A stretch of 64,000 nucleotides of DNA from a virus. Of this stretch, positions 1 to 64,000 are shown piece by piece (within the stretch, counting starts at the first letter, position 1; each line of letters opens with the position of its first letter). The notes under the pieces were generated by a model, which was given only the letters and a program-made list of their open reading frames with translations, was not told the DNA's origin and made no database searches. A program made the position numbers and the translations under genes. The stretch is from the UHGV virus genome UHGV-0086135; one strand, given 5' to 3'.

Positions 1-126
1 ACTCCCGAAGAAATTACACGCTTAGTTAATGGTCATATGAATGACCACTGGGATGTAATTCTTTCAGATAGTCTTAAAGCGGCTATTAATAGTAATGAAA
101 TGAAAATCGCTGAGATTGAACTATGA
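1..126 (+). CDS. 3' end of an early-region ORF (N-terminus outside window), hypothetical protein
   Basis: Frame open from nt 1 to a stop at 124-126; upstream of ndd in T4-like order; product not recognised. Confidence 0.35.
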   Translation, partial: TPEEITRLVNGHMNDHWDVILSDSLKAAINSNEMKIAEIEL

Positions 127-311
127 GTTCATTATGGTGGTGTTTTGTTTGGTTAATTAGTATTCCATTGATTTGTTTAGTATTTACTTTTGTGATGAGG
201 TTATTATGAAAATTTTGAATTCTGTGCTTATTGCTTGTGCGTGGTGGGTTGCGCAAGTTTCAGCGGTAGTAGTTGGTATTCACATTTATTACGAATATTT
301 TTAAAAAAGTT

Positions 312-341
312 GTTTACAAGACTGTTCCTCTGTGGTACTAT
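312..341 (+). promoter_or_regulatory. T4-type early promoter (GTTTAC -35, 18-bp spacer, TACTAT -10)
   Basis: gtttacaagactgttcctctgtggTACTATac; matches recalled T4 early promoter consensus. Confidence 0.6.
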
Positions 342-369
342 ACAACTATCAACTACGGAGGAACAGAAA

Positions 370-483
370 ATGAAAAAGATTGTTAAAGCTATATGGAATG
401 TAGTTATAATACTAGTAGTTTTGAGTATATTCCCAATCGTTTTAATGATTGATGTATTAAACGCTTACTTTGGATTTATGTGA
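370..483 (+). CDS. small hydrophobic protein (37 aa), hypothetical
   Basis: ATG at 370 preceded by GGAGG and an early promoter; one predicted TM helix; inner start of track ORF 235-483. Confidence 0.45.
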   Translation: MKKIVKAIWNVVIILVVLSIFPIVLMIDVLNAYFGFM

Positions 484-490
484 GGAAAAT

Positions 491-688
491 ATGAAGCGTA
501 AACGCAGTGCTTTTACATTTGTTGAATGGTTTTTCGATAATATTTTTCCGGCTTTATTCATTTTCATGCTGATTTTCGCCTTAGGTTCAGTTGTAGTTGG
601 AATTTATTTGATGGCAGTTGTCGGAATGGATATTCACCAAAATGGCTTAAAATCTGTAGTTGAAACAATTTGGAATGGTGTAAAATGA
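491..688 (+). CDS. small membrane protein (65 aa), hypothetical
   Basis: ATG at 491 after GAGG; in frame with track ORF 470-688; hydrophobic core FPALFIFMLIFALGSVVVGIYLMAVVG. Confidence 0.45.
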   Translation: MKRKRSAFTFVEWFFDNIFPALFIFMLIFALGSVVVGIYLMAVVGMDIHQNGLKSVVETIWNGVK

Positions 689-795
689 TGAATTTGCTGA
701 GCGGTTGGTTTTATATTCTCGTGTTTTACATTGGTGCAAATTTTCCGTATTGGATGGGATGGTCAACAACTGCATTCGGATTTTATACTCCTTGA
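685..795 (+). CDS. tiny hydrophobic ORF (36 aa), hypothetical
   Basis: ATGA start/stop overlap with the upstream ORF; hand-translated MMNLLSGWFYILVFYIGANFPYWMGWSTTAFGFYTP; below track size cut-off. Confidence 0.3.
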   Translation: MMNLLSGWFYILVFYIGANFPYWMGWSTTAFGFYTP

Positions 796-803
796 GGTGA
801 ATT

Positions 804-1019
804 ATGAAAATTTTTAAAGATGTAAAAGTTGGTGAAATTTTTTGTTTAGATAATGGTGATCAGTTAATTCGTATTTCACCTCTTAAGAGCACTAGCGAGA
901 AAATGACAGTTAACGCTACTTTAGAAAACAACAGTAATGAGCGTTTCTGCATTGAAAATGATACTGAAACTTATACCGTAGAAGAGTTCTGGGAATTGAG
1001 CGTCGACTGTGACGATTAA
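804..1019 (+). CDS. hypothetical early protein (71 aa)
   Basis: ORF track; ATG after GAGGTG. Confidence 0.5.
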   Translation: MKIFKDVKVGEIFCLDNGDQLIRISPLKSTSEKMTVNATLENNSNERFCIENDTETYTVEEFWELSVDCDD

Positions 1020-1079
1020 TTTATTGGCCGTGTGTATTCATGCGGCCTTGGAGTAGAAAATAATTTAGAGGAAATTAAT

Positions 1080-1535
1080 ATGAAATACATGACTGTTACT
1101 GATCTGAATAATGCAGGCGCAACTGTTATTGGTACAATCAAGGGCGGTGAATGGGTTTTTGGAACTCCGCATAAAGACATTTTGTCTAAACCTGGATTTT
1201 ACTTTTTAGTGAGCAAATTTGGTGGTCCATTTGATAGTCCATGTGTATCTGCGCGATTTTATGTAGGTAATCAGCGTTCTAAGCAAGGGTTCAGTGCAGT
1301 TCTAAGTCATATTCGTCAACGTCGGTCTCAGCTTGCGCGTACTATTGCAAATAACAATGTTCCATACACAGTATTTTATTTGCCTGCTTCTAAGATGAAA
1401 CCTCTGACGACGGGATTTGGAAAAGGTCAGTTAGCTTTGGCGTTTACTCGTAATCATCATTCTGAGTATCAAACGCTTGAAGAAATGAACCGTATGTTGG
1501 CTGATAACTTTAAATTTGTTTTGCAGGCATATTAA
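1080..1535 (+). CDS. ndd: nucleoid disruption protein Ndd (151 aa)
   Basis: Inner ATG of track ORF 1032-1535; sequence [33 protein letters not shown] matches recalled T4 Ndd; immediately precedes stp. Confidence 0.88.
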
Positions 1536-1615
1536 TGAGTAATTTCCATAACGAACATGTGATGCAGTTCTATCGTAACAATCTTAAAACCAAAGGCGTC
1601 TTCGGACGCCAGTGA
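1535..1615 (+). CDS. stp: Stp peptide (26 aa), modulator of host EcoprrI/PrrC
   Basis: Hand-translated [26 protein letters not shown], the recalled T4 Stp sequence; TAATG overlap with ndd stop. Confidence 0.85.
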
Positions 1616-1622
1616 GGAAAAT

Positions 1623-1781
1623 ATGAATATTGCAAAATTATTAGGAGTTATTTCATTTATTTGTTGGATAGTAGCATGTGTTTTAACTATCTGTATCGAT
1701 GCTAGTAGTGTGTTTTCACAAGCTTTAGCCCAGGGTATGTGTGCATATTTAACATTTGTGTTGTTATCTACTAATGATTAA
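1623..1781 (+). CDS. ac: Ac (acriflavine sensitivity) small membrane protein (52 aa)
   Basis: ATG after GAGG; hydrophobic 52-aa product; position between stp and 52 as in T4. Confidence 0.7.
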   Translation: MNIAKLLGVISFICWIVACVLTICIDASSVFSQALAQGMCAYLTFVLLSTND

Positions 1782-1914
1782 GAAAATCTTGGGCTATTCA
1801 TTAGCCCTTGCTACTTTATTGGTAGCACTATATTATGGAGTAATGTTCGGATTAATTCAAGTCGTGCTTTTCATTTCTGATGTTATTATGGCACTACATT
1901 CACTAGTATGGTAA
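1774..1914 (+). CDS. small hydrophobic protein (46 aa), 52.1-like by position
   Basis: Hand-translated MIKKILGYSLALATLLVALYYGVMFGLIQVVLFISDVIMALHSLVW; overlaps ac 3' end. Confidence 0.4.
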   Translation: MIKKILGYSLALATLLVALYYGVMFGLIQVVLFISDVIMALHSLVW

Positions 1915-1918
1915 ATTT

Positions 1919-3247
1919 ATGCAACTGAATAATCGCGATTTAAAAAGTATCATTGATAATGAAGCATTGGCTTATGCTATGTACACGGTTGAAAATCGTG
2001 CTATCCCAAATATGATTGATGGATTTAAGCCAGTTCAACGATTTGTTATTGCTCGAGCTCTTGATTTGGCACGAGGAAATAAAGATAAGTTTCACAAACT
2101 CGCTTCTATTGCAGGTGGTGTAGCGGACCTTGGATATCATCATGGTGAAAACTCTGCACAAGACGCGGGCGCTTTGATGGCTAACACTTGGAATAATAAC
2201 TTTCCTTTGTTAGATGGTCAAGGAAACTTTGGTTCTCGTACCGTTCAAAAAGCAGCGGCAAGTCGTTATATTTTTGCTCGTGTAAGTAAAAATTTCTATA
2301 ACGTATATAAAGATACTGAATATGCTCCGGTACATCAAGATAAAGAACACATTCCGCCTGCTTTCTATTTGCCTATTATTCCTACTGTTCTTCTTAACGG
2401 TGTTTCCGGTATTGCAACTGGTTATGCAACTTACATTCTTCCTCATAGCGTTTCTTCTGTCAAGAAAGCTGTATTGCAAGCTCTTCAAGGAAAGAAAGTA
2501 ACTAAACCGAAGGTAGAATTCCCAGAATTTCGCGGTGAAGTCGTTGAAATTGACGGTCAATATGAAATTCGTGGAACGTACAAGTTTACTTCACGAACTC
2601 AAATGCATATCACTGAGATTCCGTATAAGTATGATCGTGAAACTTATGTGAGTAAAATCTTAGACCCGCTTGAAGATAAAGGCTTCATTACGTGGGATGA
2701 TGCTTGTGGTGAGCATGGTTTTGGCTTCAAAGTTAAATTCCGTAAAGAATATTCTTTGAGCGATAACGAAGAAGAACGCCATGCAAAAATTATGAAAGAC
2801 TTCGGGTTGATTGAGCGTCGTTCCCAGAATATTACTGTTATTAATGAGAAAGGAAAGCTACAAGTTTACGATAACGTAGTTGATTTAATCAAAGACTTCG
2901 TTGAAGTTCGTAAAACTTATGTCCAAAAACGAATTGATAACAAAATCAAAGAAACTGAATCGGCATTTCGTTTAGCCTTTGCCAAGGCACATTTCATTAA
3001 GAAAGTAATTTCAGGTGAAATTGTTGTACAAGGTAAAACTCGCAAAGAACTGACCGAAGAACTTTCTAAAATTGATATGTATTCTTCTTATGTTGATAAA
3101 CTAGTTGGAATGAATATTTTTCATATGACTTCCGACGAAGCAAAGAAACTTGCTGAAGAAGCTAAAGCTAAAAAAGAAGAAAACGAATATTGGAAAACTA
3201 CTGATGTAGTTACAGAATACACCAAAGATTTAGAGGAAATCAAATGA
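1919..3247 (+). CDS. 52: DNA topoisomerase II medium subunit gp52 (442 aa)
   Basis: ORF track; same length as T4 gp52; topoisomerase A-subunit-like sequence; conserved position. Confidence 0.93.
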   Translation: MQLNNRDLKSIIDNEALAYAMYTVENRAIPNMIDGFKPVQRFVIARALDLARGNKDKFHKLASIAGGVADLGYHHGENSAQDAGALMANTWNNNFPLLDGQGNFGSRTVQKAAASRYIFARVSKNFYNVYKDTEYAPVHQDKEHIPPAFYLPIIPTVLLNGVSGIATGYATYILPHSVSSVKKAVLQALQGKKVTKPKVEFPEFRGEVVEIDGQYEIRGTYKFTSRTQMHITEIPYKYDRETYVSKILDPLEDKGFITWDDACGEHGFGFKVKFRKEYSLSDNEEERHAKIMKDFGLIERRSQNITVINEKGKLQVYDNVVDLIKDFVEVRKTYVQKRIDNKIKETESAFRLAFAKAHFIKKVISGEIVVQGKTRKELTEELSKIDMYSSYVDKLVGMNIFHMTSDEAKKLAEEAKAKKEENEYWKTTDVVTEYTKDLEEIK

Positions 3248-3393
3248 GTCCATTCATAGGTATTACAAGCGCTGCATTAGTATCTGGTGGCATTTTACTG
3301 GCGGGTTTAGGTGTTGTTCCTGCCGTAGCAGGAGGTCTTCTTGCGTTCGGAATTCAACGTGTTATCATGATAGTTATCACAGTCATGCAGTAA
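3244..3393 (+). CDS. small hydrophobic protein (49 aa), hypothetical
   Basis: ATGA overlap with gene 52 stop; glycine/alanine-rich TM-like peptide; followed by a terminator. Confidence 0.4.
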   Translation: MSPFIGITSAALVSGGILLAGLGVVPAVAGGLLAFGIQRVIMIVITVMQ

Positions 3394-3397
3394 TTTT

Positions 3398-3427
3398 AGG
3401 GAGAGCCGAGGCTCTCCCTTTTTTATT
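3398..3427 (+). terminator. rho-independent terminator
   Basis: Hairpin AGGGAGAGC-CGAG-GCTCTCCCT followed by TTTTTTATTT. Confidence 0.7.
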
Positions 3428-3450
3428 TCAAAAATTTTTTTCACAAAACG

Positions 3451-3480
3451 GTTTACAACCAAAGCATACTGTGGTACTAT
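3451..3480 (+). promoter_or_regulatory. T4-type early promoter
   Basis: GTTTAC...ctgtggTACTATacaactatc preceded by an AT-rich UP-like region. Confidence 0.65.
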
Positions 3481-3529
3481 ACAACTATCAAATAAATGAA
3501 CTGAAACAAACAACCCGGAGATACAAAAA

Positions 3530-3757
3530 ATGAAATTTAAAATCGAAAACGAAATCGTTAAAGCTAAAAATGCTCTGACTGCTAACAAACTGGTTGTAGA
3601 TGGTATTGAATATGATATCTGTGGAGTTCGTGAAGAAAAACCTGGTGTTCTGACTTTCTTCACAATGATTTTTAAATTTAAAGGTGACACAGAATTCAAA
3701 CAGTTTGATTTTGCCCATGAAGACGAAATCGAAGTTCGTAATCTGAACATTAAGTAA
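3530..3757 (+). CDS. hypothetical early protein (75 aa)
   Basis: ORF track; own early promoter and GGAG Shine-Dalgarno. Confidence 0.55.
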   Translation: MKFKIENEIVKAKNALTANKLVVDGIEYDICGVREEKPGVLTFFTMIFKFKGDTEFKQFDFAHEDEIEVRNLNIK

Positions 3758-3796
3758 GTACTTTATTAGAGCTCTTGAAAAAGAGTGCAAAAAAGT

Positions 3797-3825
3797 GTTT
3801 ACTTCTGCTTTAAACATGATACTAT
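3797..3825 (+). promoter_or_regulatory. T4-type early promoter upstream of motA
   Basis: GTTTAC, 17-bp spacer, TACTAT; GGAG Shine-Dalgarno downstream. Confidence 0.65.
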
Positions 3826-3862
3826 AGACCTATCAAATAAATGAACTGAAACGGAGATTAAA

Positions 3863-4498
3863 ATGTCTAAAGTAACTTACATCATCAAAGCTTCTAACGA
3901 TGTTCTGAATGAAAAAACTGCTGCGATTTTAATTACCATTGCTAAGAAAGATTTCATTACAGCTGCAGAAGTTCGTGAGGTGCATCCAGATTTAGGTAAC
4001 GCAGTAGTTAATAGTAATATTGGGGTATTGATTAAAAAAGGTCTGGTAGAGAAATCTGGTGATGGATTAATCATTACAGGAGAAGCTCAGGATATTATTT
4101 CAAATGCAGCAACTTTATATGCACAGGAAAATGCTCCTGAACTACTGAAAAAACGAGCAACTCGTAAAGCTCGTGAGATTACTTCCGATATGGAAGAAGA
4201 TAAAGACCTTATGCTAAAACTTTTAGATGAAAATGGATTTGTTCTTAAAAAGGTTGAAACTTACCGCAGTAACTATCTTGCTATTTTAGAAAAACGCACT
4301 CATGGAATTCGCAATTTTGAAATTAATAACAATGGAAATATGCGAATTTTTGGATACAAAATGATGGAACATCATATTCAGAAATTTACTGATATCGGAA
4401 TGTCATGTAAAATCGCTAAAAACGGTAATGTGTATCTTGACATTAAACGCTCGGCAGAAAACATTGAAGCGGTAATCACCGCAGCATCTGAACTGTGA
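3863..4498 (+). CDS. motA: middle-transcription activator MotA (211 aa)
   Basis: Sequence MSKVTYIIKASNDVLNEKTA... matches recalled T4 MotA over its full length; own early promoter. Confidence 0.95.
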   Translation: MSKVTYIIKASNDVLNEKTAAILITIAKKDFITAAEVREVHPDLGNAVVNSNIGVLIKKGLVEKSGDGLIITGEAQDIISNAATLYAQENAPELLKKRATRKAREITSDMEEDKDLMLKLLDENGFVLKKVETYRSNYLAILEKRTHGIRNFEINNNGNMRIFGYKMMEHHIQKFTDIGMSCKIAKNGNVYLDIKRSAENIEAVITAASEL

Positions 4499-4508
4499 GG
4501 AATAAATA

Positions 4509-4838
4509 ATGAACAAGTTAGAAATTGTTAATGAACTTCGTCGTTGTGCAGAACCCACTCAAGAGGGGTGGGATATCTGGTATCATGGAGCTTATCTTGG
4601 AACTATCGTAAAGATTAAGACTGGTAAATACATGATTATTCGTGAAAGTAAAGATGCTCCAGTAGGTATTCGCAATAATTTTATGGCGGCGATAAGTTCA
4701 TTTACGGATGCAGCTTACGAAATTTACCTTGCCGATTATAAAGAATTCCAGGAATCTCAACCAGTTATTCGCTCAATTGGTGTTAACAAAGCTCAACAGA
4801 AAACTCTGTGGCAGCGTATTAAAGGATGGTTTAAATGA
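4509..4838 (+). CDS. hypothetical early protein (109 aa)
   Basis: ORF track; ATG after GAGG. Confidence 0.55.
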
Positions 4839-5296
4839 ACCCATTTATTAATCGTTTAAAAATGCTGAATGTTCCTTTATCTCGTGAAACTCCAGAAAGT
4901 CTTGTTGAAAAATTTAAAGCACATGGTTATAAATGCACAGAAGAAGATATTCTGAAAGAAGTTCCTGAAATCTGTTGGCAGACCGCATACTGGGATGAAA
5001 ACCAAAAGTATCAACGACGAATTGTTTGTGCCGCCAACCGTTTTAAATTAAAAGATGGACGAACTCTTGTTATTCCAGGTGCTCGTCATTATTCTAAAGA
5101 TATGGCAGAAGTTTTAGATGTAGTTAAACCCCAATTAGTTACTCAGCAAGTTTGTGATGATGACCAAGGGTTTATTGATCAGTATAGCAATTACTGGACA
5201 CGTGAAGAAGCAATGATTATTGCAACTTACGCCGGACAAGTACGTATTGAACGCGGTGGTAGTGAAAAAGAACTTTACTCTGAGGACCTTTACTAA
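4835..5296 (+). CDS. hypothetical early protein (153 aa)
   Basis: ORF track; ATGA coupling to upstream ORF. Confidence 0.55.
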
Positions 5297-5592
5297 TGAA
5301 TATTAAAAAGTTTCAAATTGATGGAATTAAGAATCAAATCCAGGCGTTGGAATATGCCAATAAAATGATGTCAACTAATTGGGGAATTTATGCCAATGAA
5401 CCGGCATTTCAGTTCTGTGATATGGAATTCACCAAAAAGCTCGTAGGAAAAGATTATGTATGTCCATTTAGTTCTCCAGTAAATGGAATGTTAAAACCTG
5501 CTTTACGCGATCTTTATATTGCGATGAACGAAGAAATGATAAAAGAACTAAAACGTCAACTAAAGGTTATTCAATTTGGCCAGGGAAATTAA
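5296..5592 (+). CDS. hypothetical early protein (98 aa)
   Basis: ORF track; TAATG coupling. Confidence 0.5.
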   Translation: MNIKKFQIDGIKNQIQALEYANKMMSTNWGIYANEPAFQFCDMEFTKKLVGKDYVCPFSSPVNGMLKPALRDLYIAMNEEMIKELKRQLKVIQFGQGN

Positions 5593-5794
5593 TTCAAAAT
5601 CTGATTATTTTAATTCTCTTAATGATAAAGATAAAAATTTAATAAGACATTTTATCGTTGAGATGGGATATACTGACACACGTGATTTAAGAGAACATAT
5701 ATTTGAATGTGGTGTAGCTAAAAAGTTTTCATTCACATGCAATTGTTTAAGAGAGGTAATTCAGCACTATGAACAATTTAGTCGCAAAACATAA
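5576..5794 (+). CDS. possible small ORF, start uncertain (track start is TTG; first in-frame ATG near 5663)
   Basis: ORF track only; weak ribosome-binding context. Confidence 0.25.
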   Translation: MAREINSKSDYFNSLNDKDKNLIRHFIVEMGYTDTRDLREHIFECGVAKKFSFTCNCLREVIQHYEQFSRKT

Positions 5795-5877
5795 TTTTAA
5801 TAAAGCTTCTGTCCATAAGGATAAGAAGAAAGCGTTTAAAGAATCTAATCGCAAACAGAAACATAAGGGGAAGGTCT

Positions 5878-6156
5878 ATGATTATTGATTCTCAGTCTGT
5901 GGTTCAATACACAATTAAAATTGATATTCTAGAAAAGCTATACAAGTTTCTACCAAATTTATACCACTCAATTGTTAATGAATTAGTTGAAGAACTACAT
6001 CTTGGGAATAATGATTTCTTGATTGGAACTTATAAAGATAACTCAAAAGCAGGATATTTTTACGTAATTCCAGCTCCAGGAAAAAGTATTGATGATGTAT
6101 TAAAAACTATAATGATTTATGTCCTTGATTATGAAATTGAAGATTATTTCGAATGA
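5878..6156 (+). CDS. arn: Arn, anti-restriction inhibitor of McrBC (92 aa)
   Basis: Sequence MIIDSQSVVQYTIKIDILEKLYKFLPNLYHS... matches recalled T4 Arn; position next to asiA. Confidence 0.85.
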   Translation: MIIDSQSVVQYTIKIDILEKLYKFLPNLYHSIVNELVEELHLGNNDFLIGTYKDNSKAGYFYVIPAPGKSIDDVLKTIMIYVLDYEIEDYFE

Positions 6157-6305
6157 GTCATAATCTTGAAAAAGTAATCGAGCATAATGTAGCTCAGGAA
6201 CGTAAGTCGTTCAAGGAATTCGTAGAAAAAATTTTTGAAGAAAATACCACAGACCAGTTTACAAATCAAACGTCTGATGATATTATAGCAAAGTCAACTA
6301 ATTGA
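6153..6305 (+). CDS. small acidic ORF (50 aa), hypothetical
   Basis: ATGA overlap with arn stop; hand-translated MSHNLEKVIEHNVAQERKSFKEF... Confidence 0.3.
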   Translation: MSHNLEKVIEHNVAQERKSFKEFVEKIFEENTTDQFTNQTSDDIIAKSTN

Positions 6306-6317
6306 GTGGTATAGTTA

Positions 6318-6590
6318 ATGAATAAAAATATTGATACAGTTCGTGAAATTATTACTGTTGCGTCTATTTTGATTAAATTTTCCAGAGAAGATATTGTTGA
6401 GAATCGTGCTAATTTTATTGCATTTCTGAATGAGATTGGAGTAACGCATGAAGGTAGAAAGTTAAATCAGAATTCATTCCGTAAAATTGTTTCTGAATTA
6501 ACTCAAGAAGATAAGAAAACCCTCATCGACGAATTCAACGAGGGTTTTGAGAGTGTATATCGATATCTAGAGATGTATACAAACAAATAA
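6318..6590 (+). CDS. asiA: anti-sigma70 factor AsiA (90 aa)
   Basis: Sequence MNKNIDTVREIITVASILIKFSREDIVENRANFIAFLNEIGVTHEG... matches recalled T4 AsiA. Confidence 0.95.
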   Translation: MNKNIDTVREIITVASILIKFSREDIVENRANFIAFLNEIGVTHEGRKLNQNSFRKIVSELTQEDKKTLIDEFNEGFESVYRYLEMYTNK

Positions 6591-7247
6591 TTATTTAGCC
6601 CTTCCTAATATTCTGGCCGCCTGAGCACATATTGATTCAAGGCGGTCATTACTTATATGATCATTTCTATACCAGTACATGGTTATTGTTCCAGCATAGA
6701 TATTATCCAAATTAAAATATGGACAACTGTACATGTAATTTATTTCTGGAGTAGGCTTTTTAGTTGGTAAAAAAGCAAATTTTGAGTTTGAATAATAATG
6801 ACGTCCATTTAAATGAACTGCATATTCATCCATAGTTTTATCAACAGGATATCCTCCAAGTGATTTTTCACTTATTGTTGAAGGTAATTTTCCTTCATAT
6901 GCTATAATATCAACAAAATAGTTTAAGTTTTTAGGGCGGAAAGAATACACCGCACTAAAGTCTGCCTCAGATGATATATGAACTATCTGGAGTTGTTCCA
7001 GGGCGACAGATTCAAAGCGTGCATTTCTTTCCTTTTCAATAATTTCACTGTATGTTTCATACTTTGATTGCTTATAGTACTCAAAGAAACTATCTCCCCT
7101 ATACCAAACAATCGCCATTATAAACAAAAGAATTACGACAGCTACCCGGGAAGCAAGAACTTTCCCGGTAGCGTTATCTTTGAACAAGCGATCTAGAACA
7201 CCAAACAGAATACCAGAGGGCGAAAATGATATTCTAGGTGCTGTCAT
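6591..7247 (-). CDS. t: holin T (218 aa)
   Basis: Sequence ...PRISFSPSGILFGVLDRLFKDNATGKVLASRVAVVILLFIMAIVWYRGD... matches recalled T4 holin; single TM domain. Confidence 0.95.
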   Translation of the reverse strand: MTAPRISFSPSGILFGVLDRLFKDNATGKVLASRVAVVILLFIMAIVWYRGDSFFEYYKQSKYETYSEIIEKERNARFESVALEQLQIVHISSEADFSAVYSFRPKNLNYFVDIIAYEGKLPSTISEKSLGGYPVDKTMDEYAVHLNGRHYYSNSKFAFLPTKKPTPEINYMYSCPYFNLDNIYAGTITMYWYRNDHISNDRLESICAQAARILGRAK

Positions 7248-7265
7248 AGACCCTCCTTTTAAGGG

Positions 7266-7273
7266 TATTTATT
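7266..7273 (-). promoter_or_regulatory. possible variant late promoter (AATAAATA) upstream of holin t
   Basis: One mismatch to TATAAATA; location between gene 38 stop and t start. Confidence 0.25.
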
Positions 7274-7277
7274 CAAA

Positions 7278-8060
7278 TTATACTCTTGGACCATATATTG
7301 CTCCAACGTTTTGCCATGTCGGTGTAGACCCTATGACGGCATAACCAGCAGCTCCGCCATCGTATTCATATCCTTGACCACGAATATTACATCTACCTCC
7401 TGCGGAGCCAACTTCACCACCAGACCCGCCGTTGTAGATACCGTTCACAGACCCTGCGCCTGGCGCAGAAATAGTACCAGCAGTTGCTCCTGATTGCATA
7501 TCAATAGATCCGCCCGGTGCGCCAAACGGACGACCGCCGCCACCGCCAAAGGTCAATCTCATTTGTGAAAAAGGAGAATAATACCCGCCGCCACCGCCGC
7601 CACCGCCGCCAGCAATAGCTCCGCCATTATTAATTCTTAGTCTCCCACCAATATCATTTTGAATACAATGACCCCCAGCTGAGCCAGGACTATTGCTACC
7701 GCCATTCCCGCCACGGCCATACATCGTTACACCATGTATGTTCAACTGAACATATTCATTCGGTGTATCTCCGTACATGAAGAATAAAGGAACATCTTTA
7801 GAATATGATACTAAATCTCCAGTGATATTAAACACTATAGGTGCACTACCTGCCTCAAAACATCTATCTCGGAACCATTGACCATTGAAGTTATGGTCTG
7901 CTCCAAGCGTGTGAATAATTTCTCTTGAGCGACCTGCAAATTGACTCATCCAGCAAGGAATACCCAATCTTAATTGACCAGCCGCTTGACTCATCCATCG
8001 TTGTCCTGTTTCATTTACGGATGAACTACCAATCCAACCAGGAACACCAACTACTGCCAT
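7278..8060 (-). CDS. 38: long tail fiber tip adhesin gp38, T2/T6-type (260 aa)
   Basis: Inner ATG of track ORF (track start is TTG); N-terminus [13 protein letters not shown]; several poly-glycine tracts; directly downstream of gene 37. Confidence 0.85.
7490..7680 (-). repeat. 38: glycine-rich low-complexity segments of the gp38 adhesin
   Basis: Coding runs of GGN codons giving [11 protein letters not shown] and GGGGRPFG tracts on the minus strand. Confidence 0.6.
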
Positions 8061-8092
8061 AATTTTCTCCAAAGGGGCAAAGCCCCTTGTTG

Positions 8093-11041
8093 TTAGAATT
8101 TAAAATAATTACTAATTTTGTGAGCAATTTTAGTGAAGAAGGGTGTTTTCAATTCTTTAATTTCTTCGCTCATTTCCTGAATGGCCTTAATTAAAAGAGC
8201 ATTCACAGCAGAGTTAGAAATTGTTAGAACATCAGATCCATCGACTTCAACTTTAGATACAGCTTCCGGTAATTCTTTTTCAAGATCCTGAGCAATAATA
8301 CCAACTTCATGTTTAATAACACTACGGTCTTTAATAGACTTAACTTTATCGTAAGTATAAACTTTCAGTCGGCAAACTTTTTCAACCGCTCCGTTTTCTA
8401 GCTCTTTTTTATTAATCTTAAGACGACCATCGGAACGAATATACACATCATTAAAACTTCCATTTCCTGGTGCATAAAAGAACCCATCATAGTGGAACTC
8501 GAATATCGCGTTAGGATGACCAGCATCAGGAGAAGCCTCCGCAGATCCAACACGAATAATTGCTTGTCCCCAATTATTAGGGATACGACGAATACCAAGA
8601 TCGACGGCAGTTACATACCCTTGATTGGTGACTACACTTCTTCCTTTAATAATTGGATAATAGCTATCTGATCCAACATAACCATGATCGACGAATATTG
8701 GCGCTTCTACTCGCCATTGGTTGCCCCAATCACCTGGTTGACTAGCGGTCCAACGTTCACCATGAACATATAATCGAACGTTATTAACATGAGCCATTTC
8801 GACGCCTTTTGGACTTAGCGTGATATCCCCTGCGTTTGTAATGTATACACCAGCATTAGTAGCATAACTATAGAACGCTAATCCATTATCATCACCACCC
8901 TTACCAATATACCAGTTACCAGTCCCGTCTACGTCACCACGAATATGCAAAGAATTACTAGCAGGTGCTGATAATACAATAGAATCACCTGGGCTTTGAA
9001 TTGTCAAGCGTCCGGTCATAATATCACCGCCTTTACCCACGCGAGTATTCAAAGCAGCGTCTAAATTGGTTGCATTATTATATTTCTTCCAGATAGAACC
9101 AGCAATATTACCATCGGTATTAAGGAATGCTGCTCCAGCATAAACTCGACTTTGTGACATGAATCGGCCCGACGGCAAGAAACGCCATGTAGCTAATTCA
9201 GTGGCTGTAGTTCCAGTAGCGGATAAATCACCCTGAGCAACGATACGATATTCTGAACTAGCAATATCCATGCCAGAAGCCATAGTAATATTTGTTACAG
9301 TGTTTTTCTGTTTAACAATTGGCGCAAACTGGTTTTTATTTGAATCGTCAATGGCCTGATATAATGGCGCAATGGTAGTATTCTGATTTGCGTAAGTATT
9401 AGAACCAGAACCGCTAGCAGGAGCTTGAATATATGCTCCTGGAGCAAGTGAAATTTTCTGATTAGCGCCAAGATTAACAGCAGCAGTGATATTCAGCAAT
9501 CCTCTAAAGTTTTGTTGAGCAGTCCAAGTATGTGATCCGTCTTCAAGAACAACACGACGAACTGTGCAAGTTCTATTTCCTGAATTACCGAATACACGAA
9601 CGACAAAATAACGGTAGTTTGTCTGGGATACAGTACCACGCCAAACCTGAACAGTACGGCCTGTGCTAGTATGTTCGCTAGGACCGACGGAAAACATAAC
9701 CAAGTTTCCATCAATCGTCCCCCAATTCATATTTGCTGGCATGTTCTTTATTTTGTTCAAAGGAACGCTAAACATACTACCAGGGACAAAATCAAAGGTT
9801 TGCCAATCTAACTCCGCTAATTGAGCTTTAATACCACCCATACCCAAAGTAATTGGCAGAGAATAAGATGTATATACTTCGTTCCATGTACCCCAAACAC
9901 CATTAGTGTATGCACGCTCAAAAATACGTCCGCGAGTAGTTGTACCTGTTCCGGCAGTAGTAAATTTTTGGAAAATAGCACCACCAGAAGCACGCTGTTT
10001 AACTTCTAGCAAACCAATAATAACGGCCGGTAAACCTTCACCTGTAGGGCAGTTAATAACGGCATCAGTGCCTAAAATATTATATAACCCAGGAGTTTTA
10101 AAATCATTCAGGTTTCCATCATAGAAAGTCGCTGGTGTGACATTACCGACTTGTTGCCACGGTCCCCATTTAGGAGCAGTAGCATCCCACGCGGCAGTAA
10201 GACAGCGAGTATAAACAACACCAAACATGGTTGTATATCTTTGCGTACGAGAATAGCTTCCCCCTTCATATACTTCCAAAAGACCTTTAGCTGACGACCC
10301 CTCTTCTGGGAAATTTCTGTCAAAGGTGGCAATGGAATTTGAACTATTCCTCCACAAGCCAAAGTGTTCAGCACCTCCTAGATCATTAAGATCAATTGTT
10401 GTTGACAGTGGACGAGTACCGGATTGAATATTTCGCCACACACTCCACGGACCATTTACTCCGTTCCATGTAGCAGTCAAGGAACGAATATAAACATTTC
10501 CGTATCTGGTTGTATATCTCTGAGTACCAGCAAATTGACCGGCCACAAATACTTCTAGCACACCTACAGCATTTTCTTCTGGAAATTTATTTGCTGGTTG
10601 AGCGTTGGTTGAAGTTGCTTTCGACCAAACTCCAAGATATTCTTCAACAGGCCCATACTCATCTAAATTAGCATCAACCGGTAATTCGCCGTTATTTTTT
10701 ATAAACGTTGTGCTATTGACATTTATGTCAGATGGAGTTAGCGTGATATCTTTTGACCCATCAAAGGATATACCATTAATTTTTCGTGCTGTTTTTAATT
10801 TCGTTGCAGTTGCAGCGTTACCTGTTAAATTTCCAATTATATTTCCATTAACAGTTAAAGAACCATCAATTGTTCCTCCATATTTTAAACCTAATTCTAT
10901 AACACTGCCTGAGTCATCTTTTGTGAAAATTGTTTTATCTTTTAAATTAATAGCCAATTCACCTTCGGCTAATACTGAAGCAGCAGGACGTTGACCTGCA
11001 GTTTTGCTTCTTTTAAATTGTATTTGTTTTAAAGTAGCCAT
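8093..11041 (-). CDS. 37: long tail fiber distal subunit gp37 (982 aa)
   Basis: N-terminus [13 protein letters not shown]...[17 protein letters not shown] matches recalled T4 gp37; C-terminal part diverged. Confidence 0.93.
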
Positions 11042-11049
11042 AAGTCCTC

Positions 11050-11700
11050 TTAATAATAGCCGAAATCTTGAACAGAATCCTTAATCACGATTTGGTCAAA
11101 TCGTGGAACATGCGAGGGTTGAGATGCAGGATTCTGCGAGAAAAAGTTTGGCGCTGTTAAATTACCTGTCATGGTGTCACCTTTACGCAAAACTCTAGAA
11201 TTCGCATTTGCCGTAACAGTATTTATTGCTCCATCAACATAATCTTTACGAGTAACATCAGATGCTGCGGAAGGAGTAGATGTAACAGTTACAGATGGAG
11301 CTGTTACAGCCCTAGTAAATGTTGTCAAACCTTCTGGCGTAATAGTAATTTGTCCAGTAGTGATTTCACTACCTGCAGGTCTAAAACTAATACCGCCAGA
11401 AGAGCCTCCAACTACAAGAGTATTGCCGGTACCGCCACCAGAACGAATTCGAATGGGGGTTTCATTATTACTTAATTGAAGATAACTATTTACCCCGTAA
11501 TTAATAGTAATTGGACCGGTGTAAGTGCCACCATTAGCTTTAGAAACGAAATCGTTATCAGCTGCCTGCGGTTTATTATATTCTGAATATATTTTAAATG
11601 ATTTGTAGAGTACATCGTCACCGGCTGAATTCAATGGAAAATTTCCTTGATGCCAAATGACAGATCCACCCACAGTTGAACCTACTTTTAAATCAGCCAT
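11050..11700 (-). CDS. 36: long tail fiber hinge protein gp36 (216 aa)
   Basis: ORF track; [12 protein letters not shown]...; conserved position; late promoter upstream. Confidence 0.9.
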
Positions 11701-11723
11701 TATATGCCCCTTTATTTTAATAT

Positions 11724-11731
11724 TATTTATA
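11724..11731 (-). promoter_or_regulatory. late promoter TATAAATA upstream of gene 36
   Basis: Exact motif on minus strand, just downstream of the gene 35 terminator. Confidence 0.6.
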
Positions 11732-11758
11732 AAGAAAAAGGGAACCCGAAGGCTCCCT
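11731..11758 (-). terminator. terminator after gene 35 (minus strand)
   Basis: Minus-strand hairpin AGGGAGCC-UUCG-GGUUCCCU followed by UUUUUCUUU. Confidence 0.6.
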
Positions 11759-11762
11759 CAGT

Positions 11763-12878
11763 TTAAACTTCTCTAAATTCTTGCCCAAACACTTTGCCAG
11801 TTTTAGAAGAGGCTTGTGTAGGAAGTACCATTATATCTGGAGGTGAAGCCGATTCACAGACATAATTAACGCGAATACCGTTGACGCCAAATTCGGCAGG
11901 TTTTGAAATGCCGCCATTTCTTGATACTTCAGAAAAGCTTAAATTCCTCAGTCCGCCTTGACCAGCTTGAGCAGTTCTCTGCGCATATATAGTAAATCCG
12001 ACTGCATTTTCAGGAACAACTACATAATCTTCCTTTAATTCCCATGACCCAGCTTGCCCAGTAAACTCAGATTGGGTCGAGGAAATATATCCATTTGATT
12101 CATTATAAAAACGGATAGATATATTTGTAGTTCCAAGATCAAGTAAATCAGCATCAGCATATAACTGTGCTTTAAGATAAAGAACATCACCAGGAATTAA
12201 ATTATAATCAGATAGTTTACTTATAGCAGCTGAAGTTGGCAATCGCGCAATTTCGTTATTAGTTCCACCAACCGCTGACATAAATTGCTCGACACTTTCA
12301 TATGTTCTTTTAGGAAATCCCGTAGCTCCGACGTCTTCTAAACTATCAAATACAACATCTAAAATAGTTTGATAATCATCTGTGCTTTTTCTATTACTTA
12401 GTTTAACATGCTCTAATGCAATAGCTCTTTTAGAAGAAGTATAAAAAGCAGCATATGATACGTCAAATCTTGACAATACTGAATCTGATGGAAAAACTGA
12501 AGTTCCTGCTCCCCTTAACCAAGATACCACTTCAGGAGGAAAATTAACCTTTCCGCTAGTTAATATAGCAACAAGCCTATTGTTTGACAAAGAATTCATA
12601 AAACTGACAAAAGCGGCAGATGTTGTATTGTTTGAAGCAGAAAAAGCATATGACTTACTATCAACTAATGCTCCCGTAGAAGGGTCAAAAACTCTTAAAT
12701 GAAGACCTGCACTAAATGTTTGATTTCCAACGGGATTATCCTGAAATTTAACATATGGCCCTGCAGTAGAAAGCGGGCAAGAGCCCGCTATGCTTATTTT
12801 ATATCTTACTGAATTGCTTTCCGATAAAAATGGAGTTTGGACATATCCTTGTCCAAACTCTGCCATAAATTTTTCCAT
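11763..12878 (-). CDS. 35: long tail fiber hinge connector gp35 (371 aa)
   Basis: Sequence MEKFMAEFGQGYVQTPFLSESNSVRYKISIAGSCPLS... matches recalled T4 gp35. Confidence 0.92.
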   Translation of the reverse strand: MEKFMAEFGQGYVQTPFLSESNSVRYKISIAGSCPLSTAGPYVKFQDNPVGNQTFSAGLHLRVFDPSTGALVDSKSYAFSASNNTTSAAFVSFMNSLSNNRLVAILTSGKVNFPPEVVSWLRGAGTSVFPSDSVLSRFDVSYAAFYTSSKRAIALEHVKLSNRKSTDDYQTILDVVFDSLEDVGATGFPKRTYESVEQFMSAVGGTNNEIARLPTSAAISKLSDYNLIPGDVLYLKAQLYADADLLDLGTTNISIRFYNESNGYISSTQSEFTGQAGSWELKEDYVVVPENAVGFTIYAQRTAQAGQGGLRNLSFSEVSRNGGISKPAEFGVNGIRVNYVCESASPPDIMVLPTQASSKTGKVFGQEFREV

Positions 12879-12886
12879 AATACCTC

Positions 12887-15800
12887 TTATTCAATCCACT
12901 CAAATTTAACAGTTTTATTCACTGGGTCAGGAATAATGCGAACATTACCAATTCGTAAGAAATCACGAATAGTAAGATTACCTATTATTCCATTATCAGA
13001 TGGAATTGCTCCTATATCCGAAGGTTGAGGAGGGTTACCTCCATCAAATACCTGAACAAAACTTGACCAAGAGTTTTTAGTTTTTTGCCATGTACGTGTC
13101 CAGCGAGTGGTACGTGCTTCTGGAGTCGTTGGATAAGTAATCCAATCTTGGTAAAGTGAATCAAGTGTGTTACCAAACTGAGTCAATGTACCAGGAGATT
13201 TAACTTCTTCGCCACGTTCTAAGTATGGAAGTCCAGTCACTTCATTAGTTTTTTCAACCATTTTAAAATAACCCGGGAACTGGTTATAAGTGGCTGAATC
13301 ATTAATATCGATTGACCAGAATCCTACAGTATCAGATGTTGGCGCACGGGTATATAAATCAGGTGTTTTAACACCTTGAGAACGAATTCTCGAGTTAACA
13401 GTTAAACCACCTGAATTTATAGTAGCACCTTTAGCAATGATCAAGCTTTCACCAATCGTTACTTGACCGGACTGATTATTAATTGATAATGGACGTAATG
13501 CATTAAATCCACCAGTTTGGTCACCGGCTGCAGTGAGCATAAAATAGGTGTCATTACCAGCGTTACGAATAAAGAATCCGTAATTTCCATTTATCGCTCT
13601 AAAAGCATTTGGCGATTTACCGATAAATTCACCATTGGCTGTAACTGAATTACCAAATGTTGCAACGCCATTCGCATTCAATGTTCCTGAAGCATTCACA
13701 TTTATCGGTGTTACTGTACCGTTGATATTAAATGTTATATTACCAGCTTTATTACGCTGAGAATAAAAATGACTAGACGTTTCATCACTAACTTCAAATA
13801 CGGTAGAACGTGTTGTATCTGATTCCCCACTAAATTGATTTCCCCACACTTTGACAGTCATCGTCTGCGCTGGGTTCGTTCCAGTTTGAGGTCCTTTCTC
13901 AAAAATCAATTGAGTTGCTGTTCCAGTATTAGAAATAGTTAGTGTACTATTTGCTGAAACTGATCCACCAAATGTAGCAGTACTAGATGATACAAGAGGG
14001 GCACTCAGGTTCGTTTGTTTGGTTAAGGTTAGTGAACCATTAACTGTCTGGGCAATATCCCTACGAATGAACTGAGATGAATCTAGACCATCTAATAAAT
14101 TTGCGTCAGCAGCTTTTGCTTTTAACGGCAAATAATTTGCTAATACACGGTTTAATTCATATGGTGATACTGCATAGCTATTTTTCTCGTATAATTCTAA
14201 TGACTGTGTTGAACCAACTGTATCATTACCAACGAATGTAATTGAACCAGATGAAGTTTTAACAAAACCTCTTACCAAAGTAGTTGCTGCCCAAGTAGGT
14301 TCACTCTGCACAATCCATTTTAAATTTTTTGGAGATACAGCAGTATTTGCTGACGTTCCAGTCACGGTTTCAGACTGAGTTGCAACTTTAATAACGCCTT
14401 CTTGTGCTTCAGTAGATTTAGTACCTAAAAGCTTTTTAGGAGTTATCAAAACGTTATCTAATTTTCCTGCAGCAGCTTCAACTTGTGTAGCTACACGAAG
14501 TGTACCACGTTGTGTCTCATTTGCTTCAAGAATATTAAGGGTATAATGGTCCCAGAGAGTTCCTGATTCAACTAATCCAGATAGAGCAACAACAGAAGTA
14601 CGATTAGTACTATCAAATCTAGTTTTAATTTTTAATGGTGTAGAGATACGAGTATCGTCGACGCCTGCGTCGAATTCAACTTGTGTAGCAATTTCAGCTA
14701 TACCACTTAAACTTTCAGTTGCTTTACGGTCATTTAAAGTTTTAGGAGTGACTGCACGAGTATAATCAGTTCCTGTATTAACTTCACTTTGCGTAGCAAT
14801 TTCAATTAAACCAATTCTTCCATCAGTTGATGTCTTTTTATGTAACGTTTCTGGTGTTACAACCGCATTTGCCCATCCTTCTTGGCTTTGTCCAGCAATT
14901 ACTTCACTTTCAACTGCTAAAATTACTGCACCTTGTTGCGTTGGAGTAGCTTTATACTGATCCAAAGCTTTAGGCGAAACAACTAAATTATTAGTATTTT
15001 TATTATAAACATTTGTACCATTTAATTCACGACTAGAGGCTGGAGTAGCTCCTGCGGTAGATACAAAAGTTACAATACCCGATAATGTTTCAGAACCTTG
15101 ACGAGCTTGAAGCTTTTTAGGAGTGATGATTGTAGTATCATCAGTACCTGTATTAGTTTCCTGCTGCGTAGCAATTTCAGCGACACCTCTACGAGTTTCT
15201 GTAGCAGTTCTTTCATTCAGCTTTTTAGGAGTGATGATAAGGTCATCAGCAAAAGAGAATGTAGTGTTCTGATTTACTTGAGCAGTAGTTGCTATTCTTG
15301 CGATACCTCTACGAGTTTCTGTAGCAGTACGGTTAGCTAATGTTTCTGGAGTAATTGCTAATTCTTTTTGTGGAGAATTTTCTAAATCGACGTTAGCTTG
15401 AGCTTGTGTAGCTAAAGCAATTACGCCTAATCTTGCTCTAGTAGAATTATTTAAAGAATCGACTCTTTCAACTGTTGGAACGTTTTGCTGTACAACCCAG
15501 TATTTTCCGTCAGAATCTTCTATATAAGCAAGTTGTAAAACTGGAACATAATTAGTTTCACCGTTAAAAACTAATTCTTGAACAGTCACCCATTCAGCTT
15601 CAGGTGGATATTCTGAGCGTTTTGGGAATTGCAGCAATTGAACTGAAGAAGCAATTTTATCTTCACCGGCAGCTTTGATTTTAACTGTTTGTCCTTTTCT
15701 CATGTAATTCATGGAAATTTTAACAGTATCACCAACAGAAATATTAGTTGGAAGCTGAAGCTCAATTGTTTGAGTTGTTCCGTTATTCGCACCAAATACC

Positions 15801-16756
15801 ATAACTTCTTCATTTGGACGAATGTTTGAATTAGTCGTTATGATACGTAAACGTGCTTTACTATCCCCGTCAAATAATCTCCATAATTTCTCATTATCAT
15901 CAAACATCAAGAAACCGTCAATCGATGTACGGCCTTCAATGGAATGAGTTCCAACTTCTTGTACTGAAGTTGTTTCATCATATGTCGTGACAATTGTATG
16001 ATAAAGTGGATTTAATTTATCTAAATCAACGAAATTAATAATATCGCCATGATTAGCAAATCTCGGAAGTTTAATATTAATCGGCGCTGCGGAAGTAAAT
16101 CTACGCACGATAAAATCATTAGATTGTGCTTGATATGCAGTCGATGGAGTAACAATTGCAGCTTCTCTGCTATAATCAGCAACATACATTTGCCACAAAC
16201 GATTATTAAAAATGAATATCATCTGTGACTTTGGATGAGTCATTAAAACTGAACGTACTTGTTCACCTCTAAAATTAACAATGCTCTGATTTGAAGAACT
16301 TATTTTAACCTGATTTATACCAGGTTTTCCACCGATATCTTGAATTATTACTGTTTCTCCATCGAGCGGAGAAGGTGGTAAAGTAAACTCAATGTCATTA
16401 CCAACTGACGTATCTACTGAAATTGCTTCTCCGGATTTTAATTGATACGGTCCAGATGATACGGTTGTATATACAGCATCAGTACGTAATGCTTTCCAAC
16501 GAATTCTATTAAAACTTCCAGCAGGTTTTGGAATATTATCCGTTGCTGCCCAAAAACGATTATTATAAATGATTACAAAATCTTTTAAATATCCACGAGT
16601 TGGATCATATTGTTGAACTGTGTTTTCTTGAATTAAGTAATCAACGTTAACACCGTCAGTTCCTACGGTACGATCAGCTAAAGCTACGTTGATTATTTTA
16701 TCGCCACCTGCGTCCAGACCATCTTCTGCTCTGAACTTTCTTTTAATCTCGGCCAT
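12887..16756 (-). CDS. 34: long tail fiber proximal subunit gp34 (1289 aa)
   Basis: Same length as T4 gp34; N-terminus MAEIKRKFRAEDGLDAGGDKIINVALADRTVG; internal repeated motifs; late promoter upstream. Confidence 0.95.
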   Translation of the reverse strand: MAEIKRKFRAEDGLDAGGDKIINVALADRTVGTDGVNVDYLIQENTVQQYDPTRGYLKDFVIIYNNRFWAATDNIPKPAGSFNRIRWKALRTDAVYTTVSSGPYQLKSGEAISVDTSVGNDIEFTLPPSPLDGETVIIQDIGGKPGINQVKISSSNQSIVNFRGEQVRSVLMTHPKSQMIFIFNNRLWQMYVADYSREAAIVTPSTAYQAQSNDFIVRRFTSAAPINIKLPRFANHGDIINFVDLDKLNPLYHTIVTTYDETTSVQEVGTHSIEGRTSIDGFLMFDDNEKLWRLFDGDSKARLRIITTNSNIRPNEEVMVFGANNGTTQTIELQLPTNISVGDTVKISMNYMRKGQTVKIKAAGEDKIASSVQLLQFPKRSEYPPEAEWVTVQELVFNGETNYVPVLQLAYIEDSDGKYWVVQQNVPTVERVDSLNNSTRARLGVIALATQAQANVDLENSPQKELAITPETLANRTATETRRGIARIATTAQVNQNTTFSFADDLIITPKKLNERTATETRRGVAEIATQQETNTGTDDTTIITPKKLQARQGSETLSGIVTFVSTAGATPASSRELNGTNVYNKNTNNLVVSPKALDQYKATPTQQGAVILAVESEVIAGQSQEGWANAVVTPETLHKKTSTDGRIGLIEIATQSEVNTGTDYTRAVTPKTLNDRKATESLSGIAEIATQVEFDAGVDDTRISTPLKIKTRFDSTNRTSVVALSGLVESGTLWDHYTLNILEANETQRGTLRVATQVEAAAGKLDNVLITPKKLLGTKSTEAQEGVIKVATQSETVTGTSANTAVSPKNLKWIVQSEPTWAATTLVRGFVKTSSGSITFVGNDTVGSTQSLELYEKNSYAVSPYELNRVLANYLPLKAKAADANLLDGLDSSQFIRRDIAQTVNGSLTLTKQTNLSAPLVSSSTATFGGSVSANSTLTISNTGTATQLIFEKGPQTGTNPAQTMTVKVWGNQFSGESDTTRSTVFEVSDETSSHFYSQRNKAGNITFNINGTVTPINVNASGTLNANGVATFGNSVTANGEFIGKSPNAFRAINGNYGFFIRNAGNDTYFMLTAAGDQTGGFNALRPLSINNQSGQVTIGESLIIAKGATINSGGLTVNSRIRSQGVKTPDLYTRAPTSDTVGFWSIDINDSATYNQFPGYFKMVEKTNEVTGLPYLERGEEVKSPGTLTQFGNTLDSLYQDWITYPTTPEARTTRWTRTWQKTKNSWSSFVQVFDGGNPPQPSDIGAIPSDNGIIGNLTIRDFLRIGNVRIIPDPVNKTVKFEWIE

Positions 16757-16790
16757 TCTCCCGGGCTCCTATTGTGTTTTCAATAATAAG

Positions 16791-16798
16791 TATTTATA
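16791..16798 (-). promoter_or_regulatory. late promoter TATAAATA upstream of gene 34
   Basis: Exact motif on minus strand about 35 nt upstream of the gene 34 ATG. Confidence 0.65.
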
Positions 16799-16801
16799 CT
16801 T

Positions 16802-16829
16802 GTTTACTTTAAGATTTGGAGTATATAAT
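16802..16829 (+). promoter_or_regulatory. early promoter upstream of rnh
   Basis: GTTTAC, 16-bp spacer, TATAAT; divergent from the gene 34 late promoter. Confidence 0.55.
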
Positions 16830-16858
16830 AGAAATCTCACTAATTGAACGAGGTTCAT

Positions 16859-17776
16859 ATGGATTTAGAAATGATGCTGGATGAAGATTACAAAGAAGGA
16901 ATTTGCTTAATTGACTTTAGTCAAATTGCGCTTTCAACTGCTCTGGTAAACTTCCCAGATAAAGAAAAAATTAATTTATCAATGGTTCGTCATTTGATAT
17001 TGAATTCAATTAAGTTTAATGTCAAAAAAGCAAAAACTCTTGGATACACTAAAATTGTATTGTGTATTGATAACGCGAAATCTGGATACTGGCGTCGTGA
17101 TTTCGCTTATTATTATAAGAAAAACCGCGGAAAAGCACGAGAAGAATCTACTTGGGACTGGGAAGGTTATTTTGAATCCAGTCATAAAGTTATAGATGAA
17201 TTGAAAGCTTATATGCCATACATCGTTATGGATATTGATAAGTATGAAGCAGATGACCATATTGCTGTTCTTGTTAAAAAGTTCTCTTTAGAAGGACATA
17301 AGATTTTAATCATTTCGTCGGATGGTGACTTTACTCAACTTCACAAATACCCAAATGTTAAGCAATGGTCACCGATGCACAAGAAATGGGTTAAAATTAA
17401 AAATGGTTCTGCTGAAATTGACTGCATGACTAAAATCCTTAAAGGTGACAAAAAGGATAACGTTGCTTCAGTTAAAGTACGATCTGACTTTTGGTTTACC
17501 AGAGTTGAAGGTGAACGAACTCCTTCAATGAAAACCTCTATTGTTGAAGCTATTGCTAATGACCGCGAGCAAGCTAAGGTGCTTCTCACAGAATCTGAAT
17601 ATAATCGTTATAAAGAAAATTTAGTTCTAATTGATTTTGATTATATTCCTGATAATATTGCTTCAAACATTGTGAATTACTATAATTCATATAAATTACC
17701 ACCGCGTGGCAAAATTTATTCATATTTTGTAAAAGCGGGTCTTTCTAAATTAACTAATAGCATTAATGAATTTTGA
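16859..17776 (+). CDS. rnh: RNase H / 5'-3' exonuclease (305 aa)
   Basis: Inner ATG of track ORF (track start TTG); MDLEMMLDEDYKEGICLIDFSQIAL... matches recalled T4 RNase H. Confidence 0.95.
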   Translation: MDLEMMLDEDYKEGICLIDFSQIALSTALVNFPDKEKINLSMVRHLILNSIKFNVKKAKTLGYTKIVLCIDNAKSGYWRRDFAYYYKKNRGKAREESTWDWEGYFESSHKVIDELKAYMPYIVMDIDKYEADDHIAVLVKKFSLEGHKILIISSDGDFTQLHKYPNVKQWSPMHKKWVKIKNGSAEIDCMTKILKGDKKDNVASVKVRSDFWFTRVEGERTPSMKTSIVEAIANDREQAKVLLTESEYNRYKENLVLIDFDYIPDNIASNIVNYYNSYKLPPRGKIYSYFVKAGLSKLTNSINEF

Positions 17777-17784
17777 GGTGAATA

Positions 17785-18054
17785 ATGGCTAAAAAAGAAA
17801 TGGTTGAATTTGATGAAGCTATCCATGGCGAAGACTTGGCTAAATTTATTAAAGAAGCATCTGATCATAAACTGAAAATTTCTGGTTATAATGAATTGAT
17901 TAAAGATATTCGAATTCGTGCCAAAGATGAACTTGGCGTTGATGGTAAGATGTTTAATCGTCTGTTAGCTTTGTATCATAAAGATAACCGTGATGTGTTT
18001 GAAGCTGAAACTGAAGAGGTAGTTGAACTTTATGACACAGTTTTCTCTAAATGA
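17785..18054 (+). CDS. dsbA: dsDNA-binding protein DsbA (89 aa)
   Basis: ORF track; size and position between rnh and 33 as in T4. Confidence 0.85.
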   Translation: MAKKEMVEFDEAIHGEDLAKFIKEASDHKLKISGYNELIKDIRIRAKDELGVDGKMFNRLLALYHKDNRDVFEAETEEVVELYDTVFSK

Positions 18055-18370
18055 TATTCGTCCGGTCGATGAGACCGGTCTTTCAGAAAAAGAACTTTCA
18101 ATTAAGAAAGAAAAGGATGAAATTGCAAAGCTTCTTGACCGTCAAGAAAATGGATTTATTATTGAAAAAATGGTAGAAGAGTTTGGAATGAGTTATCTTG
18201 AAGCTACAACAGCATTCTTAGAAGAAAATTCTATTCCTGAAACTCAATTTGCTAAATTTATTCCTTCGGGTATAATTGAAAAAATTCAGTCAGAAGCTAT
18301 CGACGAAAATCTTTTACGTCCTTCTGTTGTTCGTTGCGAAAAAACTAATACATTAGATTTTCTACTATGA
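18032..18370 (+). CDS. 33: late transcription co-activator gp33 (112 aa)
   Basis: Inner ATG (track start TTG); MTQFSLNDIRPVDETGLSEKELSIKKEKDEIAKLLD matches recalled T4 gp33. Confidence 0.9.
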   Translation: MTQFSLNDIRPVDETGLSEKELSIKKEKDEIAKLLDRQENGFIIEKMVEEFGMSYLEATTAFLEENSIPETQFAKFIPSGIIEKIQSEAIDENLLRPSVVRCEKTNTLDFLL

Positions 18371-19020
18371 TTAAACTCCGCATGCCTGCTGGTGGTGAAA
18401 GATATATTGATGGTAAATCAGTTTATAAATTATACTTAATGATAAAACAACATATGAATGGAAAGTATGATGTAATTAAGTATAATTGGTGCATGCGGGT
18501 GTCTGATGCCGCTTATCAAAAGCGAAGGGATAAGTATTTTTTTCAGAAGTTATCAGAAAAATATAAATTAAAGGAACTTGCTTTAATCTTTATAAGCAAT
18601 CTGGTTGCTAACCAAGATGCTTGGATTGGTGACATCTCTGACGCTGATGCGCTTGTGTTTTATCGTGAATATATCGGACGCTTAAAGCAAATTAAATTTA
18701 AGTTTGAAGAAGATATTCGCAACATTTATTATTTTAGTAAAAAAGTTGAAGTTTCTGCTTTTAAAGAAATTTTTGAATATAATCCAAAAGTTCAATCAAG
18801 TTATATTTTTAAACTACTTCAATCGAATATAATTTCGTTTGAGACGTTTATCTTGCTTGATTCGTTTTTAAATATAATCGATAAACATGATGAACAGACT
18901 GATAATTTAGTCTGGAATAATTATTCTATAAAGTTAAAGGCTTATAGAAAAATTTTAAATATTGATTCACAGAAAGCTAAAAGTGTTTTTATTGAAACTG
19001 TGAAATCTTGCAAGTATTAA
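18367..19020 (+). CDS. 59: helicase loader gp59 (217 aa)
   Basis: Sequence MIKLRMPAGGERYIDGKSVYKLYLMIKQHMNGKYD... matches recalled T4 gp59. Confidence 0.95.
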   Translation: MIKLRMPAGGERYIDGKSVYKLYLMIKQHMNGKYDVIKYNWCMRVSDAAYQKRRDKYFFQKLSEKYKLKELALIFISNLVANQDAWIGDISDADALVFYREYIGRLKQIKFKFEEDIRNIYYFSKKVEVSAFKEIFEYNPKVQSSYIFKLLQSNIISFETFILLDSFLNIIDKHDEQTDNLVWNNYSIKLKAYRKILNIDSQKAKSVFIETVKSCKY

Positions 19021-19021
19021 T

Positions 19022-19045
19022 TGCTTATTATAAATAGATTATAAT
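19022..19045 (+). promoter_or_regulatory. candidate MotA-dependent middle promoter for gene 32
   Basis: MotA-box-like TGCTTAT about 11-12 bp upstream of TATAAT. Confidence 0.4.
19029..19036 (+). promoter_or_regulatory. late promoter TATAAATA upstream of gene 32
   Basis: Exact TATAAATA on + strand. Confidence 0.55.
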
Positions 19046-19059
19046 TATCTCACTGACCA

Positions 19060-19119
19060 GCTATGAGGTCATACATCGTCATAGCACCAACTGTTAATTA
19101 AATTAAAAAGGAAATAAAA
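19060..19119 (+). promoter_or_regulatory. gene 32 5' leader, probable autogenous translational operator
   Basis: AU-rich leader with repeated UUAAA-like elements directly upstream of the gene 32 ATG. Confidence 0.4.
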
Positions 19120-20028
19120 ATGTTTAAACGTAAATCTACTGCTGAACTCGCTGCACAAATGGCTAAACTGGCTGGAAATAAAGGTGGTTTTTCTTCTGAA
19201 GATAAAGGCGAGTGGAAACTGAAACTCGACAATGCGGGTAACGGTCAAGCAGTAATTCGTTTTCTTCCGTCTAAAAATGATGAACAAGCACCATTCGCAA
19301 TTCTTGTAAATCACGGTTTCAAGAAAAATGGTAAATGGTATATTGAAAACTGTTCATCTACCCACGGTGATTACGATTCCTGTCCAGTATGTCAGTACAT
19401 CAGTAAAAATGATTTGTACAACACTGACAATAAAGAGTACGGTCTTGTTAAACGTAAAACTTCTTACTGGGCTAACATTCTTGTAGTAAAAGACCCAGCT
19501 GCTCCAGAAAATGAAGGTAAAGTATTTAAATACCGTTTCGGTAAGAAAATCTGGGATAAAATCAATGCAATGATTGCAGTTGATGTTGAAATGGGTGAAA
19601 CTCCGGTTGATGTAACTTGTCCGTGGGAAGGTGCTAACTTTGTACTGAAAGTTAAACAAGTTTCTGGTTTTAGTAACTACGACGAATCTAAATTCCTGAA
19701 TCAATCTGCGATTCCAAACATCGATGATGAATCTTTCCAGAAAGAACTGTTCGAACAAATGGTTGATCTTTCTGAAATGACTTCTAAAGATAAATTCAAA
19801 TCGTTTGAAGAACTGAGCACTAAGTTCAGTCAAGTTATGGGAACTGCTGCTATGGGTGGTGCCGCAGCGACTGCCGCTAAGAAAGCTGATAAAGTTGCTG
19901 ATGATTTGGATGCATTCAATGTTGATGACTTCAAAACAAAAACTGAAGATGATTTTATGAGCTCAAGCTCTGGCAGTTCATCTAGTGCTGATGACACGGA
20001 CTTGGATGACCTTTTGAATGACCTTTAA
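19120..20028 (+). CDS. 32: single-stranded DNA-binding protein gp32 (302 aa)
   Basis: Sequence [50 protein letters not shown]... matches recalled T4 gp32; acidic Ser/Asp-rich C-terminus. Confidence 0.97.
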
Positions 20029-20050
20029 TAGATTATATTACTAATTAATT

Positions 20051-20076
20051 GGGGACCCTAGAGGTCCCCTTTTTTA
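20051..20076 (+). terminator. rho-independent terminator after gene 32
   Basis: Hairpin GGGGACC-CTAGA-GGTCCCC followed by TTTTTT. Confidence 0.7.
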
Positions 20077-20100
20077 TTTCAAAAATTTTTTCACAAAACG

Positions 20101-20130
20101 GTTTACATACCACAAGGACTGTGGTACTAT
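20101..20130 (+). promoter_or_regulatory. T4-type early promoter
   Basis: GTTTAC...ctgtggTACTATacaactatc; near-identical to the promoter at 3451. Confidence 0.65.
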
Positions 20131-20173
20131 ACAACTATCAGCAATACTGCTGATGATTAAAGAGGAAAATAAT

Positions 20174-20401
20174 ATGGCTAAAGTTGATATTGACATCGTT
20201 GATTTTGAATATATTGAAGAAATTATTCGTAATCGTTATCCTGAACTTAGTATCACAAGCGTGCAAGATTCTAAGTTTTGGAGTATTCAAATCGTTATTG
20301 AAGGTCCTCTTGAAGACCTCACCCGCTTTATGGCTAATGAATATTGTGATGGCATGGATTCTGAAGACGCAGAATTTTACATGGGACTGATTGAACAATA
20401 A
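20174..20401 (+). CDS. hypothetical early protein (75 aa), frd.3-like by position
   Basis: Inner ATG after AGAGG within track ORF 20153-20401; own early promoter. Confidence 0.5.
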
Positions 20402-20445
20402 TTATCAAGGGGCTATCAAGCCCCTATTAAAATGAGGAAAATGCA

Positions 20446-20826
20446 ATGTATACTGGTAGAAAATATGAACTTGTTCCAAGACTTATTGATACATTTATTA
20501 ATTATAGCCCACGTTCCAATTCATCAATAGTTAAAGCTATTCGAGATAATGGCGGATGGTTTGAAGTTAAAGAAGTTTCCGTCGCCAATGGATACAAAGC
20601 AGTAAAACACATTGAATGCGCAAATGGAAAGCATTTTTATCTCAAAGATAGACTTTTAGAAATTTGCGAAGACGAATTTCATTGTTTCCGCGAGTATAAA
20701 GAACCAACTTCTGAAGAAGATGAAGTCAAAGACAAGGTTTCTGGCGTAACAAAAATTCACTGCATTGTTGACAAAAACAATGCAGATGAAATCATTGAAC
20801 TTTTGCGAAAAACTTTCAAAAAGTAG
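20446..20826 (+). CDS. hypothetical early protein (126 aa)
   Basis: ORF track; ATG after GAGG. Confidence 0.55.
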   Translation: MYTGRKYELVPRLIDTFINYSPRSNSSIVKAIRDNGGWFEVKEVSVANGYKAVKHIECANGKHFYLKDRLLEICEDEFHCFREYKEPTSEEDEVKDKVSGVTKIHCIVDKNNADEIIELLRKTFKK

Positions 20827-20855
20827 TTTACAGTAGGGTAGTAGTGTGATACTAT
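20826..20855 (+). promoter_or_regulatory. T4-type early promoter
   Basis: GTTTAC, 18-bp spacer, TACTAT; flanked by inverted repeat AGGGTA/TACCCT. Confidence 0.55.
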
Positions 20856-20880
20856 TACCCTATCAACTAAGGAGAATAAA

Positions 20881-21123
20881 ATGAGATTACAACGTCAGAG
20901 TATTAAAGATTCAGAAGTTAGAGGTAAATGGTATTTTAATATCATCGGTAAAGATTCTGAACCTGTTGAAAAAGCTGAACATCTTTTACGCGGCATGGGA
21001 TGGGAAGATGAATGTGATGGATGCCCTCTTTATGAGGATGGAGAAAGCGCAGGATTCTGGATTTACCATTCTGATGTTGAACAGTTTAAAGCTGATTGGA
21101 AAATTGTGAAAAAGTCTGTTTGA
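20881..21123 (+). CDS. hypothetical early protein (80 aa)
   Basis: ORF track; GGAG Shine-Dalgarno; own early promoter. Confidence 0.5.
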   Translation: MRLQRQSIKDSEVRGKWYFNIIGKDSEPVEKAEHLLRGMGWEDECDGCPLYEDGESAGFWIYHSDVEQFKADWKIVKKSV

Positions 21124-21133
21124 GGAAAATATT

Positions 21134-21469
21134 ATGTCTGACATTCATGTAACTGGAATTTCCCAAGTAAACATTCGCTGCCAATTTAAAACTGTACCTG
21201 GGGTGACTCATATTACTTTATCACACGACCCATATTCTCGTGGAACACAGTTAACTGGCGTAATTAAGTTTTTCGGTGGAATTGGCGGAAACGAATTTAC
21301 TATAGGCGATGACGAAATTATTGGTTGTAAATTAAAAGTTCAGAAGGGAGTGTTAGAACTTTTTAGTGATGAAGTTTTTAATGAAATCTCACAAGCAGTT
21401 AATAAAGGACTGCTAACGTTAATCAAAATGATTAAAGCCAGTGGATATGTTCCCGATCCTTTATATTAG
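21134..21469 (+). CDS. hypothetical early protein (111 aa)
   Basis: ORF track; ATG after GAGG. Confidence 0.5.
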   Translation: MSDIHVTGISQVNIRCQFKTVPGVTHITLSHDPYSRGTQLTGVIKFFGGIGGNEFTIGDDEIIGCKLKVQKGVLELFSDEVFNEISQAVNKGLLTLIKMIKASGYVPDPLY

Positions 21470-21477
21470 GAGATAAT

Positions 21478-22509
<1,032 letters not shown>

Positions 22510-22510
<1 letters not shown>

Positions 22511-23370
22511 TGAAACAATACCAATTTTTAATTAAAGATATCCTGGAAAATGGCTATGAAACCGATGACCGAACAGGCACAGGAACAATTGCTTTGTTCG
22601 GTACTAAATTACGCTGGGATTTAACTAAAGGTTTTCCTGCGGTAACAACTAAGAAGCTCGCCTGGAAAGCTTGCATTGCTGAGCTACTTTGGTTTTTATC
22701 AGGAAGCACAAATGTCAATGATTTACGATTAATTCAGCACGATTCATTAATTCAAGGCAAAACAGTCTGGGATGAAAATTACGAAAATCAAGCAAAAGAT
22801 TTAGGATACCATAGTGGTGAACTTGGTCCAATTTATGGAAAACAGTGGCGTGATTTTGGTGGTGTAGACCAAATTATAGAAGTTGTTGATCGTATTAAAA
22901 AACTGCCAAATGATAGACGTCAAATTGTTTCAGCATGGAATCCAGCTGAACTCAAGCAAATGGCATTACCACCTTGTCATATGTTCTATCAATTTAATGT
23001 GCGTAATGGCTATTTGGATTTGCAGTGGTATCAACGTTCGGTAGATGTTTTCCTCGGTCTTCCATTTAATATTGCATCATATGCTACGTTAGTTCATATT
23101 GTAGCTAAGATGTGTAATCTTATTCCAGGAGATTTGATATTTTCTGGTGGTAATACTCATATCTATATGAATCACGTAGAACAATGTAAAGAAATTTTGC
23201 GTCGTGAACCTATGGATTTATGCGAATTACAATTAAAATTTCCAGATGAATTTGATGAATGGAACACAGAATCACAGGTATTTTGGTTGAGTCAATTCGC
23301 AAAGCCGCATGATTTTGTTCTTAACAACTATGTATCTCACCCGCCAATTAAAGGAAAGATGGCGGTATAA
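22510..23370 (+). CDS. td: thymidylate synthase, uninterrupted (286 aa)
   Basis: Inner ATG of track ORF; MKQYQ.LIKDI.ENGYETDDRTGTGTIALFG... matches recalled T4 Td; one continuous reading frame. Confidence 0.95.
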
Positions 23371-23393
23371 TTTTAATTTAATTGCGAGGATAT

Positions 23394-23657
23394 ATGATTT
23401 TACGATTTAAAGATACTTCTGGTGTCGTTCTTTTTACACTTCCTAATCCAAGCGAGTTAGAAGTTCCAGGACCAAATCAGCCTATTATCATTTATGGCAA
23501 AAAATATTATACTCATAAAATGACTCGTGAGTATTTTGATAATAAAATTTCCACAGTTAAAACTTCTTCTGACTGTTATTATGATATTACTGTTTTAACG
23601 GAAAAACAATATGACGAATTATCACCGCGCGGGCCGTCTATGCCAGGTAGTGAATAA
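23394..23657 (+). CDS. hypothetical protein (87 aa), nrdA.1-like by position
   Basis: Inner ATG after GAGGA (track start TTG). Confidence 0.45.
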
Positions 23658-23937
23658 ATATAAATCTGACTTTGATGTTAATATTCACCGTGGTACATTT
23701 TGGGGAAATTACGTCGGTAAAGATGCTGGCAGCCGGGAGGCTGCCATTGAATTATTCAAAAAATATTTTATACGTCGAATTAAATCCGGAGAAATAACTA
23801 AAGCACATTTAGAGCCTTTACGTGGAATGAGGCTAGGATGCACATGTAAACCAAAGCCGTGTCATGGTGATATAATAGCTCATATAGTTAACCGATTGTT
23901 TAAAGACGATTTTCAAGTTGAGGACTTATGCAATTAA
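23611..23937 (+). CDS. hypothetical protein (108 aa), nrdA.2-like by position
   Basis: ORF track; overlaps upstream ORF; Cys/His-containing C-terminus. Confidence 0.45.
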
Positions 23938-26192
23938 TTAATGTTATCAAAAGTAGTGGTGTTTCTCAGAGCTTTGACCCGCAAAAAATTATTAAAGTTT
24001 TATCTTGGGCAGCTGAAGGAACATCTGTAGATCCTTATGAATTATATGAAAATATTAAATCATATCTCCGTGATGGAATGACCACTGATGATATTCAAAC
24101 CATTGTAATTAAGGCTGCTGCGAATTCTATTTCGGTTGAAGAGCCTGATTATCAATACGTGGCTGCACGGTGTTTAATGTTTGCTCTTCGTAAGCATGTT
24201 TATGGGCAGTATGAACCACGTTCATTTATTGACCATATTTCTTACTGTGTAAATGAAGGTAAATACGACCCTGAATTGTTGTCAAAATATTCAGCAGAAG
24301 AAATTACATTTTTAGAATCAAAAATTAAGCACGAACGGGATATGGAATTTACTTATTCCGGGGCGATGCAATTAAAAGAAAAATATCTAGTTAAAGATAA
24401 AACCACTGGTCAAATTTATGAAACTCCACAGTTTGCATTTATGACTATTGGAATGGCATTGCATCAAGATGAACCTGTTGATAGATTAAAACATGTTATT
24501 CGTTTTTATGAAGCAGTATCTACTCGACAGATTTCACTGCCAACTCCTATTATGGCTGGTTGCCGTACTCCGACTCGACAGTTTAGTTCATGCGTTGTTA
24601 TTGAGGCAGGTGATTCGCTGAAGTCTATCAATAAGGCTTCCGCTTCAATTGTTGAATATATCTCCAAACGCGCTGGAATTGGTATTAACGTTGGTATGAT
24701 TCGTGCCGAAGGTTCTAAGATTGGCACAGGTGAAGTACGTCATACTGGTGTTATTCCTTTTTGGAAACATTTTCAGACTGCTGTTAAATCATGCTCACAG
24801 GGTGGAATTCGTGGCGGCGCTGCTACTGCTTATTATCCTATTTGGCATTTGGAAGTTGAAAATCTTCTCGTTTTGAAAAACAACAAAGGTGTAGAAGAAA
24901 ACCGTATCCGTCATATGGATTATGGCGTTCAACTGAATGACCTAATGATGGAACGATTCGGAAAGAACGATTACATTACTTTGTTTAGTCCGCATGAAAT
25001 GGGTGGCGAACTTTATTATTCTTATTTTAAAGACCAAGACCGTTTCCGTGAATTATACGAAGCCGCAGAAAAAGACCCTAATATTCGTAAAAAGCGTATT
25101 AAAGCACGTGAACTGTTTGAATTGCTCATGACTGAACGCTCAGGAACAGCAAGGATTTATGTGCAGTTCATTGATAATACGAATAACTATACGCCATTTA
25201 TTCGTGAAAAGGCACCTATTCGTCAGAGTAACTTGTGCTGTGAAATTGCTATTCCAACAAATGATGTGAATAGTCCTGATGCTGAAATTGGATTGTGCAC
25301 GTTATCTGCATTTGTGTTAGATAACTTCGATTGGCAAGACCAAGATAAAATTAATGAATTGGCAGAAGTCCAAGTTCGTGCTCTTGATAATCTTTTGGAT
25401 TACCAAGGATATCCAGTTCCTGAAGCAGAAAAAGCTAAAAAGCGTCGAAACCTTGGCGTAGGTGTTACTAACTATGCAGCTTGGCTGGCAAGTAATTTTG
25501 CTTCTTATGAAGATGCTAACGATTTAACACATGAACTATTTGAGAGATTGCAGTATGGACTCATTAAAGCATCCATTAAACTCGCCAAAGAAAAAGGACC
25601 TTGCGAATATTATTCAGACACTCGTTGGTCTCGAGGCGAATTACCTATCGACTGGTACAATAAAAAGATTGACCAAATCGCAGCTCCAAAATACGTTTGT
25701 GACTGGTCGTCGCTGCGGGAAGACCTTAAGCTCTTTGGCATCCGTAATAGCACATTATCAGCACTTATGCCATGTGAGTCATCTTCCCAAGTTTCTAACA
25801 GTACAAACGGTATCGAGCCTCCACGTGGACCAGTCTCTGTTAAAGAATCAAAAGAGGGTTCCTTTAATCAAGTCGTGCCCAATATTGAGCATAACATAGA
25901 CCTATATGATTATACGTGGAAATTAGCTAAGAAAGGTAATAAACCTTATCTTACGCAGGTAGCTATTATGCTTAAATGGGTGTGTCAATCAGCTTCAGCG
26001 AATACATATTATGACCCGCAGATTTTTCCAAAAGGAAAGGTTCCAATGTCAATAATGATTGATGACCTTTTATATTTTTGGTATTTTGGCGGAAAAAATT
26101 TCTATTATCATAATACACGTGACGGTTCTGGTACTGATGATTATGAAATAGAAACTCCAAAAGCTGAAGATTGTTCATCCTGTAAATTATGA
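23928..26192 (+). CDS. nrdA: aerobic ribonucleotide reductase large subunit NrdA (754 aa)
   Basis: Same length as T4 NrdA; class Ia RNR alpha features (ATP-cone N-terminus, C-terminal Cys pair). Confidence 0.96.
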   Translation: MQLINVIKSSGVSQSFDPQKIIKVLSWAAEGTSVDPYELYENIKSYLRDGMTTDDIQTIVIKAAANSISVEEPDYQYVAARCLMFALRKHVYGQYEPRSFIDHISYCVNEGKYDPELLSKYSAEEITFLESKIKHERDMEFTYSGAMQLKEKYLVKDKTTGQIYETPQFAFMTIGMALHQDEPVDRLKHVIRFYEAVSTRQISLPTPIMAGCRTPTRQFSSCVVIEAGDSLKSINKASASIVEYISKRAGIGINVGMIRAEGSKIGTGEVRHTGVIPFWKHFQTAVKSCSQGGIRGGAATAYYPIWHLEVENLLVLKNNKGVEENRIRHMDYGVQLNDLMMERFGKNDYITLFSPHEMGGELYYSYFKDQDRFRELYEAAEKDPNIRKKRIKARELFELLMTERSGTARIYVQFIDNTNNYTPFIREKAPIRQSNLCCEIAIPTNDVNSPDAEIGLCTLSAFVLDNFDWQDQDKINELAEVQVRALDNLLDYQGYPVPEAEKAKKRRNLGVGVTNYAAWLASNFASYEDANDLTHELFERLQYGLIKASIKLAKEKGPCEYYSDTRWSRGELPIDWYNKKIDQIAAPKYVCDWSSLREDLKLFGIRNSTLSALMPCESSSQVSNSTNGIEPPRGPVSVKESKEGSFNQVVPNIEHNIDLYDYTWKLAKKGNKPYLTQVAIMLKWVCQSASANTYYDPQIFPKGKVPMSIMIDDLLYFWYFGGKNFYYHNTRDGSGTDDYEIETPKAEDCSSCKL

Positions 26193-26243
26193 TATAATTT
26201 GACTCACGGACGAGTCACTATCTATTAACTAAGCGGAAAATTT

Positions 26244-27413
26244 ATGAGCACAGTTTTTAATACAAATCCAGTTGATGTTTTAAAAGAACCTATGTTCTTC
26301 GGTTCAGGTCTTGGTATTGCGCGTTATGATATTCAACGCCATAAAGTTTTTGAAGATTTAACCGAAAAGCAATTATCATTTTTCTGGCGTCCTGAAGAAG
26401 TAAACTTGATGATGGATGCTGCACAATTTAACAAGCTTCCTCAATATCAGCAAGATATTTTTACTAATAATCTGAAGTATCAATCACTTCTAGATAGCAT
26501 TCAGGGTCGTGCACCGTCTGCTGTACTTATGTCGTTAATTTCAGACCCAAGTCTTGATACATGGGTTGCTACATGGACTTTTAGTGAAACTATTCACAGC
26601 CGTTCATACACTCATATTATGCGAAATCTTTATACTGATCCGTCAAAAGTGTTTGATGAGATTGTATTAGATAAAGCTATTATGAAACGTGCTGAATCTA
26701 TTGGTCGCTATTACGATGATGTTCTAGTTAAGACTCGTGAATATCAGAATGCGGTTGAAGATTATGAAGGAATTTTATCAGAAGGATTTCGCAAAGAAGA
26801 GTTAGGCAAAGTTGTTGAATGTACTAAACAAGCACTAATGAAATCTCTTTATCTTTGCCTTCATGTAATCAATGCACTGGAAGCTATTCGTTTTTACGTA
26901 TCTTTCGCGTGTACATTTAACTTCCATAAGAACATGGAAATCATGGAAGGTAATGCCAAGATTATGAAGTTCATTGCTCGTGATGAGCAACTTCATCTTA
27001 AAGGAACCCAATATATTATTCGTCAACTTCAACTTGGTACTGATGGTGATGAATGGGTTAAAATCGCCCAAGAGTGTGAACAAGAAGCAGTTGATATTTT
27101 CATGGAAGTTAACCGTCAAGAAAAAGACTGGGCAGTTCATTTATTTAAAGATGGCGATGTTCCTGGATTAAATACAAATAGCATGTGGAGCTTTATTGAT
27201 TACTTAACTGTATCTCGTATGAAACAGTGTGGTCTTCCATGCCCAATTACCGATGCTCCGGTTAAACATCCGTATCCTTGGATTCGTGAATACCTTAATT
27301 CTGATAATGTTCAATCCGCGCCACAGGAAGTAGAACTGTCATCTTACCTTGTAGCACAGATTGATAATGATGTTGATGATAAAGTTATGATGAGTTTTAA
27401 AAAATATTTTTAA
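26244..27413 (+). CDS. nrdB: ribonucleotide reductase small subunit NrdB, uninterrupted (389 aa)
   Basis: Class Ia RNR beta-like sequence; continuous frame; followed by hairpin terminator. Confidence 0.95.
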   Translation: MSTVFNTNPVDVLKEPMFFGSGLGIARYDIQRHKVFEDLTEKQLSFFWRPEEVNLMMDAAQFNKLPQYQQDIFTNNLKYQSLLDSIQGRAPSAVLMSLISDPSLDTWVATWTFSETIHSRSYTHIMRNLYTDPSKVFDEIVLDKAIMKRAESIGRYYDDVLVKTREYQNAVEDYEGILSEGFRKEELGKVVECTKQALMKSLYLCLHVINALEAIRFYVSFACTFNFHKNMEIMEGNAKIMKFIARDEQLHLKGTQYIIRQLQLGTDGDEWVKIAQECEQEAVDIFMEVNRQEKDWAVHLFKDGDVPGLNTNSMWSFIDYLTVSRMKQCGLPCPITDAPVKHPYPWIREYLNSDNVQSAPQEVELSSYLVAQIDNDVDDKVMMSFKKYF

Positions 27414-27417
27414 GGAG

Positions 27418-27439
27418 TGGGCCGCAAGGCCCATTTTAT
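27418..27439 (+). terminator. hairpin terminator after nrdB
   Basis: TGGGCC-GCAA-GGCCCA followed by TTTTATT. Confidence 0.55.
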
Positions 27440-27440
27440 T

Positions 27441-29028
<1,588 letters not shown>

Positions 29029-29031
29029 GCT

Positions 29032-29061
29032 GTTTACAAGTCCCTTGTGTTGTGTTATAGT
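29032..29061 (+). promoter_or_regulatory. T4-type early promoter
   Basis: GTTTAC, 18-bp spacer, TATAGT; promoter plus leader near-identical to cassette at 45005. Confidence 0.55.
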
Positions 29062-29089
29062 AGTCTTACTGACATAACATGAGGACTTT

Positions 29090-29596
29090 ATGATGGATTT
29101 GCAGCTTATTACTACTGAGATGGTCGTTGAAGCATACGGTGATACTACAGATGGGATTTCTGTATTTAAAGGAAATCGTCGAGTTGGATATATCACCGAT
29201 CTTAAGAAAGATTTAGCTAAGCAAGTCAAGCGGAAAACGACCATTAAAGAATATCGAAATCGTCGTCTTGAGCAAGCCCGTGATATGCTTCCTGATGCGG
29301 TTGAGGAGATGAAAGTCTTTTTAGAAAATCAGCTTGCGAAATATGATTGTGATGTGTTCATTAATCAGACTCAACCTAATGTTCATATTAACAACTGTAA
29401 ATGCTATATCATCGTTAATCCTTTAACGGGAAAACATCGTCTTGGAATTAGTAATCCAAATCGTAGCGCATCGGATATGGCAGAAGATGTTGAGGCATGC
29501 TTTAAAATTTCTAAATCTCCGGCTGAACATCATATTTTAATTAACGGTCTTTCTCAAGACGATATTATAGAGGTTATTAAAACTTTATGCAATTAA
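29090..29596 (+). CDS. hypothetical early protein (168 aa)
   Basis: ORF track; own early promoter. Confidence 0.55.
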   Translation: MMDLQLITTEMVVEAYGDTTDGISVFKGNRRVGYITDLKKDLAKQVKRKTTIKEYRNRRLEQARDMLPDAVEEMKVFLENQLAKYDCDVFINQTQPNVHINNCKCYIIVNPLTGKHRLGISNPNRSASDMAEDVEACFKISKSPAEHHILINGLSQDDIIEVIKTLCN

Positions 29597-29940
29597 GTAA
29601 TACGACAACAGGCTTGCTATTAATTGTAATTGCATTGGGCGGAACTTCTTTAATTTTAAAAAATAAAATTGAAAGATTAGAAACGTCTGTTGTAGAAATT
29701 ACAAAAACGGCCAATGAAAACGCTTTAGCATTAAATAATTTGCGAATTCAGTATAATTATATTGATGCGATGAATAATAAAAATCGTGAGGCAATTGCTG
29801 CTATTGAGCGTGAAAATGAAAAACTGCGCAAAGACGCAAAGAAGGCGGATGTGGTGGCTCATAAGCCAGGATTGGTTGAAAAACAAATCAACAACTCCTT
29901 CAACAAGTTCGCAGAAGACATCCAGGACCTTTCTAAATGA
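29587..29940 (+). CDS. hypothetical membrane-anchored coiled-coil protein (117 aa)
   Basis: ORF track; N-terminal hydrophobic helix LLLIVIALGGTSLIL then charged helical region. Confidence 0.5.
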   Translation: MQLSNTTTGLLLIVIALGGTSLILKNKIERLETSVVEITKTANENALALNNLRIQYNYIDAMNNKNREAIAAIERENEKLRKDAKKADVVAHKPGLVEKQINNSFNKFAEDIQDLSK

Positions 29941-30236
29941 TTAAACTATCAGCAGTAATATTATCTATTGGTCTTCTAGTTGGTTGTTCGACAAAGCCTC
30001 TAGAAGTAAAGAAAGAAACAGTTCATCCTAATTGGCCTGTGCAGATAAAGTCATACGATGAAGCTAAACTATCCTGGCAAGTTAAAGTTATTGATGGTAA
30101 AGCTTGGGTCGGTATGCCATTTGAAGATTCCCAGGAATTTCGTATTTGGCTTAATGATGTAAAACGATATGTGCATGACCAGAAAACTATGATATGTTAT
30201 TATCGTCAAGAGCTAAAAGAGGATAAATGTAAATGA
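29937..30236 (+). CDS. putative lipoprotein (99 aa)
   Basis: ORF track; N-terminus MIKLSAVILSIGLLVGCSTKP resembles a lipoprotein signal peptide with lipobox L-V-G-C. Confidence 0.55.
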   Translation: MIKLSAVILSIGLLVGCSTKPLEVKKETVHPNWPVQIKSYDEAKLSWQVKVIDGKAWVGMPFEDSQEFRIWLNDVKRYVHDQKTMICYYRQELKEDKCK

Positions 30237-30459
30237 TTTCATGGCATCAATTTGAACATCTCAAAGGATTGATTTATGAATCCGAGATGGCTGCAATGAT
30301 TTATGGACGCCAGATTCAACGATTAGAATCTTTACCTCCAACTAATGATGTTTTATTAGCTCAATCTCGTGCTAATCTTAAAAATGAATACCAAAATAAG
30401 TGGGGTAAAGCATCTAAAGACCTACATGATTATATTCAATCATTGGTTGAGAAAAATAG

Positions 30460-30463
<4 letters not shown>
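30233..30463 (+). CDS. hypothetical protein (76 aa)
   Basis: ORF track; ATGA coupling. Confidence 0.45.
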
Positions 30464-31684
<1,221 letters not shown>

Positions 31685-31685
<1 letters not shown>

Positions 31686-31882
31686 TGGCTTGGCATCATG
31701 AAACTTGGGCTATTATTATTGTAAATAGCGGTTTAGTTGGTACTAGTAATGGGCAATTTTGTGTATTCACTAGTGAAATCAGAGCTTGGGAGGAATGCCT
31801 TAAATTAAGAGAAAAGAATCCTGATGTTGAACTAACAGTAAAGAAAACTAAACTGCCTTTACCATGGAAAACTTATGAATAA
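31685..31882 (+). CDS. hypothetical protein (65 aa)
   Basis: ORF track. Confidence 0.4.
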
Positions 31883-32075
31883 CATAGAAAAGATTTATCG
31901 GCTTTGTGATAAAATTGAAAAAGAAAAGAAATATCTATTTTGTTTATGGCCTATTGTTGATGGAAGAGTAGGCTTAGATGTTCTTGATTATGAAACAGAA
32001 GACAAAGTAGATGGTTCAACTTTTGATAATGCGTTGGATGTTATTGATTGGCTTGAAGAAAATTATGTGAGGTAA
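31875..32075 (+). CDS. hypothetical protein (66 aa)
   Basis: ORF track. Confidence 0.4.
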   Translation: MNNIEKIYRLCDKIEKEKKYLFCLWPIVDGRVGLDVLDYETEDKVDGSTFDNALDVIDWLEENYVR

Positions 32076-32077
32076 AT

Positions 32078-32353
32078 ATGTTTCCGACTTATTCTAAAAT
32101 CGTAGAAGTAGTGTTTAGCCAAATTATTGCTAATAATATGTTTGAAAAGCTTGATAACGCTGCCGAGCTTCGAATTCATGCTCAAGTGACTCATGTATTG
32201 AACACTTTGCTTTCAGACCAGGTGGATTCTATTGCCATTACGCTGTATCCAGGTTCTGCGCATATCATTGTCGTATTCGGTCTTGATGCTGAGCTAGTCA
32301 TCAAAGGCGATATTCGCTTTGAATCACAGACATCAGAATTCAAAGCAATTTAA
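32078..32353 (+). CDS. hypothetical protein (91 aa)
   Basis: ORF track. Confidence 0.45.
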   Translation: MFPTYSKIVEVVFSQIIANNMFEKLDNAAELRIHAQVTHVLNTLLSDQVDSIAITLYPGSAHIIVVFGLDAELVIKGDIRFESQTSEFKAI

Positions 32354-32355
32354 TA

Positions 32356-32385
32356 GTTTACTTTATGGTAGAGTTGTGATATTAT
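32356..32385 (+). promoter_or_regulatory. T4-type early promoter
   Basis: GTTTAC, 18-bp spacer, TATTAT. Confidence 0.5.
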
Positions 32386-32415
32386 AGCTATACCAAAACA
32401 AATGAGGAAATTGAA

Positions 32416-32946
32416 ATGAGCGAATGGTTTGAAGAAGATAAGGTTTATCGCTTTAAAGCTGGATATAAAGATATTTTTAATGAAACTTGCGGGGCTAATA
32501 AACGAATTGCCCAGTTTATTGGGGAAAATTCATTTAAAGTAAAAATAGATCCTGCGAAAAATGTTATTAGCATTAAACGCGAAATTGATGACCGCTGGTA
32601 TAAAGCTGTTGATGTAATGGGCGAATCCTATAAAGTTAGCCCGCTATTTTCAATTGCTTATATGTTAGAATATTCTTTTTTCGAAGAAGTTCAAAAAGAT
32701 GATTCTGTCAGTAAATTTGAAATTAAAACTGATAAAGAAATTAAGTGGAAAGTAGTAGGTATTACTGGTGGTTGCATGTTTTATATCTATGCTCAAACTG
32801 ATACGAAGGAAGAAGCTAAAAAGAAAGCTCTAGAATATCTTGAAGAGTATGAAGAAGGCCCGGTAATGATTACACAAGATGCTGAATTAGTTTCTGTTAA
32901 ATTAGTTAAAAACGTTGAAAGTAAGGAGCTGGGATCAACATGCTAA
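32416..32946 (+). CDS. hypothetical early protein (176 aa)
   Basis: ORF track; own early promoter and GAGG Shine-Dalgarno. Confidence 0.55.
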   Translation: MSEWFEEDKVYRFKAGYKDIFNETCGANKRIAQFIGENSFKVKIDPAKNVISIKREIDDRWYKAVDVMGESYKVSPLFSIAYMLEYSFFEEVQKDDSVSKFEIKTDKEIKWKVVGITGGCMFYIYAQTDTKEEAKKKALEYLEEYEEGPVMITQDAELVSVKLVKNVESKELGSTC

Positions 32947-33176
32947 GTGAAAAACCAATTACTGTTAAAGAATTCCAAGAAAAAGTTAAACTATTTGCTC
33001 AGGAATTGGTAAATAAGGTTTCTGAACGATTTCCTGAAACATCGGTTCGTGTTATTACCGAAACTCCTCGTTCAGTATTAGTAATTGTGAATCCAGGTGA
33101 TGGTGACCAAATAACACATCTCAAATTGGATTTTGATAGATTAGTTGAAGCACAAAGGGTGTATGGCGTACTATGA
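32940..33176 (+). CDS. hypothetical protein (78 aa)
   Basis: ORF track. Confidence 0.45.
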   Translation: MLSEKPITVKEFQEKVKLFAQELVNKVSERFPETSVRVITETPRSVLVIVNPGDGDQITHLKLDFDRLVEAQRVYGVL

Positions 33177-33511
33177 TGAATTTAACTGATATAATTGATA
33201 CTTGTCTTGAAAATGATACTGGCGATCATAGAGCGCTTGATTCTGAAACAGCACAGTTCATTAGAATAACTTTAATGAACGATACTCTGGTGAACAGTAT
33301 TCATCCTTCTGTGTATGATGCTATTATTGTGACGAAGTATCCAGTTGAGCTTCACAAAAAGATGGTTGGCGCAATTTTTATTGATAAGAAAAACCGCTTT
33401 AAAGATGGGCAGAATATAATTAGTTCTGTTATTAAAAGTATAACTAAACTTCGTCACGAAATTTATCGTGTTGAAACTGCTAAATCTGCTTATCTGGTGA
33501 TTATGAAATGA
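33173..33511 (+). CDS. hypothetical protein (112 aa)
   Basis: ORF track; ATGA coupling. Confidence 0.45.
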   Translation: MMNLTDIIDTCLENDTGDHRALDSETAQFIRITLMNDTLVNSIHPSVYDAIIVTKYPVELHKKMVGAIFIDKKNRFKDGQNIISSVIKSITKLRHEIYRVETAKSAYLVIMK

Positions 33512-34089
33512 AAGCGAGTACAGTACTTCAAATTGCATATTTAGTATCACAAGAATCCAAATGTTGCTCCTGGAAGGTAGGAGCAGTAATTGAAAAGAAT
33601 GGACGTATTATTTCTACTGGATATAACGGCTCTCCGGCAGGTGGTGTGAACTGCTGTGATTATGCTGCTGAGCAAGGTTGGTTGCTGAATAAGCCTAAAC
33701 ATACTATCATTCAAGGTCATAAGCCTGAATGTGTATCGTTTGGTTCAACTGATCGTTTTGTCTTGGCGAAAGAACACCGTAGCGCTCACTCTGAATGGTC
33801 GTCTAAAAATGAAATTCATGCTGAACTAAATGCGATTTTGTTTGCTGCACGAAACGGTTCTTCAATTGAAGGTGCTACTATGTATGTAACACTTTCTCCT
33901 TGCCCAGATTGTGCAAAAGCAATAGCTCAATCTGGAATTAAAAAGCTGGTTTATTGCGAAACATACGATAAAAATAAACCTGGCTGGGATGATATTCTGC
34001 GAAATGCAGGTATTGAAGTGTTTAATGTTCCTAAGAAAAACTTGAATAAGTTAAACTGGGAAAATATCAACGAATTCTGTGGTGAATAA
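33508..34089 (+). CDS. cd: dCMP deaminase (193 aa)
   Basis: Sequence MKASTVLQIAYLVSQESKCCSWKVGAVIEKNGRIISTGYNG... matches recalled T4 Cd; zinc-binding HAE ... PCPDC motifs. Confidence 0.95.
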   Translation: MKASTVLQIAYLVSQESKCCSWKVGAVIEKNGRIISTGYNGSPAGGVNCCDYAAEQGWLLNKPKHTIIQGHKPECVSFGSTDRFVLAKEHRSAHSEWSSKNEIHAELNAILFAARNGSSIEGATMYVTLSPCPDCAKAIAQSGIKKLVYCETYDKNKPGWDDILRNAGIEVFNVPKKNLNKLNWENINEFCGE

Positions 34090-34325
34090 TGAAATTTCGT
34101 TTGGTACAGCTCACAGCAATTAGTTCTTATTCTAACGAGAACATTTCATTTGCTGTAGAGTATAAGAAATATTTTTTCTCTAAATGGAAACAGTATTATA
34201 AAACTGATTGGACTAGTATTGATAGACCGTATAGTTGGAAATCTGATTTAGAAAAATGCCAAAAATTGCTTTCCACTCTTAAAGAACGTGGAACAACTCA
34301 TATTAAAACTGTAATAGGTAAATAA
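34089..34325 (+). CDS. hypothetical protein (78 aa)
   Basis: ORF track; ATGA coupling with cd. Confidence 0.45.
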   Translation: MKFRLVQLTAISSYSNENISFAVEYKKYFFSKWKQYYKTDWTSIDRPYSWKSDLEKCQKLLSTLKERGTTHIKTVIGK

Positions 34326-34634
34326 ATGAAACTGACGACTGAACAAAAAGTAGCAATTCGCGAAATTTTGAAAACTAAATTGTCCATGGGTATTTCAAAT
34401 GTAGTTTTTGAAAAGTCTGATGGCACTATTCGTACTATGAAAGGTACTCGTGATGCTGACTTTATGCCAACCATGCAAACTGGTAAATTGACTGAATCTA
34501 CTCGGAAAGAATCTACTGATATGGTTCCAGTATTTGATGTTGAGCTTGGTGCATGGCGAGGTTTTTCTATTGACAAATTGATTTCCGTTAATGGTATGAA
34601 AGTTGAGCATTTGCTCCAATTTATTGGTAAATAA
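34326..34634 (+). CDS. hypothetical protein (102 aa)
   Basis: ORF track. Confidence 0.45.
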   Translation: MKLTTEQKVAIREILKTKLSMGISNVVFEKSDGTIRTMKGTRDADFMPTMQTGKLTESTRKESTDMVPVFDVELGAWRGFSIDKLISVNGMKVEHLLQFIGK

Positions 34635-34690
34635 ATGCTTTAAGAATTATTTGTTATTATTAATTCATCTGTTAACAAAAAGGAAAAACG

Positions 34691-35026
34691 ATGTCTGAAG
34701 TACAACAGCTACCAATTCGTGCTGTCGGTGAATATGTTATTTTAGTTTCTGAACCTGCACAAGCCGGTGATGAAGAAGTTACAGAATCAGGACTTATTAT
34801 CGGTAAACGCGTCCAAGGTGAAGTTCCTGAACTGTGTGTAATTCACTCTGTTGGTCCTGATGTTCCTGAAGGTTTCTGTGAAGTTGGTGATTTGACTTCT
34901 CTTCCAGTTGGTCAAATTCGAAACGTTCCGCATCCTTTTGTAGCTCTGGGTCTTAAGCAGCCAAAAGAAATTAAACAAAAATTTGTTACCTGTCACTATA
35001 AAGCTATTCCATGTCTTTATAAGTGA
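34691..35026 (+). CDS. 31: co-chaperonin gp31, GroES-like (111 aa)
   Basis: Sequence [50 protein letters not shown]... matches recalled T4 gp31. Confidence 0.95.
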
Positions 35027-35034
35027 TATAAATA
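35027..35034 (+). promoter_or_regulatory. late promoter TATAAATA downstream of gene 31, upstream of rIII
   Basis: Exact TATAAATA on + strand. Confidence 0.4.
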
Positions 35035-35173
35035 ATAATATGAATTGGGTGTCGGAATAATAAGTTAACCGAACAATTCTATGTGGTAGTCTACAACTGA
35101 GAGATCTGTCGAAAGAAGATGAAATTCAGAAGAACGTGACTACCGAGTTTTAATCTCTAACGAGAATTTTTAA

Positions 35174-35422
35174 ATGATTAAACAATTACAACACGCTCTT
35201 GAACTGCAACGAAACGCATGGAATAATGGTCACGAAAACTATGGCGCATCTATTGATGTTGAAGCCGAAGCTCTTGAAATCCTGCGTTATTTCAAACATC
35301 TGAATCCTGCTCAAACTGCACTAGCTGCTGAGCTTCAGGAAAAAGATGAACTTAAATATGCTAAGCCTCTGGCTTCTGCCGCACGAAAAGCAGTTCGTCA
35401 CTTTGTGGTAACACTGAAGTAA
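35174..35422 (+). CDS. rIII: lysis inhibition accessory protein RIII (82 aa)
   Basis: ORF track; size and position after gene 31 as in T4; sequence resembles recalled T4 RIII. Confidence 0.85.
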   Translation: MIKQLQHALELQRNAWNNGHENYGASIDVEAEALEILRYFKHLNPAQTALAAELQEKDELKYAKPLASAARKAVRHFVVTLK

Positions 35423-35818
35423 TTTATTGGAGATTCACTGCCTTAGTGTGAGCTAAAATCGAGGAGCCGTCGAACTGTCTGATTAATGATTTGCGAATCA
35501 TTATAGTTTTAAGACCCCGGCAGTTTTACGGTGTACCTCTTGAATGTTATTCTTATAGCGGCAAGTGCATGCTACCCCGAGGTGATGGCCAATCGGGAGT
35601 ACGCCTCAAGGCCTATATATCCATCAGTATATATCTTATCCTCGAGAAATCGAACCCGGAACCTTTAAGCTAACGGTGTGCAACAGATAAGAGTTATAAG
35701 TATGATGACGGGTTTATGGTTATCCTGTCGGTAAATACTCAAAACCTAAGTACCCCCTTGAGGGCTTTCGCAGGCAATGCCAATAAGTCCTGCATTTTCA
35801 TTTAAAAGAGAATTTATA

Positions 35819-35995
35819 ATGGCAAAACAAGCTAAAGCAAAGAAAGCAGTTGAAAAGAAAGTTGGTGATTCTAAACGCGCTGGTTACAAGCGTGGGTCGA
35901 ACTCTCGTATCAATCAAACTGTTGAGAAGATCATGCGCCGAGCACGTGCGGTTCTTCGAGATGATGCTTCTCGTTTTGGTAAGCAGAAAGCATAA
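35819..35995 (+). CDS. small basic Lys/Arg-rich protein (58 aa), hypothetical
   Basis: Inner ATG after AAGAG within track ORF 35777-35995; terminator follows. Confidence 0.45.
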   Translation: MAKQAKAKKAVEKKVGDSKRAGYKRGSNSRINQTVEKIMRRARAVLRDDASRFGKQKA

Positions 35996-35998
35996 GTT

Positions 35999-36029
35999 GA
36001 GGACTCCTTCGGGAGTCCTTTTTTATTTT
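35999..36029 (+). terminator. rho-independent terminator
   Basis: Hairpin GGACTCC-TTCG-GGAGTCC followed by TTTTTTATTTT. Confidence 0.7.
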
Positions 36030-36048
36030 CCAAAGACTGCACAAAGTT

Positions 36049-36078
36049 GTTTACAGTATGGTTCCTTTGTGATAGTAT
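36049..36078 (+). promoter_or_regulatory. T4-type early promoter
   Basis: GTTTAC, 18-bp spacer, TAGTAT; GGAG Shine-Dalgarno downstream. Confidence 0.5.
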
Positions 36079-36105
36079 TATCTTACACAAACAAAGGAGA
36101 ATAAA

Positions 36106-36438
36106 ATGAAAACGATTAATCTGAACGCTGCAGTTAAAACTAAATGCTTCAATGGTAAATATGATGAAACTATGTGGTTCTTAATGGCAGTTGAAGGTGA
36201 TATTATTGAAGTAGAAACAACAGAAGGTATGGGAACAGATTTCACCTTTACAATTCAAGTTCATAATTTCTTTACTGGTTGGATTTATGAATTGAATACA
36301 GTAATCGTTGGAAAAATTGAACAAAATGAATTGGGTGAATGGTATTATGTTACAGCTCGCCAACGTGCCGAACGCTTAATTGAGAAGATGAAAAAAGTTG
36401 GTAAACTTGACATGCAGCACTGGAAAGTAGTAAAATAA
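36106..36438 (+). CDS. hypothetical early protein (110 aa)
   Basis: ORF track; GGAG Shine-Dalgarno; own early promoter. Confidence 0.5.
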   Translation: MKTINLNAAVKTKCFNGKYDETMWFLMAVEGDIIEVETTEGMGTDFTFTIQVHNFFTGWIYELNTVIVGKIEQNELGEWYYVTARQRAERLIEKMKKVGKLDMQHWKVVK

Positions 36439-36440
36439 TT

Positions 36441-36469
36441 GTTTACTTTGGTACAGGATATGATATTAT
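36441..36469 (+). promoter_or_regulatory. T4-type early promoter
   Basis: GTTTAC, 17-bp spacer, TATTAT; flanked by inverted repeat GGTACAGG/CCTGTACC. Confidence 0.55.
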
Positions 36470-36505
36470 ATACCTGTACCGCAATTAAACATCTTGGAGA
36501 ATAAA

Positions 36506-36871
36506 ATGAACTACATCAACTTTGAACGTAAATATGTTTCTAACGGTATTGCAGGTTCTATTGATACTATCTGTCTTTGGAAACATCAAAATGGATCAGT
36601 ATGCGAAATTGAACAGTATATGACTCCTAACTACGTTTATATGCGATTTGAAAATGGCATCACGGTTTCAATCACAATGGAAGGTTCCAACTTCAAAATC
36701 GCTTTGGATGATGATTTTCGTCAACGCGATTTAGGGACTCATCCTTGCTGGAATGGTGTTAATCGCAAGCTTCTGGTTAAAACTTGGATTCGTCATATTC
36801 TGAGTAACAGAGCTAAACCTGAGCATCTTGAAGCAATCTTTGATGTAGTTATTAACGAATTTGATATTTAA
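36506..36871 (+). CDS. hypothetical early protein (121 aa)
   Basis: Inner ATG after GGAG (track start TTG at 36494); own early promoter. Confidence 0.5.
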   Translation: MNYINFERKYVSNGIAGSIDTICLWKHQNGSVCEIEQYMTPNYVYMRFENGITVSITMEGSNFKIALDDDFRQRDLGTHPCWNGVNRKLLVKTWIRHILSNRAKPEHLEAIFDVVINEFDI

Positions 36872-36912
36872 AATAAAATGAGGGGCTTCGGCCCCTTACT
36901 GAGGAAAATACT

Positions 36913-37200
36913 ATGTTTATGACTACTTATTTTGATACTCGCAAAAATTTCTGTGAAGTGGTTTTCTCTAAGGCGCCTAAAGACCTTCCTGCTCATTTGC
37001 AACCTACCAGTGAATCGATTAAAAACTATGTTAATGTAGTATGTCCTTTAGAGTTCCGTACTGTAAATGGGCGCGATACTTTAGCTATCACTAAACTCAA
37101 TCGTGAAATTGACATTGACCCTTCAATTGCGCGTGAAATTAATATTTCTGATATTGGCGGCGGTAATGTTAAATCGCACGGTTTTCAGATGAGGTTCTAA
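36913..37200 (+). CDS. hypothetical protein (95 aa)
   Basis: ORF track; ATG after GAGG. Confidence 0.45.
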   Translation: MFMTTYFDTRKNFCEVVFSKAPKDLPAHLQPTSESIKNYVNVVCPLEFRTVNGRDTLAITKLNREIDIDPSIAREINISDIGGGNVKSHGFQMRF

Positions 37201-37397
37201 TGAAATTCTTTTTAGGTCAAACTGTTGAATTAAAGGGAGTTGGTATACCTGGATTAATTTCTAAGGTTCTACCTCCATTTAAATGGAGTGGTATTCAAAT
37301 AAAAGAAGCTTATATTGTTTCCTGGGTAGATGGAAATGAAGACCTTCGTATGGGTGATGAATTATCTCCTATTTACGGATTAAAGGAATTAGTATGA
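37200..37397 (+). CDS. hypothetical protein (65 aa)
   Basis: ORF track. Confidence 0.4.
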   Translation: MKFFLGQTVELKGVGIPGLISKVLPPFKWSGIQIKEAYIVSWVDGNEDLRMGDELSPIYGLKELV

Positions 37398-37600
37398 ATA
37401 TAATTAATAAGATTTTTGGAATTCAATACATTAAAGTCACATATAAAGTAGCGTATAAAGGTCCGTATACCGATGAATATGAAGAGCCACAAGTTCAGTC
37501 TATTATATTAGAAAAGGACCCTAACTGGCCAGTTGAATTTCGTCTTCCTTGCTATGGTCATTGGGCTGATGTTGAAATTATAAGTATTGAAAATGTCTGA
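37394..37600 (+). CDS. hypothetical protein (68 aa)
   Basis: ORF track. Confidence 0.4.
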   Translation: MNIINKIFGIQYIKVTYKVAYKGPYTDEYEEPQVQSIILEKDPNWPVEFRLPCYGHWADVEIISIENV

Positions 37601-38051
37601 GCTAGAGATAAGAAGCAATTTTAAATGGCCATCATGTGCATTAAGTAATTTCGCCCAATGGCCTTTCGTTATGGATGGTATTCAATTTGGAGGTCTAGAA
37701 GGATTCCTCCAAGGGTGTAAGGTGAAAAATGTTGAACAACAACGTCGTATATTTGGGTTATCCGGGCTTGCCGCCCAACAAGCCGGAAGGTCTTATGCTA
37801 GAGCTCAGGACCGTGGGACCCTCTTCTGGCTTGGAGTTCCGTTTTCAAGATATTCACCAGCGTGGAAAGAATTATACACAAATGCATATTTTGAAGCAGC
37901 GATCCAAAACAGAGGCTTTCGTGATGCATTACAAGCCTCAAAAGGAAAAGTTTTGAAGCACAGCATGGCTAGTGGTCTAACAAAAGATGATACAATACTA
38001 ACCGAAGCTGAATTTATTGATGTGTTAAACCTATTAAGAGACTCTCTATGA
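37593..38051 (+). CDS. NADAR/YbiA-like (DUF1768-type) protein (152 aa), putative ADP-ribose-processing enzyme
   Basis: Inner ATG (track start TTG at 37587); core LSNFAQWPFVMDGIQFGGLEGFLQGCK resembles the recalled NADAR signature SNFA.WP...DG...E..FQ..K; locally GC-richer. Confidence 0.45.
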   Translation: MSELEIRSNFKWPSCALSNFAQWPFVMDGIQFGGLEGFLQGCKVKNVEQQRRIFGLSGLAAQQAGRSYARAQDRGTLFWLGVPFSRYSPAWKELYTNAYFEAAIQNRGFRDALQASKGKVLKHSMASGLTKDDTILTEAEFIDVLNLLRDSL

Positions 38052-38887
38052 AGCCTACTATTTTAACTGATATTGATGGAGTATGTTTAAGCTGGCAATC
38101 AGGACTTCCTTATTTTGCTCAGAAATATAATCTTCCGTTAGAACATATTTTAAAAATGATCCAAGATGAGAAATTTATTTCTCCAGGTAAACTCTTTAAT
38201 TGTGATGAAGAACTTGGTGTCAAGCTAATTGAAAAATACAATCGATCAGATTTTATTCGTTACTTGTCTCCATATAAAGATGCCCTGTGCGTAATTAACA
38301 AACTAAAAGAAGATTATAATTTTGTAGCTGTTACAGCATTGGGTGATTCTATTGACGCTCTGCTGAATCGTCAATTTAATTTGAATGCTCTTTTTCCTGG
38401 TGCCTTCTCAGAAGTAATGATGTGTGGTCATGATTCTTCAAAAGAAGAGTTGTTCAAAAAGGCAAAAGAGAAATATAACGTAATTTGTTATATTGACGAT
38501 CTTGCTCACCACTGCGACCACGCGAGTGAAATATTAAATGTTCCGGTTTATTGGATGGCTCGAGGAGAGCGTGACAATATTCCAAAAACTGCGCAGCGAG
38601 TTTATACATGGAATGATGTAGAAAATAAGCTTTTTTCGCCGAAGGAAAATAAAGAAAGTTTTGATAGTGAAAAAGCTATAAAAGATTTAATTGAGAAGAT
38701 GGTTAAAAACGATTCTTTTCCTTGGAACACTACCTGGAGAACGCCTGGATTTAATCCTTATAATCATCTATATCATCCATATCAGACACATCCGTTTCAG
38801 ACATGGAACTACATTAAACCTGGTGGCATAGAGTATTTGTATAATAGACCTACTAGCGGTGATAATATTTTCCAAGGAGCATTCTAA
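38048..38887 (+). CDS. HAD-superfamily hydrolase-like protein (279 aa), possible nucleotidase
   Basis: ORF track; N-terminal HAD motif I ILTDIDGV; position next to DNA ligase. Confidence 0.5.
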   Translation: MKPTILTDIDGVCLSWQSGLPYFAQKYNLPLEHILKMIQDEKFISPGKLFNCDEELGVKLIEKYNRSDFIRYLSPYKDALCVINKLKEDYNFVAVTALGDSIDALLNRQFNLNALFPGAFSEVMMCGHDSSKEELFKKAKEKYNVICYIDDLAHHCDHASEILNVPVYWMARGERDNIPKTAQRVYTWNDVENKLFSPKENKESFDSEKAIKDLIEKMVKNDSFPWNTTWRTPGFNPYNHLYHPYQTHPFQTWNYIKPGGIEYLYNRPTSGDNIFQGAF

Positions 38888-39156
38888 TGTTTGTTGTTCA
38901 CACTATTTATGAAAATGAAGGTAATACTACACGTGATTACGGTCACGTAAATCAATTTTTTAGATGCAATCCAGAATTCCGAGCTCAAAAAGACGAACGA
39001 ATTTTTAAAAAATGTGTAGAGCAAGGTTTCATTTACGTTAAGCACTGGATGCAAGGAAATAAAGTTAGAACTACATATCATAGGTCTTTGCCTGAGCTTA
39101 ATGATGAATTGATTTATAATAGAGCTGTAAACCAAACCTTGAAGGATGAGCAATGA
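38887..39156 (+). CDS. hypothetical protein (89 aa)
   Basis: ORF track. Confidence 0.45.
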   Translation: MFVVHTIYENEGNTTRDYGHVNQFFRCNPEFRAQKDERIFKKCVEQGFIYVKHWMQGNKVRTTYHRSLPELNDELIYNRAVNQTLKDEQ

Positions 39157-40613
39157 TTCTTAAAATTCTGAATGAAATAGCATCTATTGGATCAACTAAG
39201 CAGAAGCAAGCAATTCTTGAAAAGAATAAAGATAATGAATTGCTTAAACGAGTATATCGTCTGACTTATTCTCGTGGGCTACAGTATTATATCAAGAAAT
39301 GGCCTAAACCTGGTATTGCTACCCAGAGTTTTGGAATGCTGACTATTACCGATATGCTTGACTTCATTGAATTCACGTTAGCTACTCGGAAATTAACTGG
39401 CAATGCAGCAATTGAGGAATTAACTGGATATATCACTGATGGTAAAAAGGATGATGTTGAAGTTTTGCGTCGAGTTATGATGCGAGATCTTGAATGCGGT
39501 GCTTCAGTATCTATCGCAAATAAAGTTTGGCCAGGTTTAATTCCTGAACAACCTCAAATGTTGGCAAGTTCTTATGATGAAAAAGGCATTAGTAAGAATA
39601 TTAAATTTCCAGCTTTTGCACAGTTAAAAGCAGATGGAGCTCGGTGTTTTGCTGAAGTCCGAGGTGATGAATTAGATGATGTTCGTCTTTTATCACGAGC
39701 TGGTAATGAATATCTAGGATTAGATCTTCTTAAGGAAGAGTTAATCAAAATGACCGCTGAAGCTCGCCAGATTCATCCAGAAGGCGTGTTAATTGATGGC
39801 GAATTGGTATACCATGAGCAAGTTGAAAAAGAGCCAGAAGGCCTAGATTTTCTTTTTGATGCTCCTGAAAATAGTAAAGTTAAAGAGTTTGCCGAAGTAG
39901 CTGAATCGCGTACTGCTTCTAATGGAATCGCCAATAAATCTTTAAAGGGAACTATTTCAGAAAAAGAAGCTCAATGTATGAAGTTTCAGGTCTGGGATTA
40001 TGTCCCGTTAGTAGAAATATACGGTCTTCCAGCATTTCGTTTGAAGTATGATGTACGTTTTTCTAAACTAGAACAAATGGCATCAGGATATGATAAAGTA
40101 ATTTTAATTGAAAACCAGATAGTAAATAACCTAGATGAAGCTAAGGTAATTTATAAAAAGTATATTGACCAAGGTCTTGAAGGTATTATTCTCAAAAATA
40201 TCGATGGATTGTGGGAAAATGCTCGTTCAAAAAATCTCTATAAATTTAAAGAAGTAATTGATGTTGATTTAAAAATTGTAGGAATTTATCCTCACCGTAA
40301 AGACCCTACTAAAGCAGGTGGATTTATTCTTGAATCAGAGTGTGGAAAAATTAAAGTAAATGCTGGTTCAGGCTTAAAAGATAAAGCCGGTGTAAAATCG
40401 CATGAACTTGACCGTACTCGCATTATGGAAAACCAAAATTATTATATTGGAAAAATTCTAGAGTGCGAATGCAACGGTTGGTTAAAATCTGATGGCCGCA
40501 CTGATTACGTTAAATTATTTCTTCCGATTGCGATTCGTTTACGTGAAGATAAAACTAAAGCTAATACATTCGAAGATGTATTTGGTGATTTTCATGAGGT
40601 AACTGGTCTATGA
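39153..40613 (+). CDS. 30: ATP-dependent DNA ligase gp30 (486 aa)
   Basis: Sequence MILKILNEIASIGSTKQKQAILEKNKDNELLKRVYRLTYSRGLQYYIKKWPKPG... matches recalled T4 ligase; adenylation motif KADGAR. Confidence 0.97.
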   Translation: MILKILNEIASIGSTKQKQAILEKNKDNELLKRVYRLTYSRGLQYYIKKWPKPGIATQSFGMLTITDMLDFIEFTLATRKLTGNAAIEELTGYITDGKKDDVEVLRRVMMRDLECGASVSIANKVWPGLIPEQPQMLASSYDEKGISKNIKFPAFAQLKADGARCFAEVRGDELDDVRLLSRAGNEYLGLDLLKEELIKMTAEARQIHPEGVLIDGELVYHEQVEKEPEGLDFLFDAPENSKVKEFAEVAESRTASNGIANKSLKGTISEKEAQCMKFQVWDYVPLVEIYGLPAFRLKYDVRFSKLEQMASGYDKVILIENQIVNNLDEAKVIYKKYIDQGLEGIILKNIDGLWENARSKNLYKFKEVIDVDLKIVGIYPHRKDPTKAGGFILESECGKIKVNAGSGLKDKAGVKSHELDRTRIMENQNYYIGKILECECNGWLKSDGRTDYVKLFLPIAIRLREDKTKANTFEDVFGDFHEVTGL

Positions 40614-40798
40614 AAGCTTACTTAGAAACAATTGTCGTTGCTCAAAAAGAAGGTGGAGATGTTTCTACTTCTGTATCACAAATTATGATTGAATTTATAG
40701 ATGCATATGCTTATAATAAATTCACAGAAACATTTGATGCTTATGAAAAAGGTCCAAAGTTTGAAATATATCGTACTCTCTTACCAATAGATTATTAA
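40610..40798 (+). CDS. hypothetical protein (62 aa)
   Basis: ORF track; followed by hairpin terminator. Confidence 0.45.
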   Translation: MKAYLETIVVAQKEGGDVSTSVSQIMIEFIDAYAYNKFTETFDAYEKGPKFEIYRTLLPIDY

Positions 40799-40820
40799 AG
40801 GCCTTCGGGCCTTTAATTTT
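40799..40820 (+). terminator. hairpin terminator before alt
   Basis: AGGCC-TTCG-GGCCT followed by a T-rich tract. Confidence 0.5.
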
Positions 40821-40827
40821 ATAAATA
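40820..40827 (+). promoter_or_regulatory. late promoter TATAAATA upstream of alt
   Basis: Exact TATAAATA about 20 nt upstream of the alt Shine-Dalgarno. Confidence 0.6.
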
Positions 40828-40850
40828 GAATAAACACTAGAGAGGATATG

Positions 40851-42944
40851 ATGGAACTCATTACAGAATTATTTGACGAAGATACTACTCTTCCGATTAC
40901 AAACTTAAATCCAAAGAAGAAAATACCGCAAATTTTTTCAGTTCATGTTGATGGCGCAATTGAACAACCAGGCTTTCGTTTATGTACCTATACATCTGGA
41001 GGTGATACTAATCGCGATTTAAAGATGGGCGATAAAATGATGCATATTGTTCCTTTTACATTAACTGCTAAAGGTTCAATTGCTAAATTAAAAGGTCTCG
41101 GTCCAAGCCCAATTAATTATATCAATTCAGTTTTTACAGTTGCAATGCAAACGATGCGTCAGTATAAAATTGATGCCTGTATGCTCCGTATTCTTAAGTC
41201 TAAAACTGCTGGTCAAGCTCGACAAATTCAACTTATTGCTGATAGACTTATCCGCAGTCGTTCAGGTGGCAGATACGTCCTTCTTAAGGAACTCTGGGAT
41301 TACGATAAAAAGTACGCATATATTCTTATACATCGCAAAAATGTATCGCTAGAAGACATTCCAGGAGTTCCGGAAATTAGTACCGAGCTCTTTACTAAAG
41401 TTGAATCGAAAGTCGGTGATGTTTATATCAATAAAGATACTGGAGCTCAAGTAACTAAAAATGAGGCAATTGCAGCATCTATTGCACAAGAAAATGATAA
41501 ACGTTCTGACCAAGCTGTAATCGTTAAAGTTAAAATTTCCCGTAGAGCAATTGCACAAAGTCAGTCATTAGAATCTTCTAGATTTGAAAGTGAATTATTC
41601 CAGAAGTATGAATCTACCGCAGCTAATTTCAATAAACCTGCTACAGCTCCTTTAATTCCCGAAGCAGAAGAAATGAAGCTTGGAATTAATTCATTAGCTT
41701 CTAAAACTAAGGCAGCAAAAATTATTGCTGAAGGAACTGCAGATGAACTTCATTATGACTATAAATTCTTTTCAAAAAGTGAGGTTAATGAAGTTTCTGA
41801 AAAAATTAAAGATGTAATTCTTAATGCGATTAAAAATGAACCAACTACTTCAATAAAATGTTTAGAGAAATACGCAACAGTTGTTAATCAATTATTTGAA
41901 GAATATAAAGATAACTGGCTTGATAAACATAATAAAACTCGTAAAGGACAAACAGATGAAGTCTGGGAAGAAATAACTAAAAATTCCTGGAACGCAGCAA
42001 AAACTAAATTCCTCAAAAGAATGATTTATAGTTTTTCTGGAATTGGTGCAGGTCCAATGATTGATATTACTATTGCTCGTGATGGTTCTAAATATACTCC
42101 ATCACAAAAGCGCGGCATTAGAGAGTATTGTGGTTCAGGATATACTGACATCAATAATCTTCTTTTAGGTCGCTACAATCCAGAACGATATGAGGTAATG
42201 AGTGAAAAAGAAATTGAATCTGCGATAAATAATTTAGATTCAGCCTTTGAAAATGGTGACCGTATACCAGAAGGCATTACAGTTTATCGTGCTCAAAGCA
42301 TGACTGCTCCTATATACGAAGCACTAGTTAAAAATAAAGTGTTCTATTTCAGAAATTTTGTATCTACTTCTTTAACTCCTATCATTTTTGGACGTTTTGG
42401 AATTACGCATGCTGGTATTGGTCTTTTAGAACCAGAAGCTCGTAATGAATTAACAGTTGATAAAAATGAAGAAGGAATAACTATTAATCCAAATGAAATA
42501 AGAGCGTATAAAGAAAATCCTGAATACGTTAAAGTTCAAATAGGATGGGCAATTGATGGAGCTCATAAAGTTAATGTTGTATATCCAGGAAGTCTCGGAA
42601 TAGCAACAGAAGCTGAAGTTATTCTACCACGCGGATTGATGGTCAAAGTTAATAAAATAACTGATGCTTCTAATAATGACGGAACAACATCTAATAATAC
42701 AAAACTCATTCAAGCTGAAGTTATGACTACGGAAGAACTCACCGAATCGGTAATTTATGACGGTGACCGTCTAATGGAAACTGGTGAAGTAGTTGCAATG
42801 ACAGATGATATTGAAATAGAAGACAGAGTTGACTTTGCATCATTTGTTTCATCAAATGTTAAACAAAAAGTAGAATCATCTCTTGGAATTATTGCATCTT
42901 GCATAGATATTGCAAACATGCCTTACAAGTTCGTTCAAGGATAA
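40851..42944 (+). CDS. alt: ADP-ribosyltransferase Alt (697 aa)
   Basis: N-terminus MELITELFDEDTTLPITNL...GFRLCTYTSGGDTNRDLKMGDKMMHIVPF matches recalled T4 Alt; ART-like motifs (R in VYRAQ, FVSTSL, EAEVIL); late promoter upstream. Confidence 0.9.
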   Translation: MELITELFDEDTTLPITNLNPKKKIPQIFSVHVDGAIEQPGFRLCTYTSGGDTNRDLKMGDKMMHIVPFTLTAKGSIAKLKGLGPSPINYINSVFTVAMQTMRQYKIDACMLRILKSKTAGQARQIQLIADRLIRSRSGGRYVLLKELWDYDKKYAYILIHRKNVSLEDIPGVPEISTELFTKVESKVGDVYINKDTGAQVTKNEAIAASIAQENDKRSDQAVIVKVKISRRAIAQSQSLESSRFESELFQKYESTAANFNKPATAPLIPEAEEMKLGINSLASKTKAAKIIAEGTADELHYDYKFFSKSEVNEVSEKIKDVILNAIKNEPTTSIKCLEKYATVVNQLFEEYKDNWLDKHNKTRKGQTDEVWEEITKNSWNAAKTKFLKRMIYSFSGIGAGPMIDITIARDGSKYTPSQKRGIREYCGSGYTDINNLLLGRYNPERYEVMSEKEIESAINNLDSAFENGDRIPEGITVYRAQSMTAPIYEALVKNKVFYFRNFVSTSLTPIIFGRFGITHAGIGLLEPEARNELTVDKNEEGITINPNEIRAYKENPEYVKVQIGWAIDGAHKVNVVYPGSLGIATEAEVILPRGLMVKVNKITDASNNDGTTSNNTKLIQAEVMTTEELTESVIYDGDRLMETGEVVAMTDDIEIEDRVDFASFVSSNVKQKVESSLGIIASCIDIANMPYKFVQG

Positions 42945-42947
42945 ATC

Positions 42948-45005
42948 ATGGAACTTATTACAGAATTATTTGACGGCGCTTCGGCGCCGGTTGTTAACTT
43001 AAATCCTAAGCATAAAATACCTCAAATTTTTGCTATTCAAGCCGGCGAAGAAAGTGTACTTCCTGGATTTAGATTTTGTACATACACCTCCGGTGGTGAT
43101 ACAAATAAAAACGTTAAGCCAGGCGATAAAATGATGCATATCGTAATGATAGGTGTTAATGAGAAACTATCATTAGTTAAACTTAAAAACTTGGGTGGAA
43201 ATCCAATTGGTGTCATTAATGCGGTTTTTGATACTGCTCTTCAAACAATGAAACAGTATAAAATTGACGCATGCCTATTCCGCGTACTAAAAAGTAAAAC
43301 AAATGGCGCTGCTCGTCAGATGCAAGTTATTGCTGACCGTTTAGTACGTACTAAAGGAGCAGGTCGATATGTTCTTTTAAAGGAAATCTGGGATTACGAT
43401 AAAAAGTATGCATATATTATGGTTTACCGTAAAAATGCCAATTTAGAAGACATTCCAGGTGTACCTCCTATTTCAACTGAGTTATTCACAAAAGTTGAAT
43501 CAAAGGTTGGTGATGTTTATGTAGATGTTAAAACAGGTAATGCTGTTCCTAAAGCTGTTGCTGTTGCTGCTTCTATTGCTTTAGAAAATGATAAGCGCAC
43601 GGATCAAGCTGTTATTCAGAAAACTAAAATTAGTCGTCGATTAGCAGCACAAGCTCAATATTCTACTGTCGATGCTTCTCTACATGGTGATAGCTTCGCT
43701 GCTAAGAAATATCAAGAGTTTGAATCTAAAGTTCCGGTATATAAAGCAGAAGGACCAATGAACTCTGGCGTTATTCAGATTGGTTCCAACTTCGGCAAAG
43801 GAGCTATCGGTGGTATGAGAAGTGCTTCTCGTTTTAAATCTAATGATTATGAACTAGAAAGCTTCCGAAATCATATTGCATTGGCCCATGCACGTTTACG
43901 TGATCCGTCTATCAGACTGCAGAGCGATATAACACATCAAGGTTTTCAAGAATATTTAAAGAATAAAGAATTTTTTGATTATAAAACCGATAAAATTTTG
44001 AGCGATCTAGCTGACATTAATATTTCTAATAGCTTTGATGTTATTAAGAAAATTATCAATGATTTAGTTAAAGGTTCTAAAGCCACACCAGACGAAAAGG
44101 TAGCTATTATTCAATTTGTCATGAATGGCATTTATAAATTGATTAATGAATCTGCTGCTCAGGCATATGAATACGCAAGCACCGAAGTAACTCCAAAAGG
44201 ACTGACTCAGGCTGAGTCTGATGTAATTGAAGATTATTGTGCAGATTCATATGTTGAAATGAACTCGTTCCTCTTGGGTAAACCAGATTCTACCCGTGAA
44301 GAATACATTGAACGAGCTATTAAACACATCGAGACGCTGGATTCTGCATTCGCCAAAGGATCAGTTCTTCCTCCAGGAACTACGCTTTATCGTGGGCAAG
44401 AAGTTACTTTTAAAACTTTACGTCATAATATTGAAAATAAAATGTTCTATTTCAAGAACTTCGTATCCACGTCGCTTAAACCAAATATCTTCGGTGAGCA
44501 TGGTAAAAACTATATGGCTCTAGATGATTCCGGCGCAGTATTTTCTGGTGAAGGAGAAGGTTCTGTTGATGCTGAAGATTTAATGCATATGGGTAGTCAT
44601 TCTGCATATGCTAATGAAGATGCTGAAGCTAGCGTAGGTATGGTAATTAAAGGGGCTGAGCGAATCAAAGTTATCGTTCCAGGTCATTTATCAGGATTTC
44701 CATCAGAAGCTGAAGTTATTCTACCGCGTGGAATTTTGTTGAAGATTAATAAAGTAAGCACGTACATGATGAAAGAAACTGCCTATAACAAGTATCTAAT
44801 CGAAGGCACAATCGTTCCTCCTTCTGAACAATTAGAAGAATCGGTATATGATGGCGATCATCTAATGGAAACTGGTGAAGTTCGTCCAATGGCTGGGTTT
44901 AATCAATTCCTTGTAGAAGAATCAAAAGAAGAGGAAACTGAAGTTTCTCAAATCTTGGCTTCTTTGGTTAACATCAACGGAATGTCTAAAAAGTTCAAGA
45001 TGTAG
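42948..45005 (+). CDS. Alt-like ADP-ribosyltransferase paralog (685 aa)
   Basis: N-terminal ~230 aa closely similar to upstream Alt; diverged middle; conserved ART-like motifs (LYRGQ, FVSTSL, EAEVIL); 3-nt gap to alt. Confidence 0.85.
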   Translation: MELITELFDGASAPVVNLNPKHKIPQIFAIQAGEESVLPGFRFCTYTSGGDTNKNVKPGDKMMHIVMIGVNEKLSLVKLKNLGGNPIGVINAVFDTALQTMKQYKIDACLFRVLKSKTNGAARQMQVIADRLVRTKGAGRYVLLKEIWDYDKKYAYIMVYRKNANLEDIPGVPPISTELFTKVESKVGDVYVDVKTGNAVPKAVAVAASIALENDKRTDQAVIQKTKISRRLAAQAQYSTVDASLHGDSFAAKKYQEFESKVPVYKAEGPMNSGVIQIGSNFGKGAIGGMRSASRFKSNDYELESFRNHIALAHARLRDPSIRLQSDITHQGFQEYLKNKEFFDYKTDKILSDLADINISNSFDVIKKIINDLVKGSKATPDEKVAIIQFVMNGIYKLINESAAQAYEYASTEVTPKGLTQAESDVIEDYCADSYVEMNSFLLGKPDSTREEYIERAIKHIETLDSAFAKGSVLPPGTTLYRGQEVTFKTLRHNIENKMFYFKNFVSTSLKPNIFGEHGKNYMALDDSGAVFSGEGEGSVDAEDLMHMGSHSAYANEDAEASVGMVIKGAERIKVIVPGHLSGFPSEAEVILPRGILLKINKVSTYMMKETAYNKYLIEGTIVPPSEQLEESVYDGDHLMETGEVRPMAGFNQFLVEESKEEETEVSQILASLVNINGMSKKFKM

Positions 45006-45034
45006 TTTACAAGTCCCTCGTGTTGTGTTATAAT
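45005..45034 (+). promoter_or_regulatory. T4-type early promoter
   Basis: GTTTAC, 18-bp spacer, TATAAT; twin of cassette at 29032. Confidence 0.55.
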
Positions 45035-45065
45035 AATCTTACTGACATAACATGAGGAACACAAA

Positions 45066-45356
45066 ATGAAATCTTCTTTACGCTTTTTAGGTCAAGAACT
45101 TGTAGTTGAAGGCGTTATTCCTGCTGATAACGCTTTTAATGAAGCAGTTTATGATGAATTTATCAAAATTTTTGGAACAGATAAAAAGTTCGGAATTTTT
45201 CCTTCTGAAAATTTTTCAAAGCCAGAACAGACTGAAAGCATTTTCCAAGGTGTAGTAACAGGTAAATTTGAGTCAGAAGCTCCGGTAAAAATTGAAGTTT
45301 ATATTGAAGACAGTTTAGTCGCTTCAGTTGCTGCTTTTATTTCATTCCGTAAATAA
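45066..45356 (+). CDS. hypothetical early protein (96 aa)
   Basis: ORF track; own early promoter. Confidence 0.5.
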   Translation: MKSSLRFLGQELVVEGVIPADNAFNEAVYDEFIKIFGTDKKFGIFPSENFSKPEQTESIFQGVVTGKFESEAPVKIEVYIEDSLVASVAAFISFRK

Positions 45357-45361
45357 AAATA

Positions 45362-45381
45362 TGGGGACCAAAAGGTCCCCA
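45362..45381. terminator. bidirectional hairpin terminator between the alt region (+) and gene 54 (-)
   Basis: GGGGACC-AAAA-GGTCCCC flanked by A-rich and T-rich tracts; convergent transcription units meet here. Confidence 0.6.
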
Positions 45382-45384
45382 TTG

Positions 45385-46350
45385 TTATATTGCTCCTAAT
45401 ATTTTACTTTGCGAGTTGACAATTCCCGTCATAGTATTAATGTTTGAAATGCTTCCAGCAGTTCCTCCTAATCTACTAAGTCGTGAAAGCGAATTAGATA
45501 ATCCAGTAACACCTCCACTATTTCCGAGAACGCTTTGAATACCGTTTATAGCAGCAGATTCAAGCCATTCAAGGGCAGCTTGTCTATCAACTGCTCCAGC
45601 CTGCATGACTCTATACGCAAAAGTAACATCAAATGTAGTTATTTGGTTATCTCCATCATATGATAACTCAGGAGCGCTCACTGACACTGGAATGCATCCG
45701 GTGAACATCACTGCAGTATGAGGTAATCCATTACGAGCATGAAGATTAACCTGAATATCTGCCTCGACATCTTGTGGCAAAGCACGCAGTCCAGTTACTG
45801 GGTCTTGAACAGCGTTAACCCAGTCTTGCATTGCACGATAGTTACAAGCTTCTGAATCCATTCTAAATGAAATAACCAAAGGGTCTAATTCTCTCCCAGT
45901 TATACGAATATTAGGAGAGTTATAGTTCCAGTCAGTTTCATAGGATAATCTATTCTCTGGCATTTTTACAGAATATATCATCAATCCAGACGAGTTATAT
46001 GCCATGTTAAAGAAGTCAATTAAATATGTACCAACTGTAAATGAGCCCAATAAACTTTGAACTGTACGTTGACTCATGGCACCAATAAGATATTTACTAA
46101 CCCCTGATTTTCTTATCAGTTTTTGTGTGCCAGCAGTAATTAGCGTGGTAATTCCCTGATTAATATCGCCTTGAGACAATCCTAACCAGTCTGAATTTAG
46201 ACCCAAATTATTATAAGAAAAGTTGCTAATTGAACTTATCAACGAAGAGCTTTTAGTTGATGGAGTTGTCGCAAAAACGCAGCTAAACATATTATTACGT
46301 TGGAAATCTGCGTTTATTGCTTGATTATTAAATTCCTCTAAAGAATACAT
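45385..46350 (-). CDS. 54: baseplate tail-tube initiator gp54 (321 aa)
   Basis: Sequence MYSLEEFNNQAINADFQRNNMFSCVFATTPSTKSSSLI... matches recalled T4 gp54. Confidence 0.95.
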   Translation of the reverse strand: MYSLEEFNNQAINADFQRNNMFSCVFATTPSTKSSSLISSISNFSYNNLGLNSDWLGLSQGDINQGITTLITAGTQKLIRKSGVSKYLIGAMSQRTVQSLLGSFTVGTYLIDFFNMAYNSSGLMIYSVKMPENRLSYETDWNYNSPNIRITGRELDPLVISFRMDSEACNYRAMQDWVNAVQDPVTGLRALPQDVEADIQVNLHARNGLPHTAVMFTGCIPVSVSAPELSYDGDNQITTFDVTFAYRVMQAGAVDRQAALEWLESAAINGIQSVLGNSGGVTGLSNSLSRLSRLGGTAGSISNINTMTGIVNSQSKILGAI

Positions 46351-47444
46351 TAAAAAGTCCCCGCATATAAAGAAGCACGATTTAACGTGATAATTTCTCT
46401 CATAGTAATCTCAAGAGTAAATGTACTAGGGAGGTTTGGAGCAATAGCTAATCCGTTAAAATTACCATTCGGAGTTTTATCAAATCTAATACTTTGAATT
46501 TGACACGGTCCAAACACTTCTGTTTTTCCGTCAAATTTAGAAGTTGCGCCAAAGTTTTTAACCATCCAAATTGTCGGGTTTGAAACTACAAGAACGTTAG
46601 TTAAACTCGATGTCATTTTCTCAAATAACGTCTTATTTTTAACTGCATCTTCTGGAGTTAATGGCTCAATAAAAGTAGAGCGATACCACTCATCTAGATA
46701 TCCTTTTATTTCAGCAGCATATTGAGATTTACCCGTTTCACCATAAGAAAAATAGTTAAAATATTGATAGATATTAATAATAGCCATTAAATCTTCTGTG
46801 GAACGCGGAGTCAAATCCCAAGTGAACACTTTAGTTCTATTCTCAGCACCACCATACATACTTCTGGCTGTCGTATAAATCTGTTCATTATTATCAGCCA
46901 TTATACCTTGTGTTATACTTTCCAGTGCTCCAAATACTGCAGTTGAAGCCATATTGCTTAACACGCCAGTAGCAGTACCTCCACCTTTTGTAATAAGACT
47001 ATCTTGAACATCGTTAAATCTATGTGATGATGTATCAACATCGGATTTAGATCTCGGTAAAAGAATATTTGCAACAGGAACTTTACTTATTGTTCCTGAA
47101 TTATTATCTGATATTAATCCATTTGACAGTTTTGATACTGTATTACTGATAGTGTTTCTGGCTGTACGTAAAATACTAGAAGATGAAGAAGAGTAGTTAG
47201 ATCTCATCGTTCTGAGACTTCCAGAATCCCTAGATGACATATTGTATGCAGTAAATAATAATCCATTCTTATATAGATCTGTTACCTGGAAGTCCCCTGT
47301 AGTGTCATTCCCACTAGCACGCCCAGTTGGAAACTGGGCTGTGTATGTTTTAGTTCCTACTTCTGATTTAGTACTCTGTCCGGCTGAAATTTTCTCACCG
47401 GACTTTTTAATTAAATCAGCAGTTATTTCTTTAACAATTGCCAT
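46350..47444 (-). CDS. 48: baseplate tail-tube cap gp48 (364 aa)
   Basis: ORF track; size and position between 29 and 54 as in T4. Confidence 0.9.
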   Translation of the reverse strand: MAIVKEITADLIKKSGEKISAGQSTKSEVGTKTYTAQFPTGRASGNDTTGDFQVTDLYKNGLLFTAYNMSSRDSGSLRTMRSNYSSSSSSILRTARNTISNTVSKLSNGLISDNNSGTISKVPVANILLPRSKSDVDTSSHRFNDVQDSLITKGGGTATGVLSNMASTAVFGALESITQGIMADNNEQIYTTARSMYGGAENRTKVFTWDLTPRSTEDLMAIINIYQYFNYFSYGETGKSQYAAEIKGYLDEWYRSTFIEPLTPEDAVKNKTLFEKMTSSLTNVLVVSNPTIWMVKNFGATSKFDGKTEVFGPCQIQSIRFDKTPNGNFNGLAIAPNLPSTFTLEITMREIITLNRASLYAGTF

Positions 47445-47452
47445 ATTATTCC

Positions 47453-49225
47453 TTAATTAACTCCAGTCGCGCCAAATACACCAGGAGCAGTTGTGCTCGT
47501 TACGGGTGTCATATTATGAACGACAGTATTTTTCTTAATAACATTATTAGTATTATTGATCGAAGGAGATGCTTGTTGAACAGGAGCCTGTTGTGCTTTG
47601 TTCTTTTCTATTACCTGGACTTGTTTTGCTTCTGGCGATTTAGCAGAAGTTTCAGGTTTGGCATTAGGCTGATTTTTCTTGAGCTCTTGATAAGTAGCAT
47701 CAATTTTAGAAAATCTAGCAGCAAGTTCTTTTTTAACTGCCGGTGAATTATTTAAATCCGGGTCATCCATCCGTTTTTTAAGGTCTTCATAGGCAGCTTC
47801 AACTGATTTAACCGTTGAGTCTTTACTCATATCAGCCGAATCAGCGTATTTTTCAAAACGAATCATCGCGGCACGGGCTTCATTAGCCTTCATTAAAGCA
47901 TTTTTTCTTTCTTCTGGTGAAAGTTGCTTTAATTTTTCTTCTTCTGCTGCGCGTTCTTCATCAGTTGTCAATGCTTCTTTATTATCAACACCACGAATCC
48001 AGTTAGATGCACGGGTTTTCCAATTAGCAATTTTATCTAATCCTTTTGCTATTGGACCAAGATCGTCATTCATTCGTTTATCTTGATAATTTGCTACTTT
48101 TTCTTGGTCTTCTTTATTGAGAGATGCTCCAGTAGAATTTTGGAAATTTTCCAGTGCTCTTCCTTCTACTTCGTCAGCAGTATCTTTCATACCAGGAATA
48201 ACTCGAAGAATTGCTGCTGATAATTTAGCCATTCCAAGCTGAATAAGTTCTCCTAAATTATAAAGAACCTTTCCAAGCCCTTCTACAATAGCTACCGTCA
48301 AACCGCCCCAATCTCCCGCTTCCCAGAACTTTTTAATTTCATCAATAGATTCAAAGATGCTCTGTAATAAAGGACCCCAAGTTCCGGTTTCGCTTGAAAA
48401 AGTTTTAAAATCAGTGCTAAACAAATCCCAGGCTTTTGAAAATTTATCTGACCAATATTTAAAATGAACCATCAGTAGGTCTATTCCAATAACAACAGCC
48501 ATTATTAATGCAACCATTTTAGCAGCTTCAATAGCAGCACTGACAGTATACTTAAATAGCATGCTTGATATTTTATCAGTAATTGAAATGGATTTTTTAA
48601 ATCCAAAATCAACAGTCTTTGTTAATTTATCTAAAGCTTGAGATAATTTTAAGTTAAATGCGTCTTTTTTCTGTTTTTCTTCTGGCGATTCTTGTTTGGG
48701 TTCAACTGGCTGAGGGGTAGGGAAAAAATCAGCATCAGGATCATTATTAACCGCTTCAGGAGCTGGTAATAATGGACCAACAAATTCAGCTGTATCATCC
48801 TCGACAACTTTAACAGGAATAGCGCTTTCAACCGTGGCTAAACTAGTTCCTGTTTGTTGAATTCCGGCTGTCTGAATTTTTTGCTCTAGTAAACTCGTTA
48901 ATTTATCTAATTTACTTCCGAGCGATTCGCCAATTTCTTTATTAATATTGTTGCCAATTTCGACAGTTTCAGCAATTAACTCAGAACCAGCAGTAGTATC
49001 ATTCACTGCGTTTTCTACATTGTCAATTGCTCCAATTATTTCATTCGATTTTTCTTCAACAGTTTGAGCAATTAATTCAGAAGCAGCTTGAGCATCATCC
49101 AATTTTGTAGAAATGTCATTAAGCCCAGATAAAGTGTTAGAAGCGGATTTAGCCGCTTCCTGAATTGGTTTATTATCTGAAATAACTTTTCTACGCATCG
49201 TTTGCATTTCTTGTGGCTTTTTCAT
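47453..49225 (-). CDS. 29: baseplate hub / tail length tape-measure protein gp29 (590 aa)
   Basis: ORF track; same length as T4 gp29; conserved position. Confidence 0.92.
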   Translation of the reverse strand: MKKPQEMQTMRRKVISDNKPIQEAAKSASNTLSGLNDISTKLDDAQAASELIAQTVEEKSNEIIGAIDNVENAVNDTTAGSELIAETVEIGNNINKEIGESLGSKLDKLTSLLEQKIQTAGIQQTGTSLATVESAIPVKVVEDDTAEFVGPLLPAPEAVNNDPDADFFPTPQPVEPKQESPEEKQKKDAFNLKLSQALDKLTKTVDFGFKKSISITDKISSMLFKYTVSAAIEAAKMVALIMAVVIGIDLLMVHFKYWSDKFSKAWDLFSTDFKTFSSETGTWGPLLQSIFESIDEIKKFWEAGDWGGLTVAIVEGLGKVLYNLGELIQLGMAKLSAAILRVIPGMKDTADEVEGRALENFQNSTGASLNKEDQEKVANYQDKRMNDDLGPIAKGLDKIANWKTRASNWIRGVDNKEALTTDEERAAEEEKLKQLSPEERKNALMKANEARAAMIRFEKYADSADMSKDSTVKSVEAAYEDLKKRMDDPDLNNSPAVKKELAARFSKIDATYQELKKNQPNAKPETSAKSPEAKQVQVIEKNKAQQAPVQQASPSINNTNNVIKKNTVVHNMTPVTSTTAPGVFGATGVN

Positions 49226-49755
49226 TCAAATAATCCAATAATATTGCCAATTCCAGTTATTGGACCATTAGGGCCAGGAATTGCTAAAGTTGTAGAAATA
49301 TCATTTGCCCATTTTAATACAAATGCTGGCATCTCAAGAAAATTAATTTCTTTAACTTCATCATTGACCTTAAGCAAGCATTTAGATAACATATCGCTTA
49401 CTGTCAAAAATTGCTCAAATTTTCCAGGAGGTCTAAAATAAAATGTATTTCCTTGGTATTGAAATTCTAATCTTTGGCATACATAAACGCCATTTATGTC
49501 ATAAGTATAACCATCTATTTCTTTACGAGATTTAATCTTTCCATTAAATTCCAATAAATGAATAGAAACGAAATCAACTTCTGCCGGTGATAAATTCGGA
49601 CAAATAGAATCAATAAGAAGTTTTAAATTTTCATCAGGACCTTTAACATCTTTTAAAATGTTATAATGTTTAAGACCCATTTTAGGAATAGAAACTTCTT
49701 TATTGCTTATTGGAAGAACTACTTTCTTCAGTGGTAGTATCAGATTTAAATTCAT
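49222..49755 (-). CDS. 28: baseplate hub distal subunit gp28 (177 aa)
   Basis: ORF track; same length as T4 gp28. Confidence 0.9.
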
Positions 49756-50875
49756 TTTTAACCTTAACTGGGTCTATTGTTTCCAGTTTCGTTGCATTAG
49801 TGAACATATATAGATGAGTTACTGAATTATTATTGGATAATTCATGGATAACTTCATCAACGTAAAATTCTGTTTTAAATTGGTTTTTACTATCATTAAA
49901 AATAATTTTAACGCCAGGAGTCAAGTTAAAATTACCGACAGTAGAACATTTAGCATAGCCATCGTATTGTGCCATAGTTTGAAGACGAATAGCTTCTTCA
50001 TAGCCATTCCTATAAGTCATTTCAGAATAAGCACCTGATCTGGACACTACAATAGAGTTTTCACCCTTTCCTGTAGTAATCATTGGCAATGAAGAATCCA
50101 AAAACGAATGCGCATAGATAGTAGCATTTTTCATTGGATCGCGTTTGTGAGGATTCGATTTAGTCAACCAAACGAAATCATATGCTAATGGATATTTTAA
50201 TTCTTGAACAAATTGACCTATTAAAGATGGCTCACCGACAATCATTGGATACGGTTCTTGATTTATCATCATATCATAGTCCATCATGTTAACTCCCATG
50301 ATGTCTTGCCATACAAATACAAATTTGTCACTTCCTACAGCTAGAGCAACTTCTCTGACATACGACAAATAGTTTTCAAATGTGCTAGTCCATGGAATAT
50401 CAGGAACATAAGCATTTATAGCATTTATTGCTGGAGTTAATAACGTGCGATCCTGATAAATGACACCAAGCATTTCCTTTATAGATTCGCCTGCATCAGA
50501 GAAAAACGGTCTGCCAAATTTAAGATTTTCTATAGAATGAATAGTTCCCAATTCAATAGCAATGATGTTATCACCCTTTGAATCTACCGATACGGAAAAG
50601 TGCTTACATCCATAAATTCGTGTTTTAACATTATTAATATCGTTTGCATTAGCTACAGAAATCTGAATTATTTCATTTCCATCCATTTTTGTATGGATAT
50701 TTTTAGAATCATAAAACTGCAGCATTCCTTCATTTCGACCATAAAGAGAATCCCGCATAGTTAATGTGGTAATAGTAGCAGCTAATTCAACAAATCTATT
50801 ATTACTCCAAGCGTCATAACTCTCAAATAATTTAACGCTGAGATTTGGATATCCGGGGCGTTGCAACATACTCAT
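49700..50875 (-). CDS. 27: baseplate hub subunit gp27 (391 aa)
   Basis: ORF track; same length as T4 gp27; start overlaps gp51 stop. Confidence 0.93.
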
Positions 50876-51624
50876 TGTTGTTTATCCTTCTCAATCAGTT
50901 TTAATACGAATCCGCGCTCAGCAGGAATCATTTTCATTATTGAATTTAAGCTATAATTACTTTTTACAAGTGTGTGATTAATTTGATAAAAAGTAAATAT
51001 CTCATCTGGATTAACTAATAGCTTAAACACATCTACTATATCAGTGTATTTTTTTACATACTTATTACAACACGACATATGCAGCGTTAAATTAATAGGA
51101 TTCATTGCATCGAGAATTTTTTCTAATGTTTCTATCTCGATTGCATCAACAAGTTCTATTTGACTCGATTCGCTAATTTCCTTCCAATCATACCATATTT
51201 CATCTACTTGAACGGAATGAATATTTTCAGTAATCATCTTTGCTTTATTTTCATAAAACTCAGAAGGAAACTTTAATTTAATTTTAACATTAGCTACATC
51301 AAAAACAGGTTCCTTTAATTCTTTTTGATATATTTCAAATGGAACTGTCTTTTCTTTTTTACATTTTGGACATACAAATGTAACCGGTACTTTAGTTTTA
51401 CCTATTGACCCTACAAATACCTGCAAAAATATAAATGGTTGCCAAGTCTTCGGATAGTCTCCAAAATAATCGGCAATTAAATCAGCAATTATTTCTTTTT
51501 GTTCTTGTGGTGACCGATGTTCTATATCGTTTCGAACTAACAAAAAATCTCGATAATCTTCTACCGTAAATGGTTTAAAACGATGAACACCATCTGGTAA
51601 TTTACAACGAATAATGTTTGCCAT
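50872..51624 (-). CDS. 51: baseplate hub assembly catalyst gp51 (250 aa)
   Basis: ORF track; CxxC...CxxC motif; late promoter upstream. Confidence 0.88.
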
Positions 51625-51641
51625 AGATGCTCCTTTTATTC

Positions 51642-51649
51642 TATTTATA
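51642..51649 (-). promoter_or_regulatory. late promoter TATAAATA for gene 51 (minus strand)
   Basis: Other half of the palindrome TATTTATAAATA. Confidence 0.6.
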
Positions 51650-51653
51650 AATA
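51646..51653 (+). promoter_or_regulatory. late promoter TATAAATA for gene 26
   Basis: Part of the 12-bp palindrome TATTTATAAATA between genes 51 and 26. Confidence 0.6.
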
Positions 51654-51674
51654 TGATAAATAAAGGAGCTAAAT

Positions 51675-52301
51675 ATGTATGAATACAAATTTGACGTGAG
51701 AGTTGGTTCTAAAATAATCAACTGTCGCGCATTTACTCTTAAAGAATATCTAGAGCTTATTACTGCTAAAAAGAACGGTTCAGTAGAAGAGATCGTTAAA
51801 AAGCTAATCAAAGACTGTACAAATGCAAAAGATTTAAACCATCAAGAATCAGAACTACTGCTGATTCATTTATGGGCACATTCTCTTGGAGAAGTTAATC
51901 ACGAAAACTCCTGGAAGTGCACCTGTGGAACTGAAATACCAACCCATATAAATCTATTACATACACAAATAGATGCACCAGAAGACCTCTGGTATACACT
52001 GGGTGACATTAAAATTAAGTTCCATTACCCTAAAATTTTTGATGATAAAAACATAGCCCACATGATAGTATCATGTATAGAAACGATTCATGCTAACGGT
52101 GAAAGCATTCCAGTTGAAGACTTAAATGAAAAAGAACTGGAAGATTTATACTCTATCATCACAGAGTCAGATATTGTAGCTATAAAAGATATGCTTTTAA
52201 AGCCTACTGTTTATTTGGCTGTTCCAATTAAGTGCCCAGAGTGTGGAAAAACTCACGCTCATGTAATAAGAGGACTCAAAGAATTCTTTGAGCTATTGTA
52301 A
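51675..52301 (+). CDS. 26: baseplate hub subunit gp26 (208 aa)
   Basis: ORF track; same length as T4 gp26; late promoter upstream, divergent from gene 51. Confidence 0.88.
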
Positions 52302-52699
52302 TGGCAAATATTAATAAGCTTTATTCTGACATTGACCCAGAAATGAAAATGGATTGGGACAAAGATGTTTCAAGATCTCTTGGATTAAGGTCAATTAAAA
52401 ATAGCCTTTTAGGAATTATTACAACCAGGAAAGGGTCAAGACCATTTGACCCAGAATTTGGATGCGATTTATCTGACCAGCTTTTTGAGAATATGACTCC
52501 TCTTACTGCTGATACTGTTGAGCGTAACATTGAAAGCGCAGTAAGAAACTACGAGCCGCGTATTGATAAATTAGCAGTTAATGTAATACCAGTTTATGAT
52601 GATTATACTCTGATAGTAGAAATACGCTTTTCGGTCATCGATAACCCTGATGATATTGAGCAGATAAAACTACAACTGGCTTCCAGTAACAGAGTATAA
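52301..52699 (+). CDS. 25: baseplate wedge protein gp25 (132 aa)
   Basis: ORF track; same length as T4 gp25 (gpW/LysM-like fold family). Confidence 0.92.
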   Translation: MANINKLYSDIDPEMKMDWDKDVSRSLGLRSIKNSLLGIITTRKGSRPFDPEFGCDLSDQLFENMTPLTADTVERNIESAVRNYEPRIDKLAVNVIPVYDDYTLIVEIRFSVIDNPDDIEQIKLQLASSNRV

Positions 52700-52725
52700 T
52701 GCTTCACGTATAAACGTGGTATAAT
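52700..52725 (+). promoter_or_regulatory. MotA-dependent middle promoter upstream of uvsY
   Basis: Consensus MotA box TGCTTCA with 13-bp spacer to TATAAT. Confidence 0.55.
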
Positions 52726-52765
52726 GAATCTAAGTCCATCCAATAACAATTGAATAGAGAACAAC

Positions 52766-53179
52766 ATGAAATTAGAAGATCTTCAAGAAGAATTGAAGAA
52801 AGATGTGTTTATAGATTCGACTAAATTACAGTATGAAGCAGCTAATAATGTGATGTTATATAGTAAATGGCTCAATAAGCATTCAAGTATTAAAAAGGAA
52901 ATGCTTAGAATTGAAGCACAGAAAAAAGTTGCTCTTAAAGCTAAATTAGACTACTACTCGGGACGAGGAGATGGTGATGAATTTAGTATGGACCGTTATG
53001 AGAAATCAGAAATGAAGACAGTTCTATCAGCTGATAAGGATGTTTTAAAAGTTGATACTTCATTACAGTATTGGGGAATTTTATTGGATTTCTGTAGCGG
53101 AGCTCTTGATGCTATTAAATCACGCGGATTTGCTATTAAGCATATTCAAGACATGCGAGCATTTGAGGCTGGAAAATAA
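52766..53179 (+). CDS. uvsY: recombination mediator UvsY (137 aa)
   Basis: ORF track; same length as T4 UvsY; middle promoter upstream. Confidence 0.93.
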   Translation: MKLEDLQEELKKDVFIDSTKLQYEAANNVMLYSKWLNKHSSIKKEMLRIEAQKKVALKAKLDYYSGRGDGDEFSMDRYEKSEMKTVLSADKDVLKVDTSLQYWGILLDFCSGALDAIKSRGFAIKHIQDMRAFEAGK

Positions 53180-53403
53180 TGAAATATAGCATTGATGATG
53201 CTTTTAATTATGAAGAAGAATTCGAAACGGAAATTCAATTCTTAATGAAAAAGTATAATCTCAAGCGTCAGGATATTCGTATCCTGGCCGACCACCCATG
53301 CGGTGAAGATGTACTTTATGTTAAAGGAAAATTTGCCGGATATCTTGATGAATATTTTTATTCTAAAGATATGGGCATTGATATGCATATGAGAGTTATA
53401 TAA
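53179..53403 (+). CDS. hypothetical protein (74 aa), uvsY.-1-like by position
   Basis: ORF track; ATGA coupling to uvsY. Confidence 0.5.
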   Translation: MKYSIDDAFNYEEEFETEIQFLMKKYNLKRQDIRILADHPCGEDVLYVKGKFAGYLDEYFYSKDMGIDMHMRVI

Positions 53404-53406
53404 ATA
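53399..53406 (+). promoter_or_regulatory. late promoter TATAAATA upstream of the zinc-ribbon small ORF
   Basis: Exact TATAAATA on + strand. Confidence 0.4.
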
Positions 53407-53431
53407 GATATATAATTTAGAGGAGACAATC

Positions 53432-53599
53432 ATGTCAGATAAGATTTGTGTTGTCTGTAAAACTCCAATCGATTCTGCATTGGTTGTTGAAACAGACAAA
53501 GGTCCTGTACATCCTGGGCCTTGTTATAATTACATTAAAGAACTACCAGTTTCAGAAAGTTCGGAAGAACAATTAAATGAAACACAACTTTTGCTATAG
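53432..53599 (+). CDS. small zinc-ribbon-like protein (55 aa), hypothetical
   Basis: Hand-translated MSDKICVVCKTPIDSALVVETDKGPVHPGPCYNYIKELPV...; ATG after AGGAG; TATAAATA upstream; terminator follows. Confidence 0.45.
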   Translation: MSDKICVVCKTPIDSALVVETDKGPVHPGPCYNYIKELPVSESSEEQLNETQLLL

Positions 53600-53622
53600 T
53601 GTGACCTTTAGTCTATAGTTTT

Positions 53623-53651
53623 GGCCCTTCCTTTTTGGTTGGGCCTTTTTT
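53623..53651 (+). terminator. hairpin terminator after the uvsY cluster
   Basis: GGCCC...GGGCC followed by TTTTTT. Confidence 0.5.
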
Positions 53652-53654
53652 AAT

Positions 53655-53885
53655 TTAAAAGCTTTCTTCTACTTCATCGTCTGAATCTTCTAATTCAGCT
53701 CTTTTTCCTGCCAAAGCATCTCTCACAGAGATGTCATCAGTATCTTTTAATTCAGTTTCTTTAACTCTTTTCTTATAATAAGCTTCAAGTTCTTCTAGAC
53801 CTTCTATTGTTTGACAAGAGGCAATTTTACCCATAAATTCATCAATAGAAGCTTCATAAAGAAATTGTTTAAATTCTAGTAACAT
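53655..53885 (-). CDS. UvsW.1 small acidic protein (76 aa)
   Basis: Inner ATG of track ORF 53655-53897 (track start TTG); position directly downstream of uvsW. Confidence 0.75.
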   Translation of the reverse strand: MLLEFKQFLYEASIDEFMGKIASCQTIEGLEELEAYYKKRVKETELKDTDDISVRDALAGKRAELEDSDDEVEESF

Positions 53886-53910
53886 CTTTTTCTCCAAAGG
53901 GCCGAAGCCC

Positions 53911-55422
53911 TTATAAATTAACTGTTTTCATTACGTAATTAAATTTTTCATCTGCGTAGCGCTGAATACGATCAATGCCGTGTTTTAAAAGATAGTTCAA
54001 ATGAACGTATTTCTTTTTCGTATTAGCAGATTTTGGCTTAACACCGCAATCATCTATGAGGTCCCAGACTGTTGCGATTGTTTTAGAACCATGTTTACGT
54101 AATACGCGACCTATTGTTTGCAATACAATAATTTTAGATTTAACACCGTGTGCTAAAACAACATGATGCAGATTTTTAACTGAAATGCCAGTAGAAAATA
54201 CACCATAACTAGCTACTATAATTATTCCTTTACCGTTTTCAGCTAAGGTTTTCATTATATTGCGGGTTTCGGTATCAACTTCCCCTGATACGTAATAAAC
54301 TTTATCGTATTCATTTTTAATTAAATCAAAAATAGCTTTACCATGTGATACATGCTTAAACATGACAAAAGCGTTTTCATCTTTTTGCGCAAGCTTAATA
54401 GCTAATTTAGCGATCCATTTATTTCTTTTACTGAGTCCAGTAATAATTTTTATTTCTTCTTGGTAAGTTTTTCCCTTTAATTTAGTAGTGAACTCATCGG
54501 GATAGCGAAGAAAAATGCTATTAATTTTTAACTCAGTTACTTGTCCATCTTCCATTAATTTAGAGGTCGTTACTGGCTTAAATATTTCACCGAACATTCC
54601 AACATACTGCATGATATTGGCTTTGCCATCACGTAATGAACCAGACAAACCGAATTTGAACATACAGTTATTTAAACCTGATATGATAGATGAAATACTT
54701 TTTCCTGTAGCAAGATGACATTCATCATTCATCATCATTCCAAACTGTGAGAACCATTCTTTTGGCTGTTTTACTACAGTTTGCCATGTACCAACAACGA
54801 CAGGTGCATCATTTTTATATTTATCATCTTTTGATGCTCCACCGCCGATTTTCTTTATCATTGCATGACTGAATAAACGATAGTCAACAAAGTCATCAGC
54901 CATCTGAGTTGTCAGAGCAGTTGTTGGAACAATGATAAGAATTTTACCTTCATAATTTTCCAAATAATATCGAGCAAGCAAAGCTTGAATTAAAGATTTA
55001 CCTGCGGATGTTGGAAGATTAAGAATTCTACGACGATTAACTAATCCTTCGAACACTGCATCTTTTTGATACCAGTGCGGTTCAATTCTTTTATTTCCTG
55101 AATAGATTTCTAATTTAGAAAGCCATTCATCAAAATCTTTTCTTGATAATTCTTCTTTTTCATTAATTTGCGGGTCAATCCAGGCTTTATAGCCAAAGTT
55201 ATCACAGAACTTTTTAATTTGCCCGACTAAGCCGAATGGAAGAAGACGATTATAATCTAAAAGACGGATTCGTCCATCCCAGTGACCATATTTGTACTTC
55301 GGATTAAAACGATACCCATCAGCTTCAAAGCTAAAGAAATCACGGAGTTCATGAAATGTACTTTCTTCACAATCAATTCTCACGTGACTAAAATCATAAA
55401 AATGTACTTTAATGTCAGTCAT
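53911..55422 (-). CDS. uvsW: DNA/RNA helicase UvsW (503 aa)
   Basis: ORF track; SF2 helicase motifs (GSLRDGK Walker A-like, DECH box in MMNDECHLATGK); late promoter upstream. Confidence 0.95.
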   Translation of the reverse strand: MTDIKVHFYDFSHVRIDCEESTFHELRDFFSFEADGYRFNPKYKYGHWDGRIRLLDYNRLLPFGLVGQIKKFCDNFGYKAWIDPQINEKEELSRKDFDEWLSKLEIYSGNKRIEPHWYQKDAVFEGLVNRRRILNLPTSAGKSLIQALLARYYLENYEGKILIIVPTTALTTQMADDFVDYRLFSHAMIKKIGGGASKDDKYKNDAPVVVGTWQTVVKQPKEWFSQFGMMMNDECHLATGKSISSIISGLNNCMFKFGLSGSLRDGKANIMQYVGMFGEIFKPVTTSKLMEDGQVTELKINSIFLRYPDEFTTKLKGKTYQEEIKIITGLSKRNKWIAKLAIKLAQKDENAFVMFKHVSHGKAIFDLIKNEYDKVYYVSGEVDTETRNIMKTLAENGKGIIIVASYGVFSTGISVKNLHHVVLAHGVKSKIIVLQTIGRVLRKHGSKTIATVWDLIDDCGVKPKSANTKKKYVHLNYLLKHGIDRIQRYADEKFNYVMKTVNL

Positions 55423-55451
55423 GTCTAAATACCATGTAATAAATATATCTA

Positions 55452-55459
55452 TATTTATA
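55452..55459 (-). promoter_or_regulatory. late promoter TATAAATA upstream of uvsW
   Basis: Exact motif on minus strand about 30 nt upstream of the uvsW ATG. Confidence 0.55.
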
Positions 55460-55472
55460 CTGAGGAAATATT

Positions 55473-56153
55473 ATGATAGATAAAGATTATATTGCAGAGC
55501 TGAAGGCTCTTGATGATAATAAAGAAGCTAAAGCTAAATTAGCTGAATATGCTGAACAGTTTGGTATAAAGGTCAAAAAGAATAAATCTTTTGATAATAT
55601 CGTTAATGATATTGAAGAAGCTCTCCAGAAGCTCGCTAGTGAACCTATGCCAGAGACTGATGGGTTATCTATTAAAGACTTAATTGATGCTGCTGATGCC
55701 GCAGACGGATTAAAATATGACGATGAAGAAGTCAATCCAGAGGCAGCACTTCTGATTGATTCTCCGGTTAAATCTGACATTAAAATTGAAGTAGTAGAAA
55801 TGGATAAAATTCCTGAAAATACCGATGTTTTGATTGAAGATACTCCTTTTGTTGAAGAAAAATTCGAGCAGGCTGTAGCTGAGATTATTGAATCTGAAAA
55901 GCCGTCTGTATTTACTCTTCCGGAAAACTTTAGTCCGAATCTTCAGCTGATTGGAAAAAATCCAGGATTCTGCACTGTTCCTTGGTGGATTTACCAGTGG
56001 ATTGCTGAAACCCCAGATTGGAAATCTCACCCAACTAGTTTTGAACACGCGTCGGCACACCAAACTTTGTTTAGCTTAATTTATTACATTAATCGTGACG
56101 GATCAGTTCTAATTCGTGAAACACGCAATTCTTCTTTCGTAACATTAAAATAA
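55473..56153 (+). CDS. inh: Inh-like protein (226 aa), call is position-based
   Basis: ORF track; acidic N-terminal half; sits between uvsW and hoc where T4 carries inh; sequence itself not recognised. Confidence 0.5.
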   Translation: MIDKDYIAELKALDDNKEAKAKLAEYAEQFGIKVKKNKSFDNIVNDIEEALQKLASEPMPETDGLSIKDLIDAADAADGLKYDDEEVNPEAALLIDSPVKSDIKIEVVEMDKIPENTDVLIEDTPFVEEKFEQAVAEIIESEKPSVFTLPENFSPNLQLIGKNPGFCTVPWWIYQWIAETPDWKSHPTSFEHASAHQTLFSLIYYINRDGSVLIRETRNSSFVTLK

Positions 56154-56162
56154 GGAACACCT

Positions 56163-57860
56163 ATGGCTTATAGTGTATCTATTGCTCCTTTGGCTGCTTC
56201 GGCAGTCATTGGAGCAACAACCAATTTTACTGCAACAACTTCTGGTGCCGCAGCTGAAGGCACAGAAACGTTTGTATGGACAGTAAACGGCGTAAAACAA
56301 TCTTCTGTCACCGCAGCTATGAATTATGTTGCTGCAGGACCTGCAGGTAGTAAGACTGTTAAAGTAGTTGCTACTGTTACCCCAGCAGATGGTGAGGCAG
56401 AAACTGCTGAGGCAGAAACCACTCTGACCGTTCAGAATAAAACTATGCCTGCGATTACTTTAACCTTGAGCCCGGCTTCTGTTTCTAAGGAAATTGGTCA
56501 ATCTCAAGTAGTCACAGCTGATGTTACTGGCGCACCGTCAGAAGCAAGCATTTCTTATGTTTGGAAACGTGACTCTTCTGTTATTTCCGGTCAAACTGAT
56601 AAAACAATTACCTTAACTGAATCAACGGAAACCAGCTACACATTGAATTGTGAAGTAACGGTTTCTGCTCCAGACTATAATAATGGAACTGCAACTAAAG
56701 GCATTGCTGTTGCTTTTATCAAAAAGACCATGAGCGGTGTTTCAGTTACTTTGAGCCCGACTTCTGTTTCCAAAGAGATTGGGCAGTCTCAGGTAGTTAC
56801 AGCTAACGTTGTTGGTGCTCCAGAAGGTGCAAGTATCGCTTATGTCTGGAAACGTGATACTGCCGTTATTGAAGGTCAGACTGCTAAAACAATTACCATA
56901 ACTGAAACTACAGAAGCTAATTACACATTGAATTGTGAAGTTACAGTTTCTGCATCAAATTACAACCCGGCTACTGCGACTAACGGTATTGAGGTTGTTT
57001 TTACTAAAAAGACTATGGGAGCCGTTTCTGTTACTCTGACGCCTAGTTCAATTACCGCTGAAAAAGGAGCAGAAGCATCTTTTAAAGCCGATGTTACTGG
57101 AGCGCCGGCAGGAGCATCTGTAGCTTATTCATGGACCAAAGACGGGTCTCCTGTTGATGGCTCAACAAATACCCTAGAAGTTGATACATCTACTATCGGG
57201 TCACAGGTAATTGAGGTTTCGGCTGTTGTTTCTGCCCCAGATTATAAGCCGGTTACAGTTACTAAAACCGGTAATGTAACTATTACCAAAAAGACTATGA
57301 GCGGAGTTTCAGTTACTCTGACTCCTGAGTCTATTACGACTGAACAGGGTTCTGAGGCATCTTTTAAAGCCAACGTTATCGGTGCTCCGGGAGGTGCAAC
57401 TGGGGTTTATTCTTGGACCAAAGATGGTTCTCCTGTAGAAGGTTCTACTAGCACTTTAGCGATTGACACGTCTGATATAGGGTCCCAAGTGATTGGCGTT
57501 TCTGTTATTGTATCTGCTGCAGATTATAACCCTGTAACCGTTACCAAAACTGGTAATGTAACAGTCACGGCTAAAGTAGCTCCTGCTCCTAAAGGTGAAT
57601 TGCCTTATGTTCATCCTCTTCCACATCGTACTTCAGCTTATATCTGGTGCGGTTGGTGGGTTATGGATGAAATCCAAAAAATGACCGAAGAAGGTAAAGA
57701 TTGGAAAACTGAAGATCCAGACAGTAAATACTACCTGCATCGTTACACTCTTCAGAAGATGATGAAAGACTATCCAGAAGTTGATGTTCAAGAATCACGC
57801 AATGGATACATCATTCATAAAACTGCTTTAGAAACTGGTATCATCTATACCTATCCATAA
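56163..57860 (+). CDS. hoc: head outer capsid decoration protein Hoc, expanded (565 aa)
   Basis: ORF track; five tandem ~94-aa Ig-like repeats plus a distinct C-terminal domain; position between inh and rnlB. Confidence 0.85.
   Translation: MAYSVSIAPLAASAVIGATTNFTATTSGAAAEGTETFVWTVNGVKQSSVTAAMNYVAAGPAGSKTVKVVATVTPADGEAETAEAETTLTVQNKTMPAITLTLSPASVSKEIGQSQVVTADVTGAPSEASISYVWKRDSSVISGQTDKTITLTESTETSYTLNCEVTVSAPDYNNGTATKGIAVAFIKKTMSGVSVTLSPTSVSKEIGQSQVVTANVVGAPEGASIAYVWKRDTAVIEGQTAKTITITETTEANYTLNCEVTVSASNYNPATATNGIEVVFTKKTMGAVSVTLTPSSITAEKGAEASFKADVTGAPAGASVAYSWTKDGSPVDGSTNTLEVDTSTIGSQVIEVSAVVSAPDYKPVTVTKTGNVTITKKTMSGVSVTLTPESITTEQGSEASFKANVIGAPGGATGVYSWTKDGSPVEGSTSTLAIDTSDIGSQVIGVSVIVSAADYNPVTVTKTGNVTVTAKVAPAPKGELPYVHPLPHRTSAYIWCGWWVMDEIQKMTEEGKDWKTEDPDSKYYLHRYTLQKMMKDYPEVDVQESRNGYIIHKTALETGIIYTYP
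56445..57572 (+). repeat. hoc: four tandem ~282-bp in-frame repeats within hoc (Ig-like domain modules 2-5)
   Basis: Protein repeats begin at residues 95, 190, 285 and 379, each opening KKTM(S/G)(A/G)VSVTL(S/T)P; modules 2/3 and 4/5 are each other's closest copies. Confidence 0.75.
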
Positions 57861-57872
57861 TCATAATCATAA

Positions 57873-57898
57873 GGGGCTTCGGCCCCTTTCTTCATTTT
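57873..57898 (+). terminator. rho-independent terminator after hoc
   Basis: GGGGC-TTCG-GCCCC followed by TTTCTTCATTTT. Confidence 0.65.
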
Positions 57899-57955
57899 GA
57901 AAGCACACAAAACATACTCAGAAAATGATGTATATAATGGCATCAACTCGATAAC

Positions 57956-58153
57956 ATGAGATTGATTATGAGAACTGAGGTTGTGGTGTTTACTCTTCAT
58001 GAGTCTGGAAAGTCATTCATTGAAATTGCTCGTGAATTAAACTTACAGGCGAAAGAAGTGGCTGTATTATGGGCTCGAGCTATGACTGCTAAGAATAAAT
58101 TTGAAACTCGAGAAAAAGTTGTCTATAGAAAAAGACATATTAATAAAAGGTGA
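57956..58153 (+). CDS. small basic protein (65 aa), possible helix-turn-helix
   Basis: ORF track; segment SFIEIARELNLQAKEVAVLWARAM resembles an HTH; basic C-terminus. Confidence 0.45.
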   Translation: MRLIMRTEVVVFTLHESGKSFIEIARELNLQAKEVAVLWARAMTAKNKFETREKVVYRKRHINKR

Positions 58154-58156
58154 AAA

Positions 58157-58435
58157 ATGGAACAGTATGATCTTTATGAAAATGAATCTTTTGCTAATCG
58201 ATTACGCGAAAAAGCACTTAAAAGTAAACAGTTTAAGCTAGAGTGTTTTATTAAAGATTTTTCGGAACTTGCTAATAAAGCAGCTGAACAAGGTAAAACA
58301 TATTTTAGTTATTATTGTACTGCTCGCGATAAATTGATTACTGAAGAAATTGGTGATTGGCTGAGAAAAGAAGGATTTAGCTTTAAAGTCAATAGTGATC
58401 AGCGTGATGGTGATTGGTTAGAAATTACATTTTGA
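58157..58435 (+). CDS. hypothetical protein (92 aa)
   Basis: ORF track. Confidence 0.5.
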   Translation: MEQYDLYENESFANRLREKALKSKQFKLECFIKDFSELANKAAEQGKTYFSYYCTARDKLITEEIGDWLRKEGFSFKVNSDQRDGDWLEITF

Positions 58436-58444
58436 GGATTAATT

Positions 58445-59449
58445 ATGTTTAAAAAGTATAGCAGTCTTGAAAATCATTACAATTCTAAATTCATTGAAAA
58501 ACTTTATAGTTTAGGATTGACTGGTGGCGAATGGGTAGCTCGTGAAAAGATTCATGGCACAAATTTCTCATTAATTATTGAGCGTGATAAAGTAACTTGT
58601 GCTAAACGCACTGGTCCTATTCTTCCTGCTGAAGATTTCTTTGGGTATGAAATTATTTTGAAGAATTACGCTGATTCCATTAAAGCAGTACAAGATATTA
58701 TGGAAACTTCAGCGGTTGTATCTTATCAAGTCTTCGGTGAATTTGCCGGACCTGGCATTCAGAAGAATGTCGATTATGGCGATAAAGATTTTTATGTATT
58801 TGACATTATTGTTACTACAGAAAGTGGTGATGTGACTTATGTCGATGATTATATGATGGAATCATTCTGTAATACATTTAAATTTAAAATGGCTCCACTT
58901 TTAGGTCGCGGTAAATTTGAAGAGCTGATTAAATTGCCAAATGATTTAGATTCTGTCGTCCAAGATTATAATTTTACAGTAGACCATGCTGGATTAGTTG
59001 ATGCGAATAAATGCGTTTGGAATGCTGAAGTAAAAGGCGAAGTATTTACCGCTGAAGGATATGTATTGAAACCTTGTTATCCTTCTTGGATGCCTAATGG
59101 CAATCGCGTAGCTATCAAATGCAAGAACTCTAAATTTAGTGAAAAGAAAAAGTCTGATAAGCCTATTAAAGCTAAAGTTGAACTGTCAGAAGCTGATAAC
59201 AAATTGGTTGGAATTTTAGCTTGTTACGTTACACTGAACCGAGTAAATAACGTTATTTCTAAAATTGGCGAAATCGGTCCAAAAGATTTTGGAAAGGTGA
59301 TGGGACTAACGGTTCAAGATATTTTGGAAGAAACTTCTCGTGAAGGTATTACTCTAACTCAAGCGGATAATCCTTCTTTGATTAAGAAGGAATTAGTTAA
59401 AATGGTACAAGATGTACTTCGTCCGGCTTGGATTGAATTGGTAAGTTAA
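58445..59449 (+). CDS. rnlB: RNA ligase 2 (334 aa)
   Basis: Sequence [43 protein letters not shown]... matches recalled T4 Rnl2; ligase motif KIHGTN. Confidence 0.95.
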
Positions 59450-59456
59450 ATAAAAA

Positions 59457-59480
59457 GGGACCTTTCGGTCCCTTTGTTTT
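59457..59480. terminator. bidirectional terminator between rnlB (+) and gene 24 (-)
   Basis: GGGACC-TTTC-GGTCCC with A-run upstream and T-run downstream. Confidence 0.65.
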
Positions 59481-60762
59481 ATTCATCAATGATAATTTTT
59501 GGTAACTTAACACCTAATAAAACAGACAAATCTGAACGACCCGCCATTTTATCCATGTCTCCACCATCAATTACTCTTGCTTCTTTTTCATCTTTTGCTA
59601 CAGTGTAAGGATTTGCAGATAAAGCATATCTAACTAATAAACCGATAGATGGCTGCAAACTTTCTGGATCAACTACAACTTTAAATGCACCTACATGTTC
59701 AGGGTCATCTAAGTCAAGACCTTCTGTATACGGAGCATAGAAAATTGATCCAACAATTTCTTTTTCACCAATATTTTCTACTACGCCAACGATTACATAA
59801 TCTAATGGACTGTTGGTATCGCAATAAAGCGGTAAACCATTAGCTAAGAACCCATAGGCATTTTGTGAAAGATATTTGTCATCTTCTGGTTTATGTTTTA
59901 ACCAACCTGATGCAGCAAGAATCGCAGCGGCACGAGCTGAAGCAACACAGAACGTTGCTGTGTAAGTTGATTCTTTCTGGATATGTGAAACCATTTCACA
60001 TACCATTCGGTATAATGAACGACCAGCTTCAGGTGCAGATGCATAACTCAAATCAATGAATCCAGTATCAGTAATTCCTGTAACTTTATAGCGTTTTGAT
60101 ACTGTAATCAAAGACTGTAGAATATCTTTATTGATTTCATCCGCCATTTCAGTTGCAAGCAAATCTTCCAAGAAATTAGGAGCATCGAATCCATTTGCTT
60201 CTAAATCTTGTGCTAATTCGACTGTGATGCCAGTTTTAAGTTTACGAGATTTAACTGCGGTTTGCCATTTATTAATCTGGAATCTAGCATCCGCAATTTC
60301 GCTATCAGAGCTTTCAAATTTGCTTGTTACTGCAGCATCAGAAAATAGACGAACCTTTAAAAGAACAATTGCAATCTGAAGAGCTAATTCTAAATCACTT
60401 TCTTCAATATCAGCAAATGGTGTATCTTCTAATACTTTATAAACGATATTATTATATTTGAATAAATCGCCTTTATTGAGAGTTAATTTAGACTCTTCTG
60501 TTAATTCTGTGATTTGTTCTCGGTCTACATACCCAGCTTCGCCGGCGTAAGTAGCACCAGTTTTAAATGTAAATTCGTTATCCGGGTTAAGGTATTTGAT
60601 ACCATAAAAAGCAGCAACAGGTTGATTAGTTCTTTGCGTTGCTACAATGTCAGAATATATTAATTTAGTGGTAGCGCGAGTCAAAGCAACGAGATTTGGG
60701 CGACCGATTGAGTTGCTATTCGTTGTGGTTGATTCGCGCAGAAGTTCGTTGATTTTAGCCAT
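59479..60762 (-). CDS. 24: head vertex protein gp24 (427 aa)
   Basis: ORF track; same length as T4 gp24; similarity to gp23 fold region; late promoter upstream. Confidence 0.95.
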   Translation of the reverse strand: MAKINELLRESTTTNSNSIGRPNLVALTRATTKLIYSDIVATQRTNQPVAAFYGIKYLNPDNEFTFKTGATYAGEAGYVDREQITELTEESKLTLNKGDLFKYNNIVYKVLEDTPFADIEESDLELALQIAIVLLKVRLFSDAAVTSKFESSDSEIADARFQINKWQTAVKSRKLKTGITVELAQDLEANGFDAPNFLEDLLATEMADEINKDILQSLITVSKRYKVTGITDTGFIDLSYASAPEAGRSLYRMVCEMVSHIQKESTYTATFCVASARAAAILAASGWLKHKPEDDKYLSQNAYGFLANGLPLYCDTNSPLDYVIVGVVENIGEKEIVGSIFYAPYTEGLDLDDPEHVGAFKVVVDPESLQPSIGLLVRYALSANPYTVAKDEKEARVIDGGDMDKMAGRSDLSVLLGVKLPKIIIDE

Positions 60763-60789
60763 TGCGCTTTCCTTTTGGTTTATATGATT

Positions 60790-60797
60790 TATTTATA
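60790..60797 (-). promoter_or_regulatory. late promoter TATAAATA upstream of gene 24
   Basis: Exact motif on minus strand between the gene 23 terminator and gene 24 start. Confidence 0.65.
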
Positions 60798-60799
60798 CC

Positions 60800-60830
60800 A
60801 TAAAAACAACTAAAGGGACCCGAAGGTCCC
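60800..60830 (-). terminator. terminator after gene 23 (minus strand)
   Basis: Minus-strand RNA hairpin GGGACC-UUCG-GGUCCC followed by a U-rich tract. Confidence 0.65.
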
Positions 60831-60845
60831 TTAAATCGTCAAAGA

Positions 60846-62411
60846 TTAGATACCTTTAACATATACACGGCGGAAGTAAGCGTTTTTACCAAGGCTATTC
60901 AGAATAGAAGGCATACCGCTCTGGATGCGAGAAGCCGGAGCCTGAGCAGCGGATTCTGCAAATGGGTTGATACCGATACCGTAACGAGTTTTGAATCCCA
61001 TTACCGGTTGGAAGTTCTTCGGATCGGAACCACGCAGCGGAGTCAGAGCTACATATGGAGCATAGTAAATACCAGCATCCATTTCGTTCGGACCTTTATA
61101 ACCTACAGTGAAATAATCCTGTTTAGCATACTGGTCGATATATACACGGTATTTACCACCCAGAACACCAGCAAATACTGACTTGGTAGTATCAGTGTTA
61201 AAGCCAGTAGCCAGACCCTGTGCAGCATAAGAAATGCCAGTATCAACTGAAGCCAGAACGTTAACTACGTTACGAGAAGCGATAATGAAGTTACCTTCAC
61301 CACGACCGGTCTGACGAGCAATTTCAACTGCTTCTTTGTCAATCTGGAACAACAGAGCTTTAAAGGATTCACCCGCCCAGCGAGCACCGCGAATATCAAT
61401 CGGATCCTGGAAGTCAAATACACCAGCTTTAGAACCCGGAGTCAGGGTCATACCAGATTTACCAACCTGAGCTGAGTAGTTAATCCAATCAACAACTTCA
61501 CGGTTGATTTCCAGCATAATTTCGGTAGCCAGAATACCAGACAGTTCAGCATCAGCATCCATACCGTGAACAGCGCGGAGGTCTTGTGCTAATTCGATAG
61601 AGTAAGCAGCTTTCAGCTGACGAGATTTAGCTTCGATAACTTGTTTATCGATACGGAAGCCCATTTCATTCCATGGGTTATCGGTAGAACCGTTGAAACC
61701 TTCCTGAAGTTCAGCGATAGAAGTAGCCATACCTTCAGCGATTTCTACCAGTGCACCAGCTTCCATTTGTTTCTTAATTTCAGCATCTAATTTAGCTGCA
61801 TCATCAGCACTTGAACTAATTGTTACTACAGAGGAAGCTTGCAGATATACAGTACCAGTTTCCTGGAAGAAATAAGTATAGATGTCACCTTTGACAGTAG
61901 TAGCGCCAGCAGTTAAAGCAGTGAATTTCTTAGCAGCACCCTGACCAGAGAACATTGCATCTGGACCATACATTGGGTGGAATGCTTCTTTAGCATCAGC
62001 AGCGATTGGGTCTTTACCATATACTGCACGCAGTGCGAATACCTGGCCAGTCGGGCTATTCATCGGCTGAACACCGCAAATATCGAAAGCAATCAGGTTA
62101 GGAATAGCACGACGTACCATACCCATAACAGCTGGGCCAATCTGAGTTACTGCGCCAGAAGTCTGACCTGCAGCGATGTTAGTAGCGTTGTAACCGTGGT
62201 CACCACCGATTTCAGCTTCTGTTAAGAAAGAACCAAATGCCTGGGCGATTTTTTCGTCTTTGTACTCTGGAGCTGTCTGGAAATCTTTTTCCTGGTTTTC
62301 AAAGATTTTAGCGATAATCGCTTGTTTGCTATTAGCAATTTCCGGTAAACCTTCACCTTCCAGTAATGGCTTCCATTTGTTCAAAAGTTCAGCTTTAGTT
62401 TTGATAGTCAT
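60846..62411 (-). CDS. 23: major capsid protein gp23 (521 aa)
   Basis: Sequence MTIKTKAELLNKWKPLLEGEGLPEIANSKQAIIAKIFENQEKDFQ... matches recalled T4 gp23 precursor. Confidence 0.97.
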   Translation of the reverse strand: MTIKTKAELLNKWKPLLEGEGLPEIANSKQAIIAKIFENQEKDFQTAPEYKDEKIAQAFGSFLTEAEIGGDHGYNATNIAAGQTSGAVTQIGPAVMGMVRRAIPNLIAFDICGVQPMNSPTGQVFALRAVYGKDPIAADAKEAFHPMYGPDAMFSGQGAAKKFTALTAGATTVKGDIYTYFFQETGTVYLQASSVVTISSSADDAAKLDAEIKKQMEAGALVEIAEGMATSIAELQEGFNGSTDNPWNEMGFRIDKQVIEAKSRQLKAAYSIELAQDLRAVHGMDADAELSGILATEIMLEINREVVDWINYSAQVGKSGMTLTPGSKAGVFDFQDPIDIRGARWAGESFKALLFQIDKEAVEIARQTGRGEGNFIIASRNVVNVLASVDTGISYAAQGLATGFNTDTTKSVFAGVLGGKYRVYIDQYAKQDYFTVGYKGPNEMDAGIYYAPYVALTPLRGSDPKNFQPVMGFKTRYGIGINPFAESAAQAPASRIQSGMPSILNSLGKNAYFRRVYVKGI

Positions 62412-62429
62412 TTGTGTTAACCTTTAAAA

Positions 62430-63239
62430 TTAGAAACGAGATGCGACTTTCGCATATACACTTACAATATCTTCTGCACCAGGTGCAGTTTTATCTTCTA
62501 CAGCTTCAGTGACGAAATTCAGTCCGGCTGCTTCAGTATCAGGAGTATTTATACTCTCAGTAATAGTGCTTTCATCTTTATTAGACTTCTTCACCATTTC
62601 TACGATGGCACTCAATTTACTTGAGAATGCATCTGAATAATCCATACCTTCGACCAGAGCAGAGACTTTTTCTTTTTGAGACTCAGTCAGATCTTTAGTA
62701 CTTTCGCTCAATGCCACTTCACGCTGCACATAATTGATATATGCGTCACGCTTATTGAGTTCTTCGAACAGACGAGCTGATTCTTCTTTATGTTCTTGCA
62801 GCTCTTCTTCCATTTCAGCTACAACATCAACTGATTCTTCTGGAACAACAACGTTGTGTTCAACAAAGAGCTCTTTTAATCCACCAAGCATGGATTCAAA
62901 CAGTTCGGCTTTGATGCCTTTATCAACTGCTAATTTATTTTCAGCGAGCCATTCTTTCGCAAGATGGTCGATGAATTTAGAAGCTTGCTCAGCGAGTTTC
63001 TTCTCAGCTTTTTCTTCGGCTTCTTCTTTATTTTTTTCTACTTCTTCTTCTGCTTTTTCAGCAATTTTAGCGATATGAGATTCAGCTAATTTAACGGCAT
63101 GCTGCTTGACGGTAGCTTCGAATACAGTGCCGAAAGTTTCTTTTGCTTCCGGAGAAATATTAACTGATTCGAAAATACTATCAAGAGCAACGGAAGCATC
63201 AATTTTTTGCGCTTCAGCAATCAGTTGTTCTTTAAGCAT
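62430..63239 (-). CDS. 22: prohead core scaffold protein gp22 (269 aa)
   Basis: ORF track; same length as T4 gp22; Glu/Lys-rich coiled-coil composition. Confidence 0.9.
   Translation of the reverse strand: MLKEQLIAEAQKIDASVALDSIFESVNISPEAKETFGTVFEATVKQHAVKLAESHIAKIAEKAEEEVEKNKEEAEEKAEKKLAEQASKFIDHLAKEWLAENKLAVDKGIKAELFESMLGGLKELFVEHNVVVPEESVDVVAEMEEELQEHKEESARLFEELNKRDAYINYVQREVALSESTKDLTESQKEKVSALVEGMDYSDAFSSKLSAIVEMVKKSNKDESTITESINTPDTEAAGLNFVTEAVEDKTAPGAEDIVSVYAKVASRF
62547..62554 (-). promoter_or_regulatory. late promoter TATAAATA upstream of gene 23 (within gene 22 3' end)
   Basis: Exact motif on minus strand about 135 nt upstream of the gene 23 ATG. Confidence 0.6.
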
Positions 63240-63266
63240 TTTGTAGTCCTGTTGTTTAGATAATAA

Positions 63267-63274
63267 TATTTATA
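63267..63274 (-). promoter_or_regulatory. late promoter TATAAATA upstream of gene 22 (overlapping gene 21 stop)
   Basis: Exact motif on minus strand about 28 nt upstream of the gene 22 ATG. Confidence 0.6.
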
Positions 63275-63908
63275 ACGCTTTTTTCATGGCCTCTGCGAGA
63301 GCCATATAGGCGTCATCGGCACTTGTATCGGCTTCCGCCGTCTGTGATTCGGTAATTTCCTTAGGAGTTACCCATGCATCTGGAGCACTTGGGCCCCATA
63401 CTGCATCAACACCTACAGTTAATTTGAATCCTTCGTTTACGATACGATAACCTTTATTTGTGTCAGTCAATGAACCTAATCCACGAGAAGAAACTCCTGG
63501 AATCCATCCGGCACGAATATTAGCTGCTAATTTATCTCCAGGACCATGGTCACCTTCAATAACACGAGCTCGTCCGTATACGTCATTTCCTTTCCACCAC
63601 ATATCTTCTATAATGATAGCGGCTTGCATCGGGTCAACATTAGCGCGTGGAGGATGATTTAATTCTCCGAGAGCTTGTTTAGTTAAAACTTGCTCATTGA
63701 TATAGTCTTTTACCGCTTTTTCTAATATGCGTTTTGGATAAAGACGTTTATTTCTATTGACGACTTCCGCTTGCATGAATATTCCTTCGATGTATAAACC
63801 AGGTTTTAAACCGAGGTCTTTTCCATCATGAGATTCAAGCATTGGCACGCCATCAATAATTTCGCCAGGTTGACCCCAAGTTTCAATTAGTAATTGGGGT
63901 TCATTCAT
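63270..63908 (-). CDS. 21: prohead core protease gp21 (212 aa)
   Basis: Sequence [58 protein letters not shown]... matches recalled T4 gp21. Confidence 0.95.
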   Translation of the reverse strand: MNEPQLLIETWGQPGEIIDGVPMLESHDGKDLGLKPGLYIEGIFMQAEVVNRNKRLYPKRILEKAVKDYINEQVLTKQALGELNHPPRANVDPMQAAIIIEDMWWKGNDVYGRARVIEGDHGPGDKLAANIRAGWIPGVSSRGLGSLTDTNKGYRIVNEGFKLTVGVDAVWGPSAPDAWVTPKEITESQTAEADTSADDAYMALAEAMKKAL

Positions 63909-64000
63909 TAGCTTAATCCTAATGCTTTACGGCGTTTAAGAGCTTTTTTACGCTTACGCTGAGCACGAGATTGACCTGCTGGATTGGCAATCTTCGTTTT
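63908..64000 (-). CDS. 68: 3' end of a prohead core protein gene, presumed gp68 (start outside window)
   Basis: Open minus-strand frame to window edge ending ...[28 protein letters not shown]; TAATG overlap with gene 21 start; assignment is positional. Confidence 0.5.

Follow-up and report, generated by a model that had tools for sequence, protein, structure and literature searches.

E. coli YbiA (structure 2B3W), the founding member of the NADAR (DUF1768) superfamily, is an N-glycosidase of riboflavin intermediates, and its gene, a housekeeping one, belongs to an operon under LexA control (PMC11125620). DarG1 NADARs, of which the G. lovleyi (8BAT) and E. coli C7 proteins have been described (Schuller et al. 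2023, PMC11543638), are linked to the toxin DarT1 and carry an N-terminal extension, giving a length of 219 aa. A eukaryotic NADAR of 189 aa, from P. nicotianae, has been solved in complex with ADP-ribose (8BAU). The last strand of the fold bears a residue that distinguishes these groups, which is Glu in YbiA-type proteins and in the P. nicotianae enzyme, Asp, a catalytic residue of DarG1, in the DarT1-linked proteins, and His in gp30.3 of phages (PMC11125620, PMC11543638, PMC12945103). Removal of guanine-linked ADP-ribose from RNA by NADARs has also been described (PMC12945103).

The closest described system is gp30.3 of phage T4. The recombinant protein hydrolyses guanine-ADP-ribose, and not thymine-ADP-ribose, on DNA in vitro (Suskiewicz group, PMC11125620). 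According to a genetic study (Johannesman et al., Nat Commun 2025, PMC11825919), the DarTG1 resistance of T-even phages maps to gene 30.3, renamed adfN for anti-DarT factor NADAR, and AdfN is reported from plaque assays to be necessary and sufficient against DarTG1. The same study states that E36 and K43 were selected for mutagenesis because they are conserved and central to catalysis, that the E36A exchange leaves the T4 protein inactive, and that AdfN(E36A) was the inactive comparison in an in vitro assay of DNA de-ADP-ribosylation. In a 2025 preprint, transposon insertions in T4 30.3/adfN were neutral on K-12 and were completely lost on a host carrying DarTG1. The gene is conditionally essential on such hosts, and its protective effect against DarTG1 in vivo has been shown for the T4 and T2 alleles only. 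Unlike DarG1, T4 gp30.3 did not rescue uninfected E. coli from DarT1 toxicity (PMC11125620, PMC11825919), and the latter source describes T4 AdfN as fully effective only during T-even infection, a dependence that suggests a phage cofactor.

Other phage factors act against DarT systems. [quoted passage not shown] They belong to other clades (archaeal-like and bacterial non-YbiA) and, unlike the T4 type, work without T-even infection. AdfA, a T-even factor described in the same study, blocks DarT1 by binding and has no enzyme activity. AdfM, the product of T4 tk.4, is a T-even anti-DarT factor with a macrodomain fold directed against the thymidine-modifying DarT2, and was proposed in a 2025 preprint to be an enzymatic eraser.

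The window analysed here is a stretch of 64,000 nucleotides from a viral genome (UHGV-0086135), which we identified as that of a T4-like phage of the genus Tequatrovirus. Over positions 37000-39200 the identity to Escherichia phage EPIMRB01 was 97.9%, and 686 phage records were matched. The gene under study occupies 37593-38051 (+), beginning with ATG at 37593 and closing with a TGA stop that ends at 38051 (459 nt, 152 aa); TTG at 37587 is a possible upstream start, although ATG is the start used in the T4 annotation. A preliminary description, made from the sequence alone, had proposed a NADAR/YbiA-like product on the basis of a core comprising residues 17-43 (LSNFAQWPFVMDGIQFGGLEGFLQGCK), and had suggested that it might remove ADP-ribose from guanine in DNA and counter DarTG-type defence. 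We conclude that this open reading frame is an intact orthologue of T4 gene 30.3, renamed adfN, whose fold, chemistry and biological role have already been published.

The local gene order, 31, rIII, 30.9-30.4, adfN, 30.2, 30.1 (DUF3045), DNA ligase, alt.1 and alt, was identical to that of the annotated T4 genome, in which 30.3 also measures 459 nt and has the same overlaps with its neighbours. Upstream, the gene 30.4 homologue (37394-37600 (+), 68 aa, assigned by phrog_2042 and T4 gene order) shares 8 nt with the start of adfN (ATGTCTGA, 37593-37600 (+)), implying that the two genes are probably coupled in translation. Downstream, the stop codon of adfN overlaps the start of gene 30.2 as ATGA (38048-38051 (+)), an arrangement likewise annotated in T4, and the 30.2 homologue extends over 38048-38887 (+) (279 aa; phrog_420, E=7e-93, and T4 gene order). 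Gene 30, the ATP-dependent DNA ligase, was placed at 39153-40613 (+) by its ORF and by the features annotated under the nucleotide match. The position "beside DNA ligase" given in the preliminary description is thus approximate, as the ligase gene is nearby but 30.2 and 30.1 lie in between. The ORF at 40848-42944 (+) corresponds by T4 gene order to alt, the packaged protein ADP-ribosyltransferase, and its start lies 2.8 kb downstream of adfN. The orthologous slot, with 30.4 and 30.2 on either side and ligase and alt downstream, was also found in RB69, VR5 and Acj61. In Acj61, an Acinetobacter phage of the Twarogvirinae, the order rIII-30.3-30.2-ligase-alt is kept (locus 3313-8438) with a 30.3 protein only 43% identical, and this makes the module upstream of the ligase an ancient one in Straboviridae.

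As observations on the region further upstream, a strong terminator-like hairpin with a 9-bp stem (GAGGACTCC...GGAGTCCTT) and a T-run lies at 35999-36020 (+), 3′ of the 30.9 homologue, and the best sigma-70-like site of the region (TTGACA-18-TAAAAT, 11/12 matches) lies at 36407-36436 (+), just upstream of the 30.7 homologue. These two elements may delimit an early transcription unit containing adfN; the promoter and terminator scan of the region gave site counts not above chance expectation.

The assignment to the gp30.3 family was unambiguous. The window protein matched Pfam PF08010 (Phage_30_3, "Bacteriophage protein GP30.3") over the whole length of the profile (positions 1-138 of 138), scoring 233.5 bits (E=7.8e-70) where the curated cut-off is 36 bits, and the PHROGs search returned phrog_652, whose function label is unknown. 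It is equal in length to T4 gp30.3 and identical at 149 of 152 residues (98%), differing by R11K, K107R and I125M, all of them conservative, and it is carried by a different Tequatrovirus. At the nucleotide level there were 15 differences from T4 30.3, of which 11 were synonymous, which indicates purifying selection on adfN. The protein of phage EO1 is 100% identical to that of the window, and that of phage VR5 83%. By tblastn the gene was detected in 1,511 of 50,697 phage records, 1,504 of which covered at least 80% of the query, and these included phages of Escherichia, Klebsiella, Aeromonas, Acinetobacter, Vibrio, Rhizobium and Ralstonia. Most of the approximately 1,500 phage records that carry adfN label it "hypothetical protein", so the practical value of the present result is annotation. 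Biologically it adds nothing new, as T4 30.3/AdfN had been characterised biochemically and genetically before.

In order to connect the family to NADAR enzymes, profiles or structures were needed, because the single sequence gave no match to Pfam NADAR (PF08719) at E≤1, no match in NCBIfam, and only a chance match among PDB sequences (E=0.55). We collected 97 homologues, and the 62 full-length ones were aligned. When the 62 aligned members were scanned singly, 25 matched PF08719, with a best E of 1.5e-7, and an hmmsearch of PDB sequences with the family profile recovered E. coli YbiA (E=0.0017). By hhalign, residues 15-122 of the family could be aligned with E. coli K-12 YbiA (94.2% probability, E=1.1e-7), at approximately 20% identity. 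The profile comparison suggested in the preliminary description was therefore positive through the family and negative for the single sequence, and the missing direct match to PF08719 is a matter of sensitivity, as PF08010 has a model of its own in Pfam. The AlphaFold2 model built on the alignment of 62 sequences was confident (pLDDT 93.7, pTM 0.88) and showed a helical core flanked by two small beta-hairpins. In a Foldseek search with this model, three NADAR structures, YbiA included, ranked first and all other entries had E>2, so that the structural comparison, too, pointed exclusively to NADARs. The remote relationship to NADAR is thus robust at both the profile and the structure level, and the weak motif noticed from the sequence alone had led to a real anti-defence enzyme.

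The residues expected of such an enzyme were all present. The helix E-x-[FY]-x-Q-x-x-K, with the conserved catalytic Glu and Lys, is found in the window protein, and E36, Q40, K43 and H123 were invariant in the 62 aligned sequences. E36, Q40 and K43 stand opposite E48, Q52 and K55 of YbiA in the hhalign alignment, and H123 falls opposite YbiA E125 once that alignment is extended by one ungapped residue. The corresponding codons are at 37698-37700 (+) for the catalytic glutamate Glu36, the residue whose alanine mutant is inactive in T4, 37719-37721 (+) for the catalytic lysine Lys43, and 37959-37961 (+) for His123, which in phage NADARs replaces the last-strand Glu of the YbiA type or Asp of the DarG1 type. 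By this residue the window protein lacks the last-strand glutamate of the YbiA family. It also differs from DarG1 in being core-only, at 152 aa, a contrast that published descriptions share, and in being encoded by an orphan gene with no adjacent DarT. A Pfam scan of the neighbouring 30.4 and 30.2 products for DarT/DUF4433 gave no match, nor did either product match any other Pfam model.

The C-terminal end distinguishes the window allele from a natural variant. Residues 138-151 form a helix in the AlphaFold2 model, encoded at 38004-38045 (+), and this helix, which function requires, is also a feature of T4 AdfN. In RB69, whose 30.3 (RB69 locus 8226-8681) is identical to the window protein at 131 of 137 residues, a 1-nt insertion after codon 137 reads ACT TGA in place of ACC GAA, and the +1 frame past the lesion still encodes EAEFIDVLNLLRDS. 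The DarTG1 sensitivity of RB69 is put down, in PMC11825919, to this insertion, which truncates the last 15 residues. The frameshift is absent from the window, and the helix is therefore intact. Elsewhere in the family, phage AV115 matched residues 1-144 only, and several database proteins are short (86-126 aa). These phages are predicted to be DarTG1-sensitive if the short forms reflect real lesions and not start codons that were called wrongly.

Taken together, we are nearly certain that the ORF is adfN and encodes a minimal, core-only ADP-ribosylglycohydrolase of the NADAR fold that counters DarTG1. In this reading, identity, fold, conserved catalytic residues and the intact C-terminus come from the present analysis, while the activity and the counter-defence phenotype come from published work on T4. 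The removal of ADP-ribose from guanine in DNA and the role against DarTG that the preliminary description had proposed are accordingly those published for the 98%-identical T4 protein, and the in vitro and plaque experiments it had suggested are already in print for that protein. The description had also allowed for a gene that is conserved in T-even phages and has been assigned some other function. The ORF is indeed conserved in these phages, but the function assigned to it is the predicted one. The observation is thus confirmed and its interpretation supported, but already known.

The mechanism would run as follows. adfN would share a transcript with the 30.x genes that precede the DNA ligase gene. 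When DarT1 of the host ADP-ribosylates guanines in phage DNA and replication is blocked, AdfN would cleave the N-glycosidic bond between ADP-ribose and the N2 of guanine by means of Glu36, Lys43 and His123. Removal of the ADP-ribose would make the DNA replicable again and cancel the abortive-infection defence of DarTG1. AdfN would in this way be an orphan antitoxin, acting on the modification and not by binding the toxin. The window allele, with R11K, K107R and I125M, is predicted to be active and to behave like the T4 protein, because all invariant residues are present and there is no lesion of the RB69 type, and an intact adfN allele predicts DarTG1 resistance of the source phage.

Three other readings of the gene were weighed. 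That the ORF has decayed or lost its activity, and contributes nothing to the phage, is hardly credible, even though RB69 provides a natural null allele and the AV115 and 86-126 aa proteins show that shortened forms occur, since the window copy is full length, retains every invariant residue and the C-terminal helix, and departs from T4 by three conservative substitutions with 11 of 15 nucleotide differences synonymous. Somewhat more room, though very little, exists for an enzyme whose main substrates are not ADP-ribosylated DNA but soluble molecules derived from ADP-ribose (immune signals, for instance, or side products of NAD+ chemistry or RNA repair), with anti-DarT activity being secondary. 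YbiA-type NADARs do use small riboflavin intermediates (PMC11125620, PMC11543638), but later experiments showed direct removal of ADP-ribose from DNA (PMC11125620, PMC11825919), and in the 2025 preprint the fitness loss upon disruption of the gene was specific to DarTG1, the gene being dispensable on E. coli K-12 without it.

Between these two in probability, and still highly improbable, is an enzyme that corrects the work of transferases encoded by the phage itself (Alt, ModA/ModB), for example by clearing off-target ADP-ribose from nucleic acids. Three points agree with it: alt stays near 30.3 even in Acj61, at 43% protein identity; Iyer and Aravind note that NADAR and ART genes are co-expressed as early genes in T4-like phages; and NADARs can remove G-ADPr from RNA (PMC12945103). 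However, Alt is annotated as a protein ADP-ribosyltransferase targeting RNA polymerase, whereas the described NADAR activities act on nucleic-acid bases, and the 2025 preprint reported no phenotype without DarTG1. The shared neighbourhood may be just the fixed gene order of Straboviridae. The part in phage ADP-ribosylation chemistry that the preliminary description had offered as an option, alongside the Alt genes 3 kb away, was not upheld; we found no evidence of a functional tie, and the proximity reflects a gene order conserved across Straboviridae.

A simple model of AdfN acting alone is incomplete, because the T4 protein does not rescue uninfected E. coli from DarT1 toxicity. That T-even AdfN needs a phage-encoded partner for full activity, possibly the coupled 30.4 or the HAD-like 30.2, or naturally acts on a further substrate as well (ADP-ribosylated RNA, for instance, or adducts left by phage transferases), is in our estimate unlikely, if less so than the three readings above. 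Conservation of the order 30.3-30.2-ligase-alt at a protein identity as low as 43% would fit this idea but is no demonstration of it, because nearly all Straboviridae carry both genes (30.2 in 1,440 phage records, compared with 1,511 for 30.3), and the co-occurrence of two near-universal genes is uninformative. Gene 30.2, translationally coupled to adfN, is a possible candidate for a T-even factor needed by AdfN. Its product has motifs like those of HAD phosphatases (TDIDGV at the N-terminus and YIDDL later), and a few GenBank records name it "5′-nucleotidase" or "HAD hydrolase". It had no match in Pfam, NCBIfam or PDB sequences, and among PHROGs matched only phrog_420 and, weakly, a polynucleotide-kinase family.

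A conserved partner gene was also sought beside distant homologues on two metagenomic phage contigs, where the neighbours proved unrelated: a small GGDEF-domain protein, a Phage_g100 protein and a protein weakly resembling T5 dNMPase, the last of which had no detectable similarity to gp30.2 (E=12). On an 82-kb metagenomic phage contig (features at 2819-3316 and 5001-5468), a GGDEF gene of 165 aa is followed, about 1.7 kb further downstream, by a distant homologue that matches PF08010 as well as PF08719, in surroundings that otherwise carry no annotation.

The preliminary description had noted that the segment is richer in GC than its neighbours. This holds, since the GC content of the ORF is 0.416, while the window averages 0.362 and the flanks 0.36, but the difference is mild, the ORF ranking only at the 90th percentile among windows of 459 nt. 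At codon positions 1, 2 and 3 of adfN the GC content was 0.51, 0.43 and 0.31, and T4 30.3 has a GC content of 0.418. Foreign origin was considered and rejected, as GC at the third position is 0.31 and the excess sits in codon positions 1 and 2, which attributes it to the amino-acid composition of a protein rich in Gly, Ala and Arg.

Gene 30.3′ of T4, which encodes 75 aa in the +1 frame inside adfN, is also present in the window (37729-37956 (+)). We considered it as a selected second product and judged this unlikely, since it has 8 of 75 amino acids changed relative to T4, against 1 of 77 in 30.3; changes relative to T4 that leave the 30.3 protein unaltered land on codon position 2 of 30.3′. 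The 30.3′ product is only 60% identical to its VR5 counterpart, compared with 83% for 30.3; in RB69 a stop codon breaks the frame, and in Acj61 30.3′ is absent. Upon synonymous shuffling of adfN, an alternative-frame ORF as long as 30.3′ arose in 4% of shuffles.

Follow-up and report, generated by a model that had tools for sequence, protein, structure and literature searches.

Two intact Alt-type ADP-ribosyltransferase genes in the T2/T6-type alt region of a Tequatrovirus

The alt region of virus genome UHGV-0086135, analysed here as a stretch of 64,000 nucleotides (the window), carries two intact genes of the Alt family of ADP-ribosyltransferases (ARTs) in tandem. The first, ORF1, corresponds to alt in its T2/T6-type allele; the second, ORF2, is a complete paralogue of which phage T4 retains only a remnant. 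Most likely both products travel in the phage head, where gp21 trims them, enter the host by injection and work there as ARTs specific for arginine, the two on different targets. We consider it probable that this explanation holds as a whole, the locus being a Tequatrovirus alt region of the usual T2/T6 type. The tandem arrangement of alt and its paralogue is itself known and has been annotated before.

The gene pair and its expression signals

The window comes from a genome of Tequatrovirus (T-even phage) type, and the gene order at this locus, 30, alt.1, ORF1, ORF2, alt.-3, 54, where 30 is the DNA ligase gene, is common to T4, T2 and T6. A sequence-only reading had described two adjacent frames of 697 and 685 aa, 3 nt apart; the coordinates agree, with the spacer reading ATC. 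An alignment of the two proteins spans their whole length at 41% identity (E = 7e-156). PF03496, the ART domain, is matched in both (E = 2e-37 and 6e-20) and phrog_802 runs over the full length of both, which bears out their description as tandem Alt-family ART genes. The locus has the following features:

40797..40814, + strand: terminator-like hairpin AAAGGCC-TTCG-GGCCTTT, read from the sequence, directly 3' of alt.1 and 5' of the alt late promoter
40820..40827, + strand: T4-type late promoter motif TATAAATA, 23 nt before the ORF1 ATG
40840..40846, + strand: ORF1 ribosome-binding site GAGAGGA, its spacing supporting the ATG at 40851 over 40848
40851..42944, + strand: ORF1, alt, T2/T6-type allele, 697 aa
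42937..42941, + strand: ORF2 Shine-Dalgarno AAGGA, within the last ORF1 codons and 6 nt before the ORF2 ATG
42948..45005, + strand: ORF2, intact alt paralogue (T6 'alt.-2', T2 EcT2_00208, RB32ORF194c), 685 aa
45006..45034, + strand: sigma-70/T4-early-like promoter for alt.-3, TTTACA-17-TATAAT with TG, strong (11/12 matches)

The late promoter that the sequence-only reading placed ahead of the first copy is represented by the TATAAATA motif, the sole copy between 40500 and 45500, with none inside the gene pair. Across the whole window the motif occurs 12 times against 8.4 expected; since it is a bare 8-mer that shows no enrichment, the call rests on position and not on statistics. Both genes seem to depend on one late promoter and a coupled ribosome-binding site: the promoter would give a bicistronic message, on which translation of ORF2 would be coupled through the AAGGA inside the end of ORF1. 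The hairpin upstream went uncalled in a terminator pattern scan because its T-run is short; a conserved terminator upstream of alt was noted by Nolan 2006 (PMC1524935). At the other end, the alt.-3 promoter, whose sequence is kept in T4, marks the end of the coding content of the late alt transcription unit. The listing of open reading frames places the ORF1 start at 40848, giving MMELITE; we prefer 40851, as a GAGG Shine-Dalgarno lies 5 nt before it and T4 Alt begins with MELITE.

T4 Alt (NP_049811 / P12726) is the positional orthologue of ORF1. Their overall identity of 70% is a mosaic: about 99% over the N-terminal 245 aa and about 85-100% over the C-terminal 100 aa or so, with parts below 30%. 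Catalytic motifs and gp21 sites are alike in the two, but the centre of ORF1, ART domain included, has diverged from T4 Alt and represents a different, T2/T6-type allele. Against T2 and T6 alt, ORF1 shows 13-17 non-synonymous differences.

ORF2 and T4 Alt share only 42% identity. The sequence-only reading could not place this second copy among T-even frames and took identity with a characterised conserved T-even protein as counting against its view; the copy is indeed conserved and already known in T-even phages, being the same gene as T6 AXN58232 ('alt.-2; also similar to alt', 685 aa) and T2 EcT2_00208 (BBF63359), each with 98% identity. Both counterparts lie in the same place, directly downstream of alt, and show no material difference. 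RefSeq names the type 'Alt-like RNA polymerase ADP-ribosyltransferase'. Homologues at least 95% identical to ORF2 occur in 397 phage records, and the pair of alt and an ORF2-type gene in about 80% of the phage's relatives, T2 and T6 included.

Catalytic domains and divergence of the two proteins

ORF1 is laid out as a propeptide (aa 1-6, ending at ITE-6), an N-domain to about aa 240, a variable helical region and an ART domain; the LTE-632 site and a 65-aa acidic C-propeptide follow. The layout of ORF2 is similar:

42948..42965, + strand: predicted N-propeptide MELITE (gp21 site ITE-6)
42966..43661, + strand: Alt N-domain, aa 7-238, alpha/beta; candidate virion-incorporation module
43662..44192, + strand: variable helical region, aa 239-415, <20% identity to ORF1 and T4 Alt
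44193..44816, + strand: ART domain, aa 416-623
44391-44393, + strand: R482, in LYRGQ
44466-44474, + strand: S507-T-S509
44706-44714, + strand: E587-A-E589; F584 is the ARTT aromatic residue
44832..44840, + strand: predicted C-terminal gp21 site LEE-631, homologous to LTE-619 of T4 Alt
44841..45002, + strand: predicted C-propeptide of 54 aa, pI 4.6, with a conserved YDGDxLMETGE motif

The ART-like motifs noticed in both copies form intact R / S-T-S / E-x-E series. In ORF1 the residues are R480 (VYRAQ), S505-T-S507 (FVSTSL) and E587-A-E589 (EAEVIL). The second copy, for which loss of the catalytic Glu or Arg would have spoken against an enzyme, has R482 and E587/E589 in place. R482, S507, S509, E587 and E589 (ORF2 numbering) are kept in 57-58 of the 59 family representatives, a set that includes both window ORFs; in the distant member P0071 the site is degenerate, reading K / S-C-S / N-x-E.

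Structure prediction leads to bacterial ART toxins. A Foldseek search of the PDB with the AF2 model of ORF2 (pLDDT 82.7, pTM 0.80) returns Vis, C3, Certhrax, CDTa and VIP2 at E-values between 3.5e-7 and 1e-4; for the single-domain toxins the target TM-scores are 0.6-0.68. In the Alt family profile LYR, STS and ExE align onto Certhrax, and C3, VIP2 and iota toxin are matched as well. The predicted structure of ORF2 is a C3/VIP2-like ART fold. The toxins C3, VIP2, iota Ia, CDTa, Certhrax and Vis have this fold in common, together with an R / STS / (E or Q)-x-E site; they are delivered by binary-toxin pores or secretion, whereas the Alt proteins have gp21 propeptides and an N-domain specific to phages. 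The E-x-E form goes with arginine-specific ARTs. T4 ModA and ModB are small, of about 200 aa, and have neither N-domain nor propeptides. Like Alt they fall in the Alt/VIP2 clade of ARTs, whose active site is R-S-E; their expression is early and they do not enter the cell by injection (PMC5512222).

T4 Alt ADP-ribosylates Arg265 of the RNA polymerase alpha subunit and other host proteins, targets known for T4 Alt only (PMC2988021, PMC10468400). Both enzymes of the pair would use NAD and mono-ADP-ribosylate host proteins, probably on arginines, in the first seconds of infection. Their target sets may differ. As the sequence-only reading had it, the middle of the two proteins is diverged, identity falling below 20% between about aa 240 and 415. 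The ART domain of ORF2 has an acidic, Gly-rich insertion after STS (aa 518-554), modelled with low confidence, and at the ARTT loop F584 of ORF2 faces Ile in ORF1. The helical region, the insertion and the ARTT loop could each contribute to distinct targets; that the two enzymes have different substrates is inferred from this sequence divergence alone.

The alternative that survives best is that ORF2 supplies a redundant second dose of Alt, packaged and injected for the same targets (Arg265 of RNA polymerase alpha and others) in the interest of dosage or robustness. The two proteins do resemble each other in architecture, in the E-A-E-V-I-L-P-R-G motif and in processing sites; T4 manages without ORF2, and Alt itself is non-essential (PMC9026906). 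We nevertheless think it unlikely: besides the low overall identity and the differences just described, ORF1 and ORF2 fall into separate clades of a rough neighbour-joining tree (no bootstrap), and each is separately under strong purifying selection. For ORF1, dN/dS is 0.02-0.12. ORF2 is intact in all 6 genomes compared, with dN/dS of 0.03-0.06 in all four regions, about 0.05 overall, and dS up to 0.26. ORF2 also combines freely with either alt allele, as in SHFML-11, where it accompanies a T4-type alt.

The N-terminal domain, gp21 processing and delivery

[quoted passage not shown] Alt is present at about 40 copies per head and is injected with the DNA. Mass spectrometry of T4 Alt mapped two cuts, one at ITE-6 that takes off 6 residues from the N-terminus and one at LTE-619 that takes 63 from the C-terminus (PMC5694885); its cleavage is also described elsewhere (PMC9026906). 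The corresponding motifs are ITE-6 and LTE-632 in ORF1, and ITE-6 and LEE-631 in ORF2. The 6-aa MELITE propeptide context of ORF2 is conserved in the family: at the N-terminal site P1 is Glu in 56/59 members and P3 is Leu or Ile in 52/59, and at the C-terminal site these counts are 56/59 and 49/59. In the ORF2 model pLDDT falls below 50 at residues 630-633, which would fit an exposed linker. We propose that both proteins become part of the prohead core and that gp21 would trim both after ITE-6 and after the L-x-E at about 631/632, leaving mature proteins of about 69-70 kDa to be injected with the DNA; for ORF2, incorporation, cleavage and injection are all predictions.

The sequence-only reading had called the shared N-terminus of some 230 aa near-identical and suggested a capsid-targeting module. 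The N-terminal 238 aa of ORF1 and ORF2 are in fact 67% identical as protein and 70-72% as DNA, and only the first 31 nt reach 94%; the near-identity meant may be that of ORF1 with T4 Alt, about 99% over aa 1-245. A 230-aa CTS we reject, because the domain stays in mature T4 Alt (68.2 kDa, residues 7-619; PMC5694885); the known signals of T4 Alt are short propeptides. A role in virion incorporation does fit on comparative grounds. That reading is confirmed in part: the two intact ART genes, the diverged middle and the late promoter motif stand, the near-identical N-terminus does not.

The comparative support comes from the distribution of the domain. The whole phrog_802 model matches ORF1 (E = 2e-271) and its positions 2-242 match ORF2 (E = 4e-118); among relatives, PF26846 is a precomputed Pfam match to this domain. 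Among 1.84 billion proteins the N-domain occurs in 69 clusters, and in 69/69 the match begins within the first 50 residues or so. PF03496 accompanies it in 57/59 family representatives. A homologous N-terminal domain of about 170 aa is found in Ackermannviridae proteins (hhalign probability 91.9%, E = 7e-7; Foldseek E = 2.8e-8), and both versions start with L-x-E-[AV]-F-[DN]. Examples are phiEa2809 NW77_068, Marshall_113 and RC-2014 DA66_0048; a Dickeya phage XF4 protein with the domain is annotated 'unknown structural protein'. Unlike Alt, these proteins have no ART domain but variable C-terminal parts, for 531-1047 aa overall, and a Pfam scan of NW77_068 gave no match. Among the BFVD fold matches are proteins whose annotations name Zeta-toxin, deaminase and ParB/Srx domains. 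The Ackermannviridae homology and the constant N-terminal position suggest that the conserved N-domain may serve incorporation or ejection.

A second alternative, still less probable than a redundant dose, is that ORF2 is not injected and acts late in the producing cell, or is a structural or core component with secondary ART activity. ORF2 is apparently late-expressed, and a full-text literature search found no virion proteome, proteomic report of ORF2 in virions, biochemical study or other experimental characterisation of it. Yet ORF2 keeps the complete Alt N-domain and both gp21 contexts, which are conserved family-wide and used in T4 Alt, an architecture that the early intracellular ARTs ModA and ModB of T4 do not have (PMC5512222).

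In its broadest form, our preferred reading of ORF2 as an injected ART would mean that most Tequatroviruses inject two ARTs, the second with its own targets, and that the Alt N-domain is a general packaging or ejection adaptor. We offer this only tentatively, as possible rather than probable. If it is true, most Tequatroviruses differ from T4 in this respect, the count of three phage ARTs drawn from T4 (PMC10468400) is one short, lacking a fourth enzyme that the virion delivers, and the host targets of ORF2 ('Alt2') might include a defence or translation component. The adaptor would then be common to Ackermannviridae and possibly other phages, with cargo domains swapped onto it.

Loss of the second gene in T4

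In T4, ORF2 is interrupted by an out-of-frame deletion of 1,699 bp between two copies of a 9-nt microhomology, and by one frameshift; both are seen directly. In the window the two repeats lie at:

43287..43295, + strand: left copy of CTAAAAAGT, bounding the T4 deletion on the left
44986..44994, + strand: right copy of CTAAAAAGT, right edge of the T4 deletion

The deletion junction is found in 91 phage records. The T4 mini-ORFs alt.-1 and alt.-2 (NP_049810, NP_049809) reproduce aa 1-116 of ORF2 almost residue for residue, and their PHROGs match ORF2 (E = 5e-41 and 7e-39) far better than ORF1 (3e-21 and 2e-19). They are the pseudogene remnant of a complete ORF2-type paralogue. The T4 annotation regards them as the first part of alt, duplicated long ago, whereas the data here make them the remains of a whole paralogue. 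The T6 annotation of an 'apparent insertion in alt.-2' has the direction reversed: it is T4 that has a deletion.

Since T4 and some 90 related records have lost ORF2, the gene is not a general requirement, and the T4 lineage would exemplify a setting in which it is dispensable. That ORF2 in the window is itself degenerating, or already without catalytic activity, and heading for a T4-like pseudogene, for which one could cite these remnants and the degenerate site of P0071, is very improbable, the sequence evidence (an intact frame in 6/6 genomes, the low dN/dS at that dS, all catalytic residues and a confident model) being strongly opposed.

The duplication itself is old, as the separate clades indicate. 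Duplications of alt were already noted by Nolan 2006 (PMC1524935), and Dhakavirus has three tandem copies.

The alt locus and its expression signals

The window is part of a T-even (Tequatrovirus) genome; many E. coli and Shigella phages match it at ~97-99% identity, and no phage in the collection is identical to it. It contains two alt-type genes, ORF1 (alt itself) and ORF2 (a paralogue directly following it). The earlier, sequence-only reading was largely right about them: there are two ORFs, of 697 and 685 aa, with a gap of 3 nt, and the proteins align end to end with 41% identity (E = 7e-156). Its interpretation as an Alt-type tandem pair is right in kind, yet describes something already annotated.

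Features of the alt locus (coordinates in the window)
39153-40613, plus strand, DNA ligase gp30
40610-40798, plus strand, alt.1 (62 aa, PF24647)
40797-40814, plus strand, hairpin upstream of ORF1
40820-40827, plus strand, late promoter motif TATAAATA, upstream of ORF1
40851-42944, plus strand, ORF1 (697 aa)
42948-45005, plus strand, ORF2 (685 aa)
45006-45034, plus strand, sigma-70/early-type promoter (TTTACA-17-TATAAT with TG, 11/12 matches, the best of the region)
45066-45356, plus strand, alt.-3 (96 aa, DUF5498)
45361-45382, both strands, bidirectional terminator after alt.-3
Minus strand, gp54, gp48 and gp29, converging on the alt.-3 side of the locus

The start of ORF1 at 40851 is favoured by the position of a GAGG ribosome-binding site and by the N-terminus of T4 Alt, MELITE; the start at 40848 proposed by the automatic ORF call was dropped. 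At its upstream end, alt.1 has a 4-nt overlap with the ligase gene at the stop codon, and its product is a full-length match to Pfam PF24647, 'Phage blade protein' (E = 7.5e-29).

The late promoter announced for the first copy corresponds to the motif TATAAATA, and no second late motif occurs within 40500-45500. An AAGGA inside the last ORF1 codons stands 6 nt upstream of the ORF2 ATG. The early-type promoter adjoins the ORF2 stop codon and would drive alt.-3. In the simplest reading of these signals, both alt genes would form one late bicistronic unit and alt.-3 a separate early one. T4 mutants whose Alt.-3 is extended at the C-terminus evade CmdTAC, a defence system (PMC11618068). The terminator, called on both strands where alt.-3 and gene 54 converge, is a perfect 9-bp-stem hairpin, ATGGGGACC-AAAA-GGTCCCCAT.

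A conserved paralogue and its loss in T4

The likeness between the two proteins is uneven along their length.

Identity between the ORF1 and ORF2 proteins, from a three-way alignment including T4 Alt
aa 1-238: 55-75% per 40-column block, 67% overall
aa ~240-415: 5-20%
ART (ADP-ribosyltransferase) core: 30-48%, broken by a loop that does not align
C-terminal tail: 20-40%

The bodies are thus diverged as claimed, most of all over aa ~240-415, but the shared N-terminus cannot be called near-identical, with 67% identity in protein. In DNA, the two modules are 70-72% identical, reaching 94% in the first 31 nt only, which makes the duplication an old one.

ORF1 differs from the alt genes of T2 and T6 by just 13-17 non-synonymous changes, which identifies it as their allele of alt. 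Compared with T4 Alt, ORF1 is a mosaic: identity is ~99% over aa 1-245 and ~85-100% in the last ~100 aa, falling to 15-68% between them. The corresponding DNA is 95.5% identical up to 41657, unalignable to 42087 (codons ~270-412) and 80% identical thereafter.

The gene pair is known, with annotation, from T2, T6 and about 400 other phage records. T6 (MH550421) and T2 (AP018813) carry the same 697- and 685-aa pair, their second ORF being 98% identical to ORF2 in each case; the T6 record labels it 'alt.-2; apparent insertion in alt.-2; also similar to alt', and the RefSeq name for each of the two genes is 'Alt-like RNA polymerase ADP-ribosyltransferase'. A tblastn search gave 397 phage records with ORF2 at 95% identity or more, the next band lying below 60%. 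For ORF1, 293 records reach 95% or more, and 212, with the T4-type allele, lie at 60-80%. Either alt allele is found with ORF2, for example in SHFML-11; two alt alleles are in circulation and pair with ORF2 independently.

The locus is an ordinary genome feature, and alt duplications were noted already in 2006, when Nolan et al. described T4 alt.-1/alt.-2 and the extra ORFs of RB49 and 44RR as such (PMC1524935). Escherichia phage PSD2002, a Dhakavirus, has three tandem alt-like ORFs of 631, 693 and 707 aa (positions 1012-7124) between alt.1 and alt.-3, so that the alt slot of Tevenvirinae holds one to three paralogues. On a rough NJ tree, its copy 2 joins the clade of ORF1 and T4 Alt, while copies 1 and 3 fall elsewhere.

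Downstream of alt, T4 has alt.-1 (61 aa) and alt.-2 (67 aa), which together match ORF2 residues 1-116 almost exactly, save for a one-base frameshift; ORF2 is a far closer match than ORF1 to the PHROG families built from these fragments. The T4 sequence skips the stretch between window positions 43295 and 44986. The motif CTAAAAAGT occurs twice in the window, at 43287-43295 and 44986-44994, and once in T4 (~5105-5113 of the compared T4 segment). The T4 alt.-1/alt.-2 pair is a pseudogene, left by a 1,699-bp out-of-frame microhomology deletion between the CTAAAAAGT copies and by a 1-nt frameshift; intact ORF2 is consequently ancestral. By this junction, the T6 note of an 'apparent insertion in alt.-2' has the event the wrong way round, as the deletion is in T4. 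The T4 annotation 'duplication of the first part of alt' likewise misdescribes what is a deletion remnant of ORF2.

A probe for the T4 junction matched 91 records in one piece and ~395 in separate pieces, and hence ~80% of such phages retain ORF2. The model phage T4 is thus the odd one out, having lost an ART that is conserved, strongly constrained and probably injected, and that most related phages have retained.

ORF2 as a predicted packaged ADP-ribosyltransferase

ORF2 matches the ART family PF03496 with E = 6e-20. We aligned 59 representatives of its family, which came from searching 1.84 billion proteins exhaustively. The ART-like motifs reported for the second copy are intact on this alignment, and their catalytic residues are near-invariant: R482 (57/59), S507 (58/59), S509 (57/59), E587 (57/59) and E589 (58/59). 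The family profile places LYR, STS and ExE on the corresponding motifs of Certhrax, with further PDB matches to C3, VIP2 and iota toxin. The structure prediction that had been suggested as a check agrees: the best PDB matches of the AlphaFold2 model (pLDDT 82.7, pTM 0.80) are the ART toxins Vis, C3, Certhrax, CDTa and VIP2. In pairwise Nei-Gojobori comparisons of six genomes, ORF2 dN/dS is 0.03-0.06 with dS up to 0.26, and lowest in the N-terminal domain (0.00-0.03), indicating strong purifying selection on every region of the gene.

T4 Alt is a prohead-core protein of ~40 copies, injected together with the DNA (PMC9958956, PMC9026906). Mass spectrometry showed that the prohead protease gp21 removes 6 residues from its N-terminus (at ITE-6) and 63 from its C-terminus (at LTE-619), so that the mature form has a mass of 68.2 kDa (PMC5694885). 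Predicted gp21 sites are ITE-6 and LTE-632 in ORF1, ITE-6 and LEE-631 in ORF2. At each of the two sites, P1 is Glu in 56/59 family members; P3 is Leu or Ile in 52/59 and 49/59, respectively. Residues 630-633 of ORF2 form a low-confidence linker in the model. The predicted mature masses are 70.1 kDa for ORF1 and 69.1 kDa for ORF2, and both carry an acidic C-propeptide. Mainly from the conserved sites and propeptides, we infer that ORF2 would take the same route as Alt, being packaged, trimmed and injected.

The helical region (aa 239-415) is unlike between ORF1 and ORF2, and the loop from STS to ExE also differs, its ORF2 version (aa 518-554) being acidic, Gly-rich and of low model confidence. 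At the ARTT position, three residues before the first catalytic Glu, 45/59 family members have an aromatic residue or His; ORF2 has F584, ORF1 Ile and T4 Alt Pro. The ARTT loop of C3-like toxins contributes to substrate recognition. Given these three differences, it is plausible that ORF1 and ORF2 hit different targets. Most likely, the pair would encode two arginine ARTs, both made late, packaged in the head, trimmed by gp21 and injected, whose target recognition has diverged. If ORF2 has its own targets, a comparison of T4 with T2/T6 would be a ready-made system for finding them.

The N-terminal domain and its homologues in Ackermannviridae

The family of the Alt N-terminal domain (ORF2 aa 7-238) is small, with 69 clusters at 50% identity, and in all 69 the match begins within the first ~50 residues. 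An ART domain accompanies it in 57 of the 59 representatives scanned, both window ORFs included. The two exceptions are metagenomic proteins in which Pfam detects no ART: P0071 (485 aa) has a degenerate site, with LYK for LYR, S-C-S, and N-S-E for E-x-E, and P0072 (541 aa) has an unrelated C-terminus that matched nothing in the phage collection.

Against predicted viral structures, the domain finds non-ART matches in Ackermannviridae, vibriophages and the jumbo phage Atu_ph07. One of these matches, NW77_068 of phiEa2809 (927 aa; 16324-19107, minus strand), had zero hits in a Pfam scan. A search with it found its first ~190 residues in 356 phage records, almost all of them from ViI-like phages (Ackermannviridae), with 60-80% identity in 272; matches extend further in 15 records only. 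Ackermannviridae proteins with this N-terminus measure 531-1047 aa and vary in their C-termini; the one of Dickeya phage XF4 is annotated 'unknown structural protein'. The Alt domain and the Ackermannviridae domain (~170 aa) align over 157 columns with an hhalign probability of 91.9% (E = 7e-7) and a Foldseek E of 2.8e-8. Both groups of proteins open with L-x-E-[AV]-F-[DN], the ITE-6 cleavage context.

The proposal that the shared N-terminus targets proteins to the capsid thus gains comparative support from this homology as a putative virion-incorporation module, although the domain stays on the protein after maturation. The homology offers a testable handle on the loading and ejection of large proteins in myovirus heads, a question relevant also to T4 heads as protein-delivery vehicles. 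Fold matches of the domain in BFVD (E = 1e-5 to 5e-4), in which the matched part may not be N-terminal, include phage proteins annotated as a Zeta-toxin domain protein (Atu_ph07, 778 aa), a deaminase domain protein (840 aa) and ParB/Sulfiredoxin (319 aa).

Follow-up and report, generated by a model that had tools for sequence, protein, structure and literature searches.

A five-module Ig-like array of apparent Jiaodavirus type in the hoc gene of a Tequatrovirus phage

Hoc serves as the T4 vaccine display platform and is a proposed mediator of phage adherence to mucus. The T4 protein (376 aa; PDB 5vf3 and 8t1x; model in PMC10385173) carries three Ig-like modules strung on a C-terminal anchor, and Hoc proteins differ in how many Ig-like domains they have, from 1 to 10 (PMC10385173). 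T4-type Hoc variants bind mucin or MUC2 (PMC10385173, PMC11853027), and both the binding of mucin glycans by Ig-like domains (fucose on MUC2) and retention in mucus have been described for such variants (PMC11853027, PMC9271167). In addition, retention of phage PMBT63 on mucin-coated plates was increased, in an assay that lacked a hoc-minus control (PMC13435897). Our literature search on Hoc domain duplication and recombination found no paper on module gain or loss.

We analyzed a stretch of 64,000 nucleotides of the viral genome UHGV-0086135 (hereafter, the window). An ORF with an ATG start at 56163..57860 on the + strand encodes a 565 amino acid protein (565 codons plus stop), and was assigned to hoc from the ORF list, its match to T4 Hoc, and its position between inh and 24.3; the window's ORF list holds no second ORF of at least 60 aa overlapping it. 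The upstream neighbor, separated by 9 nt, is inh (inhibitor of prohead protease; 55473..56153, + strand; ORF list and T4 annotation), which is of the Tequatrovirus type and 97-100% identical to that of phage HP3. The gene order uvsW(-), inh, hoc, 24.3, 24.2, rnlB, gp24(-) is that of the T4 annotation, placing hoc between inh and 24.3/24.2/rnlB beside the head genes 24, 23, 22, and 21, and it also agrees with the annotations of phages SG1, HP3, Clarke_MM3, and Mineola. A terminator scan and direct reading revealed a GC-rich hairpin resembling a terminator, AAGGGGCTTCGGCCCCTT, with a T-rich run behind it (57871..57898, + strand), starting 11 nt past the hoc stop codon; phage Mineola has a terminator annotated at the equivalent place. 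The T4 late promoter motif TATAAATA had no + strand match near inh/hoc, the nearest match being on the - strand at 55452-55459, and the window shows no enrichment for it (12 observed vs. 8.4 expected). Sigma-70-like matches around inh/hoc were at chance level.

A sequence search of the PDB matched the 565 aa protein to T4 Hoc (5vf3, 8t1x; E = 4.4e-135), and phmmer against the same database aligned residues 291-565 with T4 Hoc 100-376 (E = 3e-108). The capsid-binding domain at the C-terminus (aa 470-565, 96 aa; 57570..57857, + strand), assigned to the Tequatrovirus type by its identity to T4 and HP3, is homologous to T4 Hoc 281-376 (96% identical; 98% to HP3) and includes the aromatic/Trp interface residues. 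Its WCGWW motif is conserved, with W495, W498, and W499 corresponding to T4 W306, W309, and W310 and invariant in a 20-sequence alignment. Taking into account the PDB match, this near-identical domain, the T4 synteny, the Pfam Ig families, and the AlphaFold2 (AF2) and Foldseek results described below, we identify 56163..57860 as hoc, carried by a phage of the T4 genus, Tequatrovirus. Its product should form a monomeric capsid fiber whose Tequatrovirus-type C-terminal domain docks at the gp23 hexamer center, and the anchor's 96% identity to T4 suggests one monomer per hexamer center on the mature capsid.

The N-terminal part of the protein is a string of five tandem Ig-like beta-sandwich modules of 91, 95, 95, 94, and 94 aa, in the order A-B1-B2-C1-C2 (all on the + strand). 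Module 1 (type A; aa 1-91, 56163..56435), the distal Ig-like domain, is all-beta in the AF2 model (block pLDDT 80-92); it shares 49% identity with T4 Hoc domain 1 and 95-99% with the first module of Jiaodavirus-type Hocs. Module 2 (type B1; aa 92-186, 56436..56720) is the first copy of a 285-nt tandem pair and has orthologs in other phages that are 86-100% identical; scanned alone, it gave weak Ig_2/Ig_3/PKD matches. Module 3 (type B2; aa 187-281, 56721..57005) is 71% identical to module 2 in amino acids and 74% in nucleotides, and is the rarer module, which most relatives either lack or have merged with B1. Module 4 (type C1; aa 282-375, 57006..57287) has I-set and Ig_3 matches and orthologs that are 88-99% identical, while module 5 (type C2; aa 376-469, 57288..57569) is 76% identical to it in amino acids and is chimeric, its final ~55 nt being of the T4 type. 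At the DNA level there are thus two tandem pairs of 285 and 282 nt, 56436-56720/56721-57005 (74% nt) and 57001-57280/57283-57562 (76% nt), the first of which was called by Tandem Repeats Finder (period 285, score 672). B-type and C-type modules are 38-45% identical to each other, and module 1 is 24-29% identical to the rest.

Scanned as a whole, the protein passed the Pfam cut-offs for Ig_3 (39.9 bits, cut-off 30), I-set (39.0, 23.7), and Ig_2 (28.9, 27); single modules scanned separately each fell under the gathering cut-offs. AF2 predicted five all-beta modules (mean pLDDT 85.4; 10-residue block means mostly 85-95, range 80-95) and a C-terminal domain of low confidence (pLDDT 48-72), probably owing to the 20-sequence alignment. 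Foldseek with this model matched multi-Ig proteins (DSCAM, Sidekick, and ICAM-1; E down to ~1e-14). Against the PDB, whole-model TM-scores were low (0.15-0.32), as expected because a five-domain rod is flexible, but tandem Ig-like folds were confirmed; the RB49 Hoc crystal structure was not singled out in this search. A preliminary description of this DNA had called the gene a Hoc homolog with five Ig-like modules, of which modules 2/3 and 4/5 are mutual closest copies, and each of these points is borne out by the comparisons above. Five modules would give a fiber roughly 1.5 times the 180 Å of T4, i.e., ~270 Å.

Tandem repeats are well known to cause misassembly, and the extra modules could in principle be an assembly artifact of a repetitive gene. 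We regard this as almost certainly wrong: with ~25% of bases differing between the copies, each read has a unique placement; 5 public contigs (JGI, ENA) encode the identical protein; 565 aa proteins that are 97-98% identical are encoded by a Shigella sonnei assembly and by independent contigs of 165-166 kb; and the reading frame is intact, with modules that are predicted to fold.

Compared with T4 Hoc, the window's protein shares the inh-hoc-24.3 locus, the capsid-binding domain with its WCGWW aromatic cluster, the common plan of an Ig-like domain string on a C-terminal anchor, and an identical stretch of ~18 residues at the end of the final Ig module. It differs in module number and in the Ig modules themselves, which are just 35-64% identical to those of T4 and go undetected by megablast. 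The long Hocs known elsewhere, such as that of Serratia phage Muldoon (1174 aa, 10 Ig-like domains; PMC10385173), likewise combine a conserved anchor with a variable module number, but they belong to phages of other genera and their Ig arrays are unrelated in sequence. The array is matched in Jiaodavirus-type Klebsiella phages, whose Hocs (PMBT63 and KP185, 468 aa; Mineola, 374 aa; Lion_ER11, 280 aa; Clarke_MM3, 566 aa) have the module types A, B1, B2, C1, and C2 with 84-99% amino acid identity; Clarke_MM3 and P0004 have five modules in the window's order. These Hocs differ from the window's in the type of their C-terminal domain (identity 78-82%, dS 2.0 or saturated), in flanking genes that are 45-70% identical, and, in most members, in having 3 or 4 modules. 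The closest GenBank genome is that of Salmonella phage SG1 (Tequatrovirus sgallinarium; Hoc of 470 aa), which shares with the window the Tequatrovirus backbone (96% over 8 kb), the Jiaodavirus-type array, the T4-type 3' junction, and an APAPKG linker, but lacks one module.

Sliding identity, junction alignments, and blastn segment boundaries delimit an exchanged Ig-array cassette at ~56150..57510 (+ strand). Against HP3, the cassette is ~50-60% identical (across 56148-57587) and the flanks 97-100%; against L006 (a five-module relative on a Jiaodavirus-type backbone) or Clarke_MM3, the cassette is 83-99% identical and the flanks 45-70%. Consistently, dS between the window and the Jiaodavirus type ranges from 1.5 to saturated for the flanking inh, rnlB, and uvsW, and reaches 2.0 for the C-terminal domain. 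The 5' junction (~56145-56157) covers the stop codon of inh and the ribosome-binding region of hoc, and the 3' junction (~57495-57515) falls inside module 5; in the base-level junction alignment, the sequence from ~57515 onward is that of T4, unlike the Jiaodavirus type. The five-module array was found on a Tequatrovirus backbone in L005/P0002 and on a Jiaodavirus-type backbone in L006/P0004 and Clarke_MM3. By these comparisons, the array is of the Jiaodavirus type, set into a Tequatrovirus backbone, and does not represent an expanded T4-type Hoc. Homologous recombination would have exchanged the cassette between the genera at a pair of conserved edges, one where inh stops and hoc starts and the other where the last Ig module ends, making the locus a clean case of domain-level mosaicism in which the exposed array is swapped between genera and the anchor is kept with its own capsid.

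The direction of transfer appears to have been into Tequatrovirus, where the array is rare, in contrast to its wide occurrence among Klebsiella phages. With megablast, 43 GenBank phage records cover 80% or more of the array, and the 40 records listed are from Klebsiella, Raoultella, or Enterobacter phages except for two of SG1, which is the sole Tequatrovirus in that list; in hundreds of records from Escherichia and Shigella phages, the megablast match is confined to part of hoc. Moreover, array diversity is greater on Jiaodavirus backbones, and nearly all window-type alleles on the Tequatrovirus backbone have the very same T4-type 3' junction, suggesting that the array entered only once. These observations make quite unlikely the opposite direction, with the window's form being native and the array passing to Jiaodavirus from a Tequatrovirus-like or third, low-GC lineage. 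GC3 offers that alternative some support: it is 0.26-0.28 in the array, 0.22-0.26 in the Tequatrovirus flanks, and 0.28-0.39 in the Jiaodavirus-type flanks, so that on Jiaodavirus-type backbones the array lies below most of its neighbors and nearer to Tequatrovirus values. Being intermediate, however, the array's GC3 does not decide the direction. Overall GC content was also considered as a sign of foreign origin and rejected: the Ig region has 43% GC against 33-37% in the flanks, yet the arrays of T4 and HP3 themselves have 41%, so the excess reflects a composition rich in Ala, Gly, Thr, and Val; the region's GC3 of 0.27 is not discriminating either.

The preliminary description had attributed the five modules to two recent duplications, i.e., to the growth of a T4-like three-module Hoc by tandem duplication in its own lineage. 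Modules 2/3 and 4/5 are indeed adjacent as well as mutual best matches, SG1 is one module shorter, and independent duplication is known in T4-type alleles (modules 2 and 3 of HP3 both group with T4 module 2). The divergence of the copies, however, makes this origin very improbable. Synonymous divergence within each pair is near saturation (modules 2/3, dS 1.04, dN 0.19; modules 4/5, dS 1.14, dN 0.14), with third-codon-position identity of 50-54%, whereas orthologous modules have dS of 0.03-0.14 against the 565 aa sibling L005 and 0.24-0.44 against L006. Paralog divergence is therefore not below ortholog divergence, as a recent tandem duplication would have it. In a neighbor-joining tree the modules cluster by type across phages and not by phage, and all four modules 2-5 have their own ortholog in other phages (84-100% identical); the array is not T4-type to begin with, modules 1-4 being just 35-64% identical to those of T4. 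The grouping by type together with the contrast in dS indicates that both splits are older than the divergence of the window's array from those of the Klebsiella phages. We interpret B1/B2 and C1/C2 as old paralog pairs under purifying selection. Because the protein is Ig-like and variable, a target of a diversity-generating retroelement was also considered; the ORFs flanking hoc are standard T4 genes and the differences between paralogous modules fall mainly at third codon positions, a pattern that looks unlike retroelement-driven mutagenesis.

Alternatively, two hoc alleles that had diverged beforehand could have undergone an unequal crossover and so yielded a diverged tandem in one step, which would explain the similar, saturated dS of both pairs. 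Cross-genus recombination in hoc is demonstrated, and candidate parents exist in the form of single-C alleles, both pure C2 (~30 clusters) and pure C1 (1-2 clusters). For the B pair the expected counterpart is missing: we classified 137 related sequences (the best 120 of 810 matches plus cluster members), and among these there was no pure-B2 single-B allele, every single module containing B2 starting as B1. We thus consider this origin unlikely and retain the old paralog pairs as the preferred reading.

In the same census, five modules were present in 14 of the 137 sequences (13 distinct, as the window's protein was counted twice), a separate B2 module in 18, and the GenBank phage set used contains one five-module Hoc, that of Klebsiella phage Clarke_MM3. 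The anchor was matched in 129 of the 137 representative clusters, where the N-terminal length corresponds to ~0-15 modules. As to whether 565 aa is an unusual length among close relatives, as the preliminary description implied, this holds overall but not within the small Tequatrovirus sub-lineage with this allele, where 6 of 13 distinct sequences have it. The window's Hoc is an uncommon member of a known, variable family, and not a new system or mechanism.

The shorter relatives carry traces of module loss. Their single B modules are B1-to-B2 hybrids, in SG1, P0006, KMI11 (P0012), and others, with at least five different switch points. Apart from a handful of scattered cases, B1 sequence comes before B2 sequence, which is the order predicted for in-register deletion; these hybrids also uphold the earlier suggestion that the repeats recombine. 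The difference between SG1 and the window amounts to exactly one module, the switch lying near nt 30-40 of the SG1 B module, as expected from a 285-nt in-register deletion, and the lone B of SG1 is on this account a deletion product. Unequal in-register crossovers between paralogous modules would have removed modules repeatedly, giving four-module relatives (SG1, 470 aa), a three-module relative (376 aa), and, on the Jiaodavirus backbone, two-module relatives (280 aa). The longest exact identity between present paralogs is 20 nt for modules 2/3 and 15 nt for modules 4/5, so recombination between today's copies should be inefficient, and the hybrids may stem from an earlier period of greater similarity between the copies. 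Forms that are purely A-B1-C1-C2 could have existed before B2 was gained and would then not be deletion products. Since the five-module array occurs on both backbones and the hybrids of shorter relatives follow the deletion order, the five-module form is probably ancestral in this sub-lineage. Overall, we consider it likely that the locus is a Tequatrovirus hoc with old paralog pairs, a cassette shared with Jiaodavirus, and later module losses.

By analogy with the T4-type variants, the protein would be a non-essential surface fiber with weak adhesion to mucin glycans or cell surfaces. The Hoc of PMBT63 carries a four-module version of the window's array. The binding residues reported for other Hocs sit in modules that are not orthologous to the window's. 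More tentatively, it is possible that the Hoc Ig array is a mobile, length-adjustable display cassette that crosses genus and host boundaries while the anchors stay with their backbones, fiber length being reset by in-register module loss. The host span of the cassette, so read, extends from Klebsiella phages to phages of Escherichia, Shigella, and Salmonella. If the same array serves phages of different hosts, the ligand probably belongs to the habitat that these phages share (gut mucus, for instance) and not to the host cell. Natural alleles of two to five modules on nearly identical backbones offer material for examining the influence of fiber length and module type on adhesion, immunogenicity, and gut persistence. 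One backbone provides a near-isogenic natural series of 565 aa (window), 470 aa (SG1, P0007), and 376 aa (P0091), which would permit a direct test of module number against adherence.

Our analysis identified the ORF at 56163..57860 (+ strand) as hoc, with an ATG start, 565 codons and, in an ORF listing, no overlapping ORF of at least 60 amino acids. The gene order around it is the same as in T4: uvsW (53911-55422, - strand), inh (55473-56153, + strand) directly upstream of hoc, two small ORFs between hoc and rnlB (58445-59449), and gp24 (59479-60762, - strand) followed by gp23, gp22 and gp21. The inh-hoc gap of 9 nt suggests that these two genes are co-transcribed, and a terminator-like hairpin (57871-57888), followed by a T-rich run, starts 11 nt past the hoc stop codon. 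The T4 late-promoter consensus (TATAAATA) was found at 55452-55459 (- strand) between uvsW and inh, directed at uvsW; none was found on the + strand ahead of inh and hoc. The locus (53900-55470, 60760-60850) lacks homing-endonuclease genes, whereas T4 carries segD and segE here, and on the sibling contig L005 an ORF for a NUMOD3 endonuclease separates uvsW from uvsW.1, and a SegE-like one separates gene 24 from gene 23 (2060-2752, 9655-10356). The exact Hoc protein of the window is present on 5 public contigs (≤168.6 kb), entered as a hypothetical protein.

As the preliminary description had stated, this Hoc is longer than that of T4 (565 vs 376 aa) and consists of five Ig-like modules and a C-terminal domain. 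The top PDB sequence match was T4 Hoc (5vf3, 8t1x and others; E 4.4e-135), whose C-terminal domain is near-identical, including the WCGWW cluster that belongs to the aromatic capsid interface of T4 Hoc (PMC10385173). Pfam detected Ig_3, I-set and Ig_2 above cut-offs in the whole protein, and individual modules all scored under cut-offs. The structure predicted by AlphaFold2 from an alignment of 20 sequences (mean pLDDT 85.4) contained five all-beta modules (means over 10-residue blocks between 80 and 95, mostly 85-95) and an alpha/beta C-terminal domain of lower confidence (pLDDT 48-72). Foldseek matched the model in the PDB to tandem Ig or beta-sandwich proteins (DSCAM, Sidekick, ICAM-1 D1-D5, cadherins; E 1e-13 to 1e-18), with the low TM-scores expected of a flexible rod.

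A repeat finder returned two tandem pairs, 56436-56720/56721-57005 (285 nt, 74% identical; Tandem Repeats Finder period 285, score 672) and 57001-57280/57283-57562 (280 nt, 76% identical). Setting borders at the repeated [N/K]KTM linkers, we delimited modules M1 (aa 1-91), M2 (92-186), M3 (187-281), M4 (282-375) and M5 (376-469), followed by a 96-aa C-terminal domain (470-565), the capsid anchor. M2/M3 and M4/M5 are indeed mutual closest copies (71% and 76% aa identity, vs 38-45% between the pairs), and M1 shares 24-29% with the other modules. Three Gly-to-acidic changes (APSGAS to APSEAS, KRG to KRD, GQTGKT to GQTDKT) distinguish M2, whose branch in the module tree is long, from its counterparts in nearly all relatives, and M3 has KRG to KRD at the equivalent position; the homolog P0001 shares all four. 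These could reflect either parallel substitution or gene conversion within exposed loops.

The proposal that both pairs arose by two recent duplications is not supported by their divergence. Within the window, dS (Nei-Gojobori) is 1.04 for M2/M3 (dN 0.19) and 1.14 for M4/M5 (dN 0.14), with third-codon-position identities of 54% and 50%, and when 53 modules of 13 Hocs were compared by neighbour joining, they clustered by type (A, B1, B2, C1 and C2, corresponding to M1-M5) across phages, not by phage. The low dN/dS (~0.12-0.18) indicates that selection keeps both copies in each pair.

The array itself has been exchanged between genera. Over the 8 kb surrounding hoc, many Tequatrovirus genomes (HP3, Sf21, pSs-1 and others) share 98-99% identity with the window, in matches spanning only ~83% of the query, the gap being the hoc Ig region; the sole match across the whole 8 kb was Salmonella phage SG1 (Tequatrovirus sgallinarium; 96%). 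When only hoc was searched, SG1 was followed among the full-length matches by Klebsiella, Raoultella and Enterobacter phages (82-88% nt), among them Mineola, classified as Jiaodavirus. In sliding comparisons, identity to HP3 was 93-100% in inh, ~50-60% where alignable at 56148-57587 and 98-100% from 57588. Against L006, a 167-kb ENA contig with Jiaodavirus-type neighbours and a 563-aa Hoc, it was 53-80% in inh, 83-99% over most of the array, 68-80% in the C-terminal domain and 31-53% further downstream. Base-level alignment placed the 5' junction at ~56145-56157, spanning the inh stop codon and the hoc ribosome-binding region, and the 3' junction at ~57495-57515, within M5, downstream of which the window and T4 show no differences over ~70 nt. 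Against L006, dS is 0.24-0.44 in the five modules, 2.0 in the C-terminal domain, 1.5 in inh, 1.8 in rnlB and saturated in uvsW, so the array was swapped long after the two genera diverged, each backbone retaining its own anchor. On the same scale, the paralog pairs are several-fold older than this transfer, and they long predate the separation from L005, whose 565-aa Hoc differs by dS 0.03-0.14. High GC of hoc was ruled out as a sign of exchange, T4 hoc itself having 41% GC; array GC3 (0.27) is intermediate between both backbones. At the end of the last module (57515-57583) the window has the same nucleotide sequence as T4 and is clearly unlike HP3, which places a further mosaic boundary inside hoc between T4 and HP3. 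The linker at aa 474-479 (57584-57601) is a small polymorphic patch exactly at the Ig/anchor border, reading APAPKG in the window, SG1, P0001 and P0091 and APEPEG in T4, HP3 and the 565-aa siblings (P0002, P0003, L005).

A search of 5.8 billion proteins (E ≤1e-10) returned 810 homologs, the best 120 of which fall in ~94-aa steps (373-376, 467-472 and 563-565 aa); further lengths among GenBank phages are 280 aa (Lion_ER11) and 566 aa (Clarke_MM3, already annotated as Hoc-like). Typed at diagnostic positions (16 for B1 vs B2, 12 for C1 vs C2), five-module Hocs are A-B1-B2-C1-C2 without exception, four-module Hocs mostly A-B1-C1-C2 and three-module Hocs mostly A-B1-C2. Several single B modules (for example in SG1, P0006, KMI11 (P0012), P0082 and P0091) are B1 at the start and B2 at the end, the switch falling at five or more different points; a few isolated diagnostic positions aside, no hybrid among the classified modules showed the opposite order. 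The order observed is the one predicted when an in-register deletion joins a B1 to the B2 next to it, whereas duplication would give a middle copy in the reverse order. SG1 has exactly one 285-nt unit fewer than the window, switching at ~nt 30-40 of the module. Assigning backbones by C-terminal domain type, we counted 6, 6 and 1 distinct sequences with five, four and three modules on Tequatrovirus backbones; the corresponding numbers of sequences on Jiaodavirus-type backbones were 5, 79 and 31. Nearly all Tequatrovirus-borne alleles have the T4-type 3' junction in common, suggesting that the array entered only once; taken with the hybrid order, this makes five modules probably ancestral in this Tequatrovirus sub-lineage, with shorter alleles derived. 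The array described beforehand as recombination-prone was so historically, as the hybrids attest, but not necessarily today: the longest exact identities are 20 nt (M2/M3) and 15 nt (M4/M5), so further homologous deletion is expected to be infrequent. In the T4-type Hoc of HP3 (L003 3164-4582; 472 aa), the T4 domain-2 type occurs twice, as modules 2 and 3, each of which clusters with T4 module 2, so the T4-type allele changes module number independently too.

By analogy with T4, one Hoc monomer would dock through its C-terminal domain at each gp23 hexamer centre, with the Ig string pointing outward (PMC10385173). The three-Ig fibre of T4 measures 180 Å (PMC10385173); at ~45 Å per domain, five Ig modules would give a fibre of ~270 Å. 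Judging from homologs, it may stick weakly and reversibly to mucin glycans or cell surfaces (PMC11853027, PMC9271167). PMBT63, with a four-module version of the same array, showed better retention on mucin-coated plates, in an assay without a hoc-minus control (PMC13435897).

Fokine and colleagues described 650 Hoc homologs of the same plan with 1 to 10 Ig-like domains, up to the 1174-aa Hoc of Muldoon, the number being highly variable even in close T4 relatives (PMC10385173). Scanning 1.84 billion representative proteins with the 96-aa anchor yielded 137 clusters, 129 of which gave rough module numbers (N-terminal length over an assumed 94 aa per module) of ~0 to 15, most often 2, and ~5 in three clusters. 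Five modules therefore lie inside the known range. In the literature, we found no description of named module types with their deletion series or of a cross-genus array swap with the anchor kept; these refine what is known of phage mosaicism and do not amount to a new type of system. In Enterobacter phage PG7 (KJ101592 / NC_023561), hoc is annotated as split into two Hoc-like coding sequences. A second protein of PG7 is reported to have an N-terminal capsid anchor joined to a GDSL lipase domain (PMC10385173), and the anchor also lies away from the C-terminus in 3 of the 129 sized clusters.
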